DNA of 64,000 bases, from NCBI GenBank assembly GCA_963674745.2, contig CAXXDV010000003.1, positions 1,472,001 through 1,536,000 on the forward strand, in the 5' to 3' direction. The DNA comes from Desulfosudaceae bacterium. GTDB lineage: Bacteria > Desulfobacterota > Desulfobacteria > Desulfobacterales > Desulfosudaceae. Positions 1 to 64,000 of the stretch are shown piece by piece. Position 1 is the stretch's first letter. Every line of letters begins with the position of its first letter. The notes beneath the pieces are model-generated. The model had not been told where the DNA came from, ran no database searches, and saw nothing but the letters and a program-made list of their open reading frames with translations. Both the position numbers and the translations under genes were made by a program.

Positions 1-806
1 GCGCCGACTGAAATACCATCCACCAGGACATCCAGAATCTCGCAACCGTCCTGGGGTGTAAAAACAAAGGGCTTATCATTGCCCTCATCCACCTCTACGG
101 TTCCATCAGGAGAGACAACACCCGATCCCTGGGAAGAGACTTCAATAATCGGTGAAGCATACACCGGCACAGTGTCCTTTTCGCCGGAAAAAGTTCCTGC
201 GGCTAAAAGATCAACCGTCATCGAAAGGCCGGGGTCGGCGCCAGGGTCTATCATGGTAGCGTCAAGGACCGCGTTAAAATCGAAGCCCCATGTTCCGGAA
301 GCGGCGCCGCCGTCTCCAAGAGAGCCGTCCAGTGTGAATCCCACATCCGGAATTGAAAAGGAAAAACTTTGATCGCAGTCGAACTGTCCGGTGCCTGAAA
401 AACCAAGCGCCGGCGCGGCGTCGCCCAATAACGCTTCAAGCAGGGGAATGGTAAAGAGCATATCGACGCTGCCGGATGCCATGTCCACCTCGCCCACGCC
501 CATTAACAGGGGAAGATTATAATTCAGGCCGCCTCCCAGGTAAATCAGCAGGTTGCCATCGGCCTGGACATCGAAATACCAGAGGCCGTCGATCACCAGG
601 TCCTCGGCGGAAACACCGTTGCCGTCACTTTGGGCGCCGGCCGAGGCGGTTCCGGTCAGTTCGCCTATGTACACGCCAGCTAATTCACCCCAGCACTCGG
701 CCACGCTCGCTGCCCGGACACTGCCGCTTAAAAGGAAAAAACAGAGAAATAACAGGCTGCAGATAAGACAAGGGTTCTTCCTTCCGAACAATGATCGACG
801 CCTCAT
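1..806 (-). CDS. Secreted/surface protein with signal peptide and start of an InlB-B-like (divergent) repeat; runs off window start
   Basis: Manual translation from ATG at 806 (RBS GGAGG upstream): MRRRSLFGRKNPCLICSLLFLCFFLLSGSVRAASVAE... open to position 1, ending ...IEVSSQGSGVVSPDGTVEVDEGNDKPFVFTPQDGCEILDVLVDGISVG, a pattern typical of divergent InlB B-repeats. Not in ORF track because it has no stop in the window. Confidence 0.7.
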   Translation of the reverse strand, partial: MRRRSLFGRKNPCLICSLLFLCFFLLSGSVRAASVAECWGELAGVYIGELTGTASAGAQSDGNGVSAEDLVIDGLWYFDVQADGNLLIYLGGGLNYNLPLLMGVGEVDMASGSVDMLFTIPLLEALLGDAAPALGFSGTGQFDCDQSFSFSIPDVGFTLDGSLGDGGAASGTWGFDFNAVLDATMIDPGADPGLSMTVDLLAAGTFSGEKDTVPVYASPIIEVSSQGSGVVSPDGTVEVDEGNDKPFVFTPQDGCEILDVLVDGISVG

Positions 807-1096
807 AATGCCCTCCCACATTTGGCTGTTGCTTGATTATATATATTATATGCCGATTCCGGTTTTTTGTCACCTCGCATTTCTAAAGGTATTCGTGCAA
901 GGCAGCTGAAACGAAAACATTCATAAAATCAATTTATTAAAATCAAATTGACAATTCCGATATGCCGCTGCACCGGCACGTTCCTCAGGTTTTCCGGGAG
1001 GTAGAATACCGGTCAAAAAACTTGCCATAAAACCGAAAACCAACTATTTTCAAGTTGTAACCCGTTGTTGTTCAAATATTTGCCTTCGAATATCCC

Positions 1097-1771
1097 ATGA
1101 AAGGAACCAGGATGAAAAACAGGAAGAAACTAATCGGATTGATCATCATGGCAATCATCACCACGGCGTCATGGACAGCAGCCGCCGACCTGAACGACAT
1201 TATCCTGCCCTCACCCCGTATGGAAGGCGGCATGCCGCTCATGCAGGCGTTGAAACAGCGGCATACCAGCCGTGATTTCAGCACGACCCCCCTTCCGCCC
1301 CAGGTAATGTCAGACCTTCTCTGGGCGGCCTGCGGCATCAACCGGGCCGATTCCGGTAAACGCACGGCACCCTCGGCCCGCAACTGGCAGGAGGTGGATG
1401 TTTACGCGGTCACAAAAGACGGCGCATATCGTTACGATGCCAAAGCCAACAGCCTCCGAATGGTCGCCAAAGGTGATTTACGCGAACTGACCGGGAAGCA
1501 GGCCTTTGCAGCCACAGCCCCGCTCAACCTGGTCTACGTGGCCGACCTGGAACGGATGAAAGGCGCCTCCCCCGAGGCTCAATCGCGGTATTCGGGGACG
1601 GATGTCGGTTTTATCAGCCAGAACGTCTACCTTTTCTGCACTTCCGAAGGGCTGGCCACGGTGGTCAGGGGATATGTGGATCGGGATCCGCTGGCCAAAG
1701 CCCTGAACCTGCCTGAGCACCAGAAGATCATCTTATGCCAGACGGTAGGATATCCGGGAACAGGAGAATAA
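1097..1771 (+). CDS. Nitroreductase-family (SagB/ThcOx-like) protein with N-terminal signal peptide
   Basis: LMQALKQRHTSRDF, LLWAACGINR, RTAPSARNWQE, QNVYLFC motifs; hydrophobic N-terminus ending in AAA. Confidence 0.85.
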   Translation: MKGTRMKNRKKLIGLIIMAIITTASWTAAADLNDIILPSPRMEGGMPLMQALKQRHTSRDFSTTPLPPQVMSDLLWAACGINRADSGKRTAPSARNWQEVDVYAVTKDGAYRYDAKANSLRMVAKGDLRELTGKQAFAATAPLNLVYVADLERMKGASPEAQSRYSGTDVGFISQNVYLFCTSEGLATVVRGYVDRDPLAKALNLPEHQKIILCQTVGYPGTGE

Positions 1772-1826
1772 CGGAAAATCGGGTGCCGTGGGCGAAGTGA
1801 AGCTTGCCCCTGACCCGTGCCCGGAT

Positions 1827-3239
1827 TCACACAGGAAACAGCGGCCACGGCCGTGCCTGCTCCAGTTCAAAGGCCAGTTCCAGCAATACGTTATCCTGAC
1901 CCAGCGGGGCCGCGAATTGGACACCAATCGGCAAACCGTCTTTGCTCATTCCCAGTGGTAAAGAAATGGCCGGTTCCCCGGTGATGTTCTGCAGCGCGGT
2001 AAAGGGCGCGTAGTCGCGGATGCCTTTAAAAACAGTTTCAAACGGCGCTTCGGAATCAAGCAACGTCCCGTTCTTAACGGTTGTCGAAGCCAGTACCGGG
2101 CAAAGGACCACGTCATATTGTTCATAAAAAGATTTCGTTACGTTTATGGCTTTTTTTAATCGCCTGGTGGCAAACGGAAATGAAAAAACATGCCTGGTAA
2201 AATGTCTGCTCATTCCCAGGGTCAGGCTTTCCAGCCGGGATGAATCAAAATCACGGGAAATCAGCATTTTGCCGAACCGGTGGAGCATGAAAAACAGAAA
2301 GCCATAATACAATGTAAAATCATCACCGATCTGATCGGTAAAAGGAAGCGGGAGTTCATCTACATGATGACCGAGCTGTTCGCACAATCCGGCAGTGGAT
2401 CGGACAACCTCAACCACCTCATCTTCGACAATGATATCGCCGATGGCATCGGTAACAACAGCGATTCGCAGCCGTTTTTTTCCGGGACTGTCAACCATCC
2501 CCAGCGCCGGCAAGCGGGTGTTGGCATAATATTTTTCCGCTTCAGCCATGAACAGGGCCGTATCTCTCACCGTTCTGGTGACAACACCTTCGAACACGAC
2601 ATTGATGGGCAGCCGTTTGAATTCAGGCGCGCTTACCAGGCGATCACGGGTCGGTTTTAGTCCAACCAGACCGCAACAAGCTGCCGGAATACGAATGGAC
2701 CCGCCGCCGTCATTTCCATGGGCCATGGGCACGACCCCTGCAGCCACCATGGCGGCGGACCCGCCCGACGAACCGCCCGTGGAATAATTGGTATTCCAGG
2801 GGTTGGCCGTTGCGCCATGAAGCAACGACTCGGTTGTCGGCGGAATACCAAACTCAGGCAAAGCGGTTTTACCCAGGCTGATCATGCCCAGGGACTTAAA
2901 CTGCTTGATAAAGGCCTGGTCTTTCTTCGCCGGACGTTTCGGTAGGCCGCGTGTGCCGAACAGCGTGGGAGCGCCCTGCACGTCAACATTATCTTTTATA
3001 AATGTGGGAACACCGCCGAGTTTTCCTTTCAGCGGCGATTTTGCCTGCTCTAATGCCTGATCAAAAGTGTCTGTGATAATGGCATTCAGAACAGGATTTA
3101 CCTGCTCTGCCCTTTTGATGGCCGCCTCCACCAGTTCAGTCGGCGTGACTTCGCCTTTTTCAAGACGTTCGGCCAGCGCCAAGGCATCGGAATCGCCCAG
3201 GGCATCATCACAAACCGTATTAATTCTGACTTCATTCAT
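1827..3239 (-). CDS. Amidase (amidase signature family)
   Basis: IKDN, GGSSGGSAA and DGGGSIRIPA signature motifs. Confidence 0.95.
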   Translation of the reverse strand: MNEVRINTVCDDALGDSDALALAERLEKGEVTPTELVEAAIKRAEQVNPVLNAIITDTFDQALEQAKSPLKGKLGGVPTFIKDNVDVQGAPTLFGTRGLPKRPAKKDQAFIKQFKSLGMISLGKTALPEFGIPPTTESLLHGATANPWNTNYSTGGSSGGSAAMVAAGVVPMAHGNDGGGSIRIPAACCGLVGLKPTRDRLVSAPEFKRLPINVVFEGVVTRTVRDTALFMAEAEKYYANTRLPALGMVDSPGKKRLRIAVVTDAIGDIIVEDEVVEVVRSTAGLCEQLGHHVDELPLPFTDQIGDDFTLYYGFLFFMLHRFGKMLISRDFDSSRLESLTLGMSRHFTRHVFSFPFATRRLKKAINVTKSFYEQYDVVLCPVLASTTVKNGTLLDSEAPFETVFKGIRDYAPFTALQNITGEPAISLPLGMSKDGLPIGVQFAAPLGQDNVLLELAFELEQARPWPLFPV

Positions 3240-3406
3240 AAAACGCTCCTTGATGCGTCAACGTAACGGTTGTTTCTTTCCCGAAATTATATATTAATTA
3301 TATATATTGCCCGTAAACGCACGAAAAAGAAAGACGGAATAGAATACCGACGACAACATCAGCCATTTTGCCAGTGCCCGCAGTTCCATGGACATAATAA
3401 AATAAA

Positions 3407-3435
3407 TTGACATTTTTCAGCACTTTAACCATACT
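3407..3435 (+). promoter_or_regulatory. Putative sigma70 promoter of hybrid kinase gene
   Basis: TTGACA-17 bp-CATACT, 75 bp upstream of ATG 3511. Confidence 0.5.
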
Positions 3436-3510
3436 ATAAGAGCATCCAGGCAAAAAAATCAGGTCAATTCATAAGGCTGTAAATCCGAAACCGGACCGGG
3501 AATTATCGGA

Positions 3511-5886
3511 ATGCCGAATCCACAAGATACGATTCTCCGCCTGCAAGCAGAAAACAACCGTCTGCAATCTGAATTGTCTGCCCTGAGACAGATATTGGCT
3601 TCGGATCTGAACCACCTCAAATCCTCTGCTGACGTCTTTGACAAGGATAGCCTGCGCAGCATTTTAGAAGCCCTTCCCGTTGCCACTACCTGGGCCAATG
3701 CAGACGGCATTATCGAGTTCACCAATTATAAATTCATTGAGTTGTTCGGATACAATATAACCGATATACCAACGGTTGAGGACTGGTTTAACACGGCTTA
3801 TCCTGACCCGGCATATCGGGATAGAATTGTTCCCAGGTGGCTGAATTCCATGGAAACCGTCCGGCAGCAGGGAGGTGAAGTCGAAAGCATAGAGGCCAAT
3901 GTCACATGTAAAGACGGCCGGGTGCGGCATGTGGTCGCTAAAACAGCCCTTATTGCCGATCGTGTCCTTGTTATTTTCGATGATTTGACCGAGCCTGAAG
4001 AAATTCAGCGGGCCTTGCTGGAATCACAACTGCGTTTCCAGAGCATTTTCAACAGCGTCAATGACGGTATCGCCGTCGCAGACAGTGAAACCGGCAATTT
4101 TATCATGGCCAACACATCCTTTATGGCCATGCTGGGTTATACTGAAGATGAAATTTTAAGCCTCGGTGTGGCCGATATCCATCCCCGTTCGGCCCTGGAA
4201 AAGGTTTTCGATTATTTTGAACGACTGGCCCGGGACGAAGAAATTTTTATTGCTCCAGACCTGCCGGTTCAACGAAAAAATGGTGATGTTTTCTATGTCG
4301 ATATCAGTTCCGGTGTCATGACTTTTAATAATCGCAAATGTCTCATCGGGATTTTCCGTGATATTTCAGAAAGAAAAAAATACGAAGAAGCCATCCTGCA
4401 GGAAAGGGATTTTTCCGATGCCGCCCTCAACAGTTTACCCGGTATTTTTTACATGTTTGATCAAGACGGACGGTTTTTAAGATGGAACAAAAATTTCGAA
4501 ACGGTTTCCCAATATTCGTCGGAAGAAATGGAACAGACTTCTCCGCTTGATTTTTTTGAGGGTGAAGATAAAAAACATATTCAGGAAAGAATCCGGGAAA
4601 CTTTTGAAAAAGGGGAATCCGATGCGGAAGCCGGTTTCATCTCCAAAGACGGGACCAGGAGGCCCTATTATTTTTCCGGTTTATTGGCACATATCGGCGG
4701 GAAACCGTGCCTGATCGGCATGGGGCTGGATATCTCCCGTCGCAAACAGGCGGAAAAGATGCAAGCCCTTGGTCAGTTGGCCGGCGGTATTGCCCACGAC
4801 TTCAACAACCATCTTTCAGCGATCATGGGATTCGCGGAAATACTGGTAGAACAGGTTGAAGAAGATGGGCTGCGAAGCTACGCGGAAATGATCGCCCTTG
4901 CGGCAACCCGTTCCGCCGACCTGACCCGGCAATTGCTGGCCTTTGCCCGCAAAGGGAAATACATGGCCGAACCCGTGGATGTCCACTCGATTATCGCGGA
5001 AGTGGTCACCTTTCTGGGCCGCAGCATCGACAAACGGATCACCATCAAACAAGTCCTTTCTGCTGATCCGCCCTCTATTCTGGGTGATGCCAGCCAGATT
5101 CAAAATGCCCTTCTGAATCTGGCCATCAACAGCCGGGACGCCATGCCGGGAGGCGGTGAACTGACTTTTTCAACATCATCCGAGTCGCTTGATGAAACCC
5201 GGTGCAAAGGGTTAAACCTGGATATTATCCCCGGCCGATACATTAAAATAAGTATCACAGACACGGGCAAAGGAATCGATCAAAATAATCTGCCGCACCT
5301 GTTTGAGCCCTTTTTTACGACAAAGGAAGTGGGAGAAGGAACAGGAATGGGCCTGGCGGCGGTTTACGGTACTGTCAGAAGCCATAAAGGCGGCATCACC
5401 GTATCCAGCAGACCGGGGCAAGGCAGCACGTTCGACATATACTTTCCGGTCAACGAAGAAACAGACAACACCATCACCACACCGGCATTAACCAGTGAAA
5501 CCACCAGCAATACGGGCCGAATACTTGTGGTTGATGATGAAAAATTAATCCTGGAACTGGCCGGCAGCATTCTGAAAGCCCGGGGGCATGAAGCCATCCT
5601 TTGTGCCGATGGGTATACGGCTATTGATTTATATCAAAAAGAGTCGGAACAAATCGATCTGGTGATTCTTGACATGATGATGCCCAATATAAACGGCGTT
5701 GAGACATTCGCCGCCTTACGCGCCATCAATCCATCGGCCAGGATACTGTTGTCATCCGGCTACAGCAAAGACGGTCAAGCCCAATCCCTGCTGGATGCAG
5801 GAGCGGTGGATTTTATACAAAAACCGTTTACCATCAGCCAGCTGACCCAAAAAGTATCCCAGGCGTTGAACCACCCTGTCACCTGA
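3511..5886 (+). CDS. PAS-domain hybrid sensor histidine kinase/response regulator
   Basis: Three PAS-like segments, H-box AGGIAHDFNN, HATPase EPFFTTK/GTGMGL, C-terminal receiver (LVVDDE, LDMMMP, KPF). Confidence 0.95.
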   Translation: MPNPQDTILRLQAENNRLQSELSALRQILASDLNHLKSSADVFDKDSLRSILEALPVATTWANADGIIEFTNYKFIELFGYNITDIPTVEDWFNTAYPDPAYRDRIVPRWLNSMETVRQQGGEVESIEANVTCKDGRVRHVVAKTALIADRVLVIFDDLTEPEEIQRALLESQLRFQSIFNSVNDGIAVADSETGNFIMANTSFMAMLGYTEDEILSLGVADIHPRSALEKVFDYFERLARDEEIFIAPDLPVQRKNGDVFYVDISSGVMTFNNRKCLIGIFRDISERKKYEEAILQERDFSDAALNSLPGIFYMFDQDGRFLRWNKNFETVSQYSSEEMEQTSPLDFFEGEDKKHIQERIRETFEKGESDAEAGFISKDGTRRPYYFSGLLAHIGGKPCLIGMGLDISRRKQAEKMQALGQLAGGIAHDFNNHLSAIMGFAEILVEQVEEDGLRSYAEMIALAATRSADLTRQLLAFARKGKYMAEPVDVHSIIAEVVTFLGRSIDKRITIKQVLSADPPSILGDASQIQNALLNLAINSRDAMPGGGELTFSTSSESLDETRCKGLNLDIIPGRYIKISITDTGKGIDQNNLPHLFEPFFTTKEVGEGTGMGLAAVYGTVRSHKGGITVSSRPGQGSTFDIYFPVNEETDNTITTPALTSETTSNTGRILVVDDEKLILELAGSILKARGHEAILCADGYTAIDLYQKESEQIDLVILDMMMPNINGVETFAALRAINPSARILLSSGYSKDGQAQSLLDAGAVDFIQKPFTISQLTQKVSQALNHPVT

Positions 5887-6045
5887 ACACCACCGGTCGT
5901 CCATGAACGTCAGGAAGCCGATCAAACCATGATAGTCGGGCCAGGACAGAAAAACACCATTTCCCCAAAAACCATTGACACGGAATTACCACCTTGCTAA
6001 AGATATGCTCCCAACAGCAATCTCTTATTCTCAGATTGAAAAACA

Positions 6046-8163
6046 ATGGCTGATAAACCGGCATCAGACAGCAGGCTAGACCAGAAAAAAGACTCCCCGC
6101 GGGATGATTTATCCCATCTCGCAAAAGCCATTATTTCCAATGTCGGCGTCGGCATCTATATTGTTCAGAACGGCAACTTTGTATATGTAAGCCAATTATA
6201 CCAAAAGCTTATCGGCTACACGGAAGCAGAGCTCATAGGCATGAACTCCCTTGCCCATATTTACCCCGATGATAGAGAGATGGTCAGGGAAGAAGCCATA
6301 AAATGCTTAAAGGGGGAACGCTTCGAACCCTATGAATACCGGTTTATCAGGAAGAACAATGACGTCATATGGGTTCTGGAGACGATCACTTCAATCGTTT
6401 ATAAAAATGAACGCGCCACGCTGGGCAGTTTTATGGATATCACCGAGCTCAAACACATGGAGACAGCGCTCCGCAAGAGCGAGGAAAAATACCGCACCAT
6501 TCTTGAAAGCATCCGGGAAGGCTATTTTGAAGTCGATCTTGGCGGCAACCTGAACTTCTTCAATGACTCCATGTGCCGGATCGCCGGTTGCACCAAGAAA
6601 GAACTTACGGGCGTGAATTATCAGCAGTTTACAGATACCAATACCGCCCAAAAAGTTCATCGCACGTTTAACCGGGTCTACAAAACAGGGCAACCGGTTG
6701 AAAATTTCGATTGGCAGATTATGGGTAAAAACGGAACTGAACGACATGTCGAAGCGTCCATATCGTTACAAAAAGATGCTTCCGGCAATCCAACCGGATT
6801 TACGGGGATTATGCGCGACATCACGGAACGTAAGCGGATGGAACAGAAACTCAACCATATGGCCACACATGACGCCCTGACCGGGCTGCCCAACCGCTTG
6901 ATGTTCAGTGAGATTCTCAATCACGCCATTAACACCGCCCAGCATCATAACCGACAGTTAGCCGTTTTTTTTATCGATCTTGATCGTTTCAAGTCCATCA
7001 ATGACTCCCTGGGACATGAAGCAGGAGATCTGCTGCTGATAGAAATGGCCAAAAGGTTTAAACAATCGCTGCGTACAAGAGATGTTGTCGGTCGCCTGGG
7101 GGGAGATGAATTCATTATACTGATCGAGGATATCGAAGCGTTAAATCACGTCATCGCCTTTGCGAAGAAGCTTCTCCGTACGGTAAAAAAACCGATGGCG
7201 ATTCTGGATGAGGAATGCCGCGTAACCGCCAGTATCGGCATCAGCCTTTACCCCAAAGACGGGGAGGACGAACAAGCCCTGATGAAGAATGCCGACATGG
7301 CCATGTATCTGGCCAAAGAAGAAGGCAAAAACAACTACCAGTTTTACGCCGAGGATATTCAGATACAGGCTTTTGAACGTTTTGCCATCGAGACAAACCT
7401 GCGTCGCGCATTGGAGCGTAATGAACTGTACCTGGAATATCAGGCCAAGCTGGATTTCAAGACAGACGAGATTACCGGTGTGGAAGCGCTGCTGCGCTGG
7501 GAGAACCCGTACCTTGGTTCAGTCCCCCCGGCGCAGTTCATTCCGTCGGCCGAAGAGATCGGGCTGATCGTGCCCATCGGCAGATGGGTATTGAATACCG
7601 CCTGCGACCAGAATGTCGCCTGGCAACGCCAGGGTTTACCGCCGGTTATAATGAGCGTAAACCTGTCACTCAGGCAGCTCATGGACGATAACCTGTTAGA
7701 AGATATCCATGCCGCACTGGCAAAATCCGGAATGCAGCCGGATTTGCTGGAACTTGAAATCACCGAAAGCATGGCGTTGCACAACCCCGCTCGCCAGCTG
7801 GACCTGATGACCAGATTAAAGGAAATGGGCGTTCGGATCGCCATCGACGATTTTGGTACCGGCTACTCCGCCCTCGCCCAGATCAAACATTTCCCCATCG
7901 ATACGCTCAAGGTGGACCGGTCATTTATTCGGAATATCCCTCAGGATTCTGAGAACAAAGCGATTACCGAAGCCATCATCGCCATGGGCAAAACCCTGTC
8001 GCTTACCGTTGTCGCCGAAGGTGTGGAAACGCTCGAGCAGAATGAATTCCTGAAAGAACGCATCTGCGATGAAATGCAGGGCTTTTATTTCAGCAAACCG
8101 ATCACCCCTGATCAGTTTGCCGACCTGTTGCGCGAGCATACCCCCGCTTCAAAGAAAAAATAA
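6046..8163 (+). CDS. PAS-PAS-GGDEF-EAL diguanylate cyclase/phosphodiesterase
   Basis: HDALTGLPNR, GGDEF, EALLRW, IDDFGTGYS. Confidence 0.95.
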   Translation: MADKPASDSRLDQKKDSPRDDLSHLAKAIISNVGVGIYIVQNGNFVYVSQLYQKLIGYTEAELIGMNSLAHIYPDDREMVREEAIKCLKGERFEPYEYRFIRKNNDVIWVLETITSIVYKNERATLGSFMDITELKHMETALRKSEEKYRTILESIREGYFEVDLGGNLNFFNDSMCRIAGCTKKELTGVNYQQFTDTNTAQKVHRTFNRVYKTGQPVENFDWQIMGKNGTERHVEASISLQKDASGNPTGFTGIMRDITERKRMEQKLNHMATHDALTGLPNRLMFSEILNHAINTAQHHNRQLAVFFIDLDRFKSINDSLGHEAGDLLLIEMAKRFKQSLRTRDVVGRLGGDEFIILIEDIEALNHVIAFAKKLLRTVKKPMAILDEECRVTASIGISLYPKDGEDEQALMKNADMAMYLAKEEGKNNYQFYAEDIQIQAFERFAIETNLRRALERNELYLEYQAKLDFKTDEITGVEALLRWENPYLGSVPPAQFIPSAEEIGLIVPIGRWVLNTACDQNVAWQRQGLPPVIMSVNLSLRQLMDDNLLEDIHAALAKSGMQPDLLELEITESMALHNPARQLDLMTRLKEMGVRIAIDDFGTGYSALAQIKHFPIDTLKVDRSFIRNIPQDSENKAITEAIIAMGKTLSLTVVAEGVETLEQNEFLKERICDEMQGFYFSKPITPDQFADLLREHTPASKKK

Positions 8164-8173
8164 AAGACGCCCA

Positions 8174-10588
8174 TTATCGTTCGACCGCTTCCCGGATTTT
8201 TTCTACCAGAGACCGGTTGGTAAAAGGCTTCTGCAGGAACGGTACATTACCATTCAGCACATCATGATGGGCGATTACATCGTCTGTGTATCCGGACATG
8301 TAAACCGCTTTCAGGCCCGGGTGCTTCCGGACGGCCTGGTGGTACAATTCAACCCCATTCATCCCGGGCATGATAATATCGGTCAGCAAGAGATCAATCG
8401 ATCCGTCATTCTGACCCAGTAAGGACAATGCTTCCCAACCGTTTTTTGCTGTCAGAATGTTGTATCCCTGTCGGGCCAGCATAATTTCAGCCATTTTCCT
8501 CATTGGTTCGTTGTCTTCCACCACCAGAATTGTTTCAGATCCGCCGGCAACATGGACGGGCGGTTCTGTCGGGTCATACCGGGTGTCAACCGCTACAGGT
8601 TCTGTTAATACCGGCAGATAAACCCTGAAACTTGTTCCCTGGCCGGGTCTACTGTCTACCTGGATATTCCCGCCATGCTGCTTGATCACACCATATACAG
8701 TTGCCAGACCCAGACCGGTTCCCTGGTTGACGTCCTTGGTGGTAAAAAAGGGTTCAAAGAGATGCTCCAGGATCTTTTCATCCATACCGACGCCCGTGTC
8801 TTTAATGGACATTACCACATAATCTCCGGGAACCAATTTTCCGAATACGCCATCCGGCGATTCAGCCAGTTCAACCCGTTTTGTATGGATTGTTAAATGT
8901 CCGCCGCCGGGCATGGCATCCTGAGCGTTGATCACCAGGTTCATGACCACCTGTTCCACGTGGCCGGCATCTCCTTTGATAAGCGGCAGAGACGGCTCCA
9001 GTTCAATATGAATAGTGATATCTTCCCGAATGGTGCGGCAAAGCAGTGTTTCAAAGTCTGTCAACAAATCGTTGAGGTTAAGGGGGTTGAAAACCAGTGG
9101 TTGTTTGCGGCTGAAAGCCAGAAGCTGGCCCACCAGGTCCCGCGCCCGCCGGGCCGCTTTGAGAACATCTTCAAGCAATTCCCGCCGGGGATCATCAGGG
9201 GCCGTATCATTCAGCACCATTTCAGAAAAACCGAGAATCGGCGAAAGCAGGTTGTTCAAATCATGGGCCGCACCACCGGCCAGGCGGCTGACAGACTCCA
9301 GTTTCTGGGCCTGATGGAACTGCTCTTCAAGGCTCAGTTTTTCCGCTTCAAATCGTTTTTTATCGGTTATGTCGGGAAAGGCCACAATACCGGCCAGCAG
9401 TTTTCCGTCCTTATCCTTCAGGGGCGCTGCACTGGCCGATATCCAGCGTTCGTCATTCCCCGGGCGAACAATCATTTCAACGTTACGGACCTCTTCACCC
9501 TGCTGAACAGCACGTACCAGCGGCAGATCTTCAACCCGGCAAGGGGTTCCGTCCGGATAAAAGGTGGGGCAGTACTCCTGAAAATCTTTCAACGAGACCC
9601 CCTTCAAATTTTCCGGTTTTTTTGTCATCAGGTCCAGAGCAGCCTGGTTGAAATTCGTAATCGTAACATCCGGCGCCATGGCAATAATAATGGGAATCGG
9701 GATCTGTTCGACGGCAAACTCGAGAAAGTTCAGCGTCTTCCGGGCCTCTTCCTGAGCCCGTCTGCGTTCGGTGATATCAGTGGCGATACCGCACAGGGCA
9801 ATCGGATGGCCGGCATCATTCCGTATCATCTGGGTGCGGCAGTCCACCGTCAAAGGCGTATTATCGGGGCGGAAATTGATGACTTCTCCGCGCCAGGAAC
9901 CGTCACGCAAGGTTTTCTGAAGTATCTCCATTTGAGAAGCGCCTTTTTCCGGATCATCACCGAGTGCGGTAACGTGTTGACCGATCAGGGCTTCTTTTGA
10001 TGTGCCGATAGTGCGGGTATGGATTGCATTGACGTATGTGATGTATCCGTCAAGATCAGTGACAATCACCCGATCTGAGATCTGGTCAAGGACCAGCGAC
10101 TGCAACTTACCAAGTTCATCGGCCGTTTTTTTTTCAGTGATGTCCTGTATAAAGCCAAACAGGCGTTCGGCCGTGCCGTTGGGGCCCATCTCGGCAAAAC
10201 CCCGGGCCAGGCACGTTCTGAGGTTTCCGTCTTTGCGAAAGGCCCGGATTTCGATTTCATAAGGAGCGCCGGTGGTGACGGCTGCTTCCACGGCTTTCAT
10301 CAGGATTTCCCGGTCGTCCGGGTGACAATGGCCGGGATGTTCAATCCAGCCCGGTGCGGGGTTGCCGGGGTCATACTGAAAAATTCGATACAATCCCCTT
10401 GACCAGGTGACCGTGTCGGTGGCGATTTCCCATTCCCAGCTGCCGACGTTGGCAACCTCTTCGGTTCGCTCGAGCATTTTCTGGCTCCGACGCAGAGCCG
10501 CTTCTGATTCCTGGTATTGGGATTCCTTTTTTTGTAACGTTTTAACCTGTTGTTTCAGCGCCTCAAAAGCAGACTGTTGCTTATCCAA
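8174..10588 (-). CDS. PAS-domain hybrid sensor histidine kinase/response regulator
   Basis: PAS repeats, AHDLNNLL H-box, EPFFTTK/GTGLGL, receiver domain; TTG start with GGAGG RBS. Confidence 0.93.
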   Translation of the reverse strand: MDKQQSAFEALKQQVKTLQKKESQYQESEAALRRSQKMLERTEEVANVGSWEWEIATDTVTWSRGLYRIFQYDPGNPAPGWIEHPGHCHPDDREILMKAVEAAVTTGAPYEIEIRAFRKDGNLRTCLARGFAEMGPNGTAERLFGFIQDITEKKTADELGKLQSLVLDQISDRVIVTDLDGYITYVNAIHTRTIGTSKEALIGQHVTALGDDPEKGASQMEILQKTLRDGSWRGEVINFRPDNTPLTVDCRTQMIRNDAGHPIALCGIATDITERRRAQEEARKTLNFLEFAVEQIPIPIIIAMAPDVTITNFNQAALDLMTKKPENLKGVSLKDFQEYCPTFYPDGTPCRVEDLPLVRAVQQGEEVRNVEMIVRPGNDERWISASAAPLKDKDGKLLAGIVAFPDITDKKRFEAEKLSLEEQFHQAQKLESVSRLAGGAAHDLNNLLSPILGFSEMVLNDTAPDDPRRELLEDVLKAARRARDLVGQLLAFSRKQPLVFNPLNLNDLLTDFETLLCRTIREDITIHIELEPSLPLIKGDAGHVEQVVMNLVINAQDAMPGGGHLTIHTKRVELAESPDGVFGKLVPGDYVVMSIKDTGVGMDEKILEHLFEPFFTTKDVNQGTGLGLATVYGVIKQHGGNIQVDSRPGQGTSFRVYLPVLTEPVAVDTRYDPTEPPVHVAGGSETILVVEDNEPMRKMAEIMLARQGYNILTAKNGWEALSLLGQNDGSIDLLLTDIIMPGMNGVELYHQAVRKHPGLKAVYMSGYTDDVIAHHDVLNGNVPFLQKPFTNRSLVEKIREAVER

Positions 10589-10939
10589 GTAAAATCCCTC
10601 CCCCAGACCGAACAGTTTTCGAACAATCGTTTAACAGGTGCTTATTGATGAAAAAAGCCGTATTTTAAAAATTATTACAAAATCAGTATTTTTTGTCAAT
10701 TCTCGTGTCACTTGGACAGGTATAATGTTCACGAAACGGATGTCCCCGGGATTAACGACGGGGTTTAAAAGCCGTTTTCCCACAAAATACGCTTTCCTTA
10801 AAAAGCTTGTCTTAGACCCAAAAAACTTCTATTTTCAGAACACAATTTTTCACTACCGGGTACCACGGGCAAAGCCAAACCCGCCCGTGAAGCCAAAACC
10901 GACGAATTCGGTGTTCGAGAAACAAGAGATGGAAAACAT

Positions 10940-12733
10940 ATGGCCTTAATCAGCATGCAGAATGTCCGTTACGGTTTCGGCGGGTCCGACCTCCTGGACG
11001 GCATCAGCTTTAACATTGAAAAAGGCGAACGGGTCGGGCTCCTGGGCCGCAACGGCGCCGGCAAGTCCACCCTGCTCCGGCTCCTGAACCGTGAGATCCA
11101 GCCGGACAGCGGAGAAATCGTTACCACCCAGGGCATCCGGGTTGCCGCCCTGGAACAGGAGGTGGCTGCTCAAAGCGATGGCACCGTCTATGAAGTGGTG
11201 GCGAGCGGCCTGCAGCACACACGCCACACCGAGGGCGGGTGGGAGCTGCAGCAGCAGGTCGAAAACATTCTGTCGCGCACCGATCTTGATCCTGACAAAC
11301 GTTTTGCCGACATGTCGGCCGGCATGAAACGCCGGGCCCTGTTCGCCCGGTCTATGGTCCTGTCGCCCGACCTGCTGCTTCTGGATGAACCGACCAACCA
11401 TATGGATATCGAAAGTATCATCTGGATGGAATCATTTCTCCTGCGCCATGTCCAGACCCTGCTGTTTATCACCCATGACCGTGTTTTTCTGGACCGGCTG
11501 GCCACCCGGATCATGCTCCTGGACCGCGGTCGACTGTTTTCCTATAACTGCGACTACAAAATCTATCTGCAACGTCGCGAGGCGGAACTGGCGGCTGAAG
11601 CCGAGCAACAGCGCAATTTTGACAAAAAGCTCACCAAAGAAGAGGCCTGGATCCGGCAGGGCATCAAGGCCCGGCGCACCCGCAACGAAGGCCGGGTGCG
11701 CGCTTTAGAAAAAATGCGGAACCAGGTCCGGCAACGCCGCGCGAAAACCGGCCAGGTGCGCCTGGAACTCCAGGAGGCCGAACGCACCGGCAAACTGGTC
11801 ATCGACGCCAAAGACCTGACCTATGCCTACCAAGGGGCACCCCTCGTGCGTGATCTTTCCACTACCATCATGCGCGGCGACAAGGTCGGTATCATCGGCC
11901 CCAACGGCGCGGGCAAAACCACCCTGATCCAGCTCCTGCTGGGCAACCTTAAGCCGGACAGCGGCACCGTCCGCCACGGCACCCACCTGCAGCCGGCCTA
12001 TTTCGATCAGCTCAGGAGTCAACTTGACGAGCAGAAGACCGTCGTGCAGAACATCTCAACCGATAATGATTATATTGTATTCAACGGTCAGAAGCGCCAC
12101 GTCATCGGTTACCTGCAGGATTTTCTGTTTTCCCCGGATCGCTGCCGCACCCCGGTTCACGTACTTTCCGGCGGAGAGCGCAACCGCCTGATGCTGGCCA
12201 GACTCTTTACCCGGCCGGCCAACCTGCTGGTACTCGACGAGCCCACCAACGACCTGGATGCCGAAACCCTGGAACTGCTCGAAGAACTGCTGTTTTCCTT
12301 TGACGGCACCCTGCTGCTGGTCAGCCACGACCGCAGTTTTTTAAACCATATCGTCACCAGCACCCTGGCGTTTGAAGGCAACGGCCGGATCGTCGAATAT
12401 GCCGGCGGATACGATGACTGGCTGGCCCAGCGCCCTGCTCCCCCTGCTTCGGAACCGGCCAGGCCCAAACAGGCGCCCTCCCCCAAACCCAAAACGCCTG
12501 TTAAACCCAAAAAGTTGACCTTTGCCCAGAATCGTGAACTAAAGGAACTGCCCGCCCTGATCGAAGCCCTTGAGACCGAGCAGCGCCAACTCCACGCCGC
12601 CATGGCCGATTCGGCTTTCTACAAGCAGGATCCACAAGAAATCAAGGCCCGGCAACAACGTCTCCAGAAAGTCGGAGACACCATCGACTCCCACTACCGC
12701 CGCTGGGAAGAACTTGAAGGGTTGAGCAGATGA
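10940..12733 (+). CDS. uup: ABC-F family ATPase, Uup-like
   Basis: Two ABC cassettes (GRNGAGKS, GPNGAGKT), WIRQGIKARRTRNEGRVRAL linker, C-terminal coiled coil typical of Uup. Confidence 0.9.
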   Translation: MALISMQNVRYGFGGSDLLDGISFNIEKGERVGLLGRNGAGKSTLLRLLNREIQPDSGEIVTTQGIRVAALEQEVAAQSDGTVYEVVASGLQHTRHTEGGWELQQQVENILSRTDLDPDKRFADMSAGMKRRALFARSMVLSPDLLLLDEPTNHMDIESIIWMESFLLRHVQTLLFITHDRVFLDRLATRIMLLDRGRLFSYNCDYKIYLQRREAELAAEAEQQRNFDKKLTKEEAWIRQGIKARRTRNEGRVRALEKMRNQVRQRRAKTGQVRLELQEAERTGKLVIDAKDLTYAYQGAPLVRDLSTTIMRGDKVGIIGPNGAGKTTLIQLLLGNLKPDSGTVRHGTHLQPAYFDQLRSQLDEQKTVVQNISTDNDYIVFNGQKRHVIGYLQDFLFSPDRCRTPVHVLSGGERNRLMLARLFTRPANLLVLDEPTNDLDAETLELLEELLFSFDGTLLLVSHDRSFLNHIVTSTLAFEGNGRIVEYAGGYDDWLAQRPAPPASEPARPKQAPSPKPKTPVKPKKLTFAQNRELKELPALIEALETEQRQLHAAMADSAFYKQDPQEIKARQQRLQKVGDTIDSHYRRWEELEGLSR

Positions 12734-13929
12734 TTCCAAAAAGCAAGAAACAGGAACCGTTTCAATGGGGAGGGGTTCTTTTAATTTCGTTTTGCCATTT
12801 TATCCATGACATTTTTTCAAGTTTCTTTTCGCCGCTTTTACCCCTGCTGGTGGAAAAACTGTCGATAAGCCTTACCGCCGCCGGCTTTCTGGGAACGATT
12901 ACGCAACTTCCGGCCCTGCTGAATCCGCTAATCGGCAGATGGGCCGACCGGGGCAACACCATTCGATGGTTTATTGTTCTTGCACCGACACTCACCTCGA
13001 TCCCCATGAGCCTCCTGGGCCTGGCCCCTTCATACGGTGTGGTGGCCATACTGCTGCTGGTGGTGGGTATCAGCACAGCGCTTTTTCACGTGCCGGCCCC
13101 TGTCATGGTGGCGCAGCTTTCCGGAGACCACAAAGGCCGGGGAATGAGTTTTTTCATGGTCGGCGGAGAATTTTCACGAACCATCGGCCCTGTCGCCGCC
13201 GTGGGCGCCGTATCGCTCTGGGGACTTGAAGGTTATTACCCGGTCATGCTGATCGGCATTTTATCCTCTGTACTGATTTATTTCCGTTTCAAAGATCTGA
13301 ATCTTACCTTTAAAAAAGAAGCCCCCGTGCCATTAAAAAAATCGTGGGGGGAAATCAAAAGGGTCATGAAACCGTTGACCGCCATCCTGGTTGCCAGGGG
13401 ATTCATGCATGGTTCCCTGTCCACCTTTCTGCCCCTTTTCATCAGGCAGGAAACCGGCAGCTTATGGCTGGCCGGCGCCGGGCTTGCCCTGTATGAAGCC
13501 TCAGGCGTCCTGGGCATTTTTTCCGCCGGTCCCTTGAGCGACAGGCTGGGCCGACGACGCGTTTTGGGGATTACCCTCGCTTTGGCGCCCTTCTTCCTGT
13601 TTCTTTTTGTGGTCCTTCCCGGTTCATATAAAGTGCCGGCACTGATCTGCACGGGATTTACGCTTTTATCCACCACCCCGGTAATGCTGGCCATGATTCA
13701 GGAACATGCCAGAAACAGCCCTTCCGCCGCCAATGGCTTCTTCATGATGGCTTCATTTCTTGCCCGTTCGGCCGTTATCGTTCTGGTGGGTTTTTGCGGA
13801 GACTTGGTGGGATTGAAAACAACCTACTATATCAGTGCCCTTCTGGGGATTATGGGCATCCCCTTTTTATTTATGATTCCGGTATACTTAACATTGAAAG
13901 AACTAGAGCGTGCCGGTTTCAGAAAATAA
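12730..13929 (+). CDS. MFS transporter (fosmidomycin-resistance Fsr-like)
   Basis: About 12 hydrophobic segments, HFIHD, ALFH.PA, GPLSDRLGRR motif; overlaps uup stop (ATGA). Confidence 0.88.
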   Translation: MIPKSKKQEPFQWGGVLLISFCHFIHDIFSSFFSPLLPLLVEKLSISLTAAGFLGTITQLPALLNPLIGRWADRGNTIRWFIVLAPTLTSIPMSLLGLAPSYGVVAILLLVVGISTALFHVPAPVMVAQLSGDHKGRGMSFFMVGGEFSRTIGPVAAVGAVSLWGLEGYYPVMLIGILSSVLIYFRFKDLNLTFKKEAPVPLKKSWGEIKRVMKPLTAILVARGFMHGSLSTFLPLFIRQETGSLWLAGAGLALYEASGVLGIFSAGPLSDRLGRRRVLGITLALAPFFLFLFVVLPGSYKVPALICTGFTLLSTTPVMLAMIQEHARNSPSAANGFFMMASFLARSAVIVLVGFCGDLVGLKTTYYISALLGIMGIPFLFMIPVYLTLKELERAGFRK

Positions 13930-14004
13930 CCATGACATGCCTGACCGAAAAGAAAATAATATTAAACACATGTAGAATTCTTTGAAAAACGGGCCGGACA
14001 AAAG

Positions 14005-14033
14005 TTGACACGCGATTCCGTTTTTGATATAAC
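14005..14033 (+). promoter_or_regulatory. Putative sigma70 promoter of radical SAM gene
   Basis: TTGACA-17 bp-TATAAC with extended -10 TG. Confidence 0.65.
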
Positions 14034-14087
14034 TTACAGATATAAAATATAATTTCTTTCTCCCCTCTTACCCTTAACTGTCCGGAG

Positions 14088-16829
14088 ATGCTCATGACAA
14101 AAGTACTGCTCACCAATGCCATTGGTCCCTATGATCTGGGTTGGGGCGAAGACATGACCGACCTTTTCGGCGCCCGTCTGACAAGGGGCCAGGGCCCGTT
14201 TACCTTACGGGGATATTTTTACACCTTTGCCTTTTACCTGATTGCCGAAAACATAAATGTCCCGACAACGATTATCGAGCATCCGGATGAAGCGATTTTC
14301 CGCAAGGAACTTGCCAAAGGGTATGACTACATCGGTCTCCAGGTGGTGACGGTCCATGTGCCGCGAATTGCGAAAATGGTTCGGATCATCAAGGAAGTTT
14401 CGCCGCAGAGCAAGATCGTTCTGGGCGGCTATGGCGTGGCCACCCTGTATCAGTTTCGCCGCAGAGCAAGATCGTTCTGGGCGGCTATGGCGTGGCCACC
14501 CTGTATCATCCACCGCCCCCCGGAAAATAACGCCCAATACATTCTGGACAATGCCGACTATGTCTGCCGGGAAGAAGGCGTCGGCTTTTTCAGGAAGATT
14601 CTGGGGCAGGACCCGGACGAACCCATTACCCAGTTGCATCAGCCGATAGCCCTTTCCACCTTGCGCGGCCTGGACAATCTGGCTGTTATGCCCACCACCT
14701 CCACCCTGGTGGCACTGGGGTGCCCCAATGCCTGTGAATTCTGCAACACCTCGGCTTTTTTCCGGTTCAAAAAAATTCAGGTTTCCACGCCCGAACAGAC
14801 CGTAGAAGCGCTCAAGGCCCAGATGAAAAACTACACCTACGACCGGTTTGTTTACAACATGCTCTGGGACGAAGATTTTCTGCTCGACCGGCCCTACGTC
14901 ATGCGTTTAGCCCATCTTCTCCAGAAGGAAGGGCTTATCGGAAAAGTTCATCTTTCCTCTTTTGCCAGCATTCGCGCCATTTCTCAGTACACGGTCGAGG
15001 AGCTGGTCATGGCCGGTATCGGCGCGCTCTGGATCGGGGTGGAGTCCAAATTCGAAGATGTGGTTACTTCCGTTCATCATTTTCAGAAACGGGCCGGCAA
15101 GGATGTCAAAGCGGTTTTTGATGATCTGCACCGGTACGGCATCCAGATTATCGGCTCCAACATTCTGGGTCTTGATTTTCACACCCCGGATAATATTGAA
15201 GAAGACATCGACTATTTTGTCTCCTTAAAGCCGGATCTGTATCAGGTGGCACCCCTGACGCCCTGCCCGGGAACCATGCTCTATGACCGTATGCAGGAAG
15301 AGGAACGGCTCTACGAAAATTTTTCATTTGAAGATGTACAGATCTGGAGCGACAAGATTTTTAAACACACCAATTTTTCCGACGGTAAGATCAAATACTA
15401 CTTTGATCTGTGCCATAAAAAGCTCTACGAAACCAACGGCCCGACTATTCTCAACATTTCCGACGTGCTGATGCAGGGATACCACACCATGGTGCACTCG
15501 CCCAATCCCCTTCTCCAGGCTGTAGCAGACCGGTGTTATTTTGAGGCCAAGTACATGCAGGGTGACCTGTATTACAGCATAAAAAAACTGGCCCCCACCG
15601 AGACGGTTCGAAAGCGGGCCGAGGCCCTGGAGCAAAAAGCGTTGAAGTATTTCGGCGACTACTCCCGGGAACAAAAGATAACCCAGAAGTTTATATATCG
15701 CCGTTTGCTGGCCGAGTCGAAAAACACAAAACGGGAATCCGACCCGCCCTGGGAGATCATCCGGTTTAACGGTGACAAGTCGGCGCCCGGGACCGTGGCG
15801 CGGCGGAATCCGGGACAACATCTGTATCAACAAACACTCCGGGGCCTGGTAAAAAGGCTGCTCAGGATCGGAGTCGAGCCGGATCGCGCCATACGGCTGG
15901 CGGATATTGACGATTTTCCGGTCGACTTCAAGCAGGTGGAAATTGAGGGCGATCGCATCAGTTACGTGGACGAAGGCCGGGGCGAGACCATTCTCATGAT
16001 CCACGGCAATGCCACCTGGTCCTATCTCTACCGCCACCTGATCGCCGACCTGAAACAGGACTATCGCTGTGTGGCCATAGACCTTCTGGGCTACGGCCTG
16101 TCGGACAAGCCGCCCCATGCAGACTATTCCATGGAGGCTCATATCCGGCGGCTGGGAAAATTTATCGATGCGCTGGGCCTGACAGACATCACCCTGGTCT
16201 GCCAGGACTGGGGCGGCATTATCGGGTTGAGTTACGCTTCGGCCAACAAGGAAAAATTCAAGCGGCTGGTTCCCATGAACACCACCGGTTTCCTGCCGGA
16301 AAAGATTTCCGAAGCAGCCCAGTGCCTGGGCGCCACCGCCTTTCCCTATCTGTGGTCCTACAAAATACCCCTACTGGGAAAATACATGGCCATGAACTGG
16401 AATCTTTTCTTGAGGTCTTCCATGCGACTGGGTATTCACAATAAGGGCCGCCTGCACGAAAAGGCCTTAAACGGATATCTGTATCCCTTTCAACGGACGC
16501 ACGAGCGTACCGCCATCATGAAGTCGGTGCGGCAGATTCCCTTCGGTCCGTTCGGCCCTATTGCCCGGCTGCTGCGGCAGACCGGCAAAAATCTGGACGG
16601 CTGGAACATCCGCACCCGGGTGATCTGGGGCATGAAAGACCCGGTGTTTGTGCCCTGGTTTATCAAAAAATTCGAACAATTGCTGCCGAATCACGCCCCG
16701 TGCGTTAAAATTGCCACGGCCAGCCATTACCTGCAGGATGACGAGCCGGATCTGATCATTGCCGGTATCCGGGAACTGATGCAGGAAGACGCGCAGGATG
16801 ATGCCGTTTCTGCCGCGGCAGCGAGTTAA
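14088..16829 (+). CDS. B12-binding radical SAM protein fused to C-terminal alpha/beta hydrolase (haloalkane dehalogenase/OleB-like)
   Basis: IVLGGYG cobalamin-binding region, CPNACEFC (CxxxCxxC); C-terminal HGNATWSYLYR, DLLGYGLSDKP, QDWGG nucleophile elbow, HYLQDD. Confidence 0.88.
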   Translation: MLMTKVLLTNAIGPYDLGWGEDMTDLFGARLTRGQGPFTLRGYFYTFAFYLIAENINVPTTIIEHPDEAIFRKELAKGYDYIGLQVVTVHVPRIAKMVRIIKEVSPQSKIVLGGYGVATLYQFRRRARSFWAAMAWPPCIIHRPPENNAQYILDNADYVCREEGVGFFRKILGQDPDEPITQLHQPIALSTLRGLDNLAVMPTTSTLVALGCPNACEFCNTSAFFRFKKIQVSTPEQTVEALKAQMKNYTYDRFVYNMLWDEDFLLDRPYVMRLAHLLQKEGLIGKVHLSSFASIRAISQYTVEELVMAGIGALWIGVESKFEDVVTSVHHFQKRAGKDVKAVFDDLHRYGIQIIGSNILGLDFHTPDNIEEDIDYFVSLKPDLYQVAPLTPCPGTMLYDRMQEEERLYENFSFEDVQIWSDKIFKHTNFSDGKIKYYFDLCHKKLYETNGPTILNISDVLMQGYHTMVHSPNPLLQAVADRCYFEAKYMQGDLYYSIKKLAPTETVRKRAEALEQKALKYFGDYSREQKITQKFIYRRLLAESKNTKRESDPPWEIIRFNGDKSAPGTVARRNPGQHLYQQTLRGLVKRLLRIGVEPDRAIRLADIDDFPVDFKQVEIEGDRISYVDEGRGETILMIHGNATWSYLYRHLIADLKQDYRCVAIDLLGYGLSDKPPHADYSMEAHIRRLGKFIDALGLTDITLVCQDWGGIIGLSYASANKEKFKRLVPMNTTGFLPEKISEAAQCLGATAFPYLWSYKIPLLGKYMAMNWNLFLRSSMRLGIHNKGRLHEKALNGYLYPFQRTHERTAIMKSVRQIPFGPFGPIARLLRQTGKNLDGWNIRTRVIWGMKDPVFVPWFIKKFEQLLPNHAPCVKIATASHYLQDDEPDLIIAGIRELMQEDAQDDAVSAAAAS
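14396..14507 (+). repeat. Perfect 56-bp tandem duplication inside the radical SAM CDS
   Basis: AGTTTCGCCGCAGAGCAAGATCGTTCTGGGCGGCTATGGCGTGGCCACCCTGTATC at 14396-14451 and again at 14452-14507. Confidence 0.97.
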
Positions 16830-16973
16830 TTAAAAGGGTCCAAGGGACCCAGGGGTCAAGGATTCAAGGGATCAATCTGCCGGTTGAAGGACGGCCGTAA
16901 TTGTAATGACCGGATATTTTTTTTGATCATTTGTAGGTGCAGCACCCTGTGTTTGGCCCTATTATCTAAGGTC

Positions 16974-17032
16974 TGTAGGGGCAGGCCCCCGTGCCTGCCC
17001 GGTGAAAGGCACCCACAGGGGGATGCCCCTAC
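16974..17032 (+). repeat. GTAG-type REP doublet (REPIN-like)
   Basis: TGTAGGGGCAGGCCCCCGTGCCTGCCC...GGCACCCACAGGGGGATGCCCCTAC; near-identical inverted copy at 20008-20068. Confidence 0.85.
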
Positions 17033-17064
17033 TTTAATTGCTGATAAGGAGAACGACTCCGCCC

Positions 17065-18078
17065 ATGCCTCCGATTTTCCCCTTTACCGCCATTGTGGGC
17101 CAGGACCAGATGAAACTGGGCATGATATTGAATGCCGTCAACCCCGCTGTCGGCGGCATGCTCATCCGGGGTGAAAAAGGGACCGCCAAGAGCACGGCTG
17201 TCCGTGCCCTGGCCGCCCTTCTCCCGGAACTGACCGTTGTCAAAGACTGCCCTTTTAATTGCGACCCGGGTGATCCGACCCATCTGTGCCAGCAATGCCT
17301 GGCCCGCTCCGGTAATCTGCCATGTGTGTCCCGCCCCGGCCGGGTGGTGGAACTGCCCATCAACGCCACCGAAGACCGGGTGGCCGGCACCCTGGACCTG
17401 ACCCACGCCCTGCAGACCGGCGAAAAACGCTTTGAACCCGGCCTGCTGGCCGCGGCCCACCGGGGTATTTTGTACGTGGACGAGGTCAACCTGCTGGATG
17501 ATCATATTGTTGATATCCTTTTGGACAGTGCCGCCATGGGCGTTAATATTGTCGAGCGCGAAGGCGTCAGCTACTCCCACCCGGCCCGTTTTATCCTGGT
17601 GGGCACCATGAATCCCGAAGAAGGCGATTTACGGCCCCAGCTTCTGGACCGGTTCGGCCTGTGTGCCGCCATCACCGGTATCAAAGATAAAGCCGGCCGC
17701 ATGGAACTGATCCGGCGACGGCATGACTTTGAATATGACCCGGCGGCATTTGCCGAACAATTCGCGGCAAAAGAACAGGCCCTGCAGACAAAAATCGTTC
17801 AGGCCAAAAAGAATCTTCCGGAAGTCGGTATTTCAGACAGCATGTTATCCGTAATTTCCAATATCTCCCTGGAAGTGGGGGTGGATGGACACCGGGCCGA
17901 CCTGGTCATGATGAAGGCGGCCATCACCCACGCCGCCCTGGAAGGCCGGACCGAGGTCATCCTGGAAGATGTGCTGGAAACGGCCTCGCTGGCCCTGTAT
18001 CACCGGGCGCGGCGGCATCCCTTTGACGATACCGGCCTTGACATGGATCTGGTCCGGGCAGCCGCGGAAAAGATGTAA
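17065..18078 (+). CDS. Magnesium/cobalt chelatase ATPase subunit I-like (ChlI/BchI)
   Basis: FPFTAIVGQD, RGEKGTAKST, FEPGLLAAAHRGILYVDEVNLL, MNPEEGDLRPQLLDRFG; ATG at 17065 after AAGGAG. Confidence 0.92.
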   Translation: MPPIFPFTAIVGQDQMKLGMILNAVNPAVGGMLIRGEKGTAKSTAVRALAALLPELTVVKDCPFNCDPGDPTHLCQQCLARSGNLPCVSRPGRVVELPINATEDRVAGTLDLTHALQTGEKRFEPGLLAAAHRGILYVDEVNLLDDHIVDILLDSAAMGVNIVEREGVSYSHPARFILVGTMNPEEGDLRPQLLDRFGLCAAITGIKDKAGRMELIRRRHDFEYDPAAFAEQFAAKEQALQTKIVQAKKNLPEVGISDSMLSVISNISLEVGVDGHRADLVMMKAAITHAALEGRTEVILEDVLETASLALYHRARRHPFDDTGLDMDLVRAAAEKM

Positions 18079-20012
18079 TGACCGGCAGACGCCAACACCG
18101 TCGGGTTTTTCCGTTTACCGCCATTGTCGGGCAGGACCACCTCAAGCTGGCCCTGATCATCAACGCCATTGTCCCGGGCGGTTTGGGCGTTCTGATCCGT
18201 GGGGAGAAAGGCACGGCTAAAAGCACCTGTGCCCGGGCCCTGGCCGACCTGCTGCCGGATATTCCTTTTGTTACCCTGCCGGTCAATACGTCTGCAGGCA
18301 ACCTGGTCGGAGGGCTGGATTTTGAGCATGCCTTAAAAACCGGCCAACGGCGCTTTACACCCGGCCTGCTGGCCGCAGCCCACCGGGGCATCCTGTACGT
18401 GGACGAGGTCAACCTGCTGGATGACTATCTGGCGGATCTGGTTACCGATGTGTCTGCTTCCGGAATCAATAAGGTAGAGCGGGAAGGCGTCAGTTTTGCC
18501 CATGAGGCACAATTCTCCCTGGTGGCCACCATGAATCCCGAGGAGGGTGAATTGCGGCCCCAGTTTCTGGACCGTTTCGGGTTGTGCGTATCTGTCTCCG
18601 GTATTGCCAGCCCGGGGTTGCGAATGGAACTGCTGCGGCGAATATACGCCTTTGAGCAGGACCCGCATGCGTTTCTGGCATCTTATGCTCAGGCTCAACA
18701 ACAGGAACAGCAACGGATCAGTGAAGCATTCTCCGTTTATGATTCAGTTACCATTGCGGACCAACAGATCGACTTTATCGTTTCCGCCTGCCTGCAAGCC
18801 AATACCGCCGGGCACCGGGCGGAAATATCAGCCGACAAGGCCGCCCGGGCCCTGGCCGCGTATGAAAGCCGCACAGCCGTGAACGACCGGGATATCATGA
18901 CCGGCCTGGGACTGGCCCTGATCCATCGCATGCGGCCTTCTGACAAAGACCGGAAAGTAGCGGATGCAAATCATGAATATGCCGGCCGCATGGACGGGCC
19001 TCATTCTGCCACCTGCCCCCGTGATCCGGCCGGGCAATCTGCTCCCGAACCGATAGAAGGCGATTTCCTTCAGCCCTTTCTAATTCGTGACGGAGAAGGG
19101 CCGGATGAAGCGGAGCGCTCTCTCCGGCCGGGCCAGGCAAAGGGCGGGACGATATTTGACATTGACGAAAACATGATGGTTTCCGCACGGGAGGTGAGGC
19201 ATAAGGCTGCCTTTGAGCGGCAGAAAAAAGGCCGGCGCCACCGCTCCCGCAGCCAGGACAAGCGGGGCCGGTATATTCGTTTTACGTCACAGCGGACAAA
19301 CAATGATATTGCCCTGGACGCCACCATCCGGGCGGCAGCAGTCAACCAGAAAAACCGTCCCAAAGGTTCCCTGGCCGTTAATATCCAACCCGAAGATATC
19401 CGGGAAAAAATCCGGGAGCATAAATCCCGGGCCGTGCTGATCTTTACGGTCGATGCCTCGGGCTCCATGGGTACCCGTCTGATGAGCGAAACCAAGGGGG
19501 CGATTTTAAGCCTTCTTCTTGAGGCCTATCAGAACCGGGACAAGGTCAGCCTGATCGCATTTAAGGATGACCGGGCCGAGGTCCTGCTGACGCCCACCAG
19601 CAGCATCGAGCTGGCCAGAAAGAAACTCCGGGACCTGCCCGCCGGCGGCAAGACCCCGCTGGCCGCCGGGATGATCCGGGGATATGAACTGGCCCGGTCC
19701 GGCATCCGGCGTGACCGCAAAACCCTGCCCATCCTGATCCTGGTCAGCGACGGCAAGGCCAATGTCGGGGCCAGCACCCGCATATCCTACTCCATGGAAC
19801 GGGCCGGCCGGATATACGATGAGGTGTTTGCCGTGGCCCGGACCATTCACAACGACCAGTTGGTTCAATCCCTGGTGATCAACACCGAACAGGAAACCAT
19901 GGGCGGGTTCGGCATGGCTGAAAGAATCGCCGAACACATGGGCGCCCGCTATATTGCCCCGGAACGGATCAGCGCGGAGACCATCAGCCGGGCGGTCCGT
20001 CAATTGGTGTAG
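18078..20012 (+). CDS. Magnesium/cobalt chelatase subunit D-like (AAA + vWA)
   Basis: N-terminal ChlI-like AAA module, C-terminal vWA with MIDAS DASGSM, TPLAAG, SDGKAN; coupled to upstream gene (TAATG). Confidence 0.92.
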   Translation: MTGRRQHRRVFPFTAIVGQDHLKLALIINAIVPGGLGVLIRGEKGTAKSTCARALADLLPDIPFVTLPVNTSAGNLVGGLDFEHALKTGQRRFTPGLLAAAHRGILYVDEVNLLDDYLADLVTDVSASGINKVEREGVSFAHEAQFSLVATMNPEEGELRPQFLDRFGLCVSVSGIASPGLRMELLRRIYAFEQDPHAFLASYAQAQQQEQQRISEAFSVYDSVTIADQQIDFIVSACLQANTAGHRAEISADKAARALAAYESRTAVNDRDIMTGLGLALIHRMRPSDKDRKVADANHEYAGRMDGPHSATCPRDPAGQSAPEPIEGDFLQPFLIRDGEGPDEAERSLRPGQAKGGTIFDIDENMMVSAREVRHKAAFERQKKGRRHRSRSQDKRGRYIRFTSQRTNNDIALDATIRAAAVNQKNRPKGSLAVNIQPEDIREKIREHKSRAVLIFTVDASGSMGTRLMSETKGAILSLLLEAYQNRDKVSLIAFKDDRAEVLLTPTSSIELARKKLRDLPAGGKTPLAAGMIRGYELARSGIRRDRKTLPILILVSDGKANVGASTRISYSMERAGRIYDEVFAVARTIHNDQLVQSLVINTEQETMGGFGMAERIAEHMGARYIAPERISAETISRAVRQLV

Positions 20013-20068
20013 GGGCACCCCCCTGTGGGTGCCCTTTTATCGGGCAGGCACAGGGGCCTGCCCCTACA
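20008..20068 (-). repeat. GTAG-type REP doublet, inverted copy of 16974-17032
   Basis: Reverse complement TGTAGGGGCAGGCCCCTGTGCCTGCCCGATAAAAGGGCACCCACAGGGGGGTGCCCCTACA; overlaps chlD-like stop codon. Confidence 0.85.
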
Positions 20069-20222
20069 TGAACACGTGTCCTGCGCCTTGCAGAACCGTC
20101 CGAATCAACTCGTAAAATATCCGTTTTAATGGTATATATACGGCCGGAGTTGGATCGGACCGAAAACTGATATATATTTAGAAATGCGACTGAAAACCAC
20201 CACAAAATAAGGAAAGATCCGC

Positions 20223-21998
20223 ATGTCCATCTGGATTGTAACGGCCATTCTGATCATCGCGCTCGTCCTTCTGGTTTCGGAAAAAATATCAGTCGACCGG
20301 ACCGCCATCGGCCTTATGGCCGTTCTTGCCATTAGCGGTATCCTGACACCGAAAGAGGCGGTGGAAGGCTTTGCCAACCCTGCCGTGATAACCGTAGGCG
20401 CCATGTTCCTGATCAGCCGTGGCTTGATCCGGACCGGCGCCGTTGGTTTCATCACGGAATATGTTCTTCGTTTTTCCCGGGGAAACAGCACCATTGCGTT
20501 TATAACCGTCCTTCTGACCGTGGGGTGTGCGTCCGCCTTTATTAACAATACACCCGTGGTGGTACTGTTCATACCGATTGTCATGAGCCTGAGCTGCGAG
20601 TATGATCTCAGCCCCTCTAAGCTGCTAATCCCGATTTCCTATATGTCAATTCTGGCGGGAACATGCACGCTGGTAGGGACATCCACCAACATTATCGTCA
20701 GTGACCTGAGCGCGATTTACGGTTATGGAGAACTCGGCATGTTTGAGCTGACAATCCTGGGACTCCCCATTGCGATAGTAGGCCTCATCTTTTTATGGCT
20801 GGCATCAAAACGCCTGATGCCCGGACATGCGGCGCCGGTATGCGAAATCGAAGAGCGGGAAGACAAGCGTTACCTGGCCCAGTTTCTGGTTCCTCCGGAC
20901 AGCCAGTTGATCGGTCAAAGCCTTCCTGAAGTTATTCAGGAAAAGTATCCGTCATTAAAGCTCATCGAAATTGTGAGACAATCCCGCTTTATCAATCCGG
21001 CCGGCGCGTCTACCCTTCTTCTGGAAGGTGATATTTTGCTGGTAAAAGGATCCGCCGATGATCTGGTCGCCATGCTTCAAAGCGAAACGGTCGTGCTGCC
21101 GCACAGCGAGGAAGAGGTCCAATTTTCCTCGGATATGGAAAACAACCTGTTCGTTGAACTGATCGTTCCGCCCCAGTCATCGGTGATCCGGGACAAGCTT
21201 CTTTCCACCCGTCTTCATGGTGACCCGGATATTCAAATCATCGCGGTCAAAAGCCGGCGCCTGCATTATTCGGAGCAGAAAATTCAAAATGTTACCCTGC
21301 GGATCGGCGATATTATCCTGGTCCGTTGTTCCAAGAAAAAACTGGATCAGTTAAGATCCAGCGGCGAGTACATCATCGTTGAGGACGTCCATCACACCCT
21401 CATTGACAAGAGCAAAGCCCGTATGGCTTTTCTGATCTTTGCCGGTATCATTGTAACAGCGACTTCGGGACTCGCTGATATTATGACATGCGCCCTGACC
21501 GGCGTTTTTCTGATGGCCGTTTTGGGATGTTTGAGCCTGCGGGACGCTTATCGGGCACTTGAGCCGGAAGTGCTGCTCCTGATTATCAGCATGATCGCCA
21601 TGGGGAACGCCATTGGGAAAACAGGCGCGACTCAGTTATATGCCGAAAATTTTTTACGCCTGTTTCAGGGCCTGGGACCCGAATTCGTGCTCTTCGGGAT
21701 AATCCTCCTGACCAGCATCAGCACACAGCTTTTGAGCAACAATGCAACTGCCGTGCTTCTCCTGCCCATCGCTATCTCGACCGCCATTACGTTAGGCGTC
21801 AATCCCAAACCCTTTATCATCGGGATCTGTTTCGGCGCAAGCGCCTGCTTTGCCACGCCGCTGGGGTACCAGACCAACCTGCTGGTTTACGGTCCCGGCG
21901 GATATCATTTCAGCGACTACCTTAAAATGGGCATTCCCCTGAACATCCTCGTAATATTGATGGGTTCGTTCTTTATACCCTTAATCTGGGCGTTTTAA
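20223..21998 (+). CDS. SLC13/di-tricarboxylate-type permease with TrkA-C domains
   Basis: SAFINNTPVV, GTCTLVGTSTN, SNNATAV, TPLGYQTNLLVYGPGGY motifs; central soluble TrkA-C repeats. Confidence 0.92.
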   Translation: MSIWIVTAILIIALVLLVSEKISVDRTAIGLMAVLAISGILTPKEAVEGFANPAVITVGAMFLISRGLIRTGAVGFITEYVLRFSRGNSTIAFITVLLTVGCASAFINNTPVVVLFIPIVMSLSCEYDLSPSKLLIPISYMSILAGTCTLVGTSTNIIVSDLSAIYGYGELGMFELTILGLPIAIVGLIFLWLASKRLMPGHAAPVCEIEEREDKRYLAQFLVPPDSQLIGQSLPEVIQEKYPSLKLIEIVRQSRFINPAGASTLLLEGDILLVKGSADDLVAMLQSETVVLPHSEEEVQFSSDMENNLFVELIVPPQSSVIRDKLLSTRLHGDPDIQIIAVKSRRLHYSEQKIQNVTLRIGDIILVRCSKKKLDQLRSSGEYIIVEDVHHTLIDKSKARMAFLIFAGIIVTATSGLADIMTCALTGVFLMAVLGCLSLRDAYRALEPEVLLLIISMIAMGNAIGKTGATQLYAENFLRLFQGLGPEFVLFGIILLTSISTQLLSNNATAVLLLPIAISTAITLGVNPKPFIIGICFGASACFATPLGYQTNLLVYGPGGYHFSDYLKMGIPLNILVILMGSFFIPLIWAF

Positions 21999-22102
21999 AT
22001 TCCGAGTTTTTCTGTAGTCTTTTGGCTTTCAATGAGCAGTGAATTAGGGTATCGTTTTAGAGCGGTTGATCGCACATAACAACAGCTTAAACGGAGTGGG
22101 AT

Positions 22103-23260
22103 ATGAATAAATGCCGTAGAACGCTGCTTCTGTCCGCAACATTTTCAATTCTGTTTTCCTTTTTACCGGCCGGGGTTTTTGCCGTTCCCGTACCCGATAC
22201 CGGGCAGACGGCATGTTATGATGATGCCGGTGATGCCATCACCTGCCCCTCTTCCGGGCAACCGTTTTACGGTCAGGACGGAAATTACACCATCAATCCC
22301 ATGACTTTTACCAAACTGAATGGTGCGGGCAAGGCCCTGCCCGCTGATGCGGACGCCTGGGTCCTGGTGAAGGACAATGTCACCGGCCTGATCTGGGAGG
22401 TCAAACAGGACAAGGATGGGACGGAGGATTACACCAACCCCCATGACGCCGACAACATCTATACCTGGTATGATTCCAACCCGGCCACTAACGGCGGCGA
22501 TGCCGGTTTAGCCGGCGATGGAACCGACACCGAAGATTTCATAAAGGCCTTAAACGCGGCCGATTACGGCGGCTATAATGACTGGCGGCTGCCCACGGCC
22601 AGGGAACTGGAATCCATTATCGATTGCGGCACCGCCTTCCCTGCCCCGTCGGTTAACGCGGCCTATTTCCCGAATACGGCCGAGTCCTGGTACCGGTCGT
22701 CCACGACCGTGGCTGATGACAACACCGTTCCCATAGACGTCTCCTTTTTTTATGGCCTCGGCGTTTATTACTTTTCAAAAGCGTATGCCTATTCGGCGCG
22801 GGCTGTGCGGGGCGGCGGACCGACAAAGCCCCTGGTTGTCAACAAGAATGGCACCGTAACAGATCCGGAATCCGGGTTGATGTGGCAGCAAGCCCCGCCG
22901 ACAGGGAACTTCACCTGGCAGCAGGCCCTGAATTATGCCGAAAACCTTTCGCTGGCAGGACACAAGGACTGGCGTCTGCCGACAATCAAAGAGTTACAGA
23001 CCATAGCCAATCTTGCCGGAGACCCGGCCGTTAACCAGGCGTTTCCGGATATGGCGAACCCGCCGGAGACCCCATTCCTGTCATCAACGTCCTGGACGCC
23101 GGATACAAGTTACGTCTGGGCCGTGTCCTTTGGCCAGGACATCGGCCAGCCTTACGTAAAAAACGATACCGGCAATGTCCTTGCCGTACGCGGGGGAAAG
23201 GCCGGGTCTGATGATGATGACTGCTGCGGATGTTTTATCCAGACGATGTCTGTCAAATAA
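22103..23260 (+). CDS. Secreted DUF1566 (Lcl C-terminal) repeat protein with C-terminal GCFI tail
   Basis: Signal peptide, PDTGQT.CY, two DUF1566 units (D..TGLIWE/SGLMWQ...DWRLPT..EL...VRG), tail GSDDDDCCGCFIQTM. Confidence 0.85.
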   Translation: MNKCRRTLLLSATFSILFSFLPAGVFAVPVPDTGQTACYDDAGDAITCPSSGQPFYGQDGNYTINPMTFTKLNGAGKALPADADAWVLVKDNVTGLIWEVKQDKDGTEDYTNPHDADNIYTWYDSNPATNGGDAGLAGDGTDTEDFIKALNAADYGGYNDWRLPTARELESIIDCGTAFPAPSVNAAYFPNTAESWYRSSTTVADDNTVPIDVSFFYGLGVYYFSKAYAYSARAVRGGGPTKPLVVNKNGTVTDPESGLMWQQAPPTGNFTWQQALNYAENLSLAGHKDWRLPTIKELQTIANLAGDPAVNQAFPDMANPPETPFLSSTSWTPDTSYVWAVSFGQDIGQPYVKNDTGNVLAVRGGKAGSDDDDCCGCFIQTMSVK

Positions 23261-23296
23261 CCCCTTTACCACTATCATCATCAAGGAAAAAAAACT

Positions 23297-23656
23297 ATGA
23301 AGATCGCTTTACCCTCACGTAACAATGAAATTGACGAACACTTCGGGCACTGTGACCACTTCACGGTGTACACAATCGACGACCGGAATAAAATCATATC
23401 TGAGGAAAAGGTGGCCTCACCCGCGGGATGTGGCTGCAAATCGGATATCGCACAGACACTGGCGGAAAAAGGCGTTAAAGTTCTTTTGGCAGGCAACATG
23501 GGCCAGGGCGCGGTTAATGTTTTAAACCGTCAGGGCATTGAGGTTCTGCGCGGCTGTTCGGGTGACGTGAAAGCAGTGGCAGAAAAATGGCTTGCGGGCG
23601 ATCTTAAGGATTCGGGGTTTACCTGCGTCAATCATGAACATGGCTGCCATGAATAA
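23297..23656 (+). CDS. NifB/NifX-family Mo-Fe cluster-binding protein
   Basis: MKIALP...HFGHCDHF, GCGCKS, LAGNMGQGA, C-terminal CxxHxHxC. Confidence 0.88.
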   Translation: MKIALPSRNNEIDEHFGHCDHFTVYTIDDRNKIISEEKVASPAGCGCKSDIAQTLAEKGVKVLLAGNMGQGAVNVLNRQGIEVLRGCSGDVKAVAEKWLAGDLKDSGFTCVNHEHGCHE

Positions 23657-23696
23657 CCGCGGATGTTGAATCCCGGGAATCCCAATCCCGGGCACA

Positions 23697-24390
23697 GTGC
23701 TTATTCGGTCCACTCCTCCCCTTTTCAGACATGTTGATGATACCGGCCCCGTTGTGAACATGGCGGAACTGGTCGGGCACGCTGCCGTAAGATTTGTCGC
23801 TTCTGATACGCGGCGGGGTAAAATGCCGCCAAAAGAACTTGAAAAATGTCTGGACCTGACCAGACGGTCATTTGATGAGGGGGCGTGTGGATTAAGCTTC
23901 GGGCTCGGGTATGACCCGGGGATGTATTCTCCTCTTGAAGAACTGGAGGCCTTCTGCGCGGTCGCCGCCAAAGCCGGGAAACCGGTTGCCGTTCATATGA
24001 AGGCGCTTTCATGGATGTCCCCGTGTTACCCGCCTGCTACGCTTAAGGCACATAATGTCCTGGCCCTTGAACAGATGCTTGACCTGGCAGGGAAAACAGG
24101 CGTTCGGTTGCAGTTATCTCATTTTATTTTTGTCGGACGGCGAACCTGGCCGACTGCTGACCGGTGTATCCACCGGTTATCCGAATCCTGCCAGCATGGG
24201 AACGTTTCCAAAGATTCTGGGGAAATATGTGCGTGATAAAAAAATGCTTCGCCTTGAAGATGCGGTAAAAAGAATGACATCGGCAAGTGCCCAACGGTTT
24301 GGTTTAACCGGCACCGGTTCTTTAGAACCGGGCAAAGCTTCAGATATTGTGCTTTTTGACCCGGCATGCAGCCGGATAGCGCCAATTTGA
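23697..24390 (+). pseudogene. Fragmented N-acyl-D-amino-acid deacylase (amidohydrolase)
   Basis: VNMAELVGHAAVR, GLSFGLGYDPG, QLSH in one frame; jumps near 24170 into another frame GYPNPASMGTFPKILG...AVKRMTS...G.LEPGKASDIVLFDP; N-terminal HxH region and middle missing. Confidence 0.8.
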
Positions 24391-24514
24391 TCCCTGAAAA
24401 AAACATTTGCTTTCACTGCGGAAAATGATAAGGTCCAGCCTGCTTTTGAACTTTGAGCCACAGGATGCGCTCCTGTGGTTTTTTTATTTAACAAAAGATG
24501 GGGACAAAACAACA

Positions 24515-26140
24515 ATGATTTGCGCAACCAACGTGACCCTCGCCTACGGCAAGAGGGTTCTGTTCAAAGACGTCAATATAAAGTTTACACCGGGTAACTG
24601 TTATGGACTCATCGGCGCGAACGGCGCAGGAAAGTCCACATTTCTGCAAATTCTTTCCGGGAATATCGAGCCGGACTCGGGAACTGTCTCAGTTGGATCA
24701 AGGGAGCGAATCGCGGTTTTAAAGCAGGACCACTTTGCCTTTGACGAGGATACGGTTTTAAACACTGTGCTCATGGGCCATGAAAAGCTTTACAAAATTA
24801 TGGCAGAGAGGGAAGCGCTTTATGCCAGGCCCAATTTTTCCGTAGAAGATGGAATCAGGTCAGGTGAGATTGAAGTCGAATTCGAGGAGATGAACGGCTA
24901 TGAGGCAGAGTCTGAAGCGGCGGTCCTCTTAGACAGTCTGGGAGTTGCCGAAGAGATGCACCAAAGAAGGATGAAGGAGCTAGAAGGCGGAGATAAGGTC
25001 CGGGTACTCCTTGCCCAGGCCCTGTTCGGGAACCCGGACGTCCTGCTCCTGGATGAGCCTACCAACAACCTGGACATCAAGTCCATTGCCTGGCTTGAGG
25101 AATTTCTCTACAGGTTCCAGAACACGGTAATCGTGGTATCACATGACCGTCATTTCATGAACCAGGTGTGCACGCACATTGCAGACATTGATTTCGGTAA
25201 GATCGCTGTGTACGTAGGGAACTACGATTTCTGGTACCAGGCCAGCCAGCTGAACCTGAGACAGAAACAGGCGGAAAACAGGAAAATCACGGACCGGGCC
25301 GATGAACTAAAGGCTTTTATCCAGAGGTTCAGTTCCAACGCATCCAAATCGAAGCAGGCCACCTCCCGGAAAAAGCTCTTGGCGAAACTCACCATTGAGG
25401 ACATGCCGGTGTCCTCAAGAAGATACCCGTTTATTCGCTTCAAGCCGGAACGCCCCTGCGGCAACGTGATCCTGGAAGTGGACGGACTCACCAAGACCAT
25501 CGATGGTGAAAAGGTACTGAACAACGTGAGCTTTACTGTGAAAGGCGGGGACAAGATCGCCTTTACGGGCGGGAACAGCCTGGCCAGCACAACCCTCTTC
25601 CAAATCCTGGCAGGCGAGATTGAGCCGGACAGCGGTACTTTCTGCTGGGGACGCACAATTACCCATTCCTATTTCCCCAAGGAACACAGCGTTTATTTCA
25701 ATGGCGACCGGAGCCTTATCGAGTGGTTCCTGCAGTTCGCGCCCCCCACCGAGGGAGAGAGCTTTGCCAGAACCTTCCTGGGACGCATGCTCTTTTCAGG
25801 GGAAGAGGCCATTAAAAAGATCAGTGTGCTATCCGGCGGAGAAAAGGTTCGCTGTATGCTCTCAAGGATGATGCTTTCCGAATCCAATGTCCTGATACTG
25901 GATGAACCCACCAACCACCTGGACCTGGAATCGATCACTGCCCTAAATGATAGCCTGCTCAAATTCCAGGAAGTGATTCTTTTCACCTCCCATGACCATG
26001 AGTTCGTGAATACCGTGGCAAACCGGATCATAGAAATCACCCCAGGCGGCGTCATTGACCGGCTCATGACTTTTGAAGAGTATATTGAAAGTAAGGAAGT
26101 CGCGGATACCCGGGAAGCCATGGCCAGGAAGGCCGCTTAG
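24515..26140 (+). CDS. ABC-F family ATPase (YbiT/YkpA-like)
   Basis: GNCYGLIGANGAGKST, LDEPTNNLD, FSSNASKSKQATSRKK linker, second cassette LSGGEKVR; likely start ATG 24515. Confidence 0.92.
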   Translation: MICATNVTLAYGKRVLFKDVNIKFTPGNCYGLIGANGAGKSTFLQILSGNIEPDSGTVSVGSRERIAVLKQDHFAFDEDTVLNTVLMGHEKLYKIMAEREALYARPNFSVEDGIRSGEIEVEFEEMNGYEAESEAAVLLDSLGVAEEMHQRRMKELEGGDKVRVLLAQALFGNPDVLLLDEPTNNLDIKSIAWLEEFLYRFQNTVIVVSHDRHFMNQVCTHIADIDFGKIAVYVGNYDFWYQASQLNLRQKQAENRKITDRADELKAFIQRFSSNASKSKQATSRKKLLAKLTIEDMPVSSRRYPFIRFKPERPCGNVILEVDGLTKTIDGEKVLNNVSFTVKGGDKIAFTGGNSLASTTLFQILAGEIEPDSGTFCWGRTITHSYFPKEHSVYFNGDRSLIEWFLQFAPPTEGESFARTFLGRMLFSGEEAIKKISVLSGGEKVRCMLSRMMLSESNVLILDEPTNHLDLESITALNDSLLKFQEVILFTSHDHEFVNTVANRIIEITPGGVIDRLMTFEEYIESKEVADTREAMARKAA

Positions 26141-26147
26141 GGGTTAA

Positions 26148-26906
26148 ATGAAACCGACAATAAAATTATCAACCGCCCGGACCCCGGATGGCAGCGAGAT
26201 GGTGCTTTATCAACATGGCTGTGATTTCTCGATCAAGATCAACAATCAGAACTTGATGAGCAGTCGACAACATGAGTCGGAACTCGAACTTGCACGGCTG
26301 GGCTGTGCGCATCTGGCAGGTCACAAGAGACCCAGCATCCTCATCGGCGGATTGGGTATGGGCTATACCCTGCGCCAGGCGCTTGATTTGCTCGGCCCCA
26401 ACGCGAAAATTGTCGTGGGTGAGCTGATGGATTCAGTCGTTAAATGGAACCGGCAGTTTTTTGGTAAACTCAACGGCCAACCGTTGGAGGACAAACGCGT
26501 TAACTTGAAAACAGGCGATATTGTCGAACTTATCTCACGTTCCAAAAGCAGGTTCGATGCGATCCTGCTTGATATCGATAATGGCCCCAGCGCGATGACC
26601 GATTCAGGCAATCGCCGATTATATGGCCTCGGTGGTATTCAAGCCTGCTGCCACGCGCTGCGCGAAAAAGGATGCCTGGCCGTGTGGTCGGCTGTGCCGA
26701 GTAAGAATTTTGAGCAACGCCTGATAAGCTGCGGTTTTCATGTCAGCCGTTTTCGGGTTCCTGCCTACCAAGGAAGCAAATCAGAGTCCCGTTTTGTATT
26801 TGTCGCCTCAGCAGATAAGCGCATCCTGCCCCCGGGTGGCGGCGAGCCGCGCCTCCCGGTCAAGACTGCGTCAAAAAGAACTCGCAGAAGGTTCCGGAAT
26901 GGTTAA
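26148..26906 (+). CDS. Spermidine-synthase-like SAM-dependent methyltransferase
   Basis: LIGGLGMGYTL SAM-binding motif, FDAILLDIDNGP, LAVWS. Confidence 0.85.
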   Translation: MKPTIKLSTARTPDGSEMVLYQHGCDFSIKINNQNLMSSRQHESELELARLGCAHLAGHKRPSILIGGLGMGYTLRQALDLLGPNAKIVVGELMDSVVKWNRQFFGKLNGQPLEDKRVNLKTGDIVELISRSKSRFDAILLDIDNGPSAMTDSGNRRLYGLGGIQACCHALREKGCLAVWSAVPSKNFEQRLISCGFHVSRFRVPAYQGSKSESRFVFVASADKRILPPGGGEPRLPVKTASKRTRRRFRNG

Positions 26907-27233
26907 GATCTTATCAGGCAATAAGAAAGCCTCGGGCACGTTCTCATCCGGGCGCACCGGCATGCTTGACAGGTAAAAACAGGGCACGATTAAAAAGGGC
27001 GCCCCACTCTTCCCCCAAAACCGTTTGACTTTGGCGCGATTTATGTGAAACAACCGTCCTAACCCGGATATTTGAAGAATTTTTCCGACATAATATTGCT
27101 TAATTTCCTTAAAAAAAGTCAATGACTGTTTGTATTTTGAAAAACAGTCCGATATATTAACAACACTCTGTTATATATTGCTTTATTCTCTTTTGTCGGA
27201 AAAGTTCATGAAATATTCGGGCTAAACCACATA

Positions 27234-27584
27234 ATGGAAATGGGGGAAAAGATGGAAACGAAAGACAATCAGCGGGACCGGTTACGTGTACCTTTTGTGA
27301 CGGAGGTGCTTCTCAAATTTGACCAACTTGATACCATTATATCCGCCAAAATGAAAAACATCAGCATGAACGGCATTTATGTGGAAACCGACCGAAAAGT
27401 GCCGGAAAAAACCCCGTGCCAGGTTGAGGTCATCCTCAAAGCGGAGCACAGCCGGCTCACCATGGAAACCGAAGGGTTTGTTTCCCGGCAGGACCCTGAT
27501 GGTCTCGGCATCCGGTTTTCATACGACAATGAATGGTTCTCACTGTTTGCGGTGTTTGAACATTATGGTCGCACGGATAAGTAA
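27234..27584 (+). CDS. PilZ domain protein
   Basis: QRDRLRVP (RxxxR) and NISMNG (D/NxSxxG) motifs, GLGIRF; start may be 27252. Confidence 0.85.
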   Translation: MEMGEKMETKDNQRDRLRVPFVTEVLLKFDQLDTIISAKMKNISMNGIYVETDRKVPEKTPCQVEVILKAEHSRLTMETEGFVSRQDPDGLGIRFSYDNEWFSLFAVFEHYGRTDK

Positions 27585-27643
27585 TCCGTCCGAGCACCTG
27601 ACTGCCACCTATAATGAACCCACTTTGAGTGAGCGTTCCAAAC

Positions 27644-28261
27644 ATGCTAATGATCCGGCTTGATGTCTGGCTGACATTACCATCAGGGGAAAGTGTCAAG
27701 GCGGGCAGCCTGGTTGTCGCTGATCCTGACACTGCGAAAGGTGGACGGTTGCAGGGACAGTTCCGCTACACTCCCGGATACCTGGAACACCCCGGGGCTT
27801 TTGCCCTCGATCCCCTCAACCTGCCTTTGTCCGCGGAAAACTTTGATGCCAACCGCCCCCGGGCCGGCGTCCATGGCGTTTTTGAAGACAGCTTGCCGGA
27901 TGACTGGGGTCGGAGGCTCATGATCCGCCGTTACAATCTAAATCGCGATGAAGCGCGTGTCCCCAATCTATTACGGCTGCTGGGCGGCAAGGGGTTGGGA
28001 CCGCCGAATCTTGAAACGCTGCTGACCGAATCAAAGTACTTTGGAATCAAAAGACGGCAGGAAGCACTAAATAAAATTATGGAAATTCATGCAGCCGTCT
28101 TGCAATGGCCCGACATTTTCAGAGAATGCCATGTACCGGCAAGGGATGGTCTTGGACCGACCCCAAAAACTATCTTCTACGGCCTACCATCAAGCTTGTG
28201 GCAAACATATGGTGCTATCCCTCATGGATACTGTTGTGGTATGCTACCCTTAAGTACATGA
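27644..28261 (+). pseudogene. hipA: Internally deleted HipA-family toxin
   Basis: HipA N-terminal (FRY...LDPLNLPL...FEDSLPDDWGRRL...GLG) joined directly near 28000 to a C-terminal helix segment; the kinase core is absent. Confidence 0.75.
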
Positions 28262-28307
28262 AGCATCTTCAGTGAGAGAGGGCCTTGAGACAATAGGAAT
28301 TATTTTC

Positions 28308-29507
28308 ATGAAGACAAATGATTCAATTTTATTCAGTCCCGGGAAGATCGGCGACATAACGATCAAGAACCGGTTTGTCCGTTCTGCAACATTTGAGAGC
28401 GTCGCCAATGATGACGGCTCGGCAACCGGGGCATATCAGAAAATCTATGAATCGCTGGCGCGGGGTCATACCGGCCTGATCATTACGGGCATGATATACA
28501 CCGCCACAAGCGGTAAAAGCTTTGTCAAACAAATCGGCCTTCACAGCGACAAGACAATTGATCGCCTTTCGGCAGTGACCGAAGCGGTACACCGGCATGG
28601 ATCCGTCATTTTCGCTCAACTGGTCCACGGCGGGCGTCAGACCCAGCTCCAGGGCATGCGCCCCAAGGCACCGTCTGCCGCCAGGCCGGATCTGATTTAT
28701 CAGGTGTATCCGCGTGCCATGAGGTATGAAGAAATTGTCGAAGCGGTGAAGGGGTTCGGGGAGGCGGCAAAAAGGGCCCAAAAAGCAGGGTTTGACGGTA
28801 TTCAGATTCATGGCGCCCATGGTTATCTGGTAAGTGAATTTCTTTCTCCCTTTTTTAATCGGCGAAACGATGAATGGGGCGGCAGCCCGGAAAAGTGGTT
28901 TCTCTTCCTGAAAAGGGTTTACGAGACGATACGGGAGGCTGTCGGGGCGGATTATCCCGTTACCGTGAAGATCAATGCGGACGACCATACGCCAAAGCCG
29001 GGTTTGTCCATTGAAGAGGTTACCGGGCATGTCAAGCGGCTGGTGGAATTGGGCATTGACGCGGTTGAGATTTCCTGCGGAACACTCTCCTTTTCCATGT
29101 TCAAGCAGATCCGCGGCAATGTGCAGGACAAGGCCTTTGCAAAAACAAAACCGTTACTGCTACAACCGTTTGCCGGCTTTTTGCTGAGAAACGTTTTCCC
29201 GGAAAAGCGATTTACCTTTGAAGAGGCCTACAATCTTTGGGCCTGCCGTTACCTTAAAGCGCCCATGGGGAAGGTTCCGCTCATTCTTGTCGGCGGGATG
29301 CGCAATTTTCAGGGAATGGAAAAGATAGTGAAGGAAGGCGAAGCGGATTTTATATCCATGTCCCGTCCATTTATCGCACAGCCCATGCTCGTTAAGCAAT
29401 GGGAGGAAGGCAATGAAAAACCGCCGGTGTGCATCAACTGCAACAATTGCCTGGGCGCCCTGGCATTGCATGAGCCATTACGTTGTGACAGGAACCGGAA
29501 ATTCTAA
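28308..29507 (+). CDS. NADH:flavin oxidoreductase (Old Yellow Enzyme family)
   Basis: NRFVRSATFE, QLVHGGR, GFDGIQIHGAHGYL, SPFFNRRNDEWGGS, C-terminal CINCNNC. Confidence 0.93.
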   Translation: MKTNDSILFSPGKIGDITIKNRFVRSATFESVANDDGSATGAYQKIYESLARGHTGLIITGMIYTATSGKSFVKQIGLHSDKTIDRLSAVTEAVHRHGSVIFAQLVHGGRQTQLQGMRPKAPSAARPDLIYQVYPRAMRYEEIVEAVKGFGEAAKRAQKAGFDGIQIHGAHGYLVSEFLSPFFNRRNDEWGGSPEKWFLFLKRVYETIREAVGADYPVTVKINADDHTPKPGLSIEEVTGHVKRLVELGIDAVEISCGTLSFSMFKQIRGNVQDKAFAKTKPLLLQPFAGFLLRNVFPEKRFTFEEAYNLWACRYLKAPMGKVPLILVGGMRNFQGMEKIVKEGEADFISMSRPFIAQPMLVKQWEEGNEKPPVCINCNNCLGALALHEPLRCDRNRKF

Positions 29508-29646
29508 AAGAGTGATTTGCGGGGACATTATATCTGTTTCAATTCTGTTTATCGCGGGAACAAGTATACTACCCCCTGATTCCCACCTTGCCCAAAGGGC
29601 AAGGGTTTCTATAATCGGACTAAAAAAGTTACGGGGCTTATAATAC

Positions 29647-30828
29647 ATGCCAGGATATACAAACGACTTTCTGGTCGAGAACTGTAATCAATGCGGCAAA
29701 TGCCTCTCCGGATGTCACTACGGCGTCTTTACGGCCAAGCAGGCCCGGGAAGTCATGCTGAAAATAACGGCAGCGCCGCAATGGGTTCCGGAACTGGCCG
29801 GCTGCATCCGCTGCGGCAAATGCGATCACCGCTGTCCCGATGATGCCCGGCCCAGCCACCTGATTCGGGAGTGTTGTGCAATGAAACGACGCGCCGATGG
29901 CAAAATCCCCTCTTCCATGGCTTACGCCATCAACGGTATGGGGCCGGAAGGATGGGGGCCGAATTTCTTTACGGATGTATACAAGGGCCTTGGCCCGGCG
30001 GACAAAAAAATCCTGCGCGATTGGGCGGCGCCCAAACAAAGCAAAGACCTCATCTTTGTCGGTTGTACCGACCGCATGATGCCGGCCGCGGTGGAGGGTT
30101 CTTTTGTTCTCCGCAACGCAGCCAAATTCGGTGGCCCGGACGATTGCTGCGGCGTCTGGGCCATCCAGGCCGGGCTGTTTGAGGAAGGCTATCGGATTGC
30201 CGAACGGCTCATCAACCGCCTCAAGGAAAATCGCTTCGACCGCCTTGTCGTCGGCTGCGGCCATTGCCAGAAAGTGCTCACCCGGATCCTGCCCGAAATG
30301 TTCAGCCTTGAACCGTCGTTTCCCATCATCAGCCTTTATGAATACTTTCTTGAATTGATCGAAAAAGGTCTCGCGAGCGTCACCCGCCCCCTGCGCGCTG
30401 AAGCGGCCATATCGGATGCCTGTTTCGGGTATGAGAACGGGACCGCTTACCTGGACGCGCTCCGCCATCTGGCCGCAGCCATCGGCCTGACCGTTTCCGA
30501 ATTGCCACACAACCGGGATGACGCCCTCTGCTGCGGATACGGTGGATTGTTCAATGACGGTAAAATAGCCGGGGTCATGAAAACGGCAATGATCAAGCGC
30601 AAGGACCTTGCGGCAAGCGGAAGGAAGCATGTGATCAGCTATTGCCCGGGGTGCCATCTTATGAACCACTATTTCCAGCCGGGATATAAATCTCATTATC
30701 TTCTGGAAGACGTTCTCACAGCCCTGGGGGACCCGGTCACCGCTCCGTTTTCCATTTTTTACAGGCGCCTGGCCCGGCCACGAATGGCCTGGGACCTCCT
30801 AAAAGTTTCTCCAAGCGCACTTCTGTAA
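29647..30828 (+). CDS. Fe-S oxidoreductase (4Fe-4S dicluster + CCG domains; HdrD/GlpC-like)
   Basis: CNQCGKCLSGC, CIRCGKCDHRCP, DCCG, CGHC, LCCG, CPGC. Confidence 0.88.
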   Translation: MPGYTNDFLVENCNQCGKCLSGCHYGVFTAKQAREVMLKITAAPQWVPELAGCIRCGKCDHRCPDDARPSHLIRECCAMKRRADGKIPSSMAYAINGMGPEGWGPNFFTDVYKGLGPADKKILRDWAAPKQSKDLIFVGCTDRMMPAAVEGSFVLRNAAKFGGPDDCCGVWAIQAGLFEEGYRIAERLINRLKENRFDRLVVGCGHCQKVLTRILPEMFSLEPSFPIISLYEYFLELIEKGLASVTRPLRAEAAISDACFGYENGTAYLDALRHLAAAIGLTVSELPHNRDDALCCGYGGLFNDGKIAGVMKTAMIKRKDLAASGRKHVISYCPGCHLMNHYFQPGYKSHYLLEDVLTALGDPVTAPFSIFYRRLARPRMAWDLLKVSPSALL

Positions 30829-30924
30829 AGTTAGGGGATCCAACTCCCCATCTTCATCCATTTAATCTTAGTTTAACCTGCAGGAAATAAGTATAATGTC
30901 CCCGGATTTCGGCCGGATTTCGGC

Positions 30925-31419
30925 TTGAATCCACCGGGGCATGATGATATAAATTTTTCTGTTGAATTTCTTCCCATTGAGGCGGAATGCCTTAATTTTA
31001 TTAATGCTGATTTAATTTCAAAAGGCTTATCCCCTTTTCAGCCGGACAAAGCAGCTATCGCCTCAGGGAAAATAATGATTCAACAAATCAATGATTGCGT
31101 CCGCCGGGGAGAATCATTCGCGTTTGAAACAACATTCAGCGGCAAGGGATATGCAGAAAAAATCAGAAACTGGAAGTCGTTTGGCTATGAAGTTATCATC
31201 TACTATCTGAAACTGCCGACGGTGGATTTTGCCATCGAACGTGTGCGATTAAGGGTCTCGCAAGGCGGGCATAATGTGCCGGAAGATGTTATCCGGCGTC
31301 GATATGACAGGAGCTGGGAAAACTTTCAAAATATCTATAAACAACTGGCTGATTCATGGACGTTGATCGATACCACCGAAACGCTGCCAGTAATTATTGA
31401 AGAGTCCAGGAGACAATAA
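30925..31419 (+). pseudogene. Zeta-toxin-like P-loop protein lacking its N-terminal Walker A
   Basis: EFLPIEAECLNFINADLI, SFAFETTFSG, RVSQGGHNVPE typical of the family, but the expected N-terminal GPNGAGKTT is replaced by repeat-derived sequence. Confidence 0.7.
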
Positions 31420-31613
31420 TGGAAGAATACAGCGATTATTCTCTAATGGCACTAAAAGCGTTGCGCCGGGCTGCAGCCAAAGTGGCTGAAGACGCCATCC
31501 GCAAGAACTATAAAATCCCATACTGGGAAAACGGTAAAATTGTATATAAAACCCCCGAAATCCCCACCGAATTCTCTTCCAACGATTCTGTCGCAGAGCG
31601 TCAGGAATTATAG
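31419..31613 (+). CDS. Small hypothetical protein, usual partner of zeta-toxin-like gene
   Basis: Coupled TAATG junction; ALKALRRA...IPYWENGKIV pattern. Confidence 0.65.
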   Translation: MEEYSDYSLMALKALRRAAAKVAEDAIRKNYKIPYWENGKIVYKTPEIPTEFSSNDSVAERQEL

Positions 31614-31660
31614 AAACGAATTTGCGCTATCGGGTATCACAGGTTCTCTTTATCGGGTGC

Positions 31661-31768
31661 CACGGGCCAAGCGACAGCTTGCCCGTGCAAAACAATACCT
31701 TCCCTCGTCATTCCCCGACTTGATCGGGGAATCCAGCCCTGTAGGGTGGATAAGCGACAGCGCATCCA
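31661..31768 (+). repeat. Cluster of three palindromic elements (REP-like and ATTCCC..GGGAAT-like)
   Basis: CACGGGCCAAGCGACAGCTTGCCCGTG; GTCATTCCCCGACTTGATCGGGGAATCCA; GTAGGGTGGATAAGCGACAGCGCATCCA (inverted near-copy at 47158-47184). Confidence 0.8.
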
Positions 31769-31801
31769 GGGCGAACAGGATTTCAAGGAGCTTTTTTTAA
31801 T

Positions 31802-32089
31802 ATGGATACGGATGATTTGTCGGATAAGGCCTATGACCTTATTGTTCAGGCCGCCCGGGTGTCTGATACCCTGAAAGCGGAGCTTGGCGCAATGAGCGCC
31901 AGGAGCCGGGACGAGAAAGAGTGGCTTAACAACGTGAGATCATGTCTTAGAAAAATTGCCGCAGACCCGCAGGATTATGTGGATTACTGGAATCTTGAAG
32001 AGGCGGAAGGCGTCACTCCGGCCATGATAAAGGATTGTGCCATCCGGCTCTGTTGCCTGATGGATGAATTGAAGGCCATGCGATTATAA
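31802..32089 (+). CDS. Hypothetical protein
   Basis: AAGGAG RBS, ATG start, coupled to downstream gene. Confidence 0.7.
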   Translation: MDTDDLSDKAYDLIVQAARVSDTLKAELGAMSARSRDEKEWLNNVRSCLRKIAADPQDYVDYWNLEEAEGVTPAMIKDCAIRLCCLMDELKAMRL

Positions 32090-32778
32090 TGAAAAAAAAG
32101 AAATCATCAGACAATCAGCTTAAAGTATTCATCTCGAATCGCGAGTCAAAATGTGATGAATGCGGGCAGGAACTTGGCCGTCACGCCTGGATCGTCCTCA
32201 AAGAGAATAAAGGCGCGGCCTGTTTAACCTGTGCGGACCTGGATCATCTGGTCTTTCTGCCGTCGGGCGATGCGGCGCTGACGCGCCGTTCAAGAAAACA
32301 CTCACGGCTTTTTGCCGTTGTTTTGAAGTGGAGTCGCGCGCGAAAACGTTACGAGCGGCAGGGCCTCCTTGTCGAAGACAGCGCCCTTGAACTTGCCGAA
32401 TGGGAGTGCGAGGCTGATGCGGAAAAACGGAAAATCCGACAGACCCAGGCCGCGCTTCGTCGCGCGGAGCTTGACGAGGAATACATCAGGTGTTTTGCCA
32501 TTCGTGTTCGAGAGGTTTATCCACACTGCCCCGCTGAGCGGGAAATACGCATTGCCGAACACGCCTGCCGGAAGTACAGCGGTCGTGTAGGGCGCAGCGC
32601 CGCTGCCAAAGACCTGGACGAAAACGCTGTCCGTCTGGCTGTAGCTGCACATGTCCGGCACACGGAAACAGAATATGACGCGCTTCTTGCGCGCATGGTT
32701 GAAAGGCATAACGCCCGCGCCAGGGTACGGGATACTGTTGCGGAAGTATTACACCGATGGGAATACGGAGGCCCCTGA
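32089..32778 (+). CDS. DUF2293 domain-containing protein
   Basis: CDECG...CLTCADLDHL, GDAALTRR, SGRVGRS, AVAAHVRHTETEYD. Confidence 0.85.
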   Translation: MKKKKSSDNQLKVFISNRESKCDECGQELGRHAWIVLKENKGAACLTCADLDHLVFLPSGDAALTRRSRKHSRLFAVVLKWSRARKRYERQGLLVEDSALELAEWECEADAEKRKIRQTQAALRRAELDEEYIRCFAIRVREVYPHCPAEREIRIAEHACRKYSGRVGRSAAAKDLDENAVRLAVAAHVRHTETEYDALLARMVERHNARARVRDTVAEVLHRWEYGGP

Positions 32779-33047
32779 CCGACCGGTTCCAGCGTCTTAA
32801 CCCTGAAAACAGAACTTCAATGTTCTGGACGGTGTAGTTTCGAATACTCATTTTAGGGTCAAAAAGGGCATTCTAAGCCTTATTTTGTAGTGATTTTTGG
32901 ACATATTTTCTTTTATATGAATACCTTGCCTTGGTCCGACCCGATTTGACGATGTTATCATCATCCAATTAATCATAGCCCAACCTGCCCGCAATTAGTA
33001 TACTGTCCACGGATTTGGCCTTTTTCGCCACTCCAAAAACCATCCAT

Positions 33048-34292
33048 ATGAATAAAACGAATGACAACATATTGAAATCATTATCGACTATATTAATGCT
33101 GGTTTTTATTGCCGTGGGGTTTCAGGGGTGTTCCTTATCGAAGGTTAAACCTGAAAAGGTTGACGGGTCAGCGCTTAAAAAACTGTCTGTGAGCCGGTAT
33201 CCTGAATTTACGGATGATATGAACTACGACGGATTAAAAGAGGCCATTCAGGAAAGCCTGACATATCTCAGAAAACTTCCGCCTGATCGCAAGTTCCGGT
33301 TTGACGAAGATGCGTATGATACACAGCATATGATTAAGACCCTGGCGCTTTTGGGGGACTTCCTGGGATATGCGCCATCAAAAGAATCGCTGAACAAATT
33401 TATCCGGTCCTGCTTTCAGGTGTATAAGGCCCGTGGCCGTAAAGAAACCGGGGATGTTCTTTTTACCGGATACTATGAACCCGCACTTGAGGCAAGCGCA
33501 TCGCCAGGCCCGGCGTTTCCTTATCCTGTTTTTGCACGCCCGGAGGATCATGTTGTTATTGATCTCCCCCGGTTTGGTCCCCGTTTCAAGGGGGAGAAGA
33601 AAATCGTCGGGCGGGTTACGGATGACAGAACAATCATTCCTTACTATGACCGCAGGGAAATAAATGAGGGCCGGCTTGCCGGCAAAGTTCACCCCCTGGC
33701 TTATGTGAAGGATCGGGTGGATCTTTTTTTTCTCCAAATACAAGGGTCCGGGAAACTCTATATTGACGGCGGGGCCCCTTTTTACGTTCAGTATCAGACG
33801 ACAAACGGTCATCCCTATAAAAGTATCGGTGCCTTGCTGATCCGTGAAGGCAAAATTGCCAGGGAAGAGATGTCCATGCAGAAGATCAGGTCCTATCTTC
33901 GTGAACATCCGGATGAGGTTGATGATGTGCTGAACTATAATCCGAGTTATGTATTTTTTAAGCTGAACAAAGACGGGCCCTACGGCTGTTACGGAACAAA
34001 AGTGACTGCCGGAAGATCGGTAGCGCTGGAAAAAAGGTTATTCCCGGCCGCTGCCGTGGGATTTATGACCTCTCAAAAACCTGTTGTAGATGCCGCGGGG
34101 AATATCAGCAAATGGCAGGATTTCAGCCGCTTTGTGCTGAACCAGGATACGGGCGGCGCCATCAAGGGACCGGGCCGGGCGGATCTGTTCTGGGGCGATG
34201 GTCCGTATGCTGAGATCGCAGCCGGATATTCGCAGCACCCGGGCGAGCTCTATTTTTTTATATTAAGGGCGCCCGCCCTCCCCTTACCATAA
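33048..34292 (+). CDS. mltA: Membrane-bound lytic murein transglycosylase A
   Basis: Lipobox FQGC, FTGYYEP, LQIQGSG, NPSYVFF, QDTGGAIKGPGRADLFWG. Confidence 0.95.
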   Translation: MNKTNDNILKSLSTILMLVFIAVGFQGCSLSKVKPEKVDGSALKKLSVSRYPEFTDDMNYDGLKEAIQESLTYLRKLPPDRKFRFDEDAYDTQHMIKTLALLGDFLGYAPSKESLNKFIRSCFQVYKARGRKETGDVLFTGYYEPALEASASPGPAFPYPVFARPEDHVVIDLPRFGPRFKGEKKIVGRVTDDRTIIPYYDRREINEGRLAGKVHPLAYVKDRVDLFFLQIQGSGKLYIDGGAPFYVQYQTTNGHPYKSIGALLIREGKIAREEMSMQKIRSYLREHPDEVDDVLNYNPSYVFFKLNKDGPYGCYGTKVTAGRSVALEKRLFPAAAVGFMTSQKPVVDAAGNISKWQDFSRFVLNQDTGGAIKGPGRADLFWGDGPYAEIAAGYSQHPGELYFFILRAPALPLP

Positions 34293-34335
34293 ACGACCGG
34301 ATTCTCCAGCTACTCAGGACCTGGATAAAATCAAA

Positions 34336-34400
34336 ATTCCGGGGACAGCATATCTATTTCATATTCAACATGACCGAAATAAGTATACTGTTCCCGGAAT
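34336..34400. repeat. Inverted pair of 25-bp GGGGACAG/CTGTCCCC-type REP elements at left island border
   Basis: ATTCCGGGGACAGCATATCTATTTC (34336-34360) and GAAATAAGTATACTGTTCCCGGAAT (34376-34400), 21/25 complementary. Confidence 0.8.
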
Positions 34401-34535
34401 ACCTTCATCCCCCCCCCTCACCTTCCCGGCAAGTGACGCGCAGCGGAATCCCGGGTCGAGTCCAGGACAGGCTTAAGCCGGGGGCAAGTATAAAAATATG
34501 ATCATCCTCTAGCAAATCCCGCGTGTGGGAAAATC

Positions 34536-34564
34536 TTGACACCCTAGACCGCCTTTGTTATACA
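34536..34564 (+). promoter_or_regulatory. Putative sigma70 promoter of island + operon
   Basis: TTGACA-17 bp-TATACA with extended TG. Confidence 0.5.
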
Positions 34565-34714
34565 TAACAGCGAAAAAAAACAAGTTCTTATGCTTTTTGT
34601 ATCCTATTAGGTCATAAGAATGCTGCAAAAATTTACAAGTATTAAATCTTCCAATTGGGAGCTAATCAAACCATTACAATACAATTAAAAATCAATATAT
34701 AAGTTGAGATTCTT

Positions 34715-35650
34715 ATGAACTATCCAAAGATTACAATAGCCGGGGATTTAGGAAGTGGGAAAAGCACCATTGCCCAAAAAATATCAAAAAAATTATCAAT
34801 TAAAAGTTACTCTACTGGAGATATCCAACGGAAAATAGCGGAAAAATATGACAAAACAACACTTGAACTTAATGAATATATGAAAACTCATCCTGAAATT
34901 GATGAGGAAATTGATAATTTTACAATCAGTTTAAGTGAAAAAGAAGAGTCGTTTATCATTGATTCAAGAATGGCATGGCATTTTATAGAAGGAGCCTTTA
35001 ATCTTTTTTTGAAAGTAAGACCCGAAGTCGCGGCACAAAGAATTTTTGATGATCAAATAAGAATCAGCGAAACATATAAAAATGTTAACGAGGCATTAAA
35101 TAACATTTTGGAAAGAAAACTTATCGAGAATGATAGATTTAAACAATTATATGGGGTCGATTGTGAGAATATTGCCAACTATGATATGGTTGTAAACACT
35201 TCAAACGTCCCAGTTGATGCTATAGTGAATATTATATTAAGTGAATTTGATAAATGGAAAAACGACAAACATACCCCCTATTATTGGATCAACCCAAAAT
35301 TATTAATTCCAACACAGGATGTTATCGTGCTGGGAAGAGATGAAGGTAAGCAAGTCTATGATTCAATGCAGTGTAATGGGTTTAATTATGAGTTTCCGGT
35401 TTTAGCGATAAATATTGAAAATATTTCTTATATTTACGATGGGCACAAACGGACAAGCGCTGCGATAATGCATAATATACCTTTGGTTCCAATAGTTGTA
35501 ATAGCTACTGATGACGAAAAAATGCCCTTTAATATTACGGCTAAGCAGTTTGTAAAAACAGAATCGATTCAAAATTATATTTATAACTGGGAGAGTTGTC
35601 ATCGCTATAACTTTTCAGACTACATAAATGAAAATTTTTTTAAGGAATAA
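34715..35650 (+). CDS. Archaeal-type cytidylate kinase fused to ParB/sulfiredoxin-like domain
   Basis: ITIAGDLGSGKST, STGDIQR, IIDSRMAWHF, RFKQLYGVD, YDMVVNTS; C-terminal LIPTQ...PVL...IYDGHKRTSAA...VP. Confidence 0.85.
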   Translation: MNYPKITIAGDLGSGKSTIAQKISKKLSIKSYSTGDIQRKIAEKYDKTTLELNEYMKTHPEIDEEIDNFTISLSEKEESFIIDSRMAWHFIEGAFNLFLKVRPEVAAQRIFDDQIRISETYKNVNEALNNILERKLIENDRFKQLYGVDCENIANYDMVVNTSNVPVDAIVNIILSEFDKWKNDKHTPYYWINPKLLIPTQDVIVLGRDEGKQVYDSMQCNGFNYEFPVLAINIENISYIYDGHKRTSAAIMHNIPLVPIVVIATDDEKMPFNITAKQFVKTESIQNYIYNWESCHRYNFSDYINENFFKE

Positions 35651-35652
35651 CA

Positions 35653-38136
35653 ATGCCATCTGTTGAAAATGATTTATACGACACTTATCTGTCCGAAAAA
35701 AATGAAATAGACAACATTGATGATATTTTATCCCAAACTTTAAAAATATTTAATGATTTCTATGACAATGATACAGCCTGGCCATACGAAATTCGTCATG
35801 ATGAAAATGATGGAAAAGCTAAAAGACCAAACCGTTTCTCTTTCAGCACTACAATTATGATTCTTCATTCCATCGCGGCATCTTTAGGAAAGTTAAAGGG
35901 ATCTCATATCGCATTTGGCATAGATAGAAATAGTTGTATTTTCAAAATTCCGAAAATATATAAAGAGCTTACTGAAGACCTATTGGAAAAGTATGAAAAA
36001 AGTCTGGAATTAATTATCCAAAAATCCAAATTAGAAAAAAAAGTAAACAAAATACATGTTACTTTTGACTCATCAAATTTTGGAATAAATGATCCTTTTT
36101 CTTATTCATGGTTTTTAGAAATATTCTATTCTCACTCCAATGGTAAGCATTCGGAATACAAATCACAGTTAATTAAAGACGCCATTGGGATGCTTGAAAG
36201 GTCAATCAAGAGCTTAGAAAAAGGCGACAAAGGGTTCTTAATATGGCGCAATAAAAAAGAATTAAAACATTATGAATCATTGCGTCATTCTTTTCCATTA
36301 TTACGTGCTATCAATGTTTTACTCGTTTTATATAAAAATGAAGAAAATGAGGTTAAATCTTTATTTGAGAATAATATTGAAAAATTATCACAACATTGTC
36401 TTTCGTGCATCTATCGACATTTATCGTTAAAGGACATAGAACATGGCGACTTTGATGTTGCTGAGCTTGTTTTAAGCCTTGAGGCTTATCTTTTACTGAC
36501 ACAACAATCGAAAATAAATATCAATAAAAATATGCTAGATAGAATTTTTAATATAATTGAGGAAAGTCAAAAGACAAGCACATATTGGAGGCCATTAAAG
36601 CCATTTGTCAAAACAAAATCAGGTTTTGTCCTATTGCCATTAAGTATCGAAATAACGAACTCTTTGTTAAGGATATGCCACATTATTCGCGAATCATATT
36701 TACAAGAAGATTATTTTACTCCATATGTTCATATTTTCAGAAAGTACACAACATGGTTATTGACTAGAGTAGAAAAGAATCACACTAGCCATTCTAGCGA
36801 TCAAAAACAATTTACAGGCTGGCACTCAGAGAATGTGCTTGAAACTGGTGTTGTCCACCCTTGGGATACATCTCAAGTGGTTTTATTTTTACTTCAATAT
36901 AGAGCAAGCCTAAAAGAACACATTGCAAAGAAATCATTAGAAGAAACAAATTTATATTCATATAAAATATCAAGGAAAAAACACAATAAATCATCGTCCC
37001 CAATAGATGCAATGCAATACTGGATAGATAATTGGCAGGACACTGAACCTCTATCCTCCTTGACTGAAGAGAGCAGTTATTGTGTTTTAAAAAGAATTGG
37101 AGAGAAATACATTAAACCACGGTTAGAGAATAATGATGGAGAAGACCCTTTTTATTCTATGTTATTATATGGCCCACCTGGAACAGGGAAAACCGCTATA
37201 GCTGAAGAAATTGCGAAAAGCCTTCAATGGAATTTCATAAACATCACGCCCAGCAACTTTATCAAAAAAGGTGAGTCTGAAGTTGAAAATAGAGCCAATA
37301 ATATCTTTACAGCACTATTGGAACAAAATAATTGTGTTATTTTATTTGATGAAATCGATCGCTTAATTCTGGATAGGGATTCTGGTGATTATCATAAGCA
37401 GAGCGATATTTTTCAATTCATGACACCAAGTATGCTTGTAAAATTCAAAAAATTAAGAGATAAGAATAATTCTATTTTCATTATTGCAACAAATTATGAA
37501 GAACGTATAGACCCTGCAATAAAAAGAGTTGGTAGAATAGATGAAAATTTTTTGATTGTTCCACCAGATTCAGCCCAAAGATGGAACATTATAAAAAAAA
37601 TATTAGCTTCCGAAAAAAATCAGGAATTAAAGTCTATATACGATCGAATCAATAAGGATGATATAATAACAACAATAGAGAGAACTTGCTTATATAAATT
37701 TGGTGAACTGAAAAAGCTGACTAATGACGTTATGAATGAATTTGCTAAAAACGAAATAACAAAAACAGCTTTGGTTTCCTGTTTTGATAGTGCAGAAATC
37801 CCACCCCCTGAGCTTACGTTGTCAAAATATAAAAACTTGATATTTAAAAATAATAGGAAAAATAATAACATCACCTCGAATCAAAAGCCGTATGAAGAAT
37901 ACCTTATTCTTTTTTATTTAAAATATATTGATGTCCACAACGAGTCTTCCCAAGATAGAACTGACGTTGTGAATTTTCAAAAAGTAGTCAAAGGAATATG
38001 TAATAACAAAACTCCCAAAATCGAAAGGGATTTCAAAGATTCAATCAAGCCGGTAATCAAAGACAATTATATAATAAACAAATTGTATACTTTTTATAAT
38101 AATATCCCAAGTGATGGTAATGGACAGAATAAATAG
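35653..38136 (+). CDS. AAA+ ATPase with ~490-aa uncharacterised helical N-terminal region
   Basis: LLYGPPGTGKT, ILFDEIDRL, ATNYEERIDPAIKRVGRID (SRH). Confidence 0.88.
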   Translation: MPSVENDLYDTYLSEKNEIDNIDDILSQTLKIFNDFYDNDTAWPYEIRHDENDGKAKRPNRFSFSTTIMILHSIAASLGKLKGSHIAFGIDRNSCIFKIPKIYKELTEDLLEKYEKSLELIIQKSKLEKKVNKIHVTFDSSNFGINDPFSYSWFLEIFYSHSNGKHSEYKSQLIKDAIGMLERSIKSLEKGDKGFLIWRNKKELKHYESLRHSFPLLRAINVLLVLYKNEENEVKSLFENNIEKLSQHCLSCIYRHLSLKDIEHGDFDVAELVLSLEAYLLLTQQSKININKNMLDRIFNIIEESQKTSTYWRPLKPFVKTKSGFVLLPLSIEITNSLLRICHIIRESYLQEDYFTPYVHIFRKYTTWLLTRVEKNHTSHSSDQKQFTGWHSENVLETGVVHPWDTSQVVLFLLQYRASLKEHIAKKSLEETNLYSYKISRKKHNKSSSPIDAMQYWIDNWQDTEPLSSLTEESSYCVLKRIGEKYIKPRLENNDGEDPFYSMLLYGPPGTGKTAIAEEIAKSLQWNFINITPSNFIKKGESEVENRANNIFTALLEQNNCVILFDEIDRLILDRDSGDYHKQSDIFQFMTPSMLVKFKKLRDKNNSIFIIATNYEERIDPAIKRVGRIDENFLIVPPDSAQRWNIIKKILASEKNQELKSIYDRINKDDIITTIERTCLYKFGELKKLTNDVMNEFAKNEITKTALVSCFDSAEIPPPELTLSKYKNLIFKNNRKNNNITSNQKPYEEYLILFYLKYIDVHNESSQDRTDVVNFQKVVKGICNNKTPKIERDFKDSIKPVIKDNYIINKLYTFYNNIPSDGNGQNK

Positions 38137-40171
38137 CCCCTATAAAAGCAGTTATATTGACAAATTGTCTGAACAATTAAAATGCATTGTGCATAAAGGT
38201 GATAATTTTTATGTATCGGCGCCAATTACAAGCGGAAAAAGGTTTATATCTTGGTATAAATCAACAGGGAAAAACCTAAAAGGAAAAGGCGATAATATTT
38301 ACCGCCATGAACACTTTCAATCAGTTATCACTAAAAATATTGAAGAGGCAAACAACAAAATTTGTGCTCTTAAAAATAGTATTGATGGAATTATTATTGA
38401 CCCTTCAAAACTTGAATTTCAAGAATGGGAACAGGACGAATACCGTTATTATTGGGGTAAAATTATTGAACAATATGTTAACACTGTCATTTTCTTAGAT
38501 AGCTGGGAATACAGTAACGGATGCACCTTTGAATTCTTAAAAGCTTCAAATTGTGGTTTAAAAATCTTAAATGAGGATTTAAAGACTTTAACAGTCGTTG
38601 ATGGGTTAGAACTGCTTAACAAGTCAATTCATGCCCTAAAAAAGAATGGACTTCCAACAGCCTATATTGAAAAAATTATAAATGAATTACAAAACATCAT
38701 ATCTATTAACCTCCCCGTTAATTCAAGCCAACAATCTATAGAAGTTTCTTGGACATTAGAGAAGAAAGAGATCGATACTCTTCATTACAAAGATGAAATT
38801 CTTAACGATATAGCATTTTTTGGGAATGTCGCCCAGTTTGTAAGTTTTAACAACGACAATTTTTTATCAAGACGGTTCAATCGAATTTCAGGATTCGAAC
38901 CTAATCATAATTTTGAATCCGCAAAAAATGCAATCGAGCATTTGCTTGAAAATTCAGTTGACCATAAAGTAAATATAAGAAGCTTCCGCCCCGATAATCC
39001 GAAAGGCTGTCCATTCATTTATGGACTTTCGTCTGTTGATGATGTGTTAAATAATATTATCAAATTATCTTCTGAAGGATTATATACAATAGTAAATGAA
39101 ACCATTGATGTATCAGATAGCGGTGTTTCTGGCGTCTTGCTAAATGATTTAATAGAATTTTCTCCTGATGATACGCCGAAATGCGTCGAAAAAGCAGGAA
39201 CTTGTAGGTTGCCACGGATTTTAGGCATAAAACTATTAAGTAAAATTTATGGTTTCTTTCCTCTGCTGAATTATCCGCCTGAATATCGTGTTGAGTTTAG
39301 CATTCACCCGATTAGAAGAGGATTTTTGAAAGAGCATACAATTATTTGGGAAATTGAATATTTTGGAGATGTAAAAAATTCCTTTGAAATTGATTGGCCC
39401 AACAATTTCAGTAGATTTATTGGTGATAAAGCTTTTGGACTTCTACTAGCTGATACGATTCTCTTACCAGTTCCAAAAACACATGTGATAGGAAAAAGAT
39501 TACCTGTATTTAGTTTTGGCCAGAATACGCAGACAAACGAGTATTGGATCAGAACTTGTCCGGAAGTTCCAGAACCAGGTTATTACACAACAAAGTTTGG
39601 ATGGTCTGACCCCTTTGAGTTAATGTCTGAGAAACAAGATGAGGTTAACTGGTCATCTTCAAAATCGCCTGTAAAATCTATTCTTTCCCAAGAAAGTGTC
39701 GAACCGATATGGTCTGGTGCCTTGATGTCAAGTGCCAACTCTTCTAAGCCAGTTATTGAGGGGGTTAAAGGTCGAGGTGATAAATTTATGCTCGGGAAGC
39801 GAATAGAAGTTCTTCCGAATGACGTTATGCAAGCAGTACATCATTTATACAATGCTGCTTTCAGCCAGATTGGGCCAGTTCACATTGAATGGGTTTTTGA
39901 TGGCCAAAAAGCATGGTGTGTGCAAATTCACAAATTGAAAGAGAACAGTATCAGTAGTGATATAATCGTTGAAGGCCATAAAAACACCAAATATGTTAAT
40001 TATTATACAAAGAACGGACTTGACGGATTAAGGTCTCTTATCAAATCAATGTCTGAAGACAACGATGGGGGGGGGGTTAATCTTATTGGCGATATTGGTA
40101 TTACAAGCCATTTTGGTGATCTGTTAAGAAAAGCAAAAATTCCATCCAAGATCGTTCGTTCAGAATCGTAG
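38111..40171 (+). CDS. DUF4406/nucleoside-2-deoxyribosyltransferase-like domain fused to tandem PEP-synthetase-type ATP-grasp domains and phospho-His swivel motif
   Basis: YVSAPITSG...DP...WEYSNGCTFE (DUF4406 pattern); GDKAFGL..LPVP, VIEGVKGRGD, IEWVFDG..CVQ (PPDK_N pattern); GITSHFGDLLRKAKIP (cf. GGxTSHAAIVARELGIP). Start may be ATG 38114/38120. Confidence 0.72.
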   Translation: MMVMDRINSPYKSSYIDKLSEQLKCIVHKGDNFYVSAPITSGKRFISWYKSTGKNLKGKGDNIYRHEHFQSVITKNIEEANNKICALKNSIDGIIIDPSKLEFQEWEQDEYRYYWGKIIEQYVNTVIFLDSWEYSNGCTFEFLKASNCGLKILNEDLKTLTVVDGLELLNKSIHALKKNGLPTAYIEKIINELQNIISINLPVNSSQQSIEVSWTLEKKEIDTLHYKDEILNDIAFFGNVAQFVSFNNDNFLSRRFNRISGFEPNHNFESAKNAIEHLLENSVDHKVNIRSFRPDNPKGCPFIYGLSSVDDVLNNIIKLSSEGLYTIVNETIDVSDSGVSGVLLNDLIEFSPDDTPKCVEKAGTCRLPRILGIKLLSKIYGFFPLLNYPPEYRVEFSIHPIRRGFLKEHTIIWEIEYFGDVKNSFEIDWPNNFSRFIGDKAFGLLLADTILLPVPKTHVIGKRLPVFSFGQNTQTNEYWIRTCPEVPEPGYYTTKFGWSDPFELMSEKQDEVNWSSSKSPVKSILSQESVEPIWSGALMSSANSSKPVIEGVKGRGDKFMLGKRIEVLPNDVMQAVHHLYNAAFSQIGPVHIEWVFDGQKAWCVQIHKLKENSISSDIIVEGHKNTKYVNYYTKNGLDGLRSLIKSMSEDNDGGGVNLIGDIGITSHFGDLLRKAKIPSKIVRSES

Positions 40172-40190
40172 GATACGGTCATAGACATAT

Positions 40191-40208
40191 TAACTTTTAA
40201 AAAAGTTA
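40191..40208. terminator. Short inverted repeat at the junction of the convergent island operons
   Basis: TAACTTTT-AA-AAAAGTTA overlapping the DruA stop codon; AT-only stem so weak. Confidence 0.3.
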
Positions 40209-41402
40209 AAACTTCATTTTCTTTATCATGTTCGAACTATAAACTTGATTATTTTTGATTATATTTAAGATATTATTATTATCCCAATATCTATAGTTGG
40301 GTAGCCTTTTACTTCTCCCTAAAATCCAACGATCTATTGCCTGTTCAGCAACCTCATCAACTGAATATAAGAATTTGAAATTTGGTCTTTTATTTTCTCC
40401 CCTTAACACCTTTCTAGCGTTAGATGCCAATTCAGAAATATAGATTTCTCTCTTAATACCATGACACAATATATTAGGATTCATGCCTATTTGTGATAAA
40501 GTTTTTTTAACAGTTCGTATGCGCCAATTTGGGCCATCACCAAAATTGAAATCAGATTCATAATTATCGTCAGTTCGTTTTAAATATTCTACCATTAAAC
40601 TAAAAATACGGTTGGAAATGTGGAAATGTCCCCACCCAGTTGTATAACCTACTGACGTAAAGTAATTCACCTGATTTAGTTTTAAACGATTATAAATAGA
40701 TGATTTCCCTAATGCCGATGAAGTTGTTACCATTAATAATGAAGGATTTTTTTGTTTTTTAGAGATCAATCCAGTTTTTGATGCATACTTATTTTTAAAA
40801 AAAGAGAGGACTTCTCTTGTTCTGACTAGACATGCGACTAATTTCCCACATAGTAACTCATTATAAGGTGGGATTGCCCCTAAAACATACGCATCAAGCA
40901 CATTGACTAGTCTTTCTTTTCTATCATCTGCATTCCATGCAATAAAATCGTCTCTAGGCTTTAAATTAAAAACGGGGTCACCAAGAGCAATAATTCCAAT
41001 TAATTTATTAATATTTTCATCCCATACTAAAAAACGCATCCTCCTTCCATAACCCTGAGAAACGGGAATGCTCCATGTTAAACTTGCTAAACGGAATAAA
41101 TCACTTTGCCATGTTTTTGATTTAATAATTTCAATCCTTGGTTTAATTTTATGGGCTGTGATTTCTGATCCATTCGCAAAATAATTTTTTAATCGGGGCC
41201 ATTGGAAATTAACAAAATCAATATATTTATTGAAATTGTCAATCCTTTGAAGAAGGTGTGCTTTTCTAATATTATCTTTATTGACATTTGGAGGGATTAA
41301 AGCGCCTGTATCAGACTTAGAAAAGCCTAATTTTTTAAGGTGGCTTCTTACCTCTCTTTTAAGCTTTGCTTCTAGCGAAAATAGAGTTATTGGCTTATTC
41401 AT
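40206..41402 (-). CDS. druA: Druantia DruA-like (DUF4338) protein
   Basis: WSIPVSQGYGRRMRFLVWDE..KLIGIIALGDPVFNL..RD..I.W, AYVLGAIPPYNELLCGKLVA, TTSSALGKSSIYNRL, GYTTGWGHFH, FGDGPNWR. Confidence 0.82.
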   Translation of the reverse strand: MNKPITLFSLEAKLKREVRSHLKKLGFSKSDTGALIPPNVNKDNIRKAHLLQRIDNFNKYIDFVNFQWPRLKNYFANGSEITAHKIKPRIEIIKSKTWQSDLFRLASLTWSIPVSQGYGRRMRFLVWDENINKLIGIIALGDPVFNLKPRDDFIAWNADDRKERLVNVLDAYVLGAIPPYNELLCGKLVACLVRTREVLSFFKNKYASKTGLISKKQKNPSLLMVTTSSALGKSSIYNRLKLNQVNYFTSVGYTTGWGHFHISNRIFSLMVEYLKRTDDNYESDFNFGDGPNWRIRTVKKTLSQIGMNPNILCHGIKREIYISELASNARKVLRGENKRPNFKFLYSVDEVAEQAIDRWILGRSKRLPNYRYWDNNNILNIIKNNQVYSSNMIKKMKF

Positions 41403-41431
41403 TAGTTTTCAACTTTACCTTAAAGTAATTG

Positions 41432-42487
41432 CTACTTGAGTGGTATTAATTGGAATACCCAAGAAGCTCCTATTCCCTCACTAAATGATTCAGAGAAATA
41501 CTGAGGGGGTACACTCGTAACAACAGTGATTGATCTAATAATATTCGATAAAACCCAGCATGCAACAGTCTGTAATTTTGAACCTAAAATCGCCAAGTGG
41601 ACATCATATTTCTGAAGCAAGGAATCATCAGAAAACAGAAACGAAGAAAATTGTGCTATTGCATTACGATATGCAAAAGTATCCATTTCAATCAATTCTC
41701 TATTTTTTGTGATTTCTTTATTAATATCTTTTAAAGCATCAAGGCGCCATGCATTTATTGACAATCTAGGACGACCTGCAATAAAAAGAAATTGAGAATA
41801 CTCATCTGCGCCAACAATGGCAGCCAACCTAGCATATTTATAGGACAAAAATCCAACCAAAGCACGATTACATCCCGCAGAATCATACCCTTCATGATCG
41901 GGTATAAGCTCAACAAATTGTTCATATCCAAAAAGCCAAGGTTTAGTATCAACTATCTCTGCAATATTTTCGTTGGCTGTCAGTTTTTCTTTAAGTTGCT
42001 CCCAATCCTTTTTTCTAGGCCAATATATATCGGCTTCTGTGTAACCAATGAATATATTTTTGTCACTCTTGTTCGCCGAATCTAACGCACCAAACAAACC
42101 ACGATTAGAGATACTTGTGATATCTATGAGGACATCATTTGTATCGGTTTTGTTTATTGCTTCGCTGACCCATAATCCGGCATTATGATTTTCAATAACA
42201 AACCATCTATTGGGCGCAATTTTTTCAGCCAATTGTTCAATTCGGGCTCTATATTTTTTATTAAGTAACGGGTTGTCAATATACCTCCCAATTACAATTG
42301 ACGATATTTTACAATTATAATATTCAATTTTTTCAAGAATCCCTATTGTTCTTTCTTCAAAACCTTCTGCCATCACAATGCTAAAGGGGTTATCAATTTC
42401 TGCTAACCACTGACTAAAATCTCGCTCGTCATATGAACGATTAAGAAAATCTTTAAGTGCTTCTTCTTCGATACTAACGAAGTCCAT
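41432..42487 (-). CDS. Hypothetical alpha/beta (tandem Rossmann-like) protein, partner of ORC/CDC6-like ATPase
   Basis: Full ORF coupled to upstream gene (3-bp gap); motifs GFEER, LIDITS, YTEA.IY.P, LVGFLSY...R, ILGSKLQ. Confidence 0.75.
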   Translation of the reverse strand: MDFVSIEEEALKDFLNRSYDERDFSQWLAEIDNPFSIVMAEGFEERTIGILEKIEYYNCKISSIVIGRYIDNPLLNKKYRARIEQLAEKIAPNRWFVIENHNAGLWVSEAINKTDTNDVLIDITSISNRGLFGALDSANKSDKNIFIGYTEADIYWPRKKDWEQLKEKLTANENIAEIVDTKPWLFGYEQFVELIPDHEGYDSAGCNRALVGFLSYKYARLAAIVGADEYSQFLFIAGRPRLSINAWRLDALKDINKEITKNRELIEMDTFAYRNAIAQFSSFLFSDDSLLQKYDVHLAILGSKLQTVACWVLSNIIRSITVVTSVPPQYFSESFSEGIGASWVFQLIPLK

Positions 42488-42490
42488 TAC

Positions 42491-45010
42491 TTATTCTCCA
42501 GGGATAAGAGGTGTTTCTTCGGGGTGTTTATTCCATATCATATTAGGGTTAAGTAACCAACTTTGATATTCATGAACAGTTAAAGGAATGGATCCTGATC
42601 GTGTTGGGCTAAATGGAAAACAAGGTGCAAATAAGCGACGGAAATAATATTTTCTTGTAGGTAAGCCTGCCCTGCTTTTACCAGCACCTCCAGGAATTAA
42701 AATGCTATGCCTGAGAAGTTCATCATGTAATTCTTTTGCTTCTGTATTAAGCTCTCCTTCGCCTTCAATTTCAATTCTAAGTCGTTCATCAGCTTGATCT
42801 TTATTTTTTGAATCAAGAAGATATTGTTTGATTAAATTTCCAAGTTTTTCGGCAAATTTATGCAATTGTGGTCCAAATTTTGCGGTAGTGCGAAGATCTG
42901 CTAACTGCCTTTGTGCAAAACGTTTGACAATTTCATCTTGCTCTTTGCTAGATATCTTTTTCACCTTTTTCCCCCATCGTCCCGAAGTAATATTGTTTAA
43001 CAATTCAATAATATAGCTAACGTCTCCTGAGCAAAGGCGACAGATAAGACTAAATCCATAAAATTTTGACTTTCCTGGTGGCTTATAATTACAAATATAT
43101 TTTCCAAAATTCGAGTCAAACTCATGTTCTCCCAAAATATTTTTAAGTTCTAATAAACTACCTTTCTGAGTCGCTTCGAAACGTGCCGTTAAAATTTGTT
43201 CAAAAAAAATCAAACAAGTTTTTTCATCGTTTTGAAAATAAACTTCGCCTAAATTTACTTTCGTGTATTCCCGGCTTTCTTTATATTTTCGATCTAAAGT
43301 ATCCTCAAAGACTGGCCCATCACCTTCACTGCTAAATTTGATTTCCACCTCACTTGAGAGTCTAAATAGAACAGGGCTATATGAAAGGATTGTTAACTGT
43401 GGAAGTATTGTATAACTAAAATCATCCAAAAGAAACCAAATGCTTTTTGATGCAATCCAAGGGATAGACTTTATTGCCCGAGTAAACAGAATTAATGAGT
43501 TGTCACCGCAAATGTTTGAAGGTTTATATGATGATGGATTATAAAGATTGGATAACTCTACGATCCTTCTATCAATAAATCCTATAATATCGTTTACGGT
43601 AGTTATACTTTTATCATTTATCTTTAGGAGCGCCAACATATCGCGTGTTAATGGCTTTAAATCATCATCAGATATTTCTGCAAGGTTTTCAGTTTTAAGC
43701 CAGACAATTGTTCTTAATACTTCAAATAGAAAGTGCGCGTTAATAAATTCCCTACAAAAATCTTCAGCTAATTCTCTATCTTCAATTTCAAGCTTTTTAT
43801 ATGACGAACGAAGAAATGGCGTTCGCAATTCACCAACATTAAGCATGAATGCAATATATTCATTACCATTGAGACGTGTAGCAACTTCTTCAGGTTCTTT
43901 CTCACCAATTTTAGGACGCGCTTGGCTTGAAATCGATAAATATCGTAAGAGCATAGTTTTTCCACAACCACGTGGACCTACAATCAACACAGGTTCTGAT
44001 CTAATAATCTTCTTTTGCCATTCCAAAGAATCTCTGAATAATAAAGCTATGTCTTGTGGTGCAAGGTTTATAGCATTAGTTTTATCTAAAGGCTCCCCAA
44101 AAGATATATTTGATCTTTTTTTCATTTCATTAAATGTTTGAAAATCGTATCCAGTTAAAGAATCCTGTAATGAATTATCTAGTTCAATAATAACATCTGA
44201 AGGAGTAAAATTACGCCGTGAAATATTGGCATCAGAAAGCCTTGAGGCAAGTTGACGTAAACGTCGAGCAAAGGAACGATCTGCTGGGGTTAGTGATTGT
44301 CTGTTGATCATTTCAAATTTAGCAATTAAGCTTAATATGTGCTTACTAAGATATAAATAATCATTACCATCAATTGTTTCAGGTTCTCCCAAGACTAATT
44401 CTTTTACTGAACCAAAATCAATTAATTTTGACTCATACCGTTCTGGAAGGTTTTCATCAGATGCTACTTTTCTTATTAGTATATTGTCATCGTGTAAATC
44501 ATCATGCCAAAGTCCCTTTGAATGCATGCGAGACAATCCACTTGCAATACCCTTTAGAATCCCAACAACATCGCTTTTGTTTAATTCAACCGCGGATTCA
44601 CTGATAAACTTATTTAATGATTGTGCTCTATCAATATATTCAAAAACTATGCATACAATTGATATGTTTTGACCCAACAAATTCACATTCTCTTTTATTT
44701 CTCTAATAAATCTTGCAATATTACGATGCGGAGAACATTCTGCAAGAGCCCTCGCTTCCTTATTCTCTAAAGTCTTTTTTAAACGGTGAGAAGGGATAAT
44801 TTTCATTGCAAATGTTTGATAACTATCTACGACTTTAATTGTCCAACCATAAAAACCACGGCCAATTAAATTTACCATTTCATATTCATGAATTTTTAAA
44901 CTCAGTAATTCACTTTCAATATCAATCGGCTTACTACATTTTGGACAACTTTCATGAATATCTAAAGATTTACCATCGCAAAAAAAGCATCCGAGATCTT
45001 TTGTTGACAT
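42491..45010 (-). CDS. Zn-ribbon + Ser/Thr-kinase-like domain fused to ORC/CDC6-STAND-like P-loop ATPase
   Basis: CFFC..CPKC; IGRGFYG, FAMKII, KEAR, HDDLHDDNIL, LIDFG; GPRGCGKTMLL Walker A, WFLLDD Walker B, LCSGD. Confidence 0.85.
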   Translation of the reverse strand: MSTKDLGCFFCDGKSLDIHESCPKCSKPIDIESELLSLKIHEYEMVNLIGRGFYGWTIKVVDSYQTFAMKIIPSHRLKKTLENKEARALAECSPHRNIARFIREIKENVNLLGQNISIVCIVFEYIDRAQSLNKFISESAVELNKSDVVGILKGIASGLSRMHSKGLWHDDLHDDNILIRKVASDENLPERYESKLIDFGSVKELVLGEPETIDGNDYLYLSKHILSLIAKFEMINRQSLTPADRSFARRLRQLASRLSDANISRRNFTPSDVIIELDNSLQDSLTGYDFQTFNEMKKRSNISFGEPLDKTNAINLAPQDIALLFRDSLEWQKKIIRSEPVLIVGPRGCGKTMLLRYLSISSQARPKIGEKEPEEVATRLNGNEYIAFMLNVGELRTPFLRSSYKKLEIEDRELAEDFCREFINAHFLFEVLRTIVWLKTENLAEISDDDLKPLTRDMLALLKINDKSITTVNDIIGFIDRRIVELSNLYNPSSYKPSNICGDNSLILFTRAIKSIPWIASKSIWFLLDDFSYTILPQLTILSYSPVLFRLSSEVEIKFSSEGDGPVFEDTLDRKYKESREYTKVNLGEVYFQNDEKTCLIFFEQILTARFEATQKGSLLELKNILGEHEFDSNFGKYICNYKPPGKSKFYGFSLICRLCSGDVSYIIELLNNITSGRWGKKVKKISSKEQDEIVKRFAQRQLADLRTTAKFGPQLHKFAEKLGNLIKQYLLDSKNKDQADERLRIEIEGEGELNTEAKELHDELLRHSILIPGGAGKSRAGLPTRKYYFRRLFAPCFPFSPTRSGSIPLTVHEYQSWLLNPNMIWNKHPEETPLIPGE

Positions 45011-45022
45011 TAAATTACTCCC

Positions 45023-45553
45023 TTAATTATCTTTTTCAATCGCCTGAAACATTTGCTTTGATACATTTTCTAACCTATCAAGAACATGACTTACCGAAAA
45101 GCCTGAGATTAAAGCTATAGAATAAAGAAGGTATTGACCTTGGGGTGAAAAGTCTATCTGGTTTCCAGACGAAATAATTTGAAACCCTATAAAACTTAAT
45201 GTATATGTAAGAGCTCCTAAGATAGCCCCCAGCAGAGGTCTTGTGAGATAATAATAAACCCATCCCCAACTCCAATCTAATGATACATTATTGTTGTTAG
45301 CAATGTTTGTACTATATGTAATAAGAGTCTTATAATATTTTCTGATTGCCGCCATGGATGCCCCAAGCATTCCGAATGTGCCACAAATGAAATGTGCTCG
45401 CATAAGTTTGTCATCTTTTAGAAAAGTCACAATATCCAGATGAAATATCGTTATGGCAAATGCCGCTACAATTAAACATATTAAAAGTAAGATCCCGACG
45501 ACATAACATGCAGTAGGATAGTAACAATTATTGTCTGGATTATGCGTTTTCAT
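45023..45553 (-). CDS. Small 4-TM membrane protein
   Basis: Hydrophobic helices with GMLGA, WVYYYLTRPLLGAILG, IALISGFS..VLDRL; first gene of the - operon. Confidence 0.78.
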   Translation of the reverse strand: MKTHNPDNNCYYPTACYVVGILLLICLIVAAFAITIFHLDIVTFLKDDKLMRAHFICGTFGMLGASMAAIRKYYKTLITYSTNIANNNNVSLDWSWGWVYYYLTRPLLGAILGALTYTLSFIGFQIISSGNQIDFSPQGQYLLYSIALISGFSVSHVLDRLENVSKQMFQAIEKDN

Positions 45554-45647
45554 ATCTTTTTACCCTTAATTTGTTGAGGAGAGGAAATTATTTACGTTGT
45601 TATTACAAATAGCAATTAAGCATAGAGCATTGTTTTCATTATCATTG

Positions 45648-45676
45648 TTTTTATCAATATTGATATTTTGTGTCAA
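45648..45676 (-). promoter_or_regulatory. Putative promoter of island - operon with palindromic operator in spacer
   Basis: Minus strand TTGACA-17 bp-TAAAAA; perfect palindrome TATCAATATTGATA at 45652-45665. Confidence 0.45.
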
Positions 45677-45691
45677 TGTATTTAAATCAAT

Positions 45692-45845
45692 CTTGGTCGG
45701 ACCAGGATAACAGGTTGGACTACTTAAACTGGGTCGGACCTAATAACAGTCTGGTCTGACACAAGATAAACCTCAAAATCACTGCAAGACAAGGCTTAGG
45801 AATTCTGAGGAATTCTGGGAATTCTGGTGCCAGTATACCTATTTC
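45692..45845. repeat. Repeat cluster at right island border
   Basis: Three GGTC(G/T)GAC..ATAA units (45692-45770), GAATTCTG x3 (45800-45827), and ATTCTGGTGCCAGTATACCTATTTC (45821-45845) related to the left-border element. Confidence 0.7.
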
Positions 45846-45856
45846 TGCTCCGTTCA

Positions 45857-46825
45857 TCATCTGTTCCTGTTTAAAATGCTGATGATCAACCGTTTGACGG
45901 TTTCCATTTCATCCGGCCTGCTGACGGCGACAAATAGAGTCAGGCTGGCCAGCGCTTCATTGCTTATGGTGAGGCTCTCTTTTTCAGGGCGCAGACGGTT
46001 GTTCTTTTCCAGAAACAGAAGAAAGCATGCGGCGGCAATGCGCTTGTTGCCGTCAACAAAAGCGTGGTTTTTTACAACCAGATAGAGCAGGGTAGCGGCT
46101 TTCTCCTCAAAGGTGGGATACAGGTCTTTCTTGCCGAAGCCCTGGCGGATCTGCGCAACGGCGCTTTTAAAACTGTCATCGCGTTCCTGCCCGAAGACCC
46201 TGGAATTAAACTCAGCCCGCATCTGCTCCACAATGTCTATATAGTCTTCATAGACGGGATAGGTGACCCGCTTTTTGGTTGCGCCGCGGGCGTCAAGGGT
46301 TTCATGATCGTAATCGTCCAGCAGCCGCAGTCCCGCGGCATACAGGTTAAGCCATTTAAAATCCGCGTCCGTCGCCTGGTCTTCAATGGCCCGGCTTAAA
46401 ATGCGGATGCCGTCTTTCAGATGCCGCACCTCCTGCTGTTTCTGGGCCAGCCGCTTTTCGTTGATGGCGTAACCCTGCACCAGATAGTCTTTGAGGCGCT
46501 TGGTGGCCCACTGGCGGAACTGGGTGCCCCGCTGCGATTTTACGCGGTAACCCACGGAAATAATAACGTCGAGGTTGTAAAAAGCAACGGGCTTATCTGA
46601 ATCTGCAATATGCATTTTTTGCATATTGCTTTTCCGATCAAGTTCTCTTTCTTTAAATACATTATTGATATGCCGGGATATGACGGATTGATCTCGCTGA
46701 AATAACAGCGTTAATTGTTCCTGGCTCAGCCACACGGTTTCCTTGTCCAGGTTGACCTTAAGCTCGACCTGATTATCCGGCGAACGATAAATTTCCACTG
46801 CGGCCCGTTCATCTTTTCTGTTCAT
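45857..46825 (-). CDS. RhuM-family protein fused to Fic/DOC domain
   Basis: TVWLSQ, YNLDVIISVGYRVKSQRGTQFRQWAT; Fic motif HAFVDGNKR. Confidence 0.92.
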   Translation of the reverse strand: MNRKDERAAVEIYRSPDNQVELKVNLDKETVWLSQEQLTLLFQRDQSVISRHINNVFKERELDRKSNMQKMHIADSDKPVAFYNLDVIISVGYRVKSQRGTQFRQWATKRLKDYLVQGYAINEKRLAQKQQEVRHLKDGIRILSRAIEDQATDADFKWLNLYAAGLRLLDDYDHETLDARGATKKRVTYPVYEDYIDIVEQMRAEFNSRVFGQERDDSFKSAVAQIRQGFGKKDLYPTFEEKAATLLYLVVKNHAFVDGNKRIAAACFLLFLEKNNRLRPEKESLTISNEALASLTLFVAVSRPDEMETVKRLIISILNRNR

Positions 46826-46976
46826 CTTTTTACCTTGCCTCCATCCATGGGGTTAATATTTTGCTCCATCAAATCTATTTGGAAAATCGGGGGACAGATT
46901 ACGAATTATTGATCTTTGCCCCTTATTATGTTTAGCCATTTTTACCATTAATTACAAGTCAAGTGATAAGACAAGG

Positions 46977-47245
46977 TTGTCGGCAGATGCGCTACGCTTA
47001 TCGGCCCTGGGGAGATTGATATGAAAAGATTATTTCTTGATGACTGTTTACAAAAATGGATCCCCCGGTCAAGCCGGAGGATGACCTCGGAGGGGATGGG
47101 GGCAATTTATCTGGATGCCGGATCGGCGGCATGACGAGGTGGTATTAGGCCAATTGGTGGATGCGCTGTGCTTATCCACCCTACGATTCAGGTCCGGGAT
47201 GACGAAGGAAGTGGGTTCCCCGGTCGAGCCGGAGGATGACCTCGG
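46977..47245. repeat. Mosaic of palindromic repeats downstream of hrpB
   Basis: 34-bp direct repeat TGG.T.CCCCGGTC.AGCCGGAGGATGACCTCGG at 47057-47090 and 47212-47245; REP TGGATGCGCTGTGCTTATCCACCCTAC at 47158-47184; degenerate REP at 46977-47010. Confidence 0.8.
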
Positions 47246-47257
47246 TGTGAATTCTTA

Positions 47258-49852
47258 TCACTTCGGCCTGGGCTTGACCCGGTCCGTGGGTTTCGCGTTC
47301 AGGGGATCATCGGGCCAGTAATGCTTGGGGTAGCGCCCTTTGAGTTCTTTTTTTACGGCCGGATAACTGTTGCGCCAGAAGCCGGCCAGATCCCGGGTGA
47401 TCTGAGCCGGACGGCCGGCGGGAGAGAGCAGATGCAGTTGCAGCGGCAGACGACCGTGGACGATGGCGGGCGTATCCGCGGCGCCAAACATCTCCTGAAT
47501 CCGCACCGCCAGAACCGGTATTTCCGCGCTGTAATCGATGGGCCGGCGTGCGCCGGCGGGCACCACCACATGGGTGGGGGCCAGGGTGTCGAGCTGCTGC
47601 CGCTGCCGCCAGGACAGCCGGCTGTGCAGCGCGTTCCCCAGGTCCAGGCGCGCCAGCGCCCTGATGCTGGTGATGCCTTCCAGAAAGGGCTCCAGCCACG
47701 TTTCCAGATCAGCGGCCAGCGCCGCATCGGACAGGTCCGGCCAGTCTTCTTCCCCTGATGCGGCCCTTCGCAGCAGCATGACGCGGGCCTGCCAGGTGCG
47801 CAGGGCCCGAGTCCAGGGCAGAACGTCAATACCGGTTTTCCGGATGCCCGTTATCATGGCGGCGGTCAGGGCACGGGGATCGGGGCTGTTCAGAGGCTCA
47901 CTGCGCAGCGTAAGTGCATCCAGGATCAGCCGGCGCTCAGCGGCCACGGCCTGGCGCTGTTCATCCCAGACCACCCTGTCCTGCCATTGCACCCGGTGGC
48001 TGAATTGTTCCATCAGCGTGTCGCGATCATAAGCGGCGGCCATGAAAATGCGGGCCTCGCGGCGCTCGCCGTCCAGTTCGGCGATCACCAGAAAATCATG
48101 GGCGCCGAGAGGTTCGGGCGGCTTGAAAAAGGCGCCCCGGCCGCAGGTCATGAGATAACGGCCGGCACCGTCGGACCGCCGACAGGCAATACGGTCCGGA
48201 TAGGCCCAGGCCAGCAGACGGCCCACCTCGGGCGGCGCTTCCGGCCCGGTGTTTATATTCAGGCGCTGCCGCAGTAAAGCCGCGACTTTTACAATTCTGC
48301 GCATGGCACCATTGTCCACGCTGCAATCGGGAAGGCTGACAGGGGTGTGCGCCTTAAAGGCGTGCAGGGCATCAAGCCTGAGGCGCAGGTCGGCGTCCCG
48401 CAGGCCGCCTGTAAAAAAAAGCGGATCGCGTTCGCTTAAAATTGCCGCCAGTTCGCAGGCCGTGCGACCCATATCCGCCTTTCGGGCAGAAAGGACCATA
48501 TGCGCCAGACGTGGATGCATGGGCAGTTCCGCCATGAGGCGGCCGTGGGCGGTAATTTTACCCCGGTCATCCACGGCCCCCAGTTCGGCCAAGAGGCGCC
48601 GGGCCTGTTCAAAAGCCCCTGGCGGCGGCGGGTCCAGCCAGCCGAGCGCATCGGTCGATGTCACGCCCCACTCCGCCAGCTCCAGTGCCAGACCGGCCAG
48701 ATCCGTGTCCAGGATTTCAGGCCGGTTATGGGCGGCCAGTGTCGTATGAGCGGCTTCGCTCCACAGCCGGTAGCAGATTCCCGGCCCCAGGCGCCCTGCC
48801 CTGCCCCGCCGCTGATCGGCCGAGGCCCGGGACACCGGCAGGGTTACCAGCCGCGTCATGCCGGCACGGGGATCAAAGCGCGGGGCCCGCCGCAGGCCAC
48901 TGTCCACCACCACCCCGATCTGCTCGATGGTCAGGCTGGTTTCGGCAATCGATGTGGTCAGCACTATTTTACCACGCCCGGCCGGCGGCGGAGCGATGGC
49001 AGCATCCTGTCGATCGCGGGGCAAGTTGCCATAAAGGAGGGCCACATCCCAGCGGTCCGGCAAACCGGCCTCGGCCAGCAGGCGGGCCACCCGCCGGATC
49101 TCCGGAGCGCCGGGAAGAAAGACGAGCAGGTTGCCTTCTTCGGCGGCCGTGGATCGTAAAATGATTTCCATAACCGCGCGTTCAATAAAGTCCGGCTGAC
49201 GCGGAGGGACATAGCGGGTTTCCACGGGAAAGGAGCGACCCTGGCATTGAATCAGCGGCGCATTGTCCAACAGCGAGGTAACGGCCGCGGGGTCCAGCGT
49301 GGCCGACATTACCAGCAGTTTCAGGTGCTCGTTGAAATGTTCCTGGACCTCACGGCACAGGGCCAGCCCCAGATCGGCATCCAGGCTGCGCTCATGAAAT
49401 TCGTCAAAGATCACGATCCCCACGCCGGCCAGTCCGGGATCGGACTGCAGCATGCGGGTAAGCACGCCTTCGGTGATGACCTCGATGCGGGTGCGCGGGC
49501 CCACCCGGCTCTCCATGCGGATGCGATAGCCCACGGTCTCCCCCACCGGTTCCTTCAGCAGGGCGGCCATGCGGAAGGCCGCGGCGCGGGCTGCCAGACG
49601 GCGCGGCGCCAGAAGCAGTATCCGTCTGCCCTCCAGCCATGGGGCCGGCAGCAGTGCAAGGGGTATGGCGGTGGTTTTACCGGCCCCCGGCGGCGCAACC
49701 AGCACGGCGGACCGGTTACGGTTCAACACCGCCTCCAGTTCCTCAAGCACAGCGGCTATCCCGCATATTTCATGAAATTTTTCGACATGGATAATCATGT
49801 ATATCAAATACAAACTGTTGCAATAAAATGTAATCGTTTTTTCAAAATACAA
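47258..49852 (-). CDS. hrpB: ATP-dependent helicase HrpB
   Basis: PGAGKTT, DEFHERS, MSAT, TSIAETSLTI, QRRGRAGR, C-terminal LLSPAGRP..T.DL.GFW..SY..VKKELKGRYPKHYWP; true start probably downstream of 49852. Confidence 0.95.
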   Translation of the reverse strand: MYFEKTITFYCNSLYLIYMIIHVEKFHEICGIAAVLEELEAVLNRNRSAVLVAPPGAGKTTAIPLALLPAPWLEGRRILLLAPRRLAARAAAFRMAALLKEPVGETVGYRIRMESRVGPRTRIEVITEGVLTRMLQSDPGLAGVGIVIFDEFHERSLDADLGLALCREVQEHFNEHLKLLVMSATLDPAAVTSLLDNAPLIQCQGRSFPVETRYVPPRQPDFIERAVMEIILRSTAAEEGNLLVFLPGAPEIRRVARLLAEAGLPDRWDVALLYGNLPRDRQDAAIAPPPAGRGKIVLTTSIAETSLTIEQIGVVVDSGLRRAPRFDPRAGMTRLVTLPVSRASADQRRGRAGRLGPGICYRLWSEAAHTTLAAHNRPEILDTDLAGLALELAEWGVTSTDALGWLDPPPPGAFEQARRLLAELGAVDDRGKITAHGRLMAELPMHPRLAHMVLSARKADMGRTACELAAILSERDPLFFTGGLRDADLRLRLDALHAFKAHTPVSLPDCSVDNGAMRRIVKVAALLRQRLNINTGPEAPPEVGRLLAWAYPDRIACRRSDGAGRYLMTCGRGAFFKPPEPLGAHDFLVIAELDGERREARIFMAAAYDRDTLMEQFSHRVQWQDRVVWDEQRQAVAAERRLILDALTLRSEPLNSPDPRALTAAMITGIRKTGIDVLPWTRALRTWQARVMLLRRAASGEEDWPDLSDAALAADLETWLEPFLEGITSIRALARLDLGNALHSRLSWRQRQQLDTLAPTHVVVPAGARRPIDYSAEIPVLAVRIQEMFGAADTPAIVHGRLPLQLHLLSPAGRPAQITRDLAGFWRNSYPAVKKELKGRYPKHYWPDDPLNAKPTDRVKPRPK

Positions 49853-49872
49853 ACTTTCATGAGCGAATAGAA

Positions 49873-50029
49873 GGATTTCACGCCAATTTTATGTCGAAAA
49901 TTTCACCCTTCGGGCGAGTCGCCTTGACCGCACCCGCTATGTTGCAGGCCGCTTGCAGTAGATTTACTACAGCTTCGCGTCCTGCGCCTTGCGGTTGCGG
50001 CCAAATCAACTCGTGAAATATCCGGGCTA
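49873..50029. mobile_element. MITE-like long palindromic element
   Basis: Imperfect terminal IRs GGATTTCACG / CGTGAAATATCC; long internal hairpin 49915-50011; partial copies at 20078-20123 and 27207-27224. Confidence 0.6.
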
Positions 50030-50047
50030 TGGGAAGGCGAGGGATAG

Positions 50048-50353
50048 TCAGGGGAGAGTGATCTTTCGTTTTTCAGGATCCTGGTGCTGCCTGAAGAGAA
50101 TCGCCGTATGGCCGATGGTTCCGGCTACCTCACATTGAGTCTCGACTTCAATGCGTTCGATGAGCTCTTTTTTTTGATCTTTTTCTTTAAAAGCAAGAAA
50201 CTGTAATTTTATAAGTTCATGGGTATCAAGGGCTTCATTGATTGTTCGAATAACGGCATCTGTTATTCCTTTTTGACCAATTGACACCACAGGCTTAAGG
50301 CTGTGAGCAAGCCCTCTTAAATATTTTCGTTGAGATCCCTTTAACTGCGTCAT
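50048..50353 (-). CDS. yhbY: CRM-domain RNA-binding protein YhbY
   Basis: QRKYLRGLAHSLKPVVSIGQKG, HELIK, TIGHTAILFR. Confidence 0.93.
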   Translation of the reverse strand: MTQLKGSQRKYLRGLAHSLKPVVSIGQKGITDAVIRTINEALDTHELIKLQFLAFKEKDQKKELIERIEVETQCEVAGTIGHTAILFRQHQDPEKRKITLP

Positions 50354-50576
50354 CGTTTTTTATTTCCTTTTTTAGTAAAGGGGGTCATATCTCTTCAGAC
50401 ACGCCCCGTATCATCAATTCATACCATACTTTTTGGGATTTACAAATGTCCCGGAATTACTTTACGGAGCCAACATAACAAGCATGAACGGTCTTGTAAA
50501 TCATATGCTTTTTCACTTATATTCTAAAGACAAGGGGATATGTTGTGAATCGAATCAAATGTAACGGGAGGGGATA

Positions 50577-51905
50577 ATGACTCAAACTTACGATTTCATC
50601 GTTATCGGTTCCGGGCCGGGCGGCGCCACCCTGGCCCGGGAACTGGCCCGGGCGGGGAAGCGGATTCTGCTGCTGGAAAAAGGCCGGTATCATCGCTTTG
50701 TCGGCACCTACCCGGGTGCCCTGGCCATGCTGGATCGAGGGGGGTTCTTCAAAAGCCGGGAGGGACTTACCATGCTCAAAGCCACCACGGTGGGCGGTGC
50801 CACTATGCTTTATTCCGGTTCAGCCGCCATGCCGCCTCACTGGCTAAAATCGAAATACGGAATCGATCTTGAAAAATATGCTGAACGTGTCTGTGCCGAA
50901 TTGAATGTGGATATCCTGCCTCCGGAATACCTGGGGGAAGCCTCCCGGCTCGTGATGGCGGCCGGAAACCGGTTGGGCCAGGAATGGGAGCCCATGCCCA
51001 AATTCATCGACCAGAAAAAGATTAAAAACGGTCGTATCAGCGGCGCCAACACTTCCCTGGGCCAGAATTTCGGCGAACGCTGGACGGCCCGGGATTACGT
51101 CAATGACGCGGTAAAGGCCGGCGCCGAACTGATAACACAGGCGGATTGCCGGGAAATCATCGTACACCGGCAAACAGCTACCGGCGTTATGGTGAGTATT
51201 AAAAACGGCTCCCCGCAAGCCTTCTATGCCGATCGTATCATCCTGGCCGCCGGCGGCATCCCCTCTCCTGTATTATTGAAACGGGCCGGCATTCAAGCTG
51301 CCGGACAGGGCTGCGTGGTGGACCCAACGGTACTGGTTTACGGCATATGCCCTTCAGGAGGCACATGGCGGGACCCGCTGGTCAGCGTCGTCTCCTGGAA
51401 ATGGTACGACAGTGACGGCATCCGCCTGGGCACCTTGATCGATCCCTGGCTGATGACCATGATCGGACTTGCCAAAAGCCACTGGCGACATGTTTTTAAA
51501 ATTATTAAATACAGAAAAATGATCGGCATCCTGGTCAAGGTCAAGGATGAAATCGGCGGCTGGGTCAATGAAAAAGGCGAGGTATCCAAATCCTTGACAT
51601 CGGCGGACATGCATAAGCTGGAAAAAGGTATCGGCCTGGCCCGTGAGGTGTTGATCGAAACCGGTTGCCCGGAGCGCACTATTGTCGCAGGGGAAATCCG
51701 GGGGGCACATCCCAGCGGTACCTGCCGTATCGGAGACGTGTTGGACGAAAATCTTGAAACCCGGAAAATCAAAAACCTGTTTGTCTGTGACGCCAGCGTT
51801 TTTCCCGAGGCCCTGGATCGCCCCACGGTGGTTACCATCATTGCTTTCGGGTATCGCCTGGCCGAATACTTGCTGAAGAACGAAAAACTGAAAACGGGGT
51901 TTTAA
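50577..51905 (+). CDS. GMC-family FAD oxidoreductase
   Basis: YDFIVIGSGPGG, VGGAT, AAGGIPSP, HPSGTCRIG, DASVFP. Confidence 0.9.
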   Translation: MTQTYDFIVIGSGPGGATLARELARAGKRILLLEKGRYHRFVGTYPGALAMLDRGGFFKSREGLTMLKATTVGGATMLYSGSAAMPPHWLKSKYGIDLEKYAERVCAELNVDILPPEYLGEASRLVMAAGNRLGQEWEPMPKFIDQKKIKNGRISGANTSLGQNFGERWTARDYVNDAVKAGAELITQADCREIIVHRQTATGVMVSIKNGSPQAFYADRIILAAGGIPSPVLLKRAGIQAAGQGCVVDPTVLVYGICPSGGTWRDPLVSVVSWKWYDSDGIRLGTLIDPWLMTMIGLAKSHWRHVFKIIKYRKMIGILVKVKDEIGGWVNEKGEVSKSLTSADMHKLEKGIGLAREVLIETGCPERTIVAGEIRGAHPSGTCRIGDVLDENLETRKIKNLFVCDASVFPEALDRPTVVTIIAFGYRLAEYLLKNEKLKTGF

Positions 51906-51945
51906 GCCTTTTTTGTATGTGAACCCCTTCGGCCTTCCCGCCCCC

Positions 51946-54900
51946 TTAACTTTTGATAATGTCTAAAAATATTTTAACTAATGTCGGGTCAAATTGTGTG
52001 CCGGCATTTTCTTCTAATTCTGCAATGATTATCGGTTTACTTAGACTGTTTCTGTAAGGACGGTTTGTTGACATTGCATCATACGAATCAACAATCGATA
52101 ACATCCTGGATTCAACCGGAATAGAAGAACCTGCCAAGCCCTCTGGATATCCCGACCCATCGAAACGTTCATGATGATAATAAACATTTTCCAAATATCC
52201 CTTGAGAAAATCTATCGGTTGAAGAATCTTATATCCGCGGACGGGATGCAGCTTCATCTCTTCAAACTCGTCTTTTGTTAACGGTCCCTCTTTGTTTAGT
52301 ATATTTTCAGGGGTTCCTATTTTGCCTATATCGTGAAGGAATGAGATAATCTTGATTTTGTCTACTTCTTCTTTTGGATAATCAAGCCTTTTGGCAAAAA
52401 TTTCCATTAATTGTGCAACACGTTCCGAATGGCCATATGTGTAATGATCTTTCGCATCGATAGTCGATATTAAAACGTTTGTTGTTGCCTCGTAGTTTTT
52501 TGTGATGGAGTTCTGGTACTCTTTTATTGTTTCATGGTTTTTGATTAACGATTTTATTCTGGCAATCAATTCTTTTAAGTTGAACGGCTTGGTCAGATAG
52601 TCATCCGCTCCACTCTCAAGCCCGTCGATCCTTGCCTCGACCTCTGTCTTTGCGGTCAACATAATTATCGGTGTCTGCTTGAGGTGCTTATCTTCCCTGA
52701 TGGCACGCGTCATCTGGTAACCGTCCATGATCGGCATCATCACGTCTGTGATGATGATGTCGGGATGCAGCTCTTTTGCCTTCTCCAGACCGTCCTGCCC
52801 GTCCACGGCAACGTCGACAGTGTAGCCTTTGACTTCAAGGAGCCGTATAATCAAGCTACGCATGTGAGCGCTGTCTTCTACTAAAAGGATGTTCGTTTTA
52901 TCACTGACGTCGGATCTAACCGAAGAGCTGATTGTTGTCTGAGGATCTTCAGTAACAAGCGCATGCGCTTTAAAATCTATCATTTCCCTCATACCGAAAA
53001 ATCTTCTTTGATCAGACACCATCTCCTCTTGTTCATTCGCCTTAACAAACTCAACCCCTGCCCTGCCTTCAAGGTGCGCCTTGCCCTTGGGAATCGTGAC
53101 GGTAAATGTCGTTCCATGGTCGTCCGGATACTCATCGATCTGACTGCTTACTACCGATATAGTCCCCCCGTGCATCTCTGTGAGTTCCTTCGCAAGCGAG
53201 AGCCCTATTCCTGTCCCCACGTTCATTCGTGTTAAATTTGAGTCTGCCTGTTCATAACGATAAAAAATGAAATCCAGCATATCGGAAGGGATTCCGATAC
53301 CGGTATCTTTAAAATCGACATAGCAGTACCTGTTATCTTCCCGTATCCGTACCTCTATTTTCCCCCCTTTATCAGTGAACTTCAGCGCATTAGAGAGCAG
53401 GTTCATGGCTATTCTATCTGCTTTTGCTGAATCAAGAAACAATGGAAGCGACTCTGTACTCGAGACAAATGAGACTTCAACACCTTTGGACTCCGCAGCG
53501 GGTTTAATCGTTTCGGTATAGTTTTTCAGTAATTTGGCGAAATCGACCTCTCTGACCACCGTGGTCATTTTTCCTTCTTTAATTTTCGAGAAATCCAGAA
53601 TATTGTTGACCAGCCGAAGCAGTCGAATCGCGTTCCTTTGAATGTTTTCCGCAAATGCTTTGTCCACTTCTTTGCTGTATTCTCCCTGCAACACTGATTC
53701 GACCGGCGATAAAATCAATGTTAAAGGTGTTCTTATCTCATGGGTGATGTTGGCAAAAAAGTCGGTTTTAAGCCTGTCCATTTCTTTGAGTTTATCATTT
53801 GCTTCGATCAGCTTCTGTGTCCGGTTCTGCACCTCATCCTCAAGGCCTGTATTCAGAGCCTTCAGTTCGTTATTAGCCGTATTGATTTTATCGGCCAGGC
53901 AGAGGGAAATAAGGATAATTTGCATTGCTGCACCGATCTGTATGCCATGGGTGGTCCAGAACGTTTCCGGAAGTAAAGCAAACGTTTTCAATAAGAACAG
54001 AGCGCTGCCCACAATGAAGAACAGAAAAGATAACGAGACAAAAAACAACTGTTTTGATCTGACCTTTTTCATCACAATGACTGCGAGTGACACGGGACCG
54101 CCGACAACAAGTGCTATTGCCACAATCAGGTCTGTAGCAATCAATGCTATTTCGTCGCTATTAAAAATCAGTGTGACCGCGGATGCGATTAAGGCGATTA
54201 TCACCAGTGCCTTTAAAAGATTATCTACTGGTTTTGATATTTCCCAGAACTTTGTTAAATGCCGGCCAAACTGAACAAGGGAAAAAACAGCCAGGCCCAG
54301 AAATACCGGGATACAAATGTTTGACCACCATACTGATCTCGGCCACAAGAACTGGACTGCCACTCCGGTCAGAGACATATGGAGCAGGGTAAACACCGCG
54401 ATCCAGACGATATAATAGAAATAACTGATGTCCCTTAAAGACAGGAATAAAAGAAGATTATAGACAAACATTATTATAAAAAAACCGTAGAACATCCACA
54501 TAACAGGCGTTTCGGTATAAACATGTTCCTCAAAGGCTTTATTTGACCAGCAAACGAGGTTGATGTTGATAGCACTGGTTGATTCAAAGCGGAGAAAATA
54601 TGTGTCCGTGTCCCCGGGTCCCAGTGTGAGAGGAAATACAAAATTTTTATATCGATAGGGCCTTTTTGAAAAAGGGAGCTTATCTCCCGTTTTAATCTCT
54701 TTATATTGACCATCCATGCCCGGTACAAATAAACTGATATGGTCAATAAGCGGGTATTTCTGCTCGAGCATCCATTCAATCTTTTTGCCGGTAGGATTAC
54801 TTACTTGAAAGCGTACCCAATATGTATCTTTGGTAAAACCGAACCCCAGGCTTTCCTGGTTCGATTTCTGCCATTTCAGCATATCATCCGTTTTGTCGGC

Positions 54901-55164
54901 CAGAATCTTGCCGATTGACAGACTTTTTTTACTATCTATGAGATACTCAGCACTTAAGGCCGGTTTTATCATGGAGAAATTATCATCAAATATAATAGAA
55001 TCAAGAGCCAGAGCTGGCAATGTGAATGTAACTATAAGTAATGTAAAAAAAAAGATCTTATTGAATTTCATGGGATAAATGGAAAATTTCATAAATTTAA
55101 ATATAGCATGACCAGCTTTGTGCGGCAATAATTTATTGTCTGCAGTTGCAAACAAACAAAACAA
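51946..55164 (-). CDS. 7TM-DISM sensor hybrid histidine kinase with receiver and HD-GYP phosphodiesterase domains
   Basis: DISM extracellular (GFTKDTYWVRF), 7TM, ANITHEIRTPL, GTGIGL, receiver (TDVMMP), HSERVA/HDIGK/HHERFDGSGYP; start likely ~55071-55092. Confidence 0.9.
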   Translation of the reverse strand: MFCLFATADNKLLPHKAGHAIFKFMKFSIYPMKFNKIFFFTLLIVTFTLPALALDSIIFDDNFSMIKPALSAEYLIDSKKSLSIGKILADKTDDMLKWQKSNQESLGFGFTKDTYWVRFQVSNPTGKKIEWMLEQKYPLIDHISLFVPGMDGQYKEIKTGDKLPFSKRPYRYKNFVFPLTLGPGDTDTYFLRFESTSAININLVCWSNKAFEEHVYTETPVMWMFYGFFIIMFVYNLLLFLSLRDISYFYYIVWIAVFTLLHMSLTGVAVQFLWPRSVWWSNICIPVFLGLAVFSLVQFGRHLTKFWEISKPVDNLLKALVIIALIASAVTLIFNSDEIALIATDLIVAIALVVGGPVSLAVIVMKKVRSKQLFFVSLSFLFFIVGSALFLLKTFALLPETFWTTHGIQIGAAMQIILISLCLADKINTANNELKALNTGLEDEVQNRTQKLIEANDKLKEMDRLKTDFFANITHEIRTPLTLILSPVESVLQGEYSKEVDKAFAENIQRNAIRLLRLVNNILDFSKIKEGKMTTVVREVDFAKLLKNYTETIKPAAESKGVEVSFVSSTESLPLFLDSAKADRIAMNLLSNALKFTDKGGKIEVRIREDNRYCYVDFKDTGIGIPSDMLDFIFYRYEQADSNLTRMNVGTGIGLSLAKELTEMHGGTISVVSSQIDEYPDDHGTTFTVTIPKGKAHLEGRAGVEFVKANEQEEMVSDQRRFFGMREMIDFKAHALVTEDPQTTISSSVRSDVSDKTNILLVEDSAHMRSLIIRLLEVKGYTVDVAVDGQDGLEKAKELHPDIIITDVMMPIMDGYQMTRAIREDKHLKQTPIIMLTAKTEVEARIDGLESGADDYLTKPFNLKELIARIKSLIKNHETIKEYQNSITKNYEATTNVLISTIDAKDHYTYGHSERVAQLMEIFAKRLDYPKEEVDKIKIISFLHDIGKIGTPENILNKEGPLTKDEFEEMKLHPVRGYKILQPIDFLKGYLENVYYHHERFDGSGYPEGLAGSSIPVESRMLSIVDSYDAMSTNRPYRNSLSKPIIIAELEENAGTQFDPTLVKIFLDIIKS

Positions 55165-55372
55165 TCAAATCATCCGTATTTGCCGTTCCCACCGGAGACC
55201 CGCCATTTGAGTCTGCCCTATTACTTTATATGACAGAAAACCGTATAATGTCCCGGGAATTACGTATGATACGGCCTCTCCGCTACCGGCTTTACTGGGC
55301 CTTTTACAACAAAAAGAACGGAAATCAGTATTTTATCCCCGGAATCACCTGAAACATCTCATGGCGGACACA

Positions 55373-55389
55373 TTGACTTAATCGGTCAA
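55373..55389. promoter_or_regulatory. Palindromic operator (TetR-like) upstream of ABC operon
   Basis: TTGAC-TTAATCG-GTCAA overlapping a -35-like TTGACT. Confidence 0.5.
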
Positions 55390-55432
55390 ATAAGCTAATC
55401 ATTTATTTTACACATTTTTCGGGGGGGGAGAC

Positions 55433-55693
55433 ATGCGCAATAAAACACTCATTGCCAAGGGACTGGATCCGAACATTCACATTCCCAAGCCGAATGGCTA
55501 TACCCTTCCTTTCGCAGTATCTTGCGACTTTGCCTGCCGACAGCGAAAAGGCCGTCAGAATCCGCGAACTTTTAGAACAGGCAAAGAAGAAAAAATGAGC
55601 TGCGGCAATCTGGATATCAAAAATCAGCTCCATCTTTATCTCGACAACCTCAATAAAGTGCTGGGTGCCAACCCGGATGGGAGGCGTGCATGA
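55433..55693 (+). pseudogene. Short ORF, possibly remnant of a regulator gene
   Basis: Good RBS and ATG; stop overlaps next start (ATGA); no recognisable intact domain. Confidence 0.35.
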
Positions 55694-56442
55694 AACGAAT
55701 GATATTGATCACCCTGTGCATGATGCTGGTCCCGGGACTGACAATTGCGGCCGAACCGTCAGCGGAAAGTGTTATCGGTGACGCCCTGGATCAGATGCGC
55801 GGCCTGACCAGTGAATCCGTAAACACAATGACCATTCACCGTCCCGACTGGGAACGGACGATGACGATCAAAGGTTACACCAGCGGCCGTGAAAACAGTA
55901 TTTTCTGGGTGTTGTCCCCGCCCAAGGACGAAGGCAACGGCACCCTTAAGCAGCAGAATGAGATGTGGACATACAACCCCAAGGTCAATCGGGTGATCAA
56001 GCTGCCGCCATCCATGATGGCACAGTCATGGATGGGATCGGATTTTTCCAACGATGACCTGGCCAAGTCCGACACCATCGTCAACGACTACAACCATCAA
56101 CTGACGTCCACAAAAACGGTCAACGGGAAAAAGGTATATGTCATCGAAAGTCCGGCCAAACAGCAGGCGCCGGTCATCTGGGGCAAGCTGCGTTTTGAAA
56201 TCCGGGAGGACAACGTCCTGCTCAAGGAGGAATTTTTTGACGAGGACGGCGAACTGGTCAAAACCATGGATACGCTGGAAATCAAAACCATGGGCGGCCG
56301 GATTCTGCCCGCGACCTGGAAAATCTACAAGACGGACGTTGATGATGAATATACCCTGCTGGTTGTGGATGAAATCAAATTCAACATAGACCTGCCGGCC
56401 AACCTGTTCACCCGTTCGGCCCTGAAAAATCCGCCGAGGTAA
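55690..56442 (+). CDS. Outer-membrane lipoprotein-sorting protein (LolA-like)
   Basis: Signal peptide; MWTYNPKVNRVIKLPPSMMAQSWMGSDFSNDDL family motif. Confidence 0.9.
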   Translation: MKRMILITLCMMLVPGLTIAAEPSAESVIGDALDQMRGLTSESVNTMTIHRPDWERTMTIKGYTSGRENSIFWVLSPPKDEGNGTLKQQNEMWTYNPKVNRVIKLPPSMMAQSWMGSDFSNDDLAKSDTIVNDYNHQLTSTKTVNGKKVYVIESPAKQQAPVIWGKLRFEIREDNVLLKEEFFDEDGELVKTMDTLEIKTMGGRILPATWKIYKTDVDDEYTLLVVDEIKFNIDLPANLFTRSALKNPPR

Positions 56443-56445
56443 ACC

Positions 56446-57684
56446 ATGGGCATCGACCTTAAAATTGCCTGGCGCAACATCTGGCGTAACCGCCGCCGGT
56501 CGATACTGACCATTCTGGCCATTGCTTTCGCCTGCCTGCTGCTGGTGTTCATGCTCTCCTTTCAGCTCGGCTCCTACGCGGACATGATCCGGTTTTCCCT
56601 GCGGATTCACACCGGCCACCTGCAGATCAAGGCCGACGGTTATCAAAAGGACAAGGACATTCGCAAAGTCGTCTCCGATCCCGGGGCTGTGGCCGAAATC
56701 CTCCAGGCCCAACCCGGGGTGGCCGACTACACCTTCCGGGCCAATGCCTTCTCCCTGCTCTCGTCCCACGACCGTACTTACGGCGTGATGGTCTCGGGCA
56801 TCGATCCCCAACGGGAGGCCCGGGTGACGACCATAAAACACGTCATCCGCCAGGGGGCATACCTTTCCGGGGGCGATAACAACGAGGCCATTATCGGCAA
56901 CCTCCTGGCCGAAAACCTCAAGGTCGGGGCGGGCGATGAAATGGTTCTGCTGGGTCAGGCCCGGGACGGTTCAGTGGCCGCCAGCATGCTGACGGTTACC
57001 GGTATTTTTTCTTCCGGCCAGACGGACATGGACCGCTCCGTGGCCCTGATTACCCTGGACACGTTTGATCGTCTCTATTTCATGCGAGGGGCCGTGCACG
57101 AAGTGGTAGCCGTCTGCCCTGCTTTGGGCGACGTCAAACCGGCGCAGGCGGCTGTTCAAAAAGCGCTGGACGGCCTGAAGACCCGCCGTCATTTGAGGGT
57201 ATGGAACTGGCAGGAACTGATTCCGGGCCTGCTGCAGGGCATTAAAATTGATTTCTTTTCCGGGATCATTTTCTACATGATCATGGTTATCGTGGTCGCT
57301 TTCAGCATTTTAAACACTTTTCTCATGGCTGTCTTCGAGCGCACCCGTGAGTTCGGCGTTTTGCTGGCCCTGGGCGTTACCCACGGCCGGTTGACACGCC
57401 TGTTGTTACTGGAATCGTCTTTTCTCTGCGCCGTGGGTATGGTGGCCGGCATCACCGGCGGCGCTCTAATAACACTCTATTTCCAGCAGAACGGCATACA
57501 TATCTCCGGTGCTTCGGAAATTCTCAAATCATACGGCCTGCCGGAAGTGCTGCGGCCCAGGCTGTCCTGGGTCACCATCATTTCGGGCCCGGCGGTGGTC
57601 TTCGCGGTCACCTTTCTGACGGCCCTGTATCCGGCCCTGAGGGCCCGGAAACTGAAACCGGCGGCAGCCATGCACGCCGCCTGA
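56446..57684 (+). CDS. ABC transporter permease (FtsX/LolE-like)
   Basis: AWRNIWRNRRRS, ERTREFGVLLALG, LYPA. Confidence 0.92.
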   Translation: MGIDLKIAWRNIWRNRRRSILTILAIAFACLLLVFMLSFQLGSYADMIRFSLRIHTGHLQIKADGYQKDKDIRKVVSDPGAVAEILQAQPGVADYTFRANAFSLLSSHDRTYGVMVSGIDPQREARVTTIKHVIRQGAYLSGGDNNEAIIGNLLAENLKVGAGDEMVLLGQARDGSVAASMLTVTGIFSSGQTDMDRSVALITLDTFDRLYFMRGAVHEVVAVCPALGDVKPAQAAVQKALDGLKTRRHLRVWNWQELIPGLLQGIKIDFFSGIIFYMIMVIVVAFSILNTFLMAVFERTREFGVLLALGVTHGRLTRLLLLESSFLCAVGMVAGITGGALITLYFQQNGIHISGASEILKSYGLPEVLRPRLSWVTIISGPAVVFAVTFLTALYPALRARKLKPAAAMHAA

Positions 57685-57698
57685 CAAGGAAAATAAAT

Positions 57699-58925
57699 AT
57701 GTACCGGCAACTGGCCTGGCGAAACATCTGGCGCAACCCGAAACGGACCGCGGTTATTCTGACGGCCGTGGTAATCGGCGTATGGAGCATGATATTTCTG
57801 GGCGGCGTCATGGCCGGCATGTACGACGCCATGATCGAAAACCAGTTATCCGCGCTGACCGGCCATATCCAGATCCATCATCCCGACTATCGCAATGATC
57901 CGGTAGTGGAATACAGCATCAATGATCCGGCAATAGTGGCCAACGCCCTGCAACGTGTCCTGCCGCCGGGAGCCGTCCGGGCCGATCGTGTCCGCGTGTC
58001 GGCCATTGCCCAGAACGCCCGGCATTCCGCCGGAATTACCATGGTAGGGATACAGCCTGAAAAAGAGGCCGAAATATCCTTTATCGGGCAGGCCGTCACC
58101 GAGGGACGCTTTATAAAAAACGAACAAGACGATTACGGCATCGTCATTGGCCGGGCTCTGGCAGAAGATTTTGAAACAAAAATCGGCAAGAAACTCATTC
58201 TCATGAGCCAGGGCGCCGACGGGGAGATCCAGTCCCGGGCTTTTCGAATCGTCGGCATCTACCAGGCCCAGATGCAAGCCACGGAAAAGGCTTACGTGTT
58301 CGTCAGCCTGCCGGCGGCGCAGGACATGCTCAAAATGGGTAACGCCATTTCCGAAGTAGCGGTGCTGCTGCCGGATCGCGGGGCCACCGGACAGGTGGTT
58401 TCGGCCCTGCGGGAACGGCTGCCGCAGAACCGTTATGAAGTGGCGGGTTTCCGGGAGCTGATGCCGCTGATAACAGCCCAGGTTGAACTCTGGGACACTT
58501 TCATGATTCTCTGGTACGTGGTCATATTCGTGGCCATGGGTTTTGGCATCACCAACACCATCCTCATGGCCGTGATGGAGCGCATCCGTGAATTCGGCCT
58601 GGTCAAATCCCTGGGCATGAGACCCCGCCAGATCGTTGCACTGGTGTTAATGGAAGGGTCGCTTCTCCTGGCCCTGGGCATTCTCATCGGCAACCTGACC
58701 GGGTTTGCCAGCATCTGGGCCCTGGCGCAAAGGGGCATCGACCTGTCCGTATTCGCCGCCGGCGCGGAACGGTTCTCCATTCCCCGGATCATTTATCCGA
58801 CCATTCACATGAGTGATGTGATCCGGGCCAACCTGGTGGTTCTGGTCCTCGGTATCCTGGTCAGCTTATACCCGGCCATCAGAGCCGCGCGAATTACGCC
58901 GGTGGAGGCACTGACGAAAACGTAA
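57699..58925 (+). CDS. ABC transporter permease (FtsX/LolC-like)
   Basis: AWRNIWRNPKRT, ERIREFG, LYPAIRAARITPVEAL. Confidence 0.92.
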   Translation: MYRQLAWRNIWRNPKRTAVILTAVVIGVWSMIFLGGVMAGMYDAMIENQLSALTGHIQIHHPDYRNDPVVEYSINDPAIVANALQRVLPPGAVRADRVRVSAIAQNARHSAGITMVGIQPEKEAEISFIGQAVTEGRFIKNEQDDYGIVIGRALAEDFETKIGKKLILMSQGADGEIQSRAFRIVGIYQAQMQATEKAYVFVSLPAAQDMLKMGNAISEVAVLLPDRGATGQVVSALRERLPQNRYEVAGFRELMPLITAQVELWDTFMILWYVVIFVAMGFGITNTILMAVMERIREFGLVKSLGMRPRQIVALVLMEGSLLLALGILIGNLTGFASIWALAQRGIDLSVFAAGAERFSIPRIIYPTIHMSDVIRANLVVLVLGILVSLYPAIRAARITPVEALTKT

Positions 58926-58946
58926 AACACTGCGTTCAGGAAGGAA

Positions 58947-59633
58947 ATGGTTATGAACATTGTCGAAACCCGTAACGTCAAAAAAGTATACAACCAGGGC
59001 AAGGTTCAAGTAGAGGCCCTCCGGGGGGTCAGCCTGGAGATTGAAAAAGGGGCCTTCATCGCCCTGGCCGGTCCTTCGGGATCGGGAAAGACCACTCTGC
59101 TCAACATCATCGGCGGTCTGGACGGCATGGACGAAGGCTCGGTCAGTGTGGAGGACAACGATATCGGTGCCATGTCCCAATCCGACCTGGCCCGCCTGCG
59201 GCTGAACCGCATCGGCTTTATCTTTCAGGCCTACAACCTGGTACCGGTCCTGTCGGCCGAAGAAAACGTGGAGTTTATCATGCTGCTGCAGGGAATTCCC
59301 GGGGCCGAACGCCGGGACCGCGCGCGAACCATACTGGACGAGGTGGGGCTGGAAAACATGTATAACCGGCGACCCGCCGAGCTTTCCGGCGGACAGCAGC
59401 AGCGGGTGGCGGTGGCACGCGCTATTGTTTCCAACCCGGCCATTGTGCTGGCCGACGAGCCCACCGCCAACCTGGATTCGGCAACCGGTGAAAGCCTGCT
59501 GGGCCTGATGCGCCGGATGAACGAGGACAAGCAGGTAACGTTTGTGTTTTCCACCCATGATAAAATGGTCATGGACCAAGCCCGGCGCCTGGTTTATCTC
59601 AAGGACGGCCGGATTGAAGACGACATGGCATGA
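58947..59633 (+). CDS. ABC transporter ATP-binding protein (LolD-like)
   Basis: GPSGSGKTT, LSGGQQQRVA, LADEPTANLD. Confidence 0.95.
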   Translation: MVMNIVETRNVKKVYNQGKVQVEALRGVSLEIEKGAFIALAGPSGSGKTTLLNIIGGLDGMDEGSVSVEDNDIGAMSQSDLARLRLNRIGFIFQAYNLVPVLSAEENVEFIMLLQGIPGAERRDRARTILDEVGLENMYNRRPAELSGGQQQRVAVARAIVSNPAIVLADEPTANLDSATGESLLGLMRRMNEDKQVTFVFSTHDKMVMDQARRLVYLKDGRIEDDMA

Positions 59634-60979
59634 ATCAACACCCCGATCGAATAAAACGCTACGTTTATTTCCTGACCGCACTCGCACTGTCGTGTCTTCC
59701 GGCCGGCATTCAGCCGTCAGTAGCGGCCGACTGGGCGACGTCGCTACCGGGTCATTTCGGGGGGCATCTGAAAATCAGCGGTCAATTGTCCCACCTGCCC
59801 GACGATGCCCTGCTCGCAGCCGGGGGCGGAAGAACCCTCAGGGACGGCATCGGTGAACTACGCCTTACCTGGCGTCATGATTTCCTCGACGACTTTTCCT
59901 TTACCGTCCATTATGAAAATCTGGTTTCCGGTGGTGACAGCCGGTCTCAACAACAGGCGGTAGGAAAAAGCCTGCCCCACCTTTCGGATACCGCCTTTTT
60001 TGATGACGGTGTCCCCGAAGATGACCGTCGCCTGTTTGACCTGACCGGGCAATTGGACGAAGGCAACAATCGCATCTGGTATCACCGCCTGGATCGAATC
60101 TTTCTCTCCTGGCGCTCCGGGCCGGTGGACATCCGGGCAGGCCGACAGGCTGTGACCTGGGGTAACGGACTGGTTTTCAATCCCATGGATCTGTTCAATC
60201 CTTTTTCGCCAACCGACGTGGTGCGGGACTACAAAACCGGCGATGATCTGCTTTCAGTGGAAATCAACGGCACTTCAAGGAACCTGCATCTGCTCTACGT
60301 GCCCCGGCGAAACCCTGCCGATCATAAAATCTCCTGGGATCACTCGTCCCTGGCCGCAAAGTATCATTTTTATCTGGCCGGGCTGGAAATGGATCTAATG
60401 GCGGGCAAACATTACCGGGATATGGTGGTCGGGACAGGCCTGACCGGTTATCTGGGCCCTGCGGCCTGGCGCCTGGACAGTGTCCTGACGATACCCGACG
60501 ATGATGACGCCCTCTGGTCCGGCGAAAAGGATCATCGTGCCGACCTGTCCCTTATCGCCAACATCGACCGCTCTTGGTTCTGGTTTAAAAAGAACTGGTA
60601 TGGTTTTCTGGAGCTTTATTACAACGGGCTGATGAGTGACGATTACGCCCGCGACACCGCCCTGCCCTATATCACCGAACGCCTGAAGCGAGGCGATCTA
60701 TACAATCTGGGAAAACTCTATGCCACTGCCATGATCCAATTTGAAGTCCACCCGCTGGTGAATCTGTACCTGACCGCAATCGTTAATGTAAACGACCCCT
60801 CGGGTGTGCTCCTGCCCCGCCTGATTTATGACATCACCCAGAACGGACAAGTCACCCTGGGCGGCAGCCTGAACGTTGGCGGTCATGGTACCGAATATGG
60901 CGGCCGGGATATCCCTTATACCGGCCTCAATAACTCGCCCGCTGACACGATCTACCTGAGAATTACCCGTTTTTTCTGA
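59630..60979 (+). CDS. Putative outer-membrane beta-barrel protein of the ABC operon
   Basis: Signal peptide, RLDR..L, GRQAVTWG.G..FNP.DLF motif, C-terminal Phe. Confidence 0.78.
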   Translation: MNQHPDRIKRYVYFLTALALSCLPAGIQPSVAADWATSLPGHFGGHLKISGQLSHLPDDALLAAGGGRTLRDGIGELRLTWRHDFLDDFSFTVHYENLVSGGDSRSQQQAVGKSLPHLSDTAFFDDGVPEDDRRLFDLTGQLDEGNNRIWYHRLDRIFLSWRSGPVDIRAGRQAVTWGNGLVFNPMDLFNPFSPTDVVRDYKTGDDLLSVEINGTSRNLHLLYVPRRNPADHKISWDHSSLAAKYHFYLAGLEMDLMAGKHYRDMVVGTGLTGYLGPAAWRLDSVLTIPDDDDALWSGEKDHRADLSLIANIDRSWFWFKKNWYGFLELYYNGLMSDDYARDTALPYITERLKRGDLYNLGKLYATAMIQFEVHPLVNLYLTAIVNVNDPSGVLLPRLIYDITQNGQVTLGGSLNVGGHGTEYGGRDIPYTGLNNSPADTIYLRITRFF

Positions 60980-61197
60980 TAAAGGGGCTTCGAGAAAAAA
61001 GCGCAGCCTTTATAAAATTCCTTATTTAAAGGTTGAAAACGGTTGTTTTTCATCTGTTTCTCTTTTAATATCATTTTTTTTAACCCGGCCCGGCCTCAAA
61101 AAGAGCTGTTAGATATACATTTGCTATAAAAATCGAAGTGTTAATTGTCAGACGAATAATGAAAATCAATCTTTCCACGTATATTCTGATTTTTTTA

Positions 61198-62253
61198 ATG
61201 AAGATCAGCGATTCATCTCCAACCAGCAGTTTAACAGAGCTGCGCAAAAGAATTACAGCGGTCGTTGCCATCCTGATAACCTTGACGGCCCTGGTTTTTT
61301 TTGTTGTTTACCACTTTTACAACCAGCGCTTCCTTGTTGTCGCACTTGATAGTATTGGATTATCGCTGTGTTTACTGCTCCTGTTTTATCTTCGCAGAAC
61401 AGCAAATCCGTTCATTGTTTACCTGGCGATATGCGGATTTCTTATGGGGATGTTTGGTATAACGACGTTCCTGGGAAGAACCGACATCTCATACTTTCTC
61501 TGGTCTTTCGTTCTTCCCATCGCATGTTTTTCGCTTCTGGGCGCTGTTAGAGGCGTGATGGTAACCATGGCCTATTTTTTTATCAGCCTCTTTCTGATGA
61601 CAGCGCCGGAAAACATACTGTCGTCAAGCCCCTATGATTCTTCCGTCGTCTCCCGCTATTGTGTCATCTACCTTATCATCACCCTGGCATCTTACTATTA
61701 CGAATCGTCACAAAAAATGATGTTCATGCAACTTCAGCAGGAAAAGAACAAATACGAGAGAGATTCAAAGCTGGATCCGTTGACCGAAATCTTCAATCGC
61801 AGAGAAATGCTCGCAAGAATGCAAAATGAGCAGAAGCGTCAGCTCCGGCACGGATATCCTTTTACGCTCATCATCGGTGACATTGATTATTTCAAAAACG
61901 TAAATGATACCTTCGGACATGAGCAGGGTGATCATGTGCTAAAAAGGCTGGCACGGATAATGAAAGACCAGATTCGCAACATTGACTGCATCTGCCGATG
62001 GGGAGGCGAAGAGTTTCTCATCATGCTGGTGGAGACAGACCTTGATGATGGACAGAGAGTCGCCGAACGGATACGAAAAAATATTGAAACCGCTGAATTC
62101 GAATTCAAGGATTTAAAGATTAACGTTACCATTACATGCGGCCTGAGTACCCATCATGGGGCAGACGACACGATTGAGTCATGCATTAAGCGAGCTGATC
62201 AGGCGCTTTACCAGGGAAAGACGCAGGGAAAAAACAGAGTTGTTGCTGCGTAA
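61198..62253 (+). CDS. Membrane-anchored diguanylate cyclase (GGDEF)
   Basis: N-terminal TM helices, DPLT, DIDYFK, RWGGEEF, ADQALY. Confidence 0.92.
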   Translation: MKISDSSPTSSLTELRKRITAVVAILITLTALVFFVVYHFYNQRFLVVALDSIGLSLCLLLLFYLRRTANPFIVYLAICGFLMGMFGITTFLGRTDISYFLWSFVLPIACFSLLGAVRGVMVTMAYFFISLFLMTAPENILSSSPYDSSVVSRYCVIYLIITLASYYYESSQKMMFMQLQQEKNKYERDSKLDPLTEIFNRREMLARMQNEQKRQLRHGYPFTLIIGDIDYFKNVNDTFGHEQGDHVLKRLARIMKDQIRNIDCICRWGGEEFLIMLVETDLDDGQRVAERIRKNIETAEFEFKDLKINVTITCGLSTHHGADDTIESCIKRADQALYQGKTQGKNRVVAA

Positions 62254-62260
62254 GATCTAA

Positions 62261-62461
62261 CTATCCTGCGGCCTTTTCAGAAGCAGACGGACCGTTTTCA
62301 ATATCAGAATCGTCGGCTGTTTCTGGCGTCACATCCGTTTCAGCGTTTGCGGCGGATGCGTCCTCTTTTTTTGCCAGCCGGTGCAGCCTTTTTTCCTCCT
62401 GCTTCATTTTCTTTTTCAAATCTTTCTGGCGTTTTTTAAAACTGTAATGGGATTTTGCCAT
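62261..62461 (-). CDS. Small Lys-rich hypothetical protein downstream of csp
   Basis: GGAGG RBS; MAKSHYSFKKRQKDLKKKMKQEEK basic N-terminus with acidic tail. Confidence 0.7.
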   Translation of the reverse strand: MAKSHYSFKKRQKDLKKKMKQEEKRLHRLAKKEDASAANAETDVTPETADDSDIENGPSASEKAAG

Positions 62462-62547
62462 GGGACGACCTCCCTGATTTTCTGCAAAATTTACACCGAT
62501 CCGGGATACAAAATAGATTACGACCGGATTAATTTGCCTGTAAGGAT

Positions 62548-62584
62548 AAAAAAAGGCACCCCCCGATATACAGGGGGCGCCTTT
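62548..62584 (-). terminator. Rho-independent terminator of cold-shock gene
   Basis: GC-rich stem (GGCACCCCC/GGGGGCGCC) followed by a T7 run on the minus strand. Confidence 0.75.
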
Positions 62585-62604
62585 GAGTGCTTGATAAAAT
62601 TTAT

Positions 62605-62805
62605 TTAGACAGCGGTGACATTTACAGCAGACGGGCCTTTGGGTCCATCTTCGACTTCAAATGTAACTTTTGCACCTTCGTCGAGGGATTTAAAACCGGT
62701 TGCATTAATTGCGGTGTGATGCACAAATACATCCGAGCCGTCTTCCTGCTCGATGAAACCATATCCTTTGCTATCATTGAACCACTTAACTGTTCCATTT
62801 TTCAT
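62605..62805 (-). CDS. csp: Cold-shock protein
   Basis: [27 protein letters not shown] motifs; AAGGAGG RBS. Confidence 0.96.
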
Positions 62806-63136
62806 AATACCATCCTCCTTTCTTAAAATTTCAATGTTACTAACTGAAGGATGATATCGATTAAAAACGAACATTTCCTGCAGCAAGAACCTCTTCCGCC
62901 GAATTTCAGCGAAATTTTATTGATGGGGCATAATAAGCATTAAAAAAGGTAATAGCAAGATAAATCTTTATTTTTAAAAAAATAAAACCATCAAAAATGC
63001 CCTTTCTCATGATTTGACCAACGAAGTACCGAACTGGGGTCGCACCAAGACAACTTACTGATTTCCAACTATATACGCCTGAAAAGCACCGTAAAATAAG
63101 GCTTAGAGTGTTCTTTTTGATCTTAAAAACGGTACT

Positions 63137-64000
63137 TTAAGCCTTATTGTGATGATTCCCGGATCGGGGCGGTATGCGGGACAATTCCTTTTCAAGGGTC
63201 TGGCGGATTTTATCAATGGTGTAAGGCTTCTGAATAAAACTACCCGCGCCCATGCCCTTGGCGGCGGCCATATCTTCTGTTTCGGTATATCCGCTGACAA
63301 TGATGGCTTTCTGCCCGGGAACCCTTTCCAGGATGCGTTTGTATGTTTCGCGGCCGTTCATGCCATGGGAAAGAATCATATCAAGCAGGACCAGGTCGAA
63401 AGACTGCGTTTGAACGCAGGCGACGGCTTCCTCGCCGCTCTGAACCGCCAAAGGCGAATACCCCAGTGTTTTCAAAATCTCGCACAGTAATTTCCTCTGG
63501 AGCGGTTCATCGTCCACCACCAGAATGCGCTGCCCGCAGCCCCTGCCTGCAGCAACGGGCGGAATCCCCTTTTCTTCCTTAGGGTTCTCAGTCACGGGGA
63601 AAAAGCATTCAAACCGGGACCCCTGTTCACCGCTGACAATGTTGACATACCCCCGGTGATCCCGGATGATGTTCCAAACAATCGTCAGTCCCAGCCCCGT
63701 CCCGCTCTTGCCCATGATCTTGGTTGAGTAAAACGGCTCAAAGACGCGCTCCAGATGGTCCGGCGAGATACCGGAACCGGTGTCGGAAACCGACAGAACC
63801 ACATATTCGCCCTTTTCAATCTGTTCATAACCGGACAGGGGGCTGTAAAGGCGGAGATTTTTCGTACAGATACCGATATTCCCTTTCCCATCCACGGCTT
63901 CCACGGCGTTCATGACGAAGTTCAACAGCAGCTTGAACATGCTGATTTTCGAGGCCTCGATATGCCTGAGTTCGGGATCCAGGTCGGCCTGGATCCTTAT
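63137..64000 (-). CDS. C-terminal part of hybrid sensor histidine kinase (runs off window end)
   Basis: NFVMNA, DTGSG, EPFYSTK, GTGLGL, receiver LVVDDE/LDMI/KPY. Confidence 0.92.
   Translation of the reverse strand: MRIQADLDPELRHIEASKISMFKLLLNFVMNAVEAVDGKGNIGICTKNLRLYSPLSGYEQIEKGEYVVLSVSDTGSGISPDHLERVFEPFYSTKIMGKSGTGLGLTIVWNIIRDHRGYVNIVSGEQGSRFECFFPVTENPKEEKGIPPVAAGRGCGQRILVVDDEPLQRKLLCEILKTLGYSPLAVQSGEEAVACVQTQSFDLVLLDMILSHGMNGRETYKRILERVPGQKAIIVSGYTETEDMAAAKGMGAGSFIQKPYTIDKIRQTLEKELSRIPPRSGNHHNKA

Follow-up and report, generated by a model that had tools for sequence, protein, structure and literature searches.

Kinases and NTPases both act in phage defence: Stk2 is a stand-alone kinase, and the Avs/STAND proteins are NTPases. 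Pgl (BREX type 2) systems include PglW together with PglX, PglY, and PglZ. Druantia type I comprises DruABCDE, and the CARF effectors of type III CRISPR systems carry an effector domain. MADS is described as being encoded by an operon that holds methyltransferases and kinases (PMC13662399). Closest to the locus described here is a 'small family' of proteins whose printed outline combines a Zn ribbon, an S/T/Y kinase, an AAA+ ATPase with a P-loop arginine, a CARF domain, and a wHTH, and for which the CARF domain was suggested to act in a kinase-mediated signalling pathway (PMC4012209; Makarova et al., 2014).

The locus lies within the window, that is, the whole stretch of 64,000 nucleotides that was analysed, from a Desulfosudaceae bacterium. 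A kinase-ATPase and a protein with a tandem CARF fold are encoded side by side in a four-gene operon, which is carried on a low-GC island and forms a widespread, probably anti-phage cassette. The features are as follows.

34399..45900, no strand: low-GC island carrying the cassette (GC 0.31–0.37 against 0.5–0.6 in the flanks)
40206-45553, minus strand: four-gene operon (small membrane protein, kinase-ATPase, tandem CARF, DruA)
45023..45553, minus strand: small protein of 176 aa, predicted to lie in the membrane; its gene opens the operon and ends 12 nt before the kinase-ATPase
42491..45010, minus strand: kinase-ATPase (P0001), 839 aa, with Zn ribbon, Hanks-type kinase, and ORC-CDC6-like AAA+ ATPase
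44936..44989, minus strand: Zn ribbon, residues 8–25, CxxC-x10-CxxC, from the translation and Cys conservation
44153..44884, minus strand: protein-kinase domain, residues ~43–286
42581..44092, minus strand: AAA+ ATPase (Pfam ORC-CDC6-like, PF24389) and C-terminal alpha/beta region, residues ~307–810
41432..42487, minus strand: tandem-CARF protein (P0121), 351 aa, sensor-like partner
40206..41402, minus strand: DruA (DUF4338), 398 aa, assigned by Pfam and PADLOC; its gene closes the operon, 29 nt after the CARF gene

The kinase-ATPase and its tandem-CARF partner

The 839-residue ORF starts with ATG and spans exactly 42491..45010 on the minus strand. Every motif that the preliminary description had listed was found in its translation and is conserved among relatives; the ORF is real, and the domain calls made there (Zn ribbon, complete but non-canonical kinase, and P-loop ATPase, which Pfam places in its ORC-CDC6-like family) stand. 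In an alignment of 70 sequences, with identity reaching down to 19%, G52, G55, K70, E85, D171, N176, G200, G345, R347, G348, G350, K351, D529, and D530 do not vary, while at least 90% conservation is seen for H169, H173, and D198. Given these invariant residues and the Pfam E-values below, the kinase and ATPase matches are not due to chance; the invariance of the kinase and Walker residues is taken as a sign that both are probably active enzymes.

Among 16 close relatives, the four Zn-ribbon cysteines (C8-x2-C11 and C22-x2-C25) are at least 90% conserved. PknG chains match positions 18–288 of profile A2. The kinase domain (Pfam Pkinase, E 3.4e-20, residues 43–211) bears the Hanks-type hallmarks, all of them either invariant or at least 90% conserved: a Gly loop (G50-R-G52-F-Y-G55), the VAIK-type lysine (K70, within 'FAMK'), the helix-C glutamate (E85), the catalytic aspartate and asparagine in the loop H169-D-D171-L-H173-D-D-N176, and DFG (D198-F-G200). 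Canonical Hanks kinases have the catalytic loop HRDLKxxN and an activation segment that ends in APE. The non-canonical loop remarked on earlier is borne out and conserved: it reads HDDLHDDN, with 'HDD' for 'HRD' and His173 at the position of the Hanks lysine. The catalytic-loop lysine and an APE-ending activation segment are thus both missing from this domain; in the translation and the AlphaFold model only 16 residues lie between DFG (198–200) and the next helix (217), and the APE motif is absent. Because His173 replaces the lysine and the post-DFG segment is short, the substrate may be a protein or a small molecule.

The ATPase matches PF24389 (E 8.1e-43; 147.4 bits, the cut-off being 27) over two separate stretches, at profile positions 2–317 and 411–571, which take in the whole C-terminal part. 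Walker A is G345-PRGCGKT-352 and Walker B is 'LLDD', with D529 and D530; the P-loop arginine, R347, is invariant in 32 ATPase-only sequences as well as in the 70, and R610, G662, and D663 are likewise invariant in the ATPase half. When compared with solved structures, the ATPase-only profile gave matches at the P-loop level only, the match to ORC4 (E 1.3e-4, profile positions 37–71 only) being level with those to dynein and Msp1. The ORC/Cdc6 label depends on a single Pfam model, which counts against the explanation favoured below. The AlphaFold model (pLDDT 90.6) has a strand/helix/hairpin, alpha/beta region at residues 745–820, the candidate for the winged-helix C-terminus that the preliminary description thought probable; whole-model fold searches (VIA-align wide and BFVD Foldseek) returned only kinases, so that this region was masked by the kinase matches. 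No NACHT, NB-ARC, TPR, WD40, or LRR family of Pfam matches the kinase-ATPase at E ≤ 0.01. The comparison with Avs/STAND proteins drawn earlier is not supported, as the protein lacks a repeat sensor and its C-terminal part falls within the PF24389 match.

The tandem-CARF gene begins 3 nt downstream of the kinase-ATPase, a stop codon parting the two ORFs. One PADLOC-DB model, PDLC01925 ('CARF6--CARF_STK_AAA'), spans both products, the kinase-ATPase matching its positions 4–727 (E 6.4e-57) and the tandem-CARF protein its positions 893–1184, the C-terminal third (E 2.5e-19). The name CARF6 presumably comes from the 2020 CARF classification; the 2025 CRISPR classification mentions neither CARF6 nor a kinase. 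The fusion is confirmed by alignment of residues 105–349 of the CARF partner with residues 983–1227 of a 1229-aa relative (P0111; E 1e-8). Single fused kinase-ATPase-CARF ORFs are encoded at 4 of the 25 loci of clade B (defined below) and on one Loktanella plasmid; the split form is commoner, at 21/25 clade-B loci and all clade-A loci. The CARF gene is present in every complete locus and lies 3' of the core in 11/11 close loci. Invariant polar residues follow strand ends in the tandem-CARF protein (E44, R46, D122, G302-S303-K304, and Q306) and are candidates for pocket positions. Its profile returned no sequence-level match among solved structures, and the ESM Atlas only 'hypothetical protein' clusters. 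Prediction of a complex between the ATPase half and the CARF protein scored 0.11 against a mark of 0.32, which counts neither way.

Judged by sequence, the kinase-ATPase is the split form of the family outlined in print in 2014 (PMC4012209) and modelled in PADLOC-DB. The preliminary description had reasoned that a protein with no sensor belongs to a different class; the tandem CARF encoded 3 nt downstream, contained in the same PADLOC model and fused in relatives, removes the premise, and the conclusion goes with it. The architecture is itself not new, being already printed in that outline (PMC4012209) and catalogued in PADLOC-DB. That description had also offered to give way if the protein could be assigned to a described system, and here the outcome is divided: the family is described and catalogued, yet no named or experimentally characterised system was found.

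The operon across related loci and in its island

The comparison of loci covered the window and 43 related loci (44 in all), with 18 in clade A (window included) and 25 in its sister, clade B. DruA stands beside the core at 16/18 clade-A loci, and a DNA methyltransferase at 24/25 clade-B loci and 0/18 clade-A loci; the two occur together at none of the 44. On the core tree this split takes just one swap, so that the lack of overlap does not amount to 44 independent observations. The membrane-protein HMM found its family beside the core, upstream or downstream, at 10/18 clade-A loci; among the eight where it was undetected, L012 and L014 lie on short contigs, and in L004 another membrane ORF occupies the position. 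DruA was not found in L005. Since each went undetected at some clade-A loci, neither DruA nor the membrane protein is strictly required. Gene order varies as well, with DruA upstream in L008, L012, L013, and L015–L017 and, in L016 and L017, the membrane gene downstream. At 11/25 clade-B loci the gene after the core encodes a ThyX-family nucleotide enzyme. At one locus, L023, a Mom-family protein lies directly upstream of the core, the usual place of the methyltransferase in clade B, and a methyltransferase is also present, downstream of the ThyX gene. ResIII or SIR2 genes are linked to the core at some loci.

Hosts of the cassette belong to at least eight phyla, one archaeon among them, and the cassette was not found in the 20 relatives searched. 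Viral contigs account for six loci, the sole close relative among them lying terminally on a contig of 36.7 kb; the cassette is not typically phage-borne. Linkage of the core with DruA and the membrane protein does not appear in the literature searched; the 2020 CARF classification, which lay outside that search, may describe such neighbourhoods.

The small membrane protein has a strong hydrophobic segment at about residues 9–47 (maximum KD 3.15) and a weaker one at about 106–129, and eight glycines (G61, G64, G97, G109, G113, G123, G139, and G151) are invariant in 8 sequences; it matched no Pfam, PADLOC, or NCBIfam family, and in the ESM Atlas only 'hypothetical' clusters. DruA is matched by Pfam (DruA, E 5.7e-88) and, over its full length, by PADLOC (PDLC00002, E 5.4e-176). 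Against solved structures, the single DruA sequence gave no matches and its profile gave matches at chance level only (E ≥ 0.27). A relationship to the Mom-like protein was tried and received no support (hhalign probability 0.2%). In print, DUF4338 has been described as an acetyltransferase domain of the GNAT type (PMC10853773); the literature searched does not explain the function of DruA, and in a preprint on YprA helicase 'DruA' never occurs as a separate word. In a sample of the phylum, four other full-length DruA genes adjoin or lie near a pair formed by a ~380-aa gene of no assigned family and a HerA-like ATPase, with no match to DruB-E; the HerA-like ATPase is a third kind of ATPase core found beside DruA. 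Around the operon, neither promoter-like sites (19 against a shuffle mean of 26.8) nor terminator-like sites (2 against 3.2) are enriched.

The left edge of the island is set by synteny with a congener (97% identity), which stops at window position 34398, and the right edge by the rise in GC only. At the same site the congener holds type I R-M genes together with Schlafen/AlbA_2 and Fic-like genes, and the site is a defence-gene hotspot. Neighbours of the cassette in the window match the PADLOC models PDC-S23, IetA-like, and pVip-kinase-like. There is no tRNA within the window and no convincing direct repeat flanking the island ends. The host genome (99.96% complete) gave no match to Cmr2-type Cas10 (TIGR02577) or SMODS (PF18144), and for Csm1 (TIGR02578) a score of only 23 bits, where the cut-off is 170; since no recognisable cyclic-oligonucleotide synthase (Cas10 and SMODS searched) is encoded there, the CARF ligand has no known source.

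Function of the cassette

Most likely the operon is an anti-phage system that moves horizontally and has no nuclease, with the kinase-ATPase as its enzymatic core, and we hold with moderate confidence that it functions as a CARF-gated kinase defence system, a role that fits the genomic context. In the order of events that we infer, the tandem-CARF subunit would bind a nucleotide-derived infection signal and hand it to the AAA+ ATPase, its fusion partner in other members; an ATP-driven change in the ATPase would turn on the N-terminal kinase, which would phosphorylate proteins of the phage or the host, the small membrane protein or DruA perhaps among them, and in this way halt the infection or stop the cell that is infected. 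DruA, whose place a DNA methyltransferase takes in the sister clade, would supply a second enzymatic function, as a self-marking enzyme or a co-effector. Several points count against this explanation, in addition to the Pfam dependence of the ORC/Cdc6 label: the literature searched holds no experimental study of any family member; the cassette has no nuclease or other classical effector; the CARF ligand has no known source; the kinase may act on proteins or on small molecules; the DruA/methyltransferase split takes a single change on the core tree; and neither DruA nor the membrane protein is strictly required.

The genes that accompany the core suggest a possible, though doubtful, alternative: an epigenetic self/non-self system of the Pgl, BREX-2, or MADS kind, in which DruA (here) or the methyltransferase (sister clade) would mark host DNA, the ATPase with a C-terminal DNA-binding region would read the mark, and the kinase and CARF would regulate the response, not execute it. 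The mutual exclusion of DruA and methyltransferase as core neighbours (16/18 against 24/25, both at 0/44) points this way, although it needs only a single event on the tree; the Mom-family protein directly upstream of the core in L023 does so too, yet DruA has no known DNA-modifying activity and the hhalign comparison gives no support for a tie to the Mom-like protein. The kinase is weakly similar to the methylation-linked mad6/MAD6 and PglW, and the alternative also draws on the methyltransferases and kinases of the MADS operon (PMC13662399) and on the GNAT-type label given to DUF4338 (PMC10853773); against it, nucleases and other parts of a restriction system are absent.

It is distinctly improbable that the cassette is a non-immune module, whether for stress signalling and regulation or for island stabilisation by addiction, that travels in defence islands by chance. 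CARF-like and kinase domains do occur in regulators, and RtcR-type CARF regulators figure in the 2014 account as outlined (PMC4012209); the cassette, moreover, has no known phage phenotype and no obvious killing effector besides the small membrane protein. Its patchy distribution and horizontal transfer across phyla, the R-M genes held at its site in the congener, and the ties of the sister clade to DNA methyltransferases and of some loci to ResIII or SIR2 argue the other way.

Among small-molecule kinases that share the protein-kinase fold, an HxDxHxxN loop is common. A resemblance to that loop, with His173 in place of the catalytic lysine in at least 90% of the 70 sequences, the 16-residue post-DFG segment with no APE, and the ThyX-family enzyme after the core at 11/25 clade-B loci would suit a 'kinase' that phosphorylates a small molecule or nucleotide and so makes or destroys the ligand read by the CARF partner, a reading that we consider very unlikely. 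The first proposal, in which the protein is a self-contained kinase effector gated by its ATPase and belongs to a new class that resembles Avs but has no sensor, drew on the fusion of a P-loop ATPase to an enzymatic domain with no TPR or other repeat domain; it is scarcely credible given the adjacent tandem CARF, fused in relatives and present in every complete locus, the family outline in print since 2014 (PMC4012209), and the lack of a NACHT or NB-ARC match.

The CARF-gated kinase explanation can be joined with self-marking in a more speculative form, which as a whole we rate as improbable: the kinase-ATPase/CARF pair would form the core of an immune system that uses no nuclease and exists in two ancient versions, DruA would be the functional equivalent of the DNA methyltransferase, as a self-marking modification enzyme of acyl-transfer type, and the CARF would read a phage-derived nucleotide rather than host cyclic oligoadenylate. 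If so, what DruA does in Druantia type I and next to HerA-like ATPases would also be accounted for. The replacement of the methyltransferase by DruA around an otherwise identical core is a testable lead to DruA function. If the cassette does protect against phage, it would be an immune system whose output is phosphorylation, not nucleic-acid cleavage, and its CARF sensor would work with no known cyclic-oligonucleotide synthase, which bears on what CARF domains outside CRISPR sense.

Comparison with known systems

The tandem-CARF protein is ~10% identical to the type III CRISPR CARF effectors Can1, Csm6, Can2, Card1, Csa3, and Cam1, and differs from them in that it carries neither a nuclease nor any other effector domain itself; cOA-dependent type III CARF signalling is set apart further by the host genome, which has no match to the Cas10 or CD-NTase families searched. 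To Avs and Stk2 the likeness is that of an NTPase or kinase with enzymatic output, and the difference lies in the separate CARF subunit and the ORC-CDC6-like AAA+ ATPase found here. With Pgl/BREX type 2 and MADS the cassette shares a Ser/Thr-type kinase and ATPases beside a DNA-modification gene (in the sister clade), and its kinase domain, the kinase part only, weakly matches mad6 (PADLOC, E 9.9e-19), PglW (E 2e-4), and MAD6 (NCBIfam, E 2.3e-10). The score of 39.6 bits for MAD6 (NF047741), over the kinase part only, lies below the cut-off of 460 and places the protein outside MADS, and the window has no PglX/Y/Z, MAD nucleases, or methyltransferase.

The family of Makarova et al. (2014) has the same domains in the same order, the Zn ribbon, S/T/Y kinase, P-loop arginine (R347), and CARF all being found here; there they form a single polypeptide, whereas the window version is encoded by two genes (839 + 351 aa), and the DruA and small membrane protein of its operon are additions to the family as outlined (PMC4012209). 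Druantia type I has DruA in common with the cassette, but DruB-E have no match among the eight island proteins scanned, which places the operon outside that system: there DruA works with DruB-E, and here it is joined to a kinase-ATPase/CARF core.

The kinase-ATPase core and its CARF partner

The kinase-ATPase P0001 is encoded by the second gene of a four-gene operon (40206-45553, minus strand; hereafter the cassette), whose genes are separated by 12 nt (membrane protein/kinase-ATPase), 3 nt (kinase-ATPase/CARF) and 29 nt (CARF/DruA):

45553..45023, minus strand: small membrane protein, 176 aa, first gene of the operon
42491..45010, minus strand: kinase-ATPase P0001, 839 aa (ORF listing and translation)
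41432..42487, minus strand: tandem-CARF protein, 351 aa
41402..40206, minus strand: full-length DruA (Pfam E 5.7e-88; PADLOC E 5.4e-176)

Every motif named in the preliminary description is present in the translation of 42491..45010: a Zn ribbon (CxxC-x10-CxxC, residues 8-25), the kinase N-lobe motifs (Gly loop GRGFYG, 50-55; K70 in FAMK; E85), the kinase catalytic motifs (HDDLHDDN loop, 169-176; DFG, 198-200) and the ATPase motifs (Walker A GPRGCGKT, 345-352; Walker B LLDD, D529 and D530). Its domain calls, a kinase and an ORC-CDC6-like ATPase, are backed by Pfam matches to Pkinase (residues 43-211, E 3.4e-20) and PF24389 (E 8.1e-43; 147 bits vs. a cut-off of 27). Fold searches with the whole P0001 model were both filled by kinase matches; an ATPase-only profile (A5, 32 sequences) compared with solved chains gave matches at the level of the P-loop only (dynein, Msp1 and ORC4, the last at E 1.3e-4 over profile positions 37-71), so the Pfam model is the sole basis of the putative "ORC/Cdc6-like" assignment. 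The winged helix suggested for the C-terminus is likewise only a possible feature.

The family is modest: 334 representatives match at E <= 1e-10 among 1.84 billion. Searching 5.8 billion proteins gave 126 relatives; among the 120 matches listed, 92 show 37-65% identity, mostly ~845 aa long, with PF24389 in all and Pkinase in nearly all. A 70-sequence alignment spanning identities down to 19% shows no variation at the Walker residues or at kinase residues G52, G55, K70, E85, D171, N176 and G200, while at least 90% of these sequences retain H169, H173 and D198. Both predicted enzymes are therefore under purifying selection. Hanks kinases have Lys at the catalytic-loop position held by His173, and the retention of this His across the family marks it as a family trait rather than decay. 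R347 of GPRGCGKT, invariant in the 70-sequence and ATPase-only alignments, fits the P-loop Arg as worded in a passage of PMC4012209.

P0001 matches positions 4-727 of the 1187-position PADLOC-DB model PDLC01925, "CARF6--CARF_STK_AAA" (E 6.4e-57), and the tandem-CARF ORF, 3 nt downstream, accounts for model positions 893-1184 (E 2.5e-19). CARF protein residues 105-349 also align to residues 983-1227 of P0111, a fused relative of 1229 aa. Single fused ORFs of 1122-1226 aa are found in four related loci (L018, L019, L025 and L028), and a Loktanella plasmid carries one of 1206 aa annotated "hypothetical protein". The split in the window is real and a fused version occurs elsewhere. The name "CARF6" reportedly originates in the 2020 CARF classification.

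Partners linked to the core

Related loci (43) were taken from one-genome-per-species contigs, and all of their ORFs and those of the window were searched with HMMs built from the loci. The window and L001-L017 make up clade A (18 loci) and L018-L042 clade B (25 loci); L043, a fragment, falls in neither.

Genes linked to the core in clades A and B
DruA: clade A 16/18 (missing from L005 and L014, the latter a 3.6-kb fragment); clade B 0/25
Membrane protein: clade A 10/18; clade B 0/25
N6/N4 DNA methyltransferase: clade A 0/18; clade B 24/25 (missing from L032, which has an IS transposase upstream)
ThyX-family gene: clade A 0/18; clade B 11/25

Gene order varies: DruA lies upstream in L008, L012, L013 and L015-L017, whereas L016 and L017 carry the membrane gene downstream; in L004 another membrane ORF occupies that position. 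That the genes stay together despite this reshuffling argues for a common function. The three plus-strand genes of the same island and its RhuM-Fic gene occur in 0/43 related loci and therefore lie outside the four-gene unit.

DruA and the methyltransferase occur together in 0/44 loci (the window included). In a fast maximum-likelihood tree built from the ATPase region (32 rows, several long branches, careful search unfinished; four fused forms, L004, L014, L032, L034, L038, L040, L041 and L043 left out), a single branch (SH-aLRT 99) parts all 15 DruA-linked from all 16 methyltransferase-linked rows. One change therefore suffices on this tree, and the swap may have happened once, so the 44 loci without overlap do not count as independent trials; the data do show that each pairing has persisted through deep divergence (19-25% identity between the clades) and across many phyla. 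The tree is at odds with taxonomy, which indicates horizontal transfer; the window's nearest rows come from MAGs labelled Deltaproteobacteria, Syntrophobacterales and Verrucomicrobiia.

Other genes were seen in clade B. The ThyX-family (PF02511) gene, which matched no PADLOC family, adjoins the CARF gene in L020, L022, L023, L026, L030, L031, L032, L034, L035, L037 and L042; in L022 and L030 it is encoded on the opposite strand. L023 also encodes a Mom-family protein (PF25680, E 4.5e-10) directly upstream of its core, L030 has genes for a SIR2_2 protein and a ParA-like ATPase upstream, and L021 has one for a ResIII/HSDR_N helicase downstream.

The island and other settings of DruA

The cassette island has a GC content of 0.31-0.37 vs. 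0.5-0.6 in its flanks. The cassette is single-copy in the host genome (99.96% complete) and was not found in the 20 relatives searched, the only match being weak and kinase-only (genome G017). In the congener G002, synteny (97% identity) ends at window position 34398 and defence genes follow; at this same site, after an mltA-like gene, its locus L062 (G002:C6, 3883-15509) encodes HsdM, HsdS and HsdR (type I R-M), a Schlafen/AlbA_2 protein, a protein with a Fic-like C-terminal domain and an 841-aa ORF without a family. The site is therefore a variable defence-gene hotspot.

Three tightly packed plus-strand genes (34715-40171) share the low-GC island and, being found in 0/43 loci, may form a separate candidate defence module. 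The first product (311 aa) has an N-terminal (d)CMP-kinase domain (TIGR02173, 108 bits vs. a cut-off of 102), also matches PADLOC pVip-kinase and VakA, and has a C-terminal half that matched no family; the second (827 aa) has a C-terminal classic AAA domain (IetA-like matches); the third (686 aa) has no family. Just outside the cassette, at the island's right edge where GC climbs again, lies a RhuM + Fic/DOC gene (45857-46825, minus strand; PADLOC candidate PDC-S23, E 7.5e-123). Between the island and an hrpB-like helicase gene is a GC-rich 44-nt direct repeat with internal dyad symmetry (47054-47097 and 47209-47252; copies 84% identical, 155 nt apart); short matches of L062 1-131 to window 26073-26138 and 47254-47313 suggest a dispersed intergenic repeat.

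PF24389 was found in 11, and DruA in 66, of the 401 genomes sampled from the host's phylum. Six DruA matches cover the whole profile. Two belong to this cassette, in the window and in G043, which probably repeats a locus already counted and is not taken as independent; the other four adjoin or lie near a pair of genes for a protein without assigned function (~375-388 aa) and a HerA-like (mad8-like) ATPase (584-608 aa):

L093, 9023-11777: full-length DruA and the pair
L094, 6512-10535: full-length DruA and the pair
L095, 6177-10282: full-length DruA and the pair
L096, 9624-16810: full-length DruA and the pair, with a TmtA-like gene between them

Type IIG or type III R-M, HmaC-like, HEC-05-like and GajB-like genes lie nearby; DruB-E models had 0 matches among 19 scanned neighbours. 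This arrangement may be a third system type using DruA, which, given both settings, looks like an accessory serving several ATPase-centred systems. DUF4338 is described in a passage of PMC10853773 as a GNAT-type acetyltransferase domain, sometimes fused to DndF; hhalign found no similarity between DruA and the Mom-family protein of L023. The majority of the phylum's DruA-family matches are confined to profile positions ~30-226, in ORFs of ~300 aa or ~710-800 aa; several are multi-copy within a genome and score equally there, and many are located at contig ends (e.g., G324 C1, C12, C2; G403 C15, C32, C50; G248). These partial matches behave like a repeated mobile element, not a defence gene.

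Proposed mechanism and known systems

Established here are the conservation of both active sites, the CARF fold of a partner that is fused in relatives, conserved linkage to DruA or a methyltransferase, and a mobile defence context. In the mechanism we propose, the CARF subunit would sense a nucleotide-type signal and gate the AAA+ ATPase, which would then activate the kinase; the output would be phosphorylation, with the membrane protein and DruA as putative co-effectors, or DruA alternatively as a self-marking enzyme. The main rival, an epigenetic, Pgl/MADS-like scheme, is less likely. Profile searches of the host genome for Cmr2- and Csm1-type Cas10 and for a SMODS cyclase found none, which counts against a classical cyclic-oligoadenylate pathway. 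The ligand may instead be a phage-made nucleotide: passages of Makarova et al. (PMC4012209) discuss such a ligand for non-CRISPR CARF proteins and suggest a role for the CARF domain in kinase-mediated signalling.

The preliminary description had read P0001 as an ATPase-gated kinase effector that lacks a sensor and belongs to a different class. It is partly right on the domains and the defence flavour. The next gene supplies the putative sensor, a CARF protein that matches a C-terminal stretch of PDLC01925 and is fused to the core in relatives. P0001 is thus no new class: it belongs to a family that is already catalogued (PADLOC-DB PDLC01925; PMC4012209), in its split form. The DruA- and membrane-protein-linked operon, of which no description was found in the literature searched, is a variant within a family whose protein architecture is already in print.
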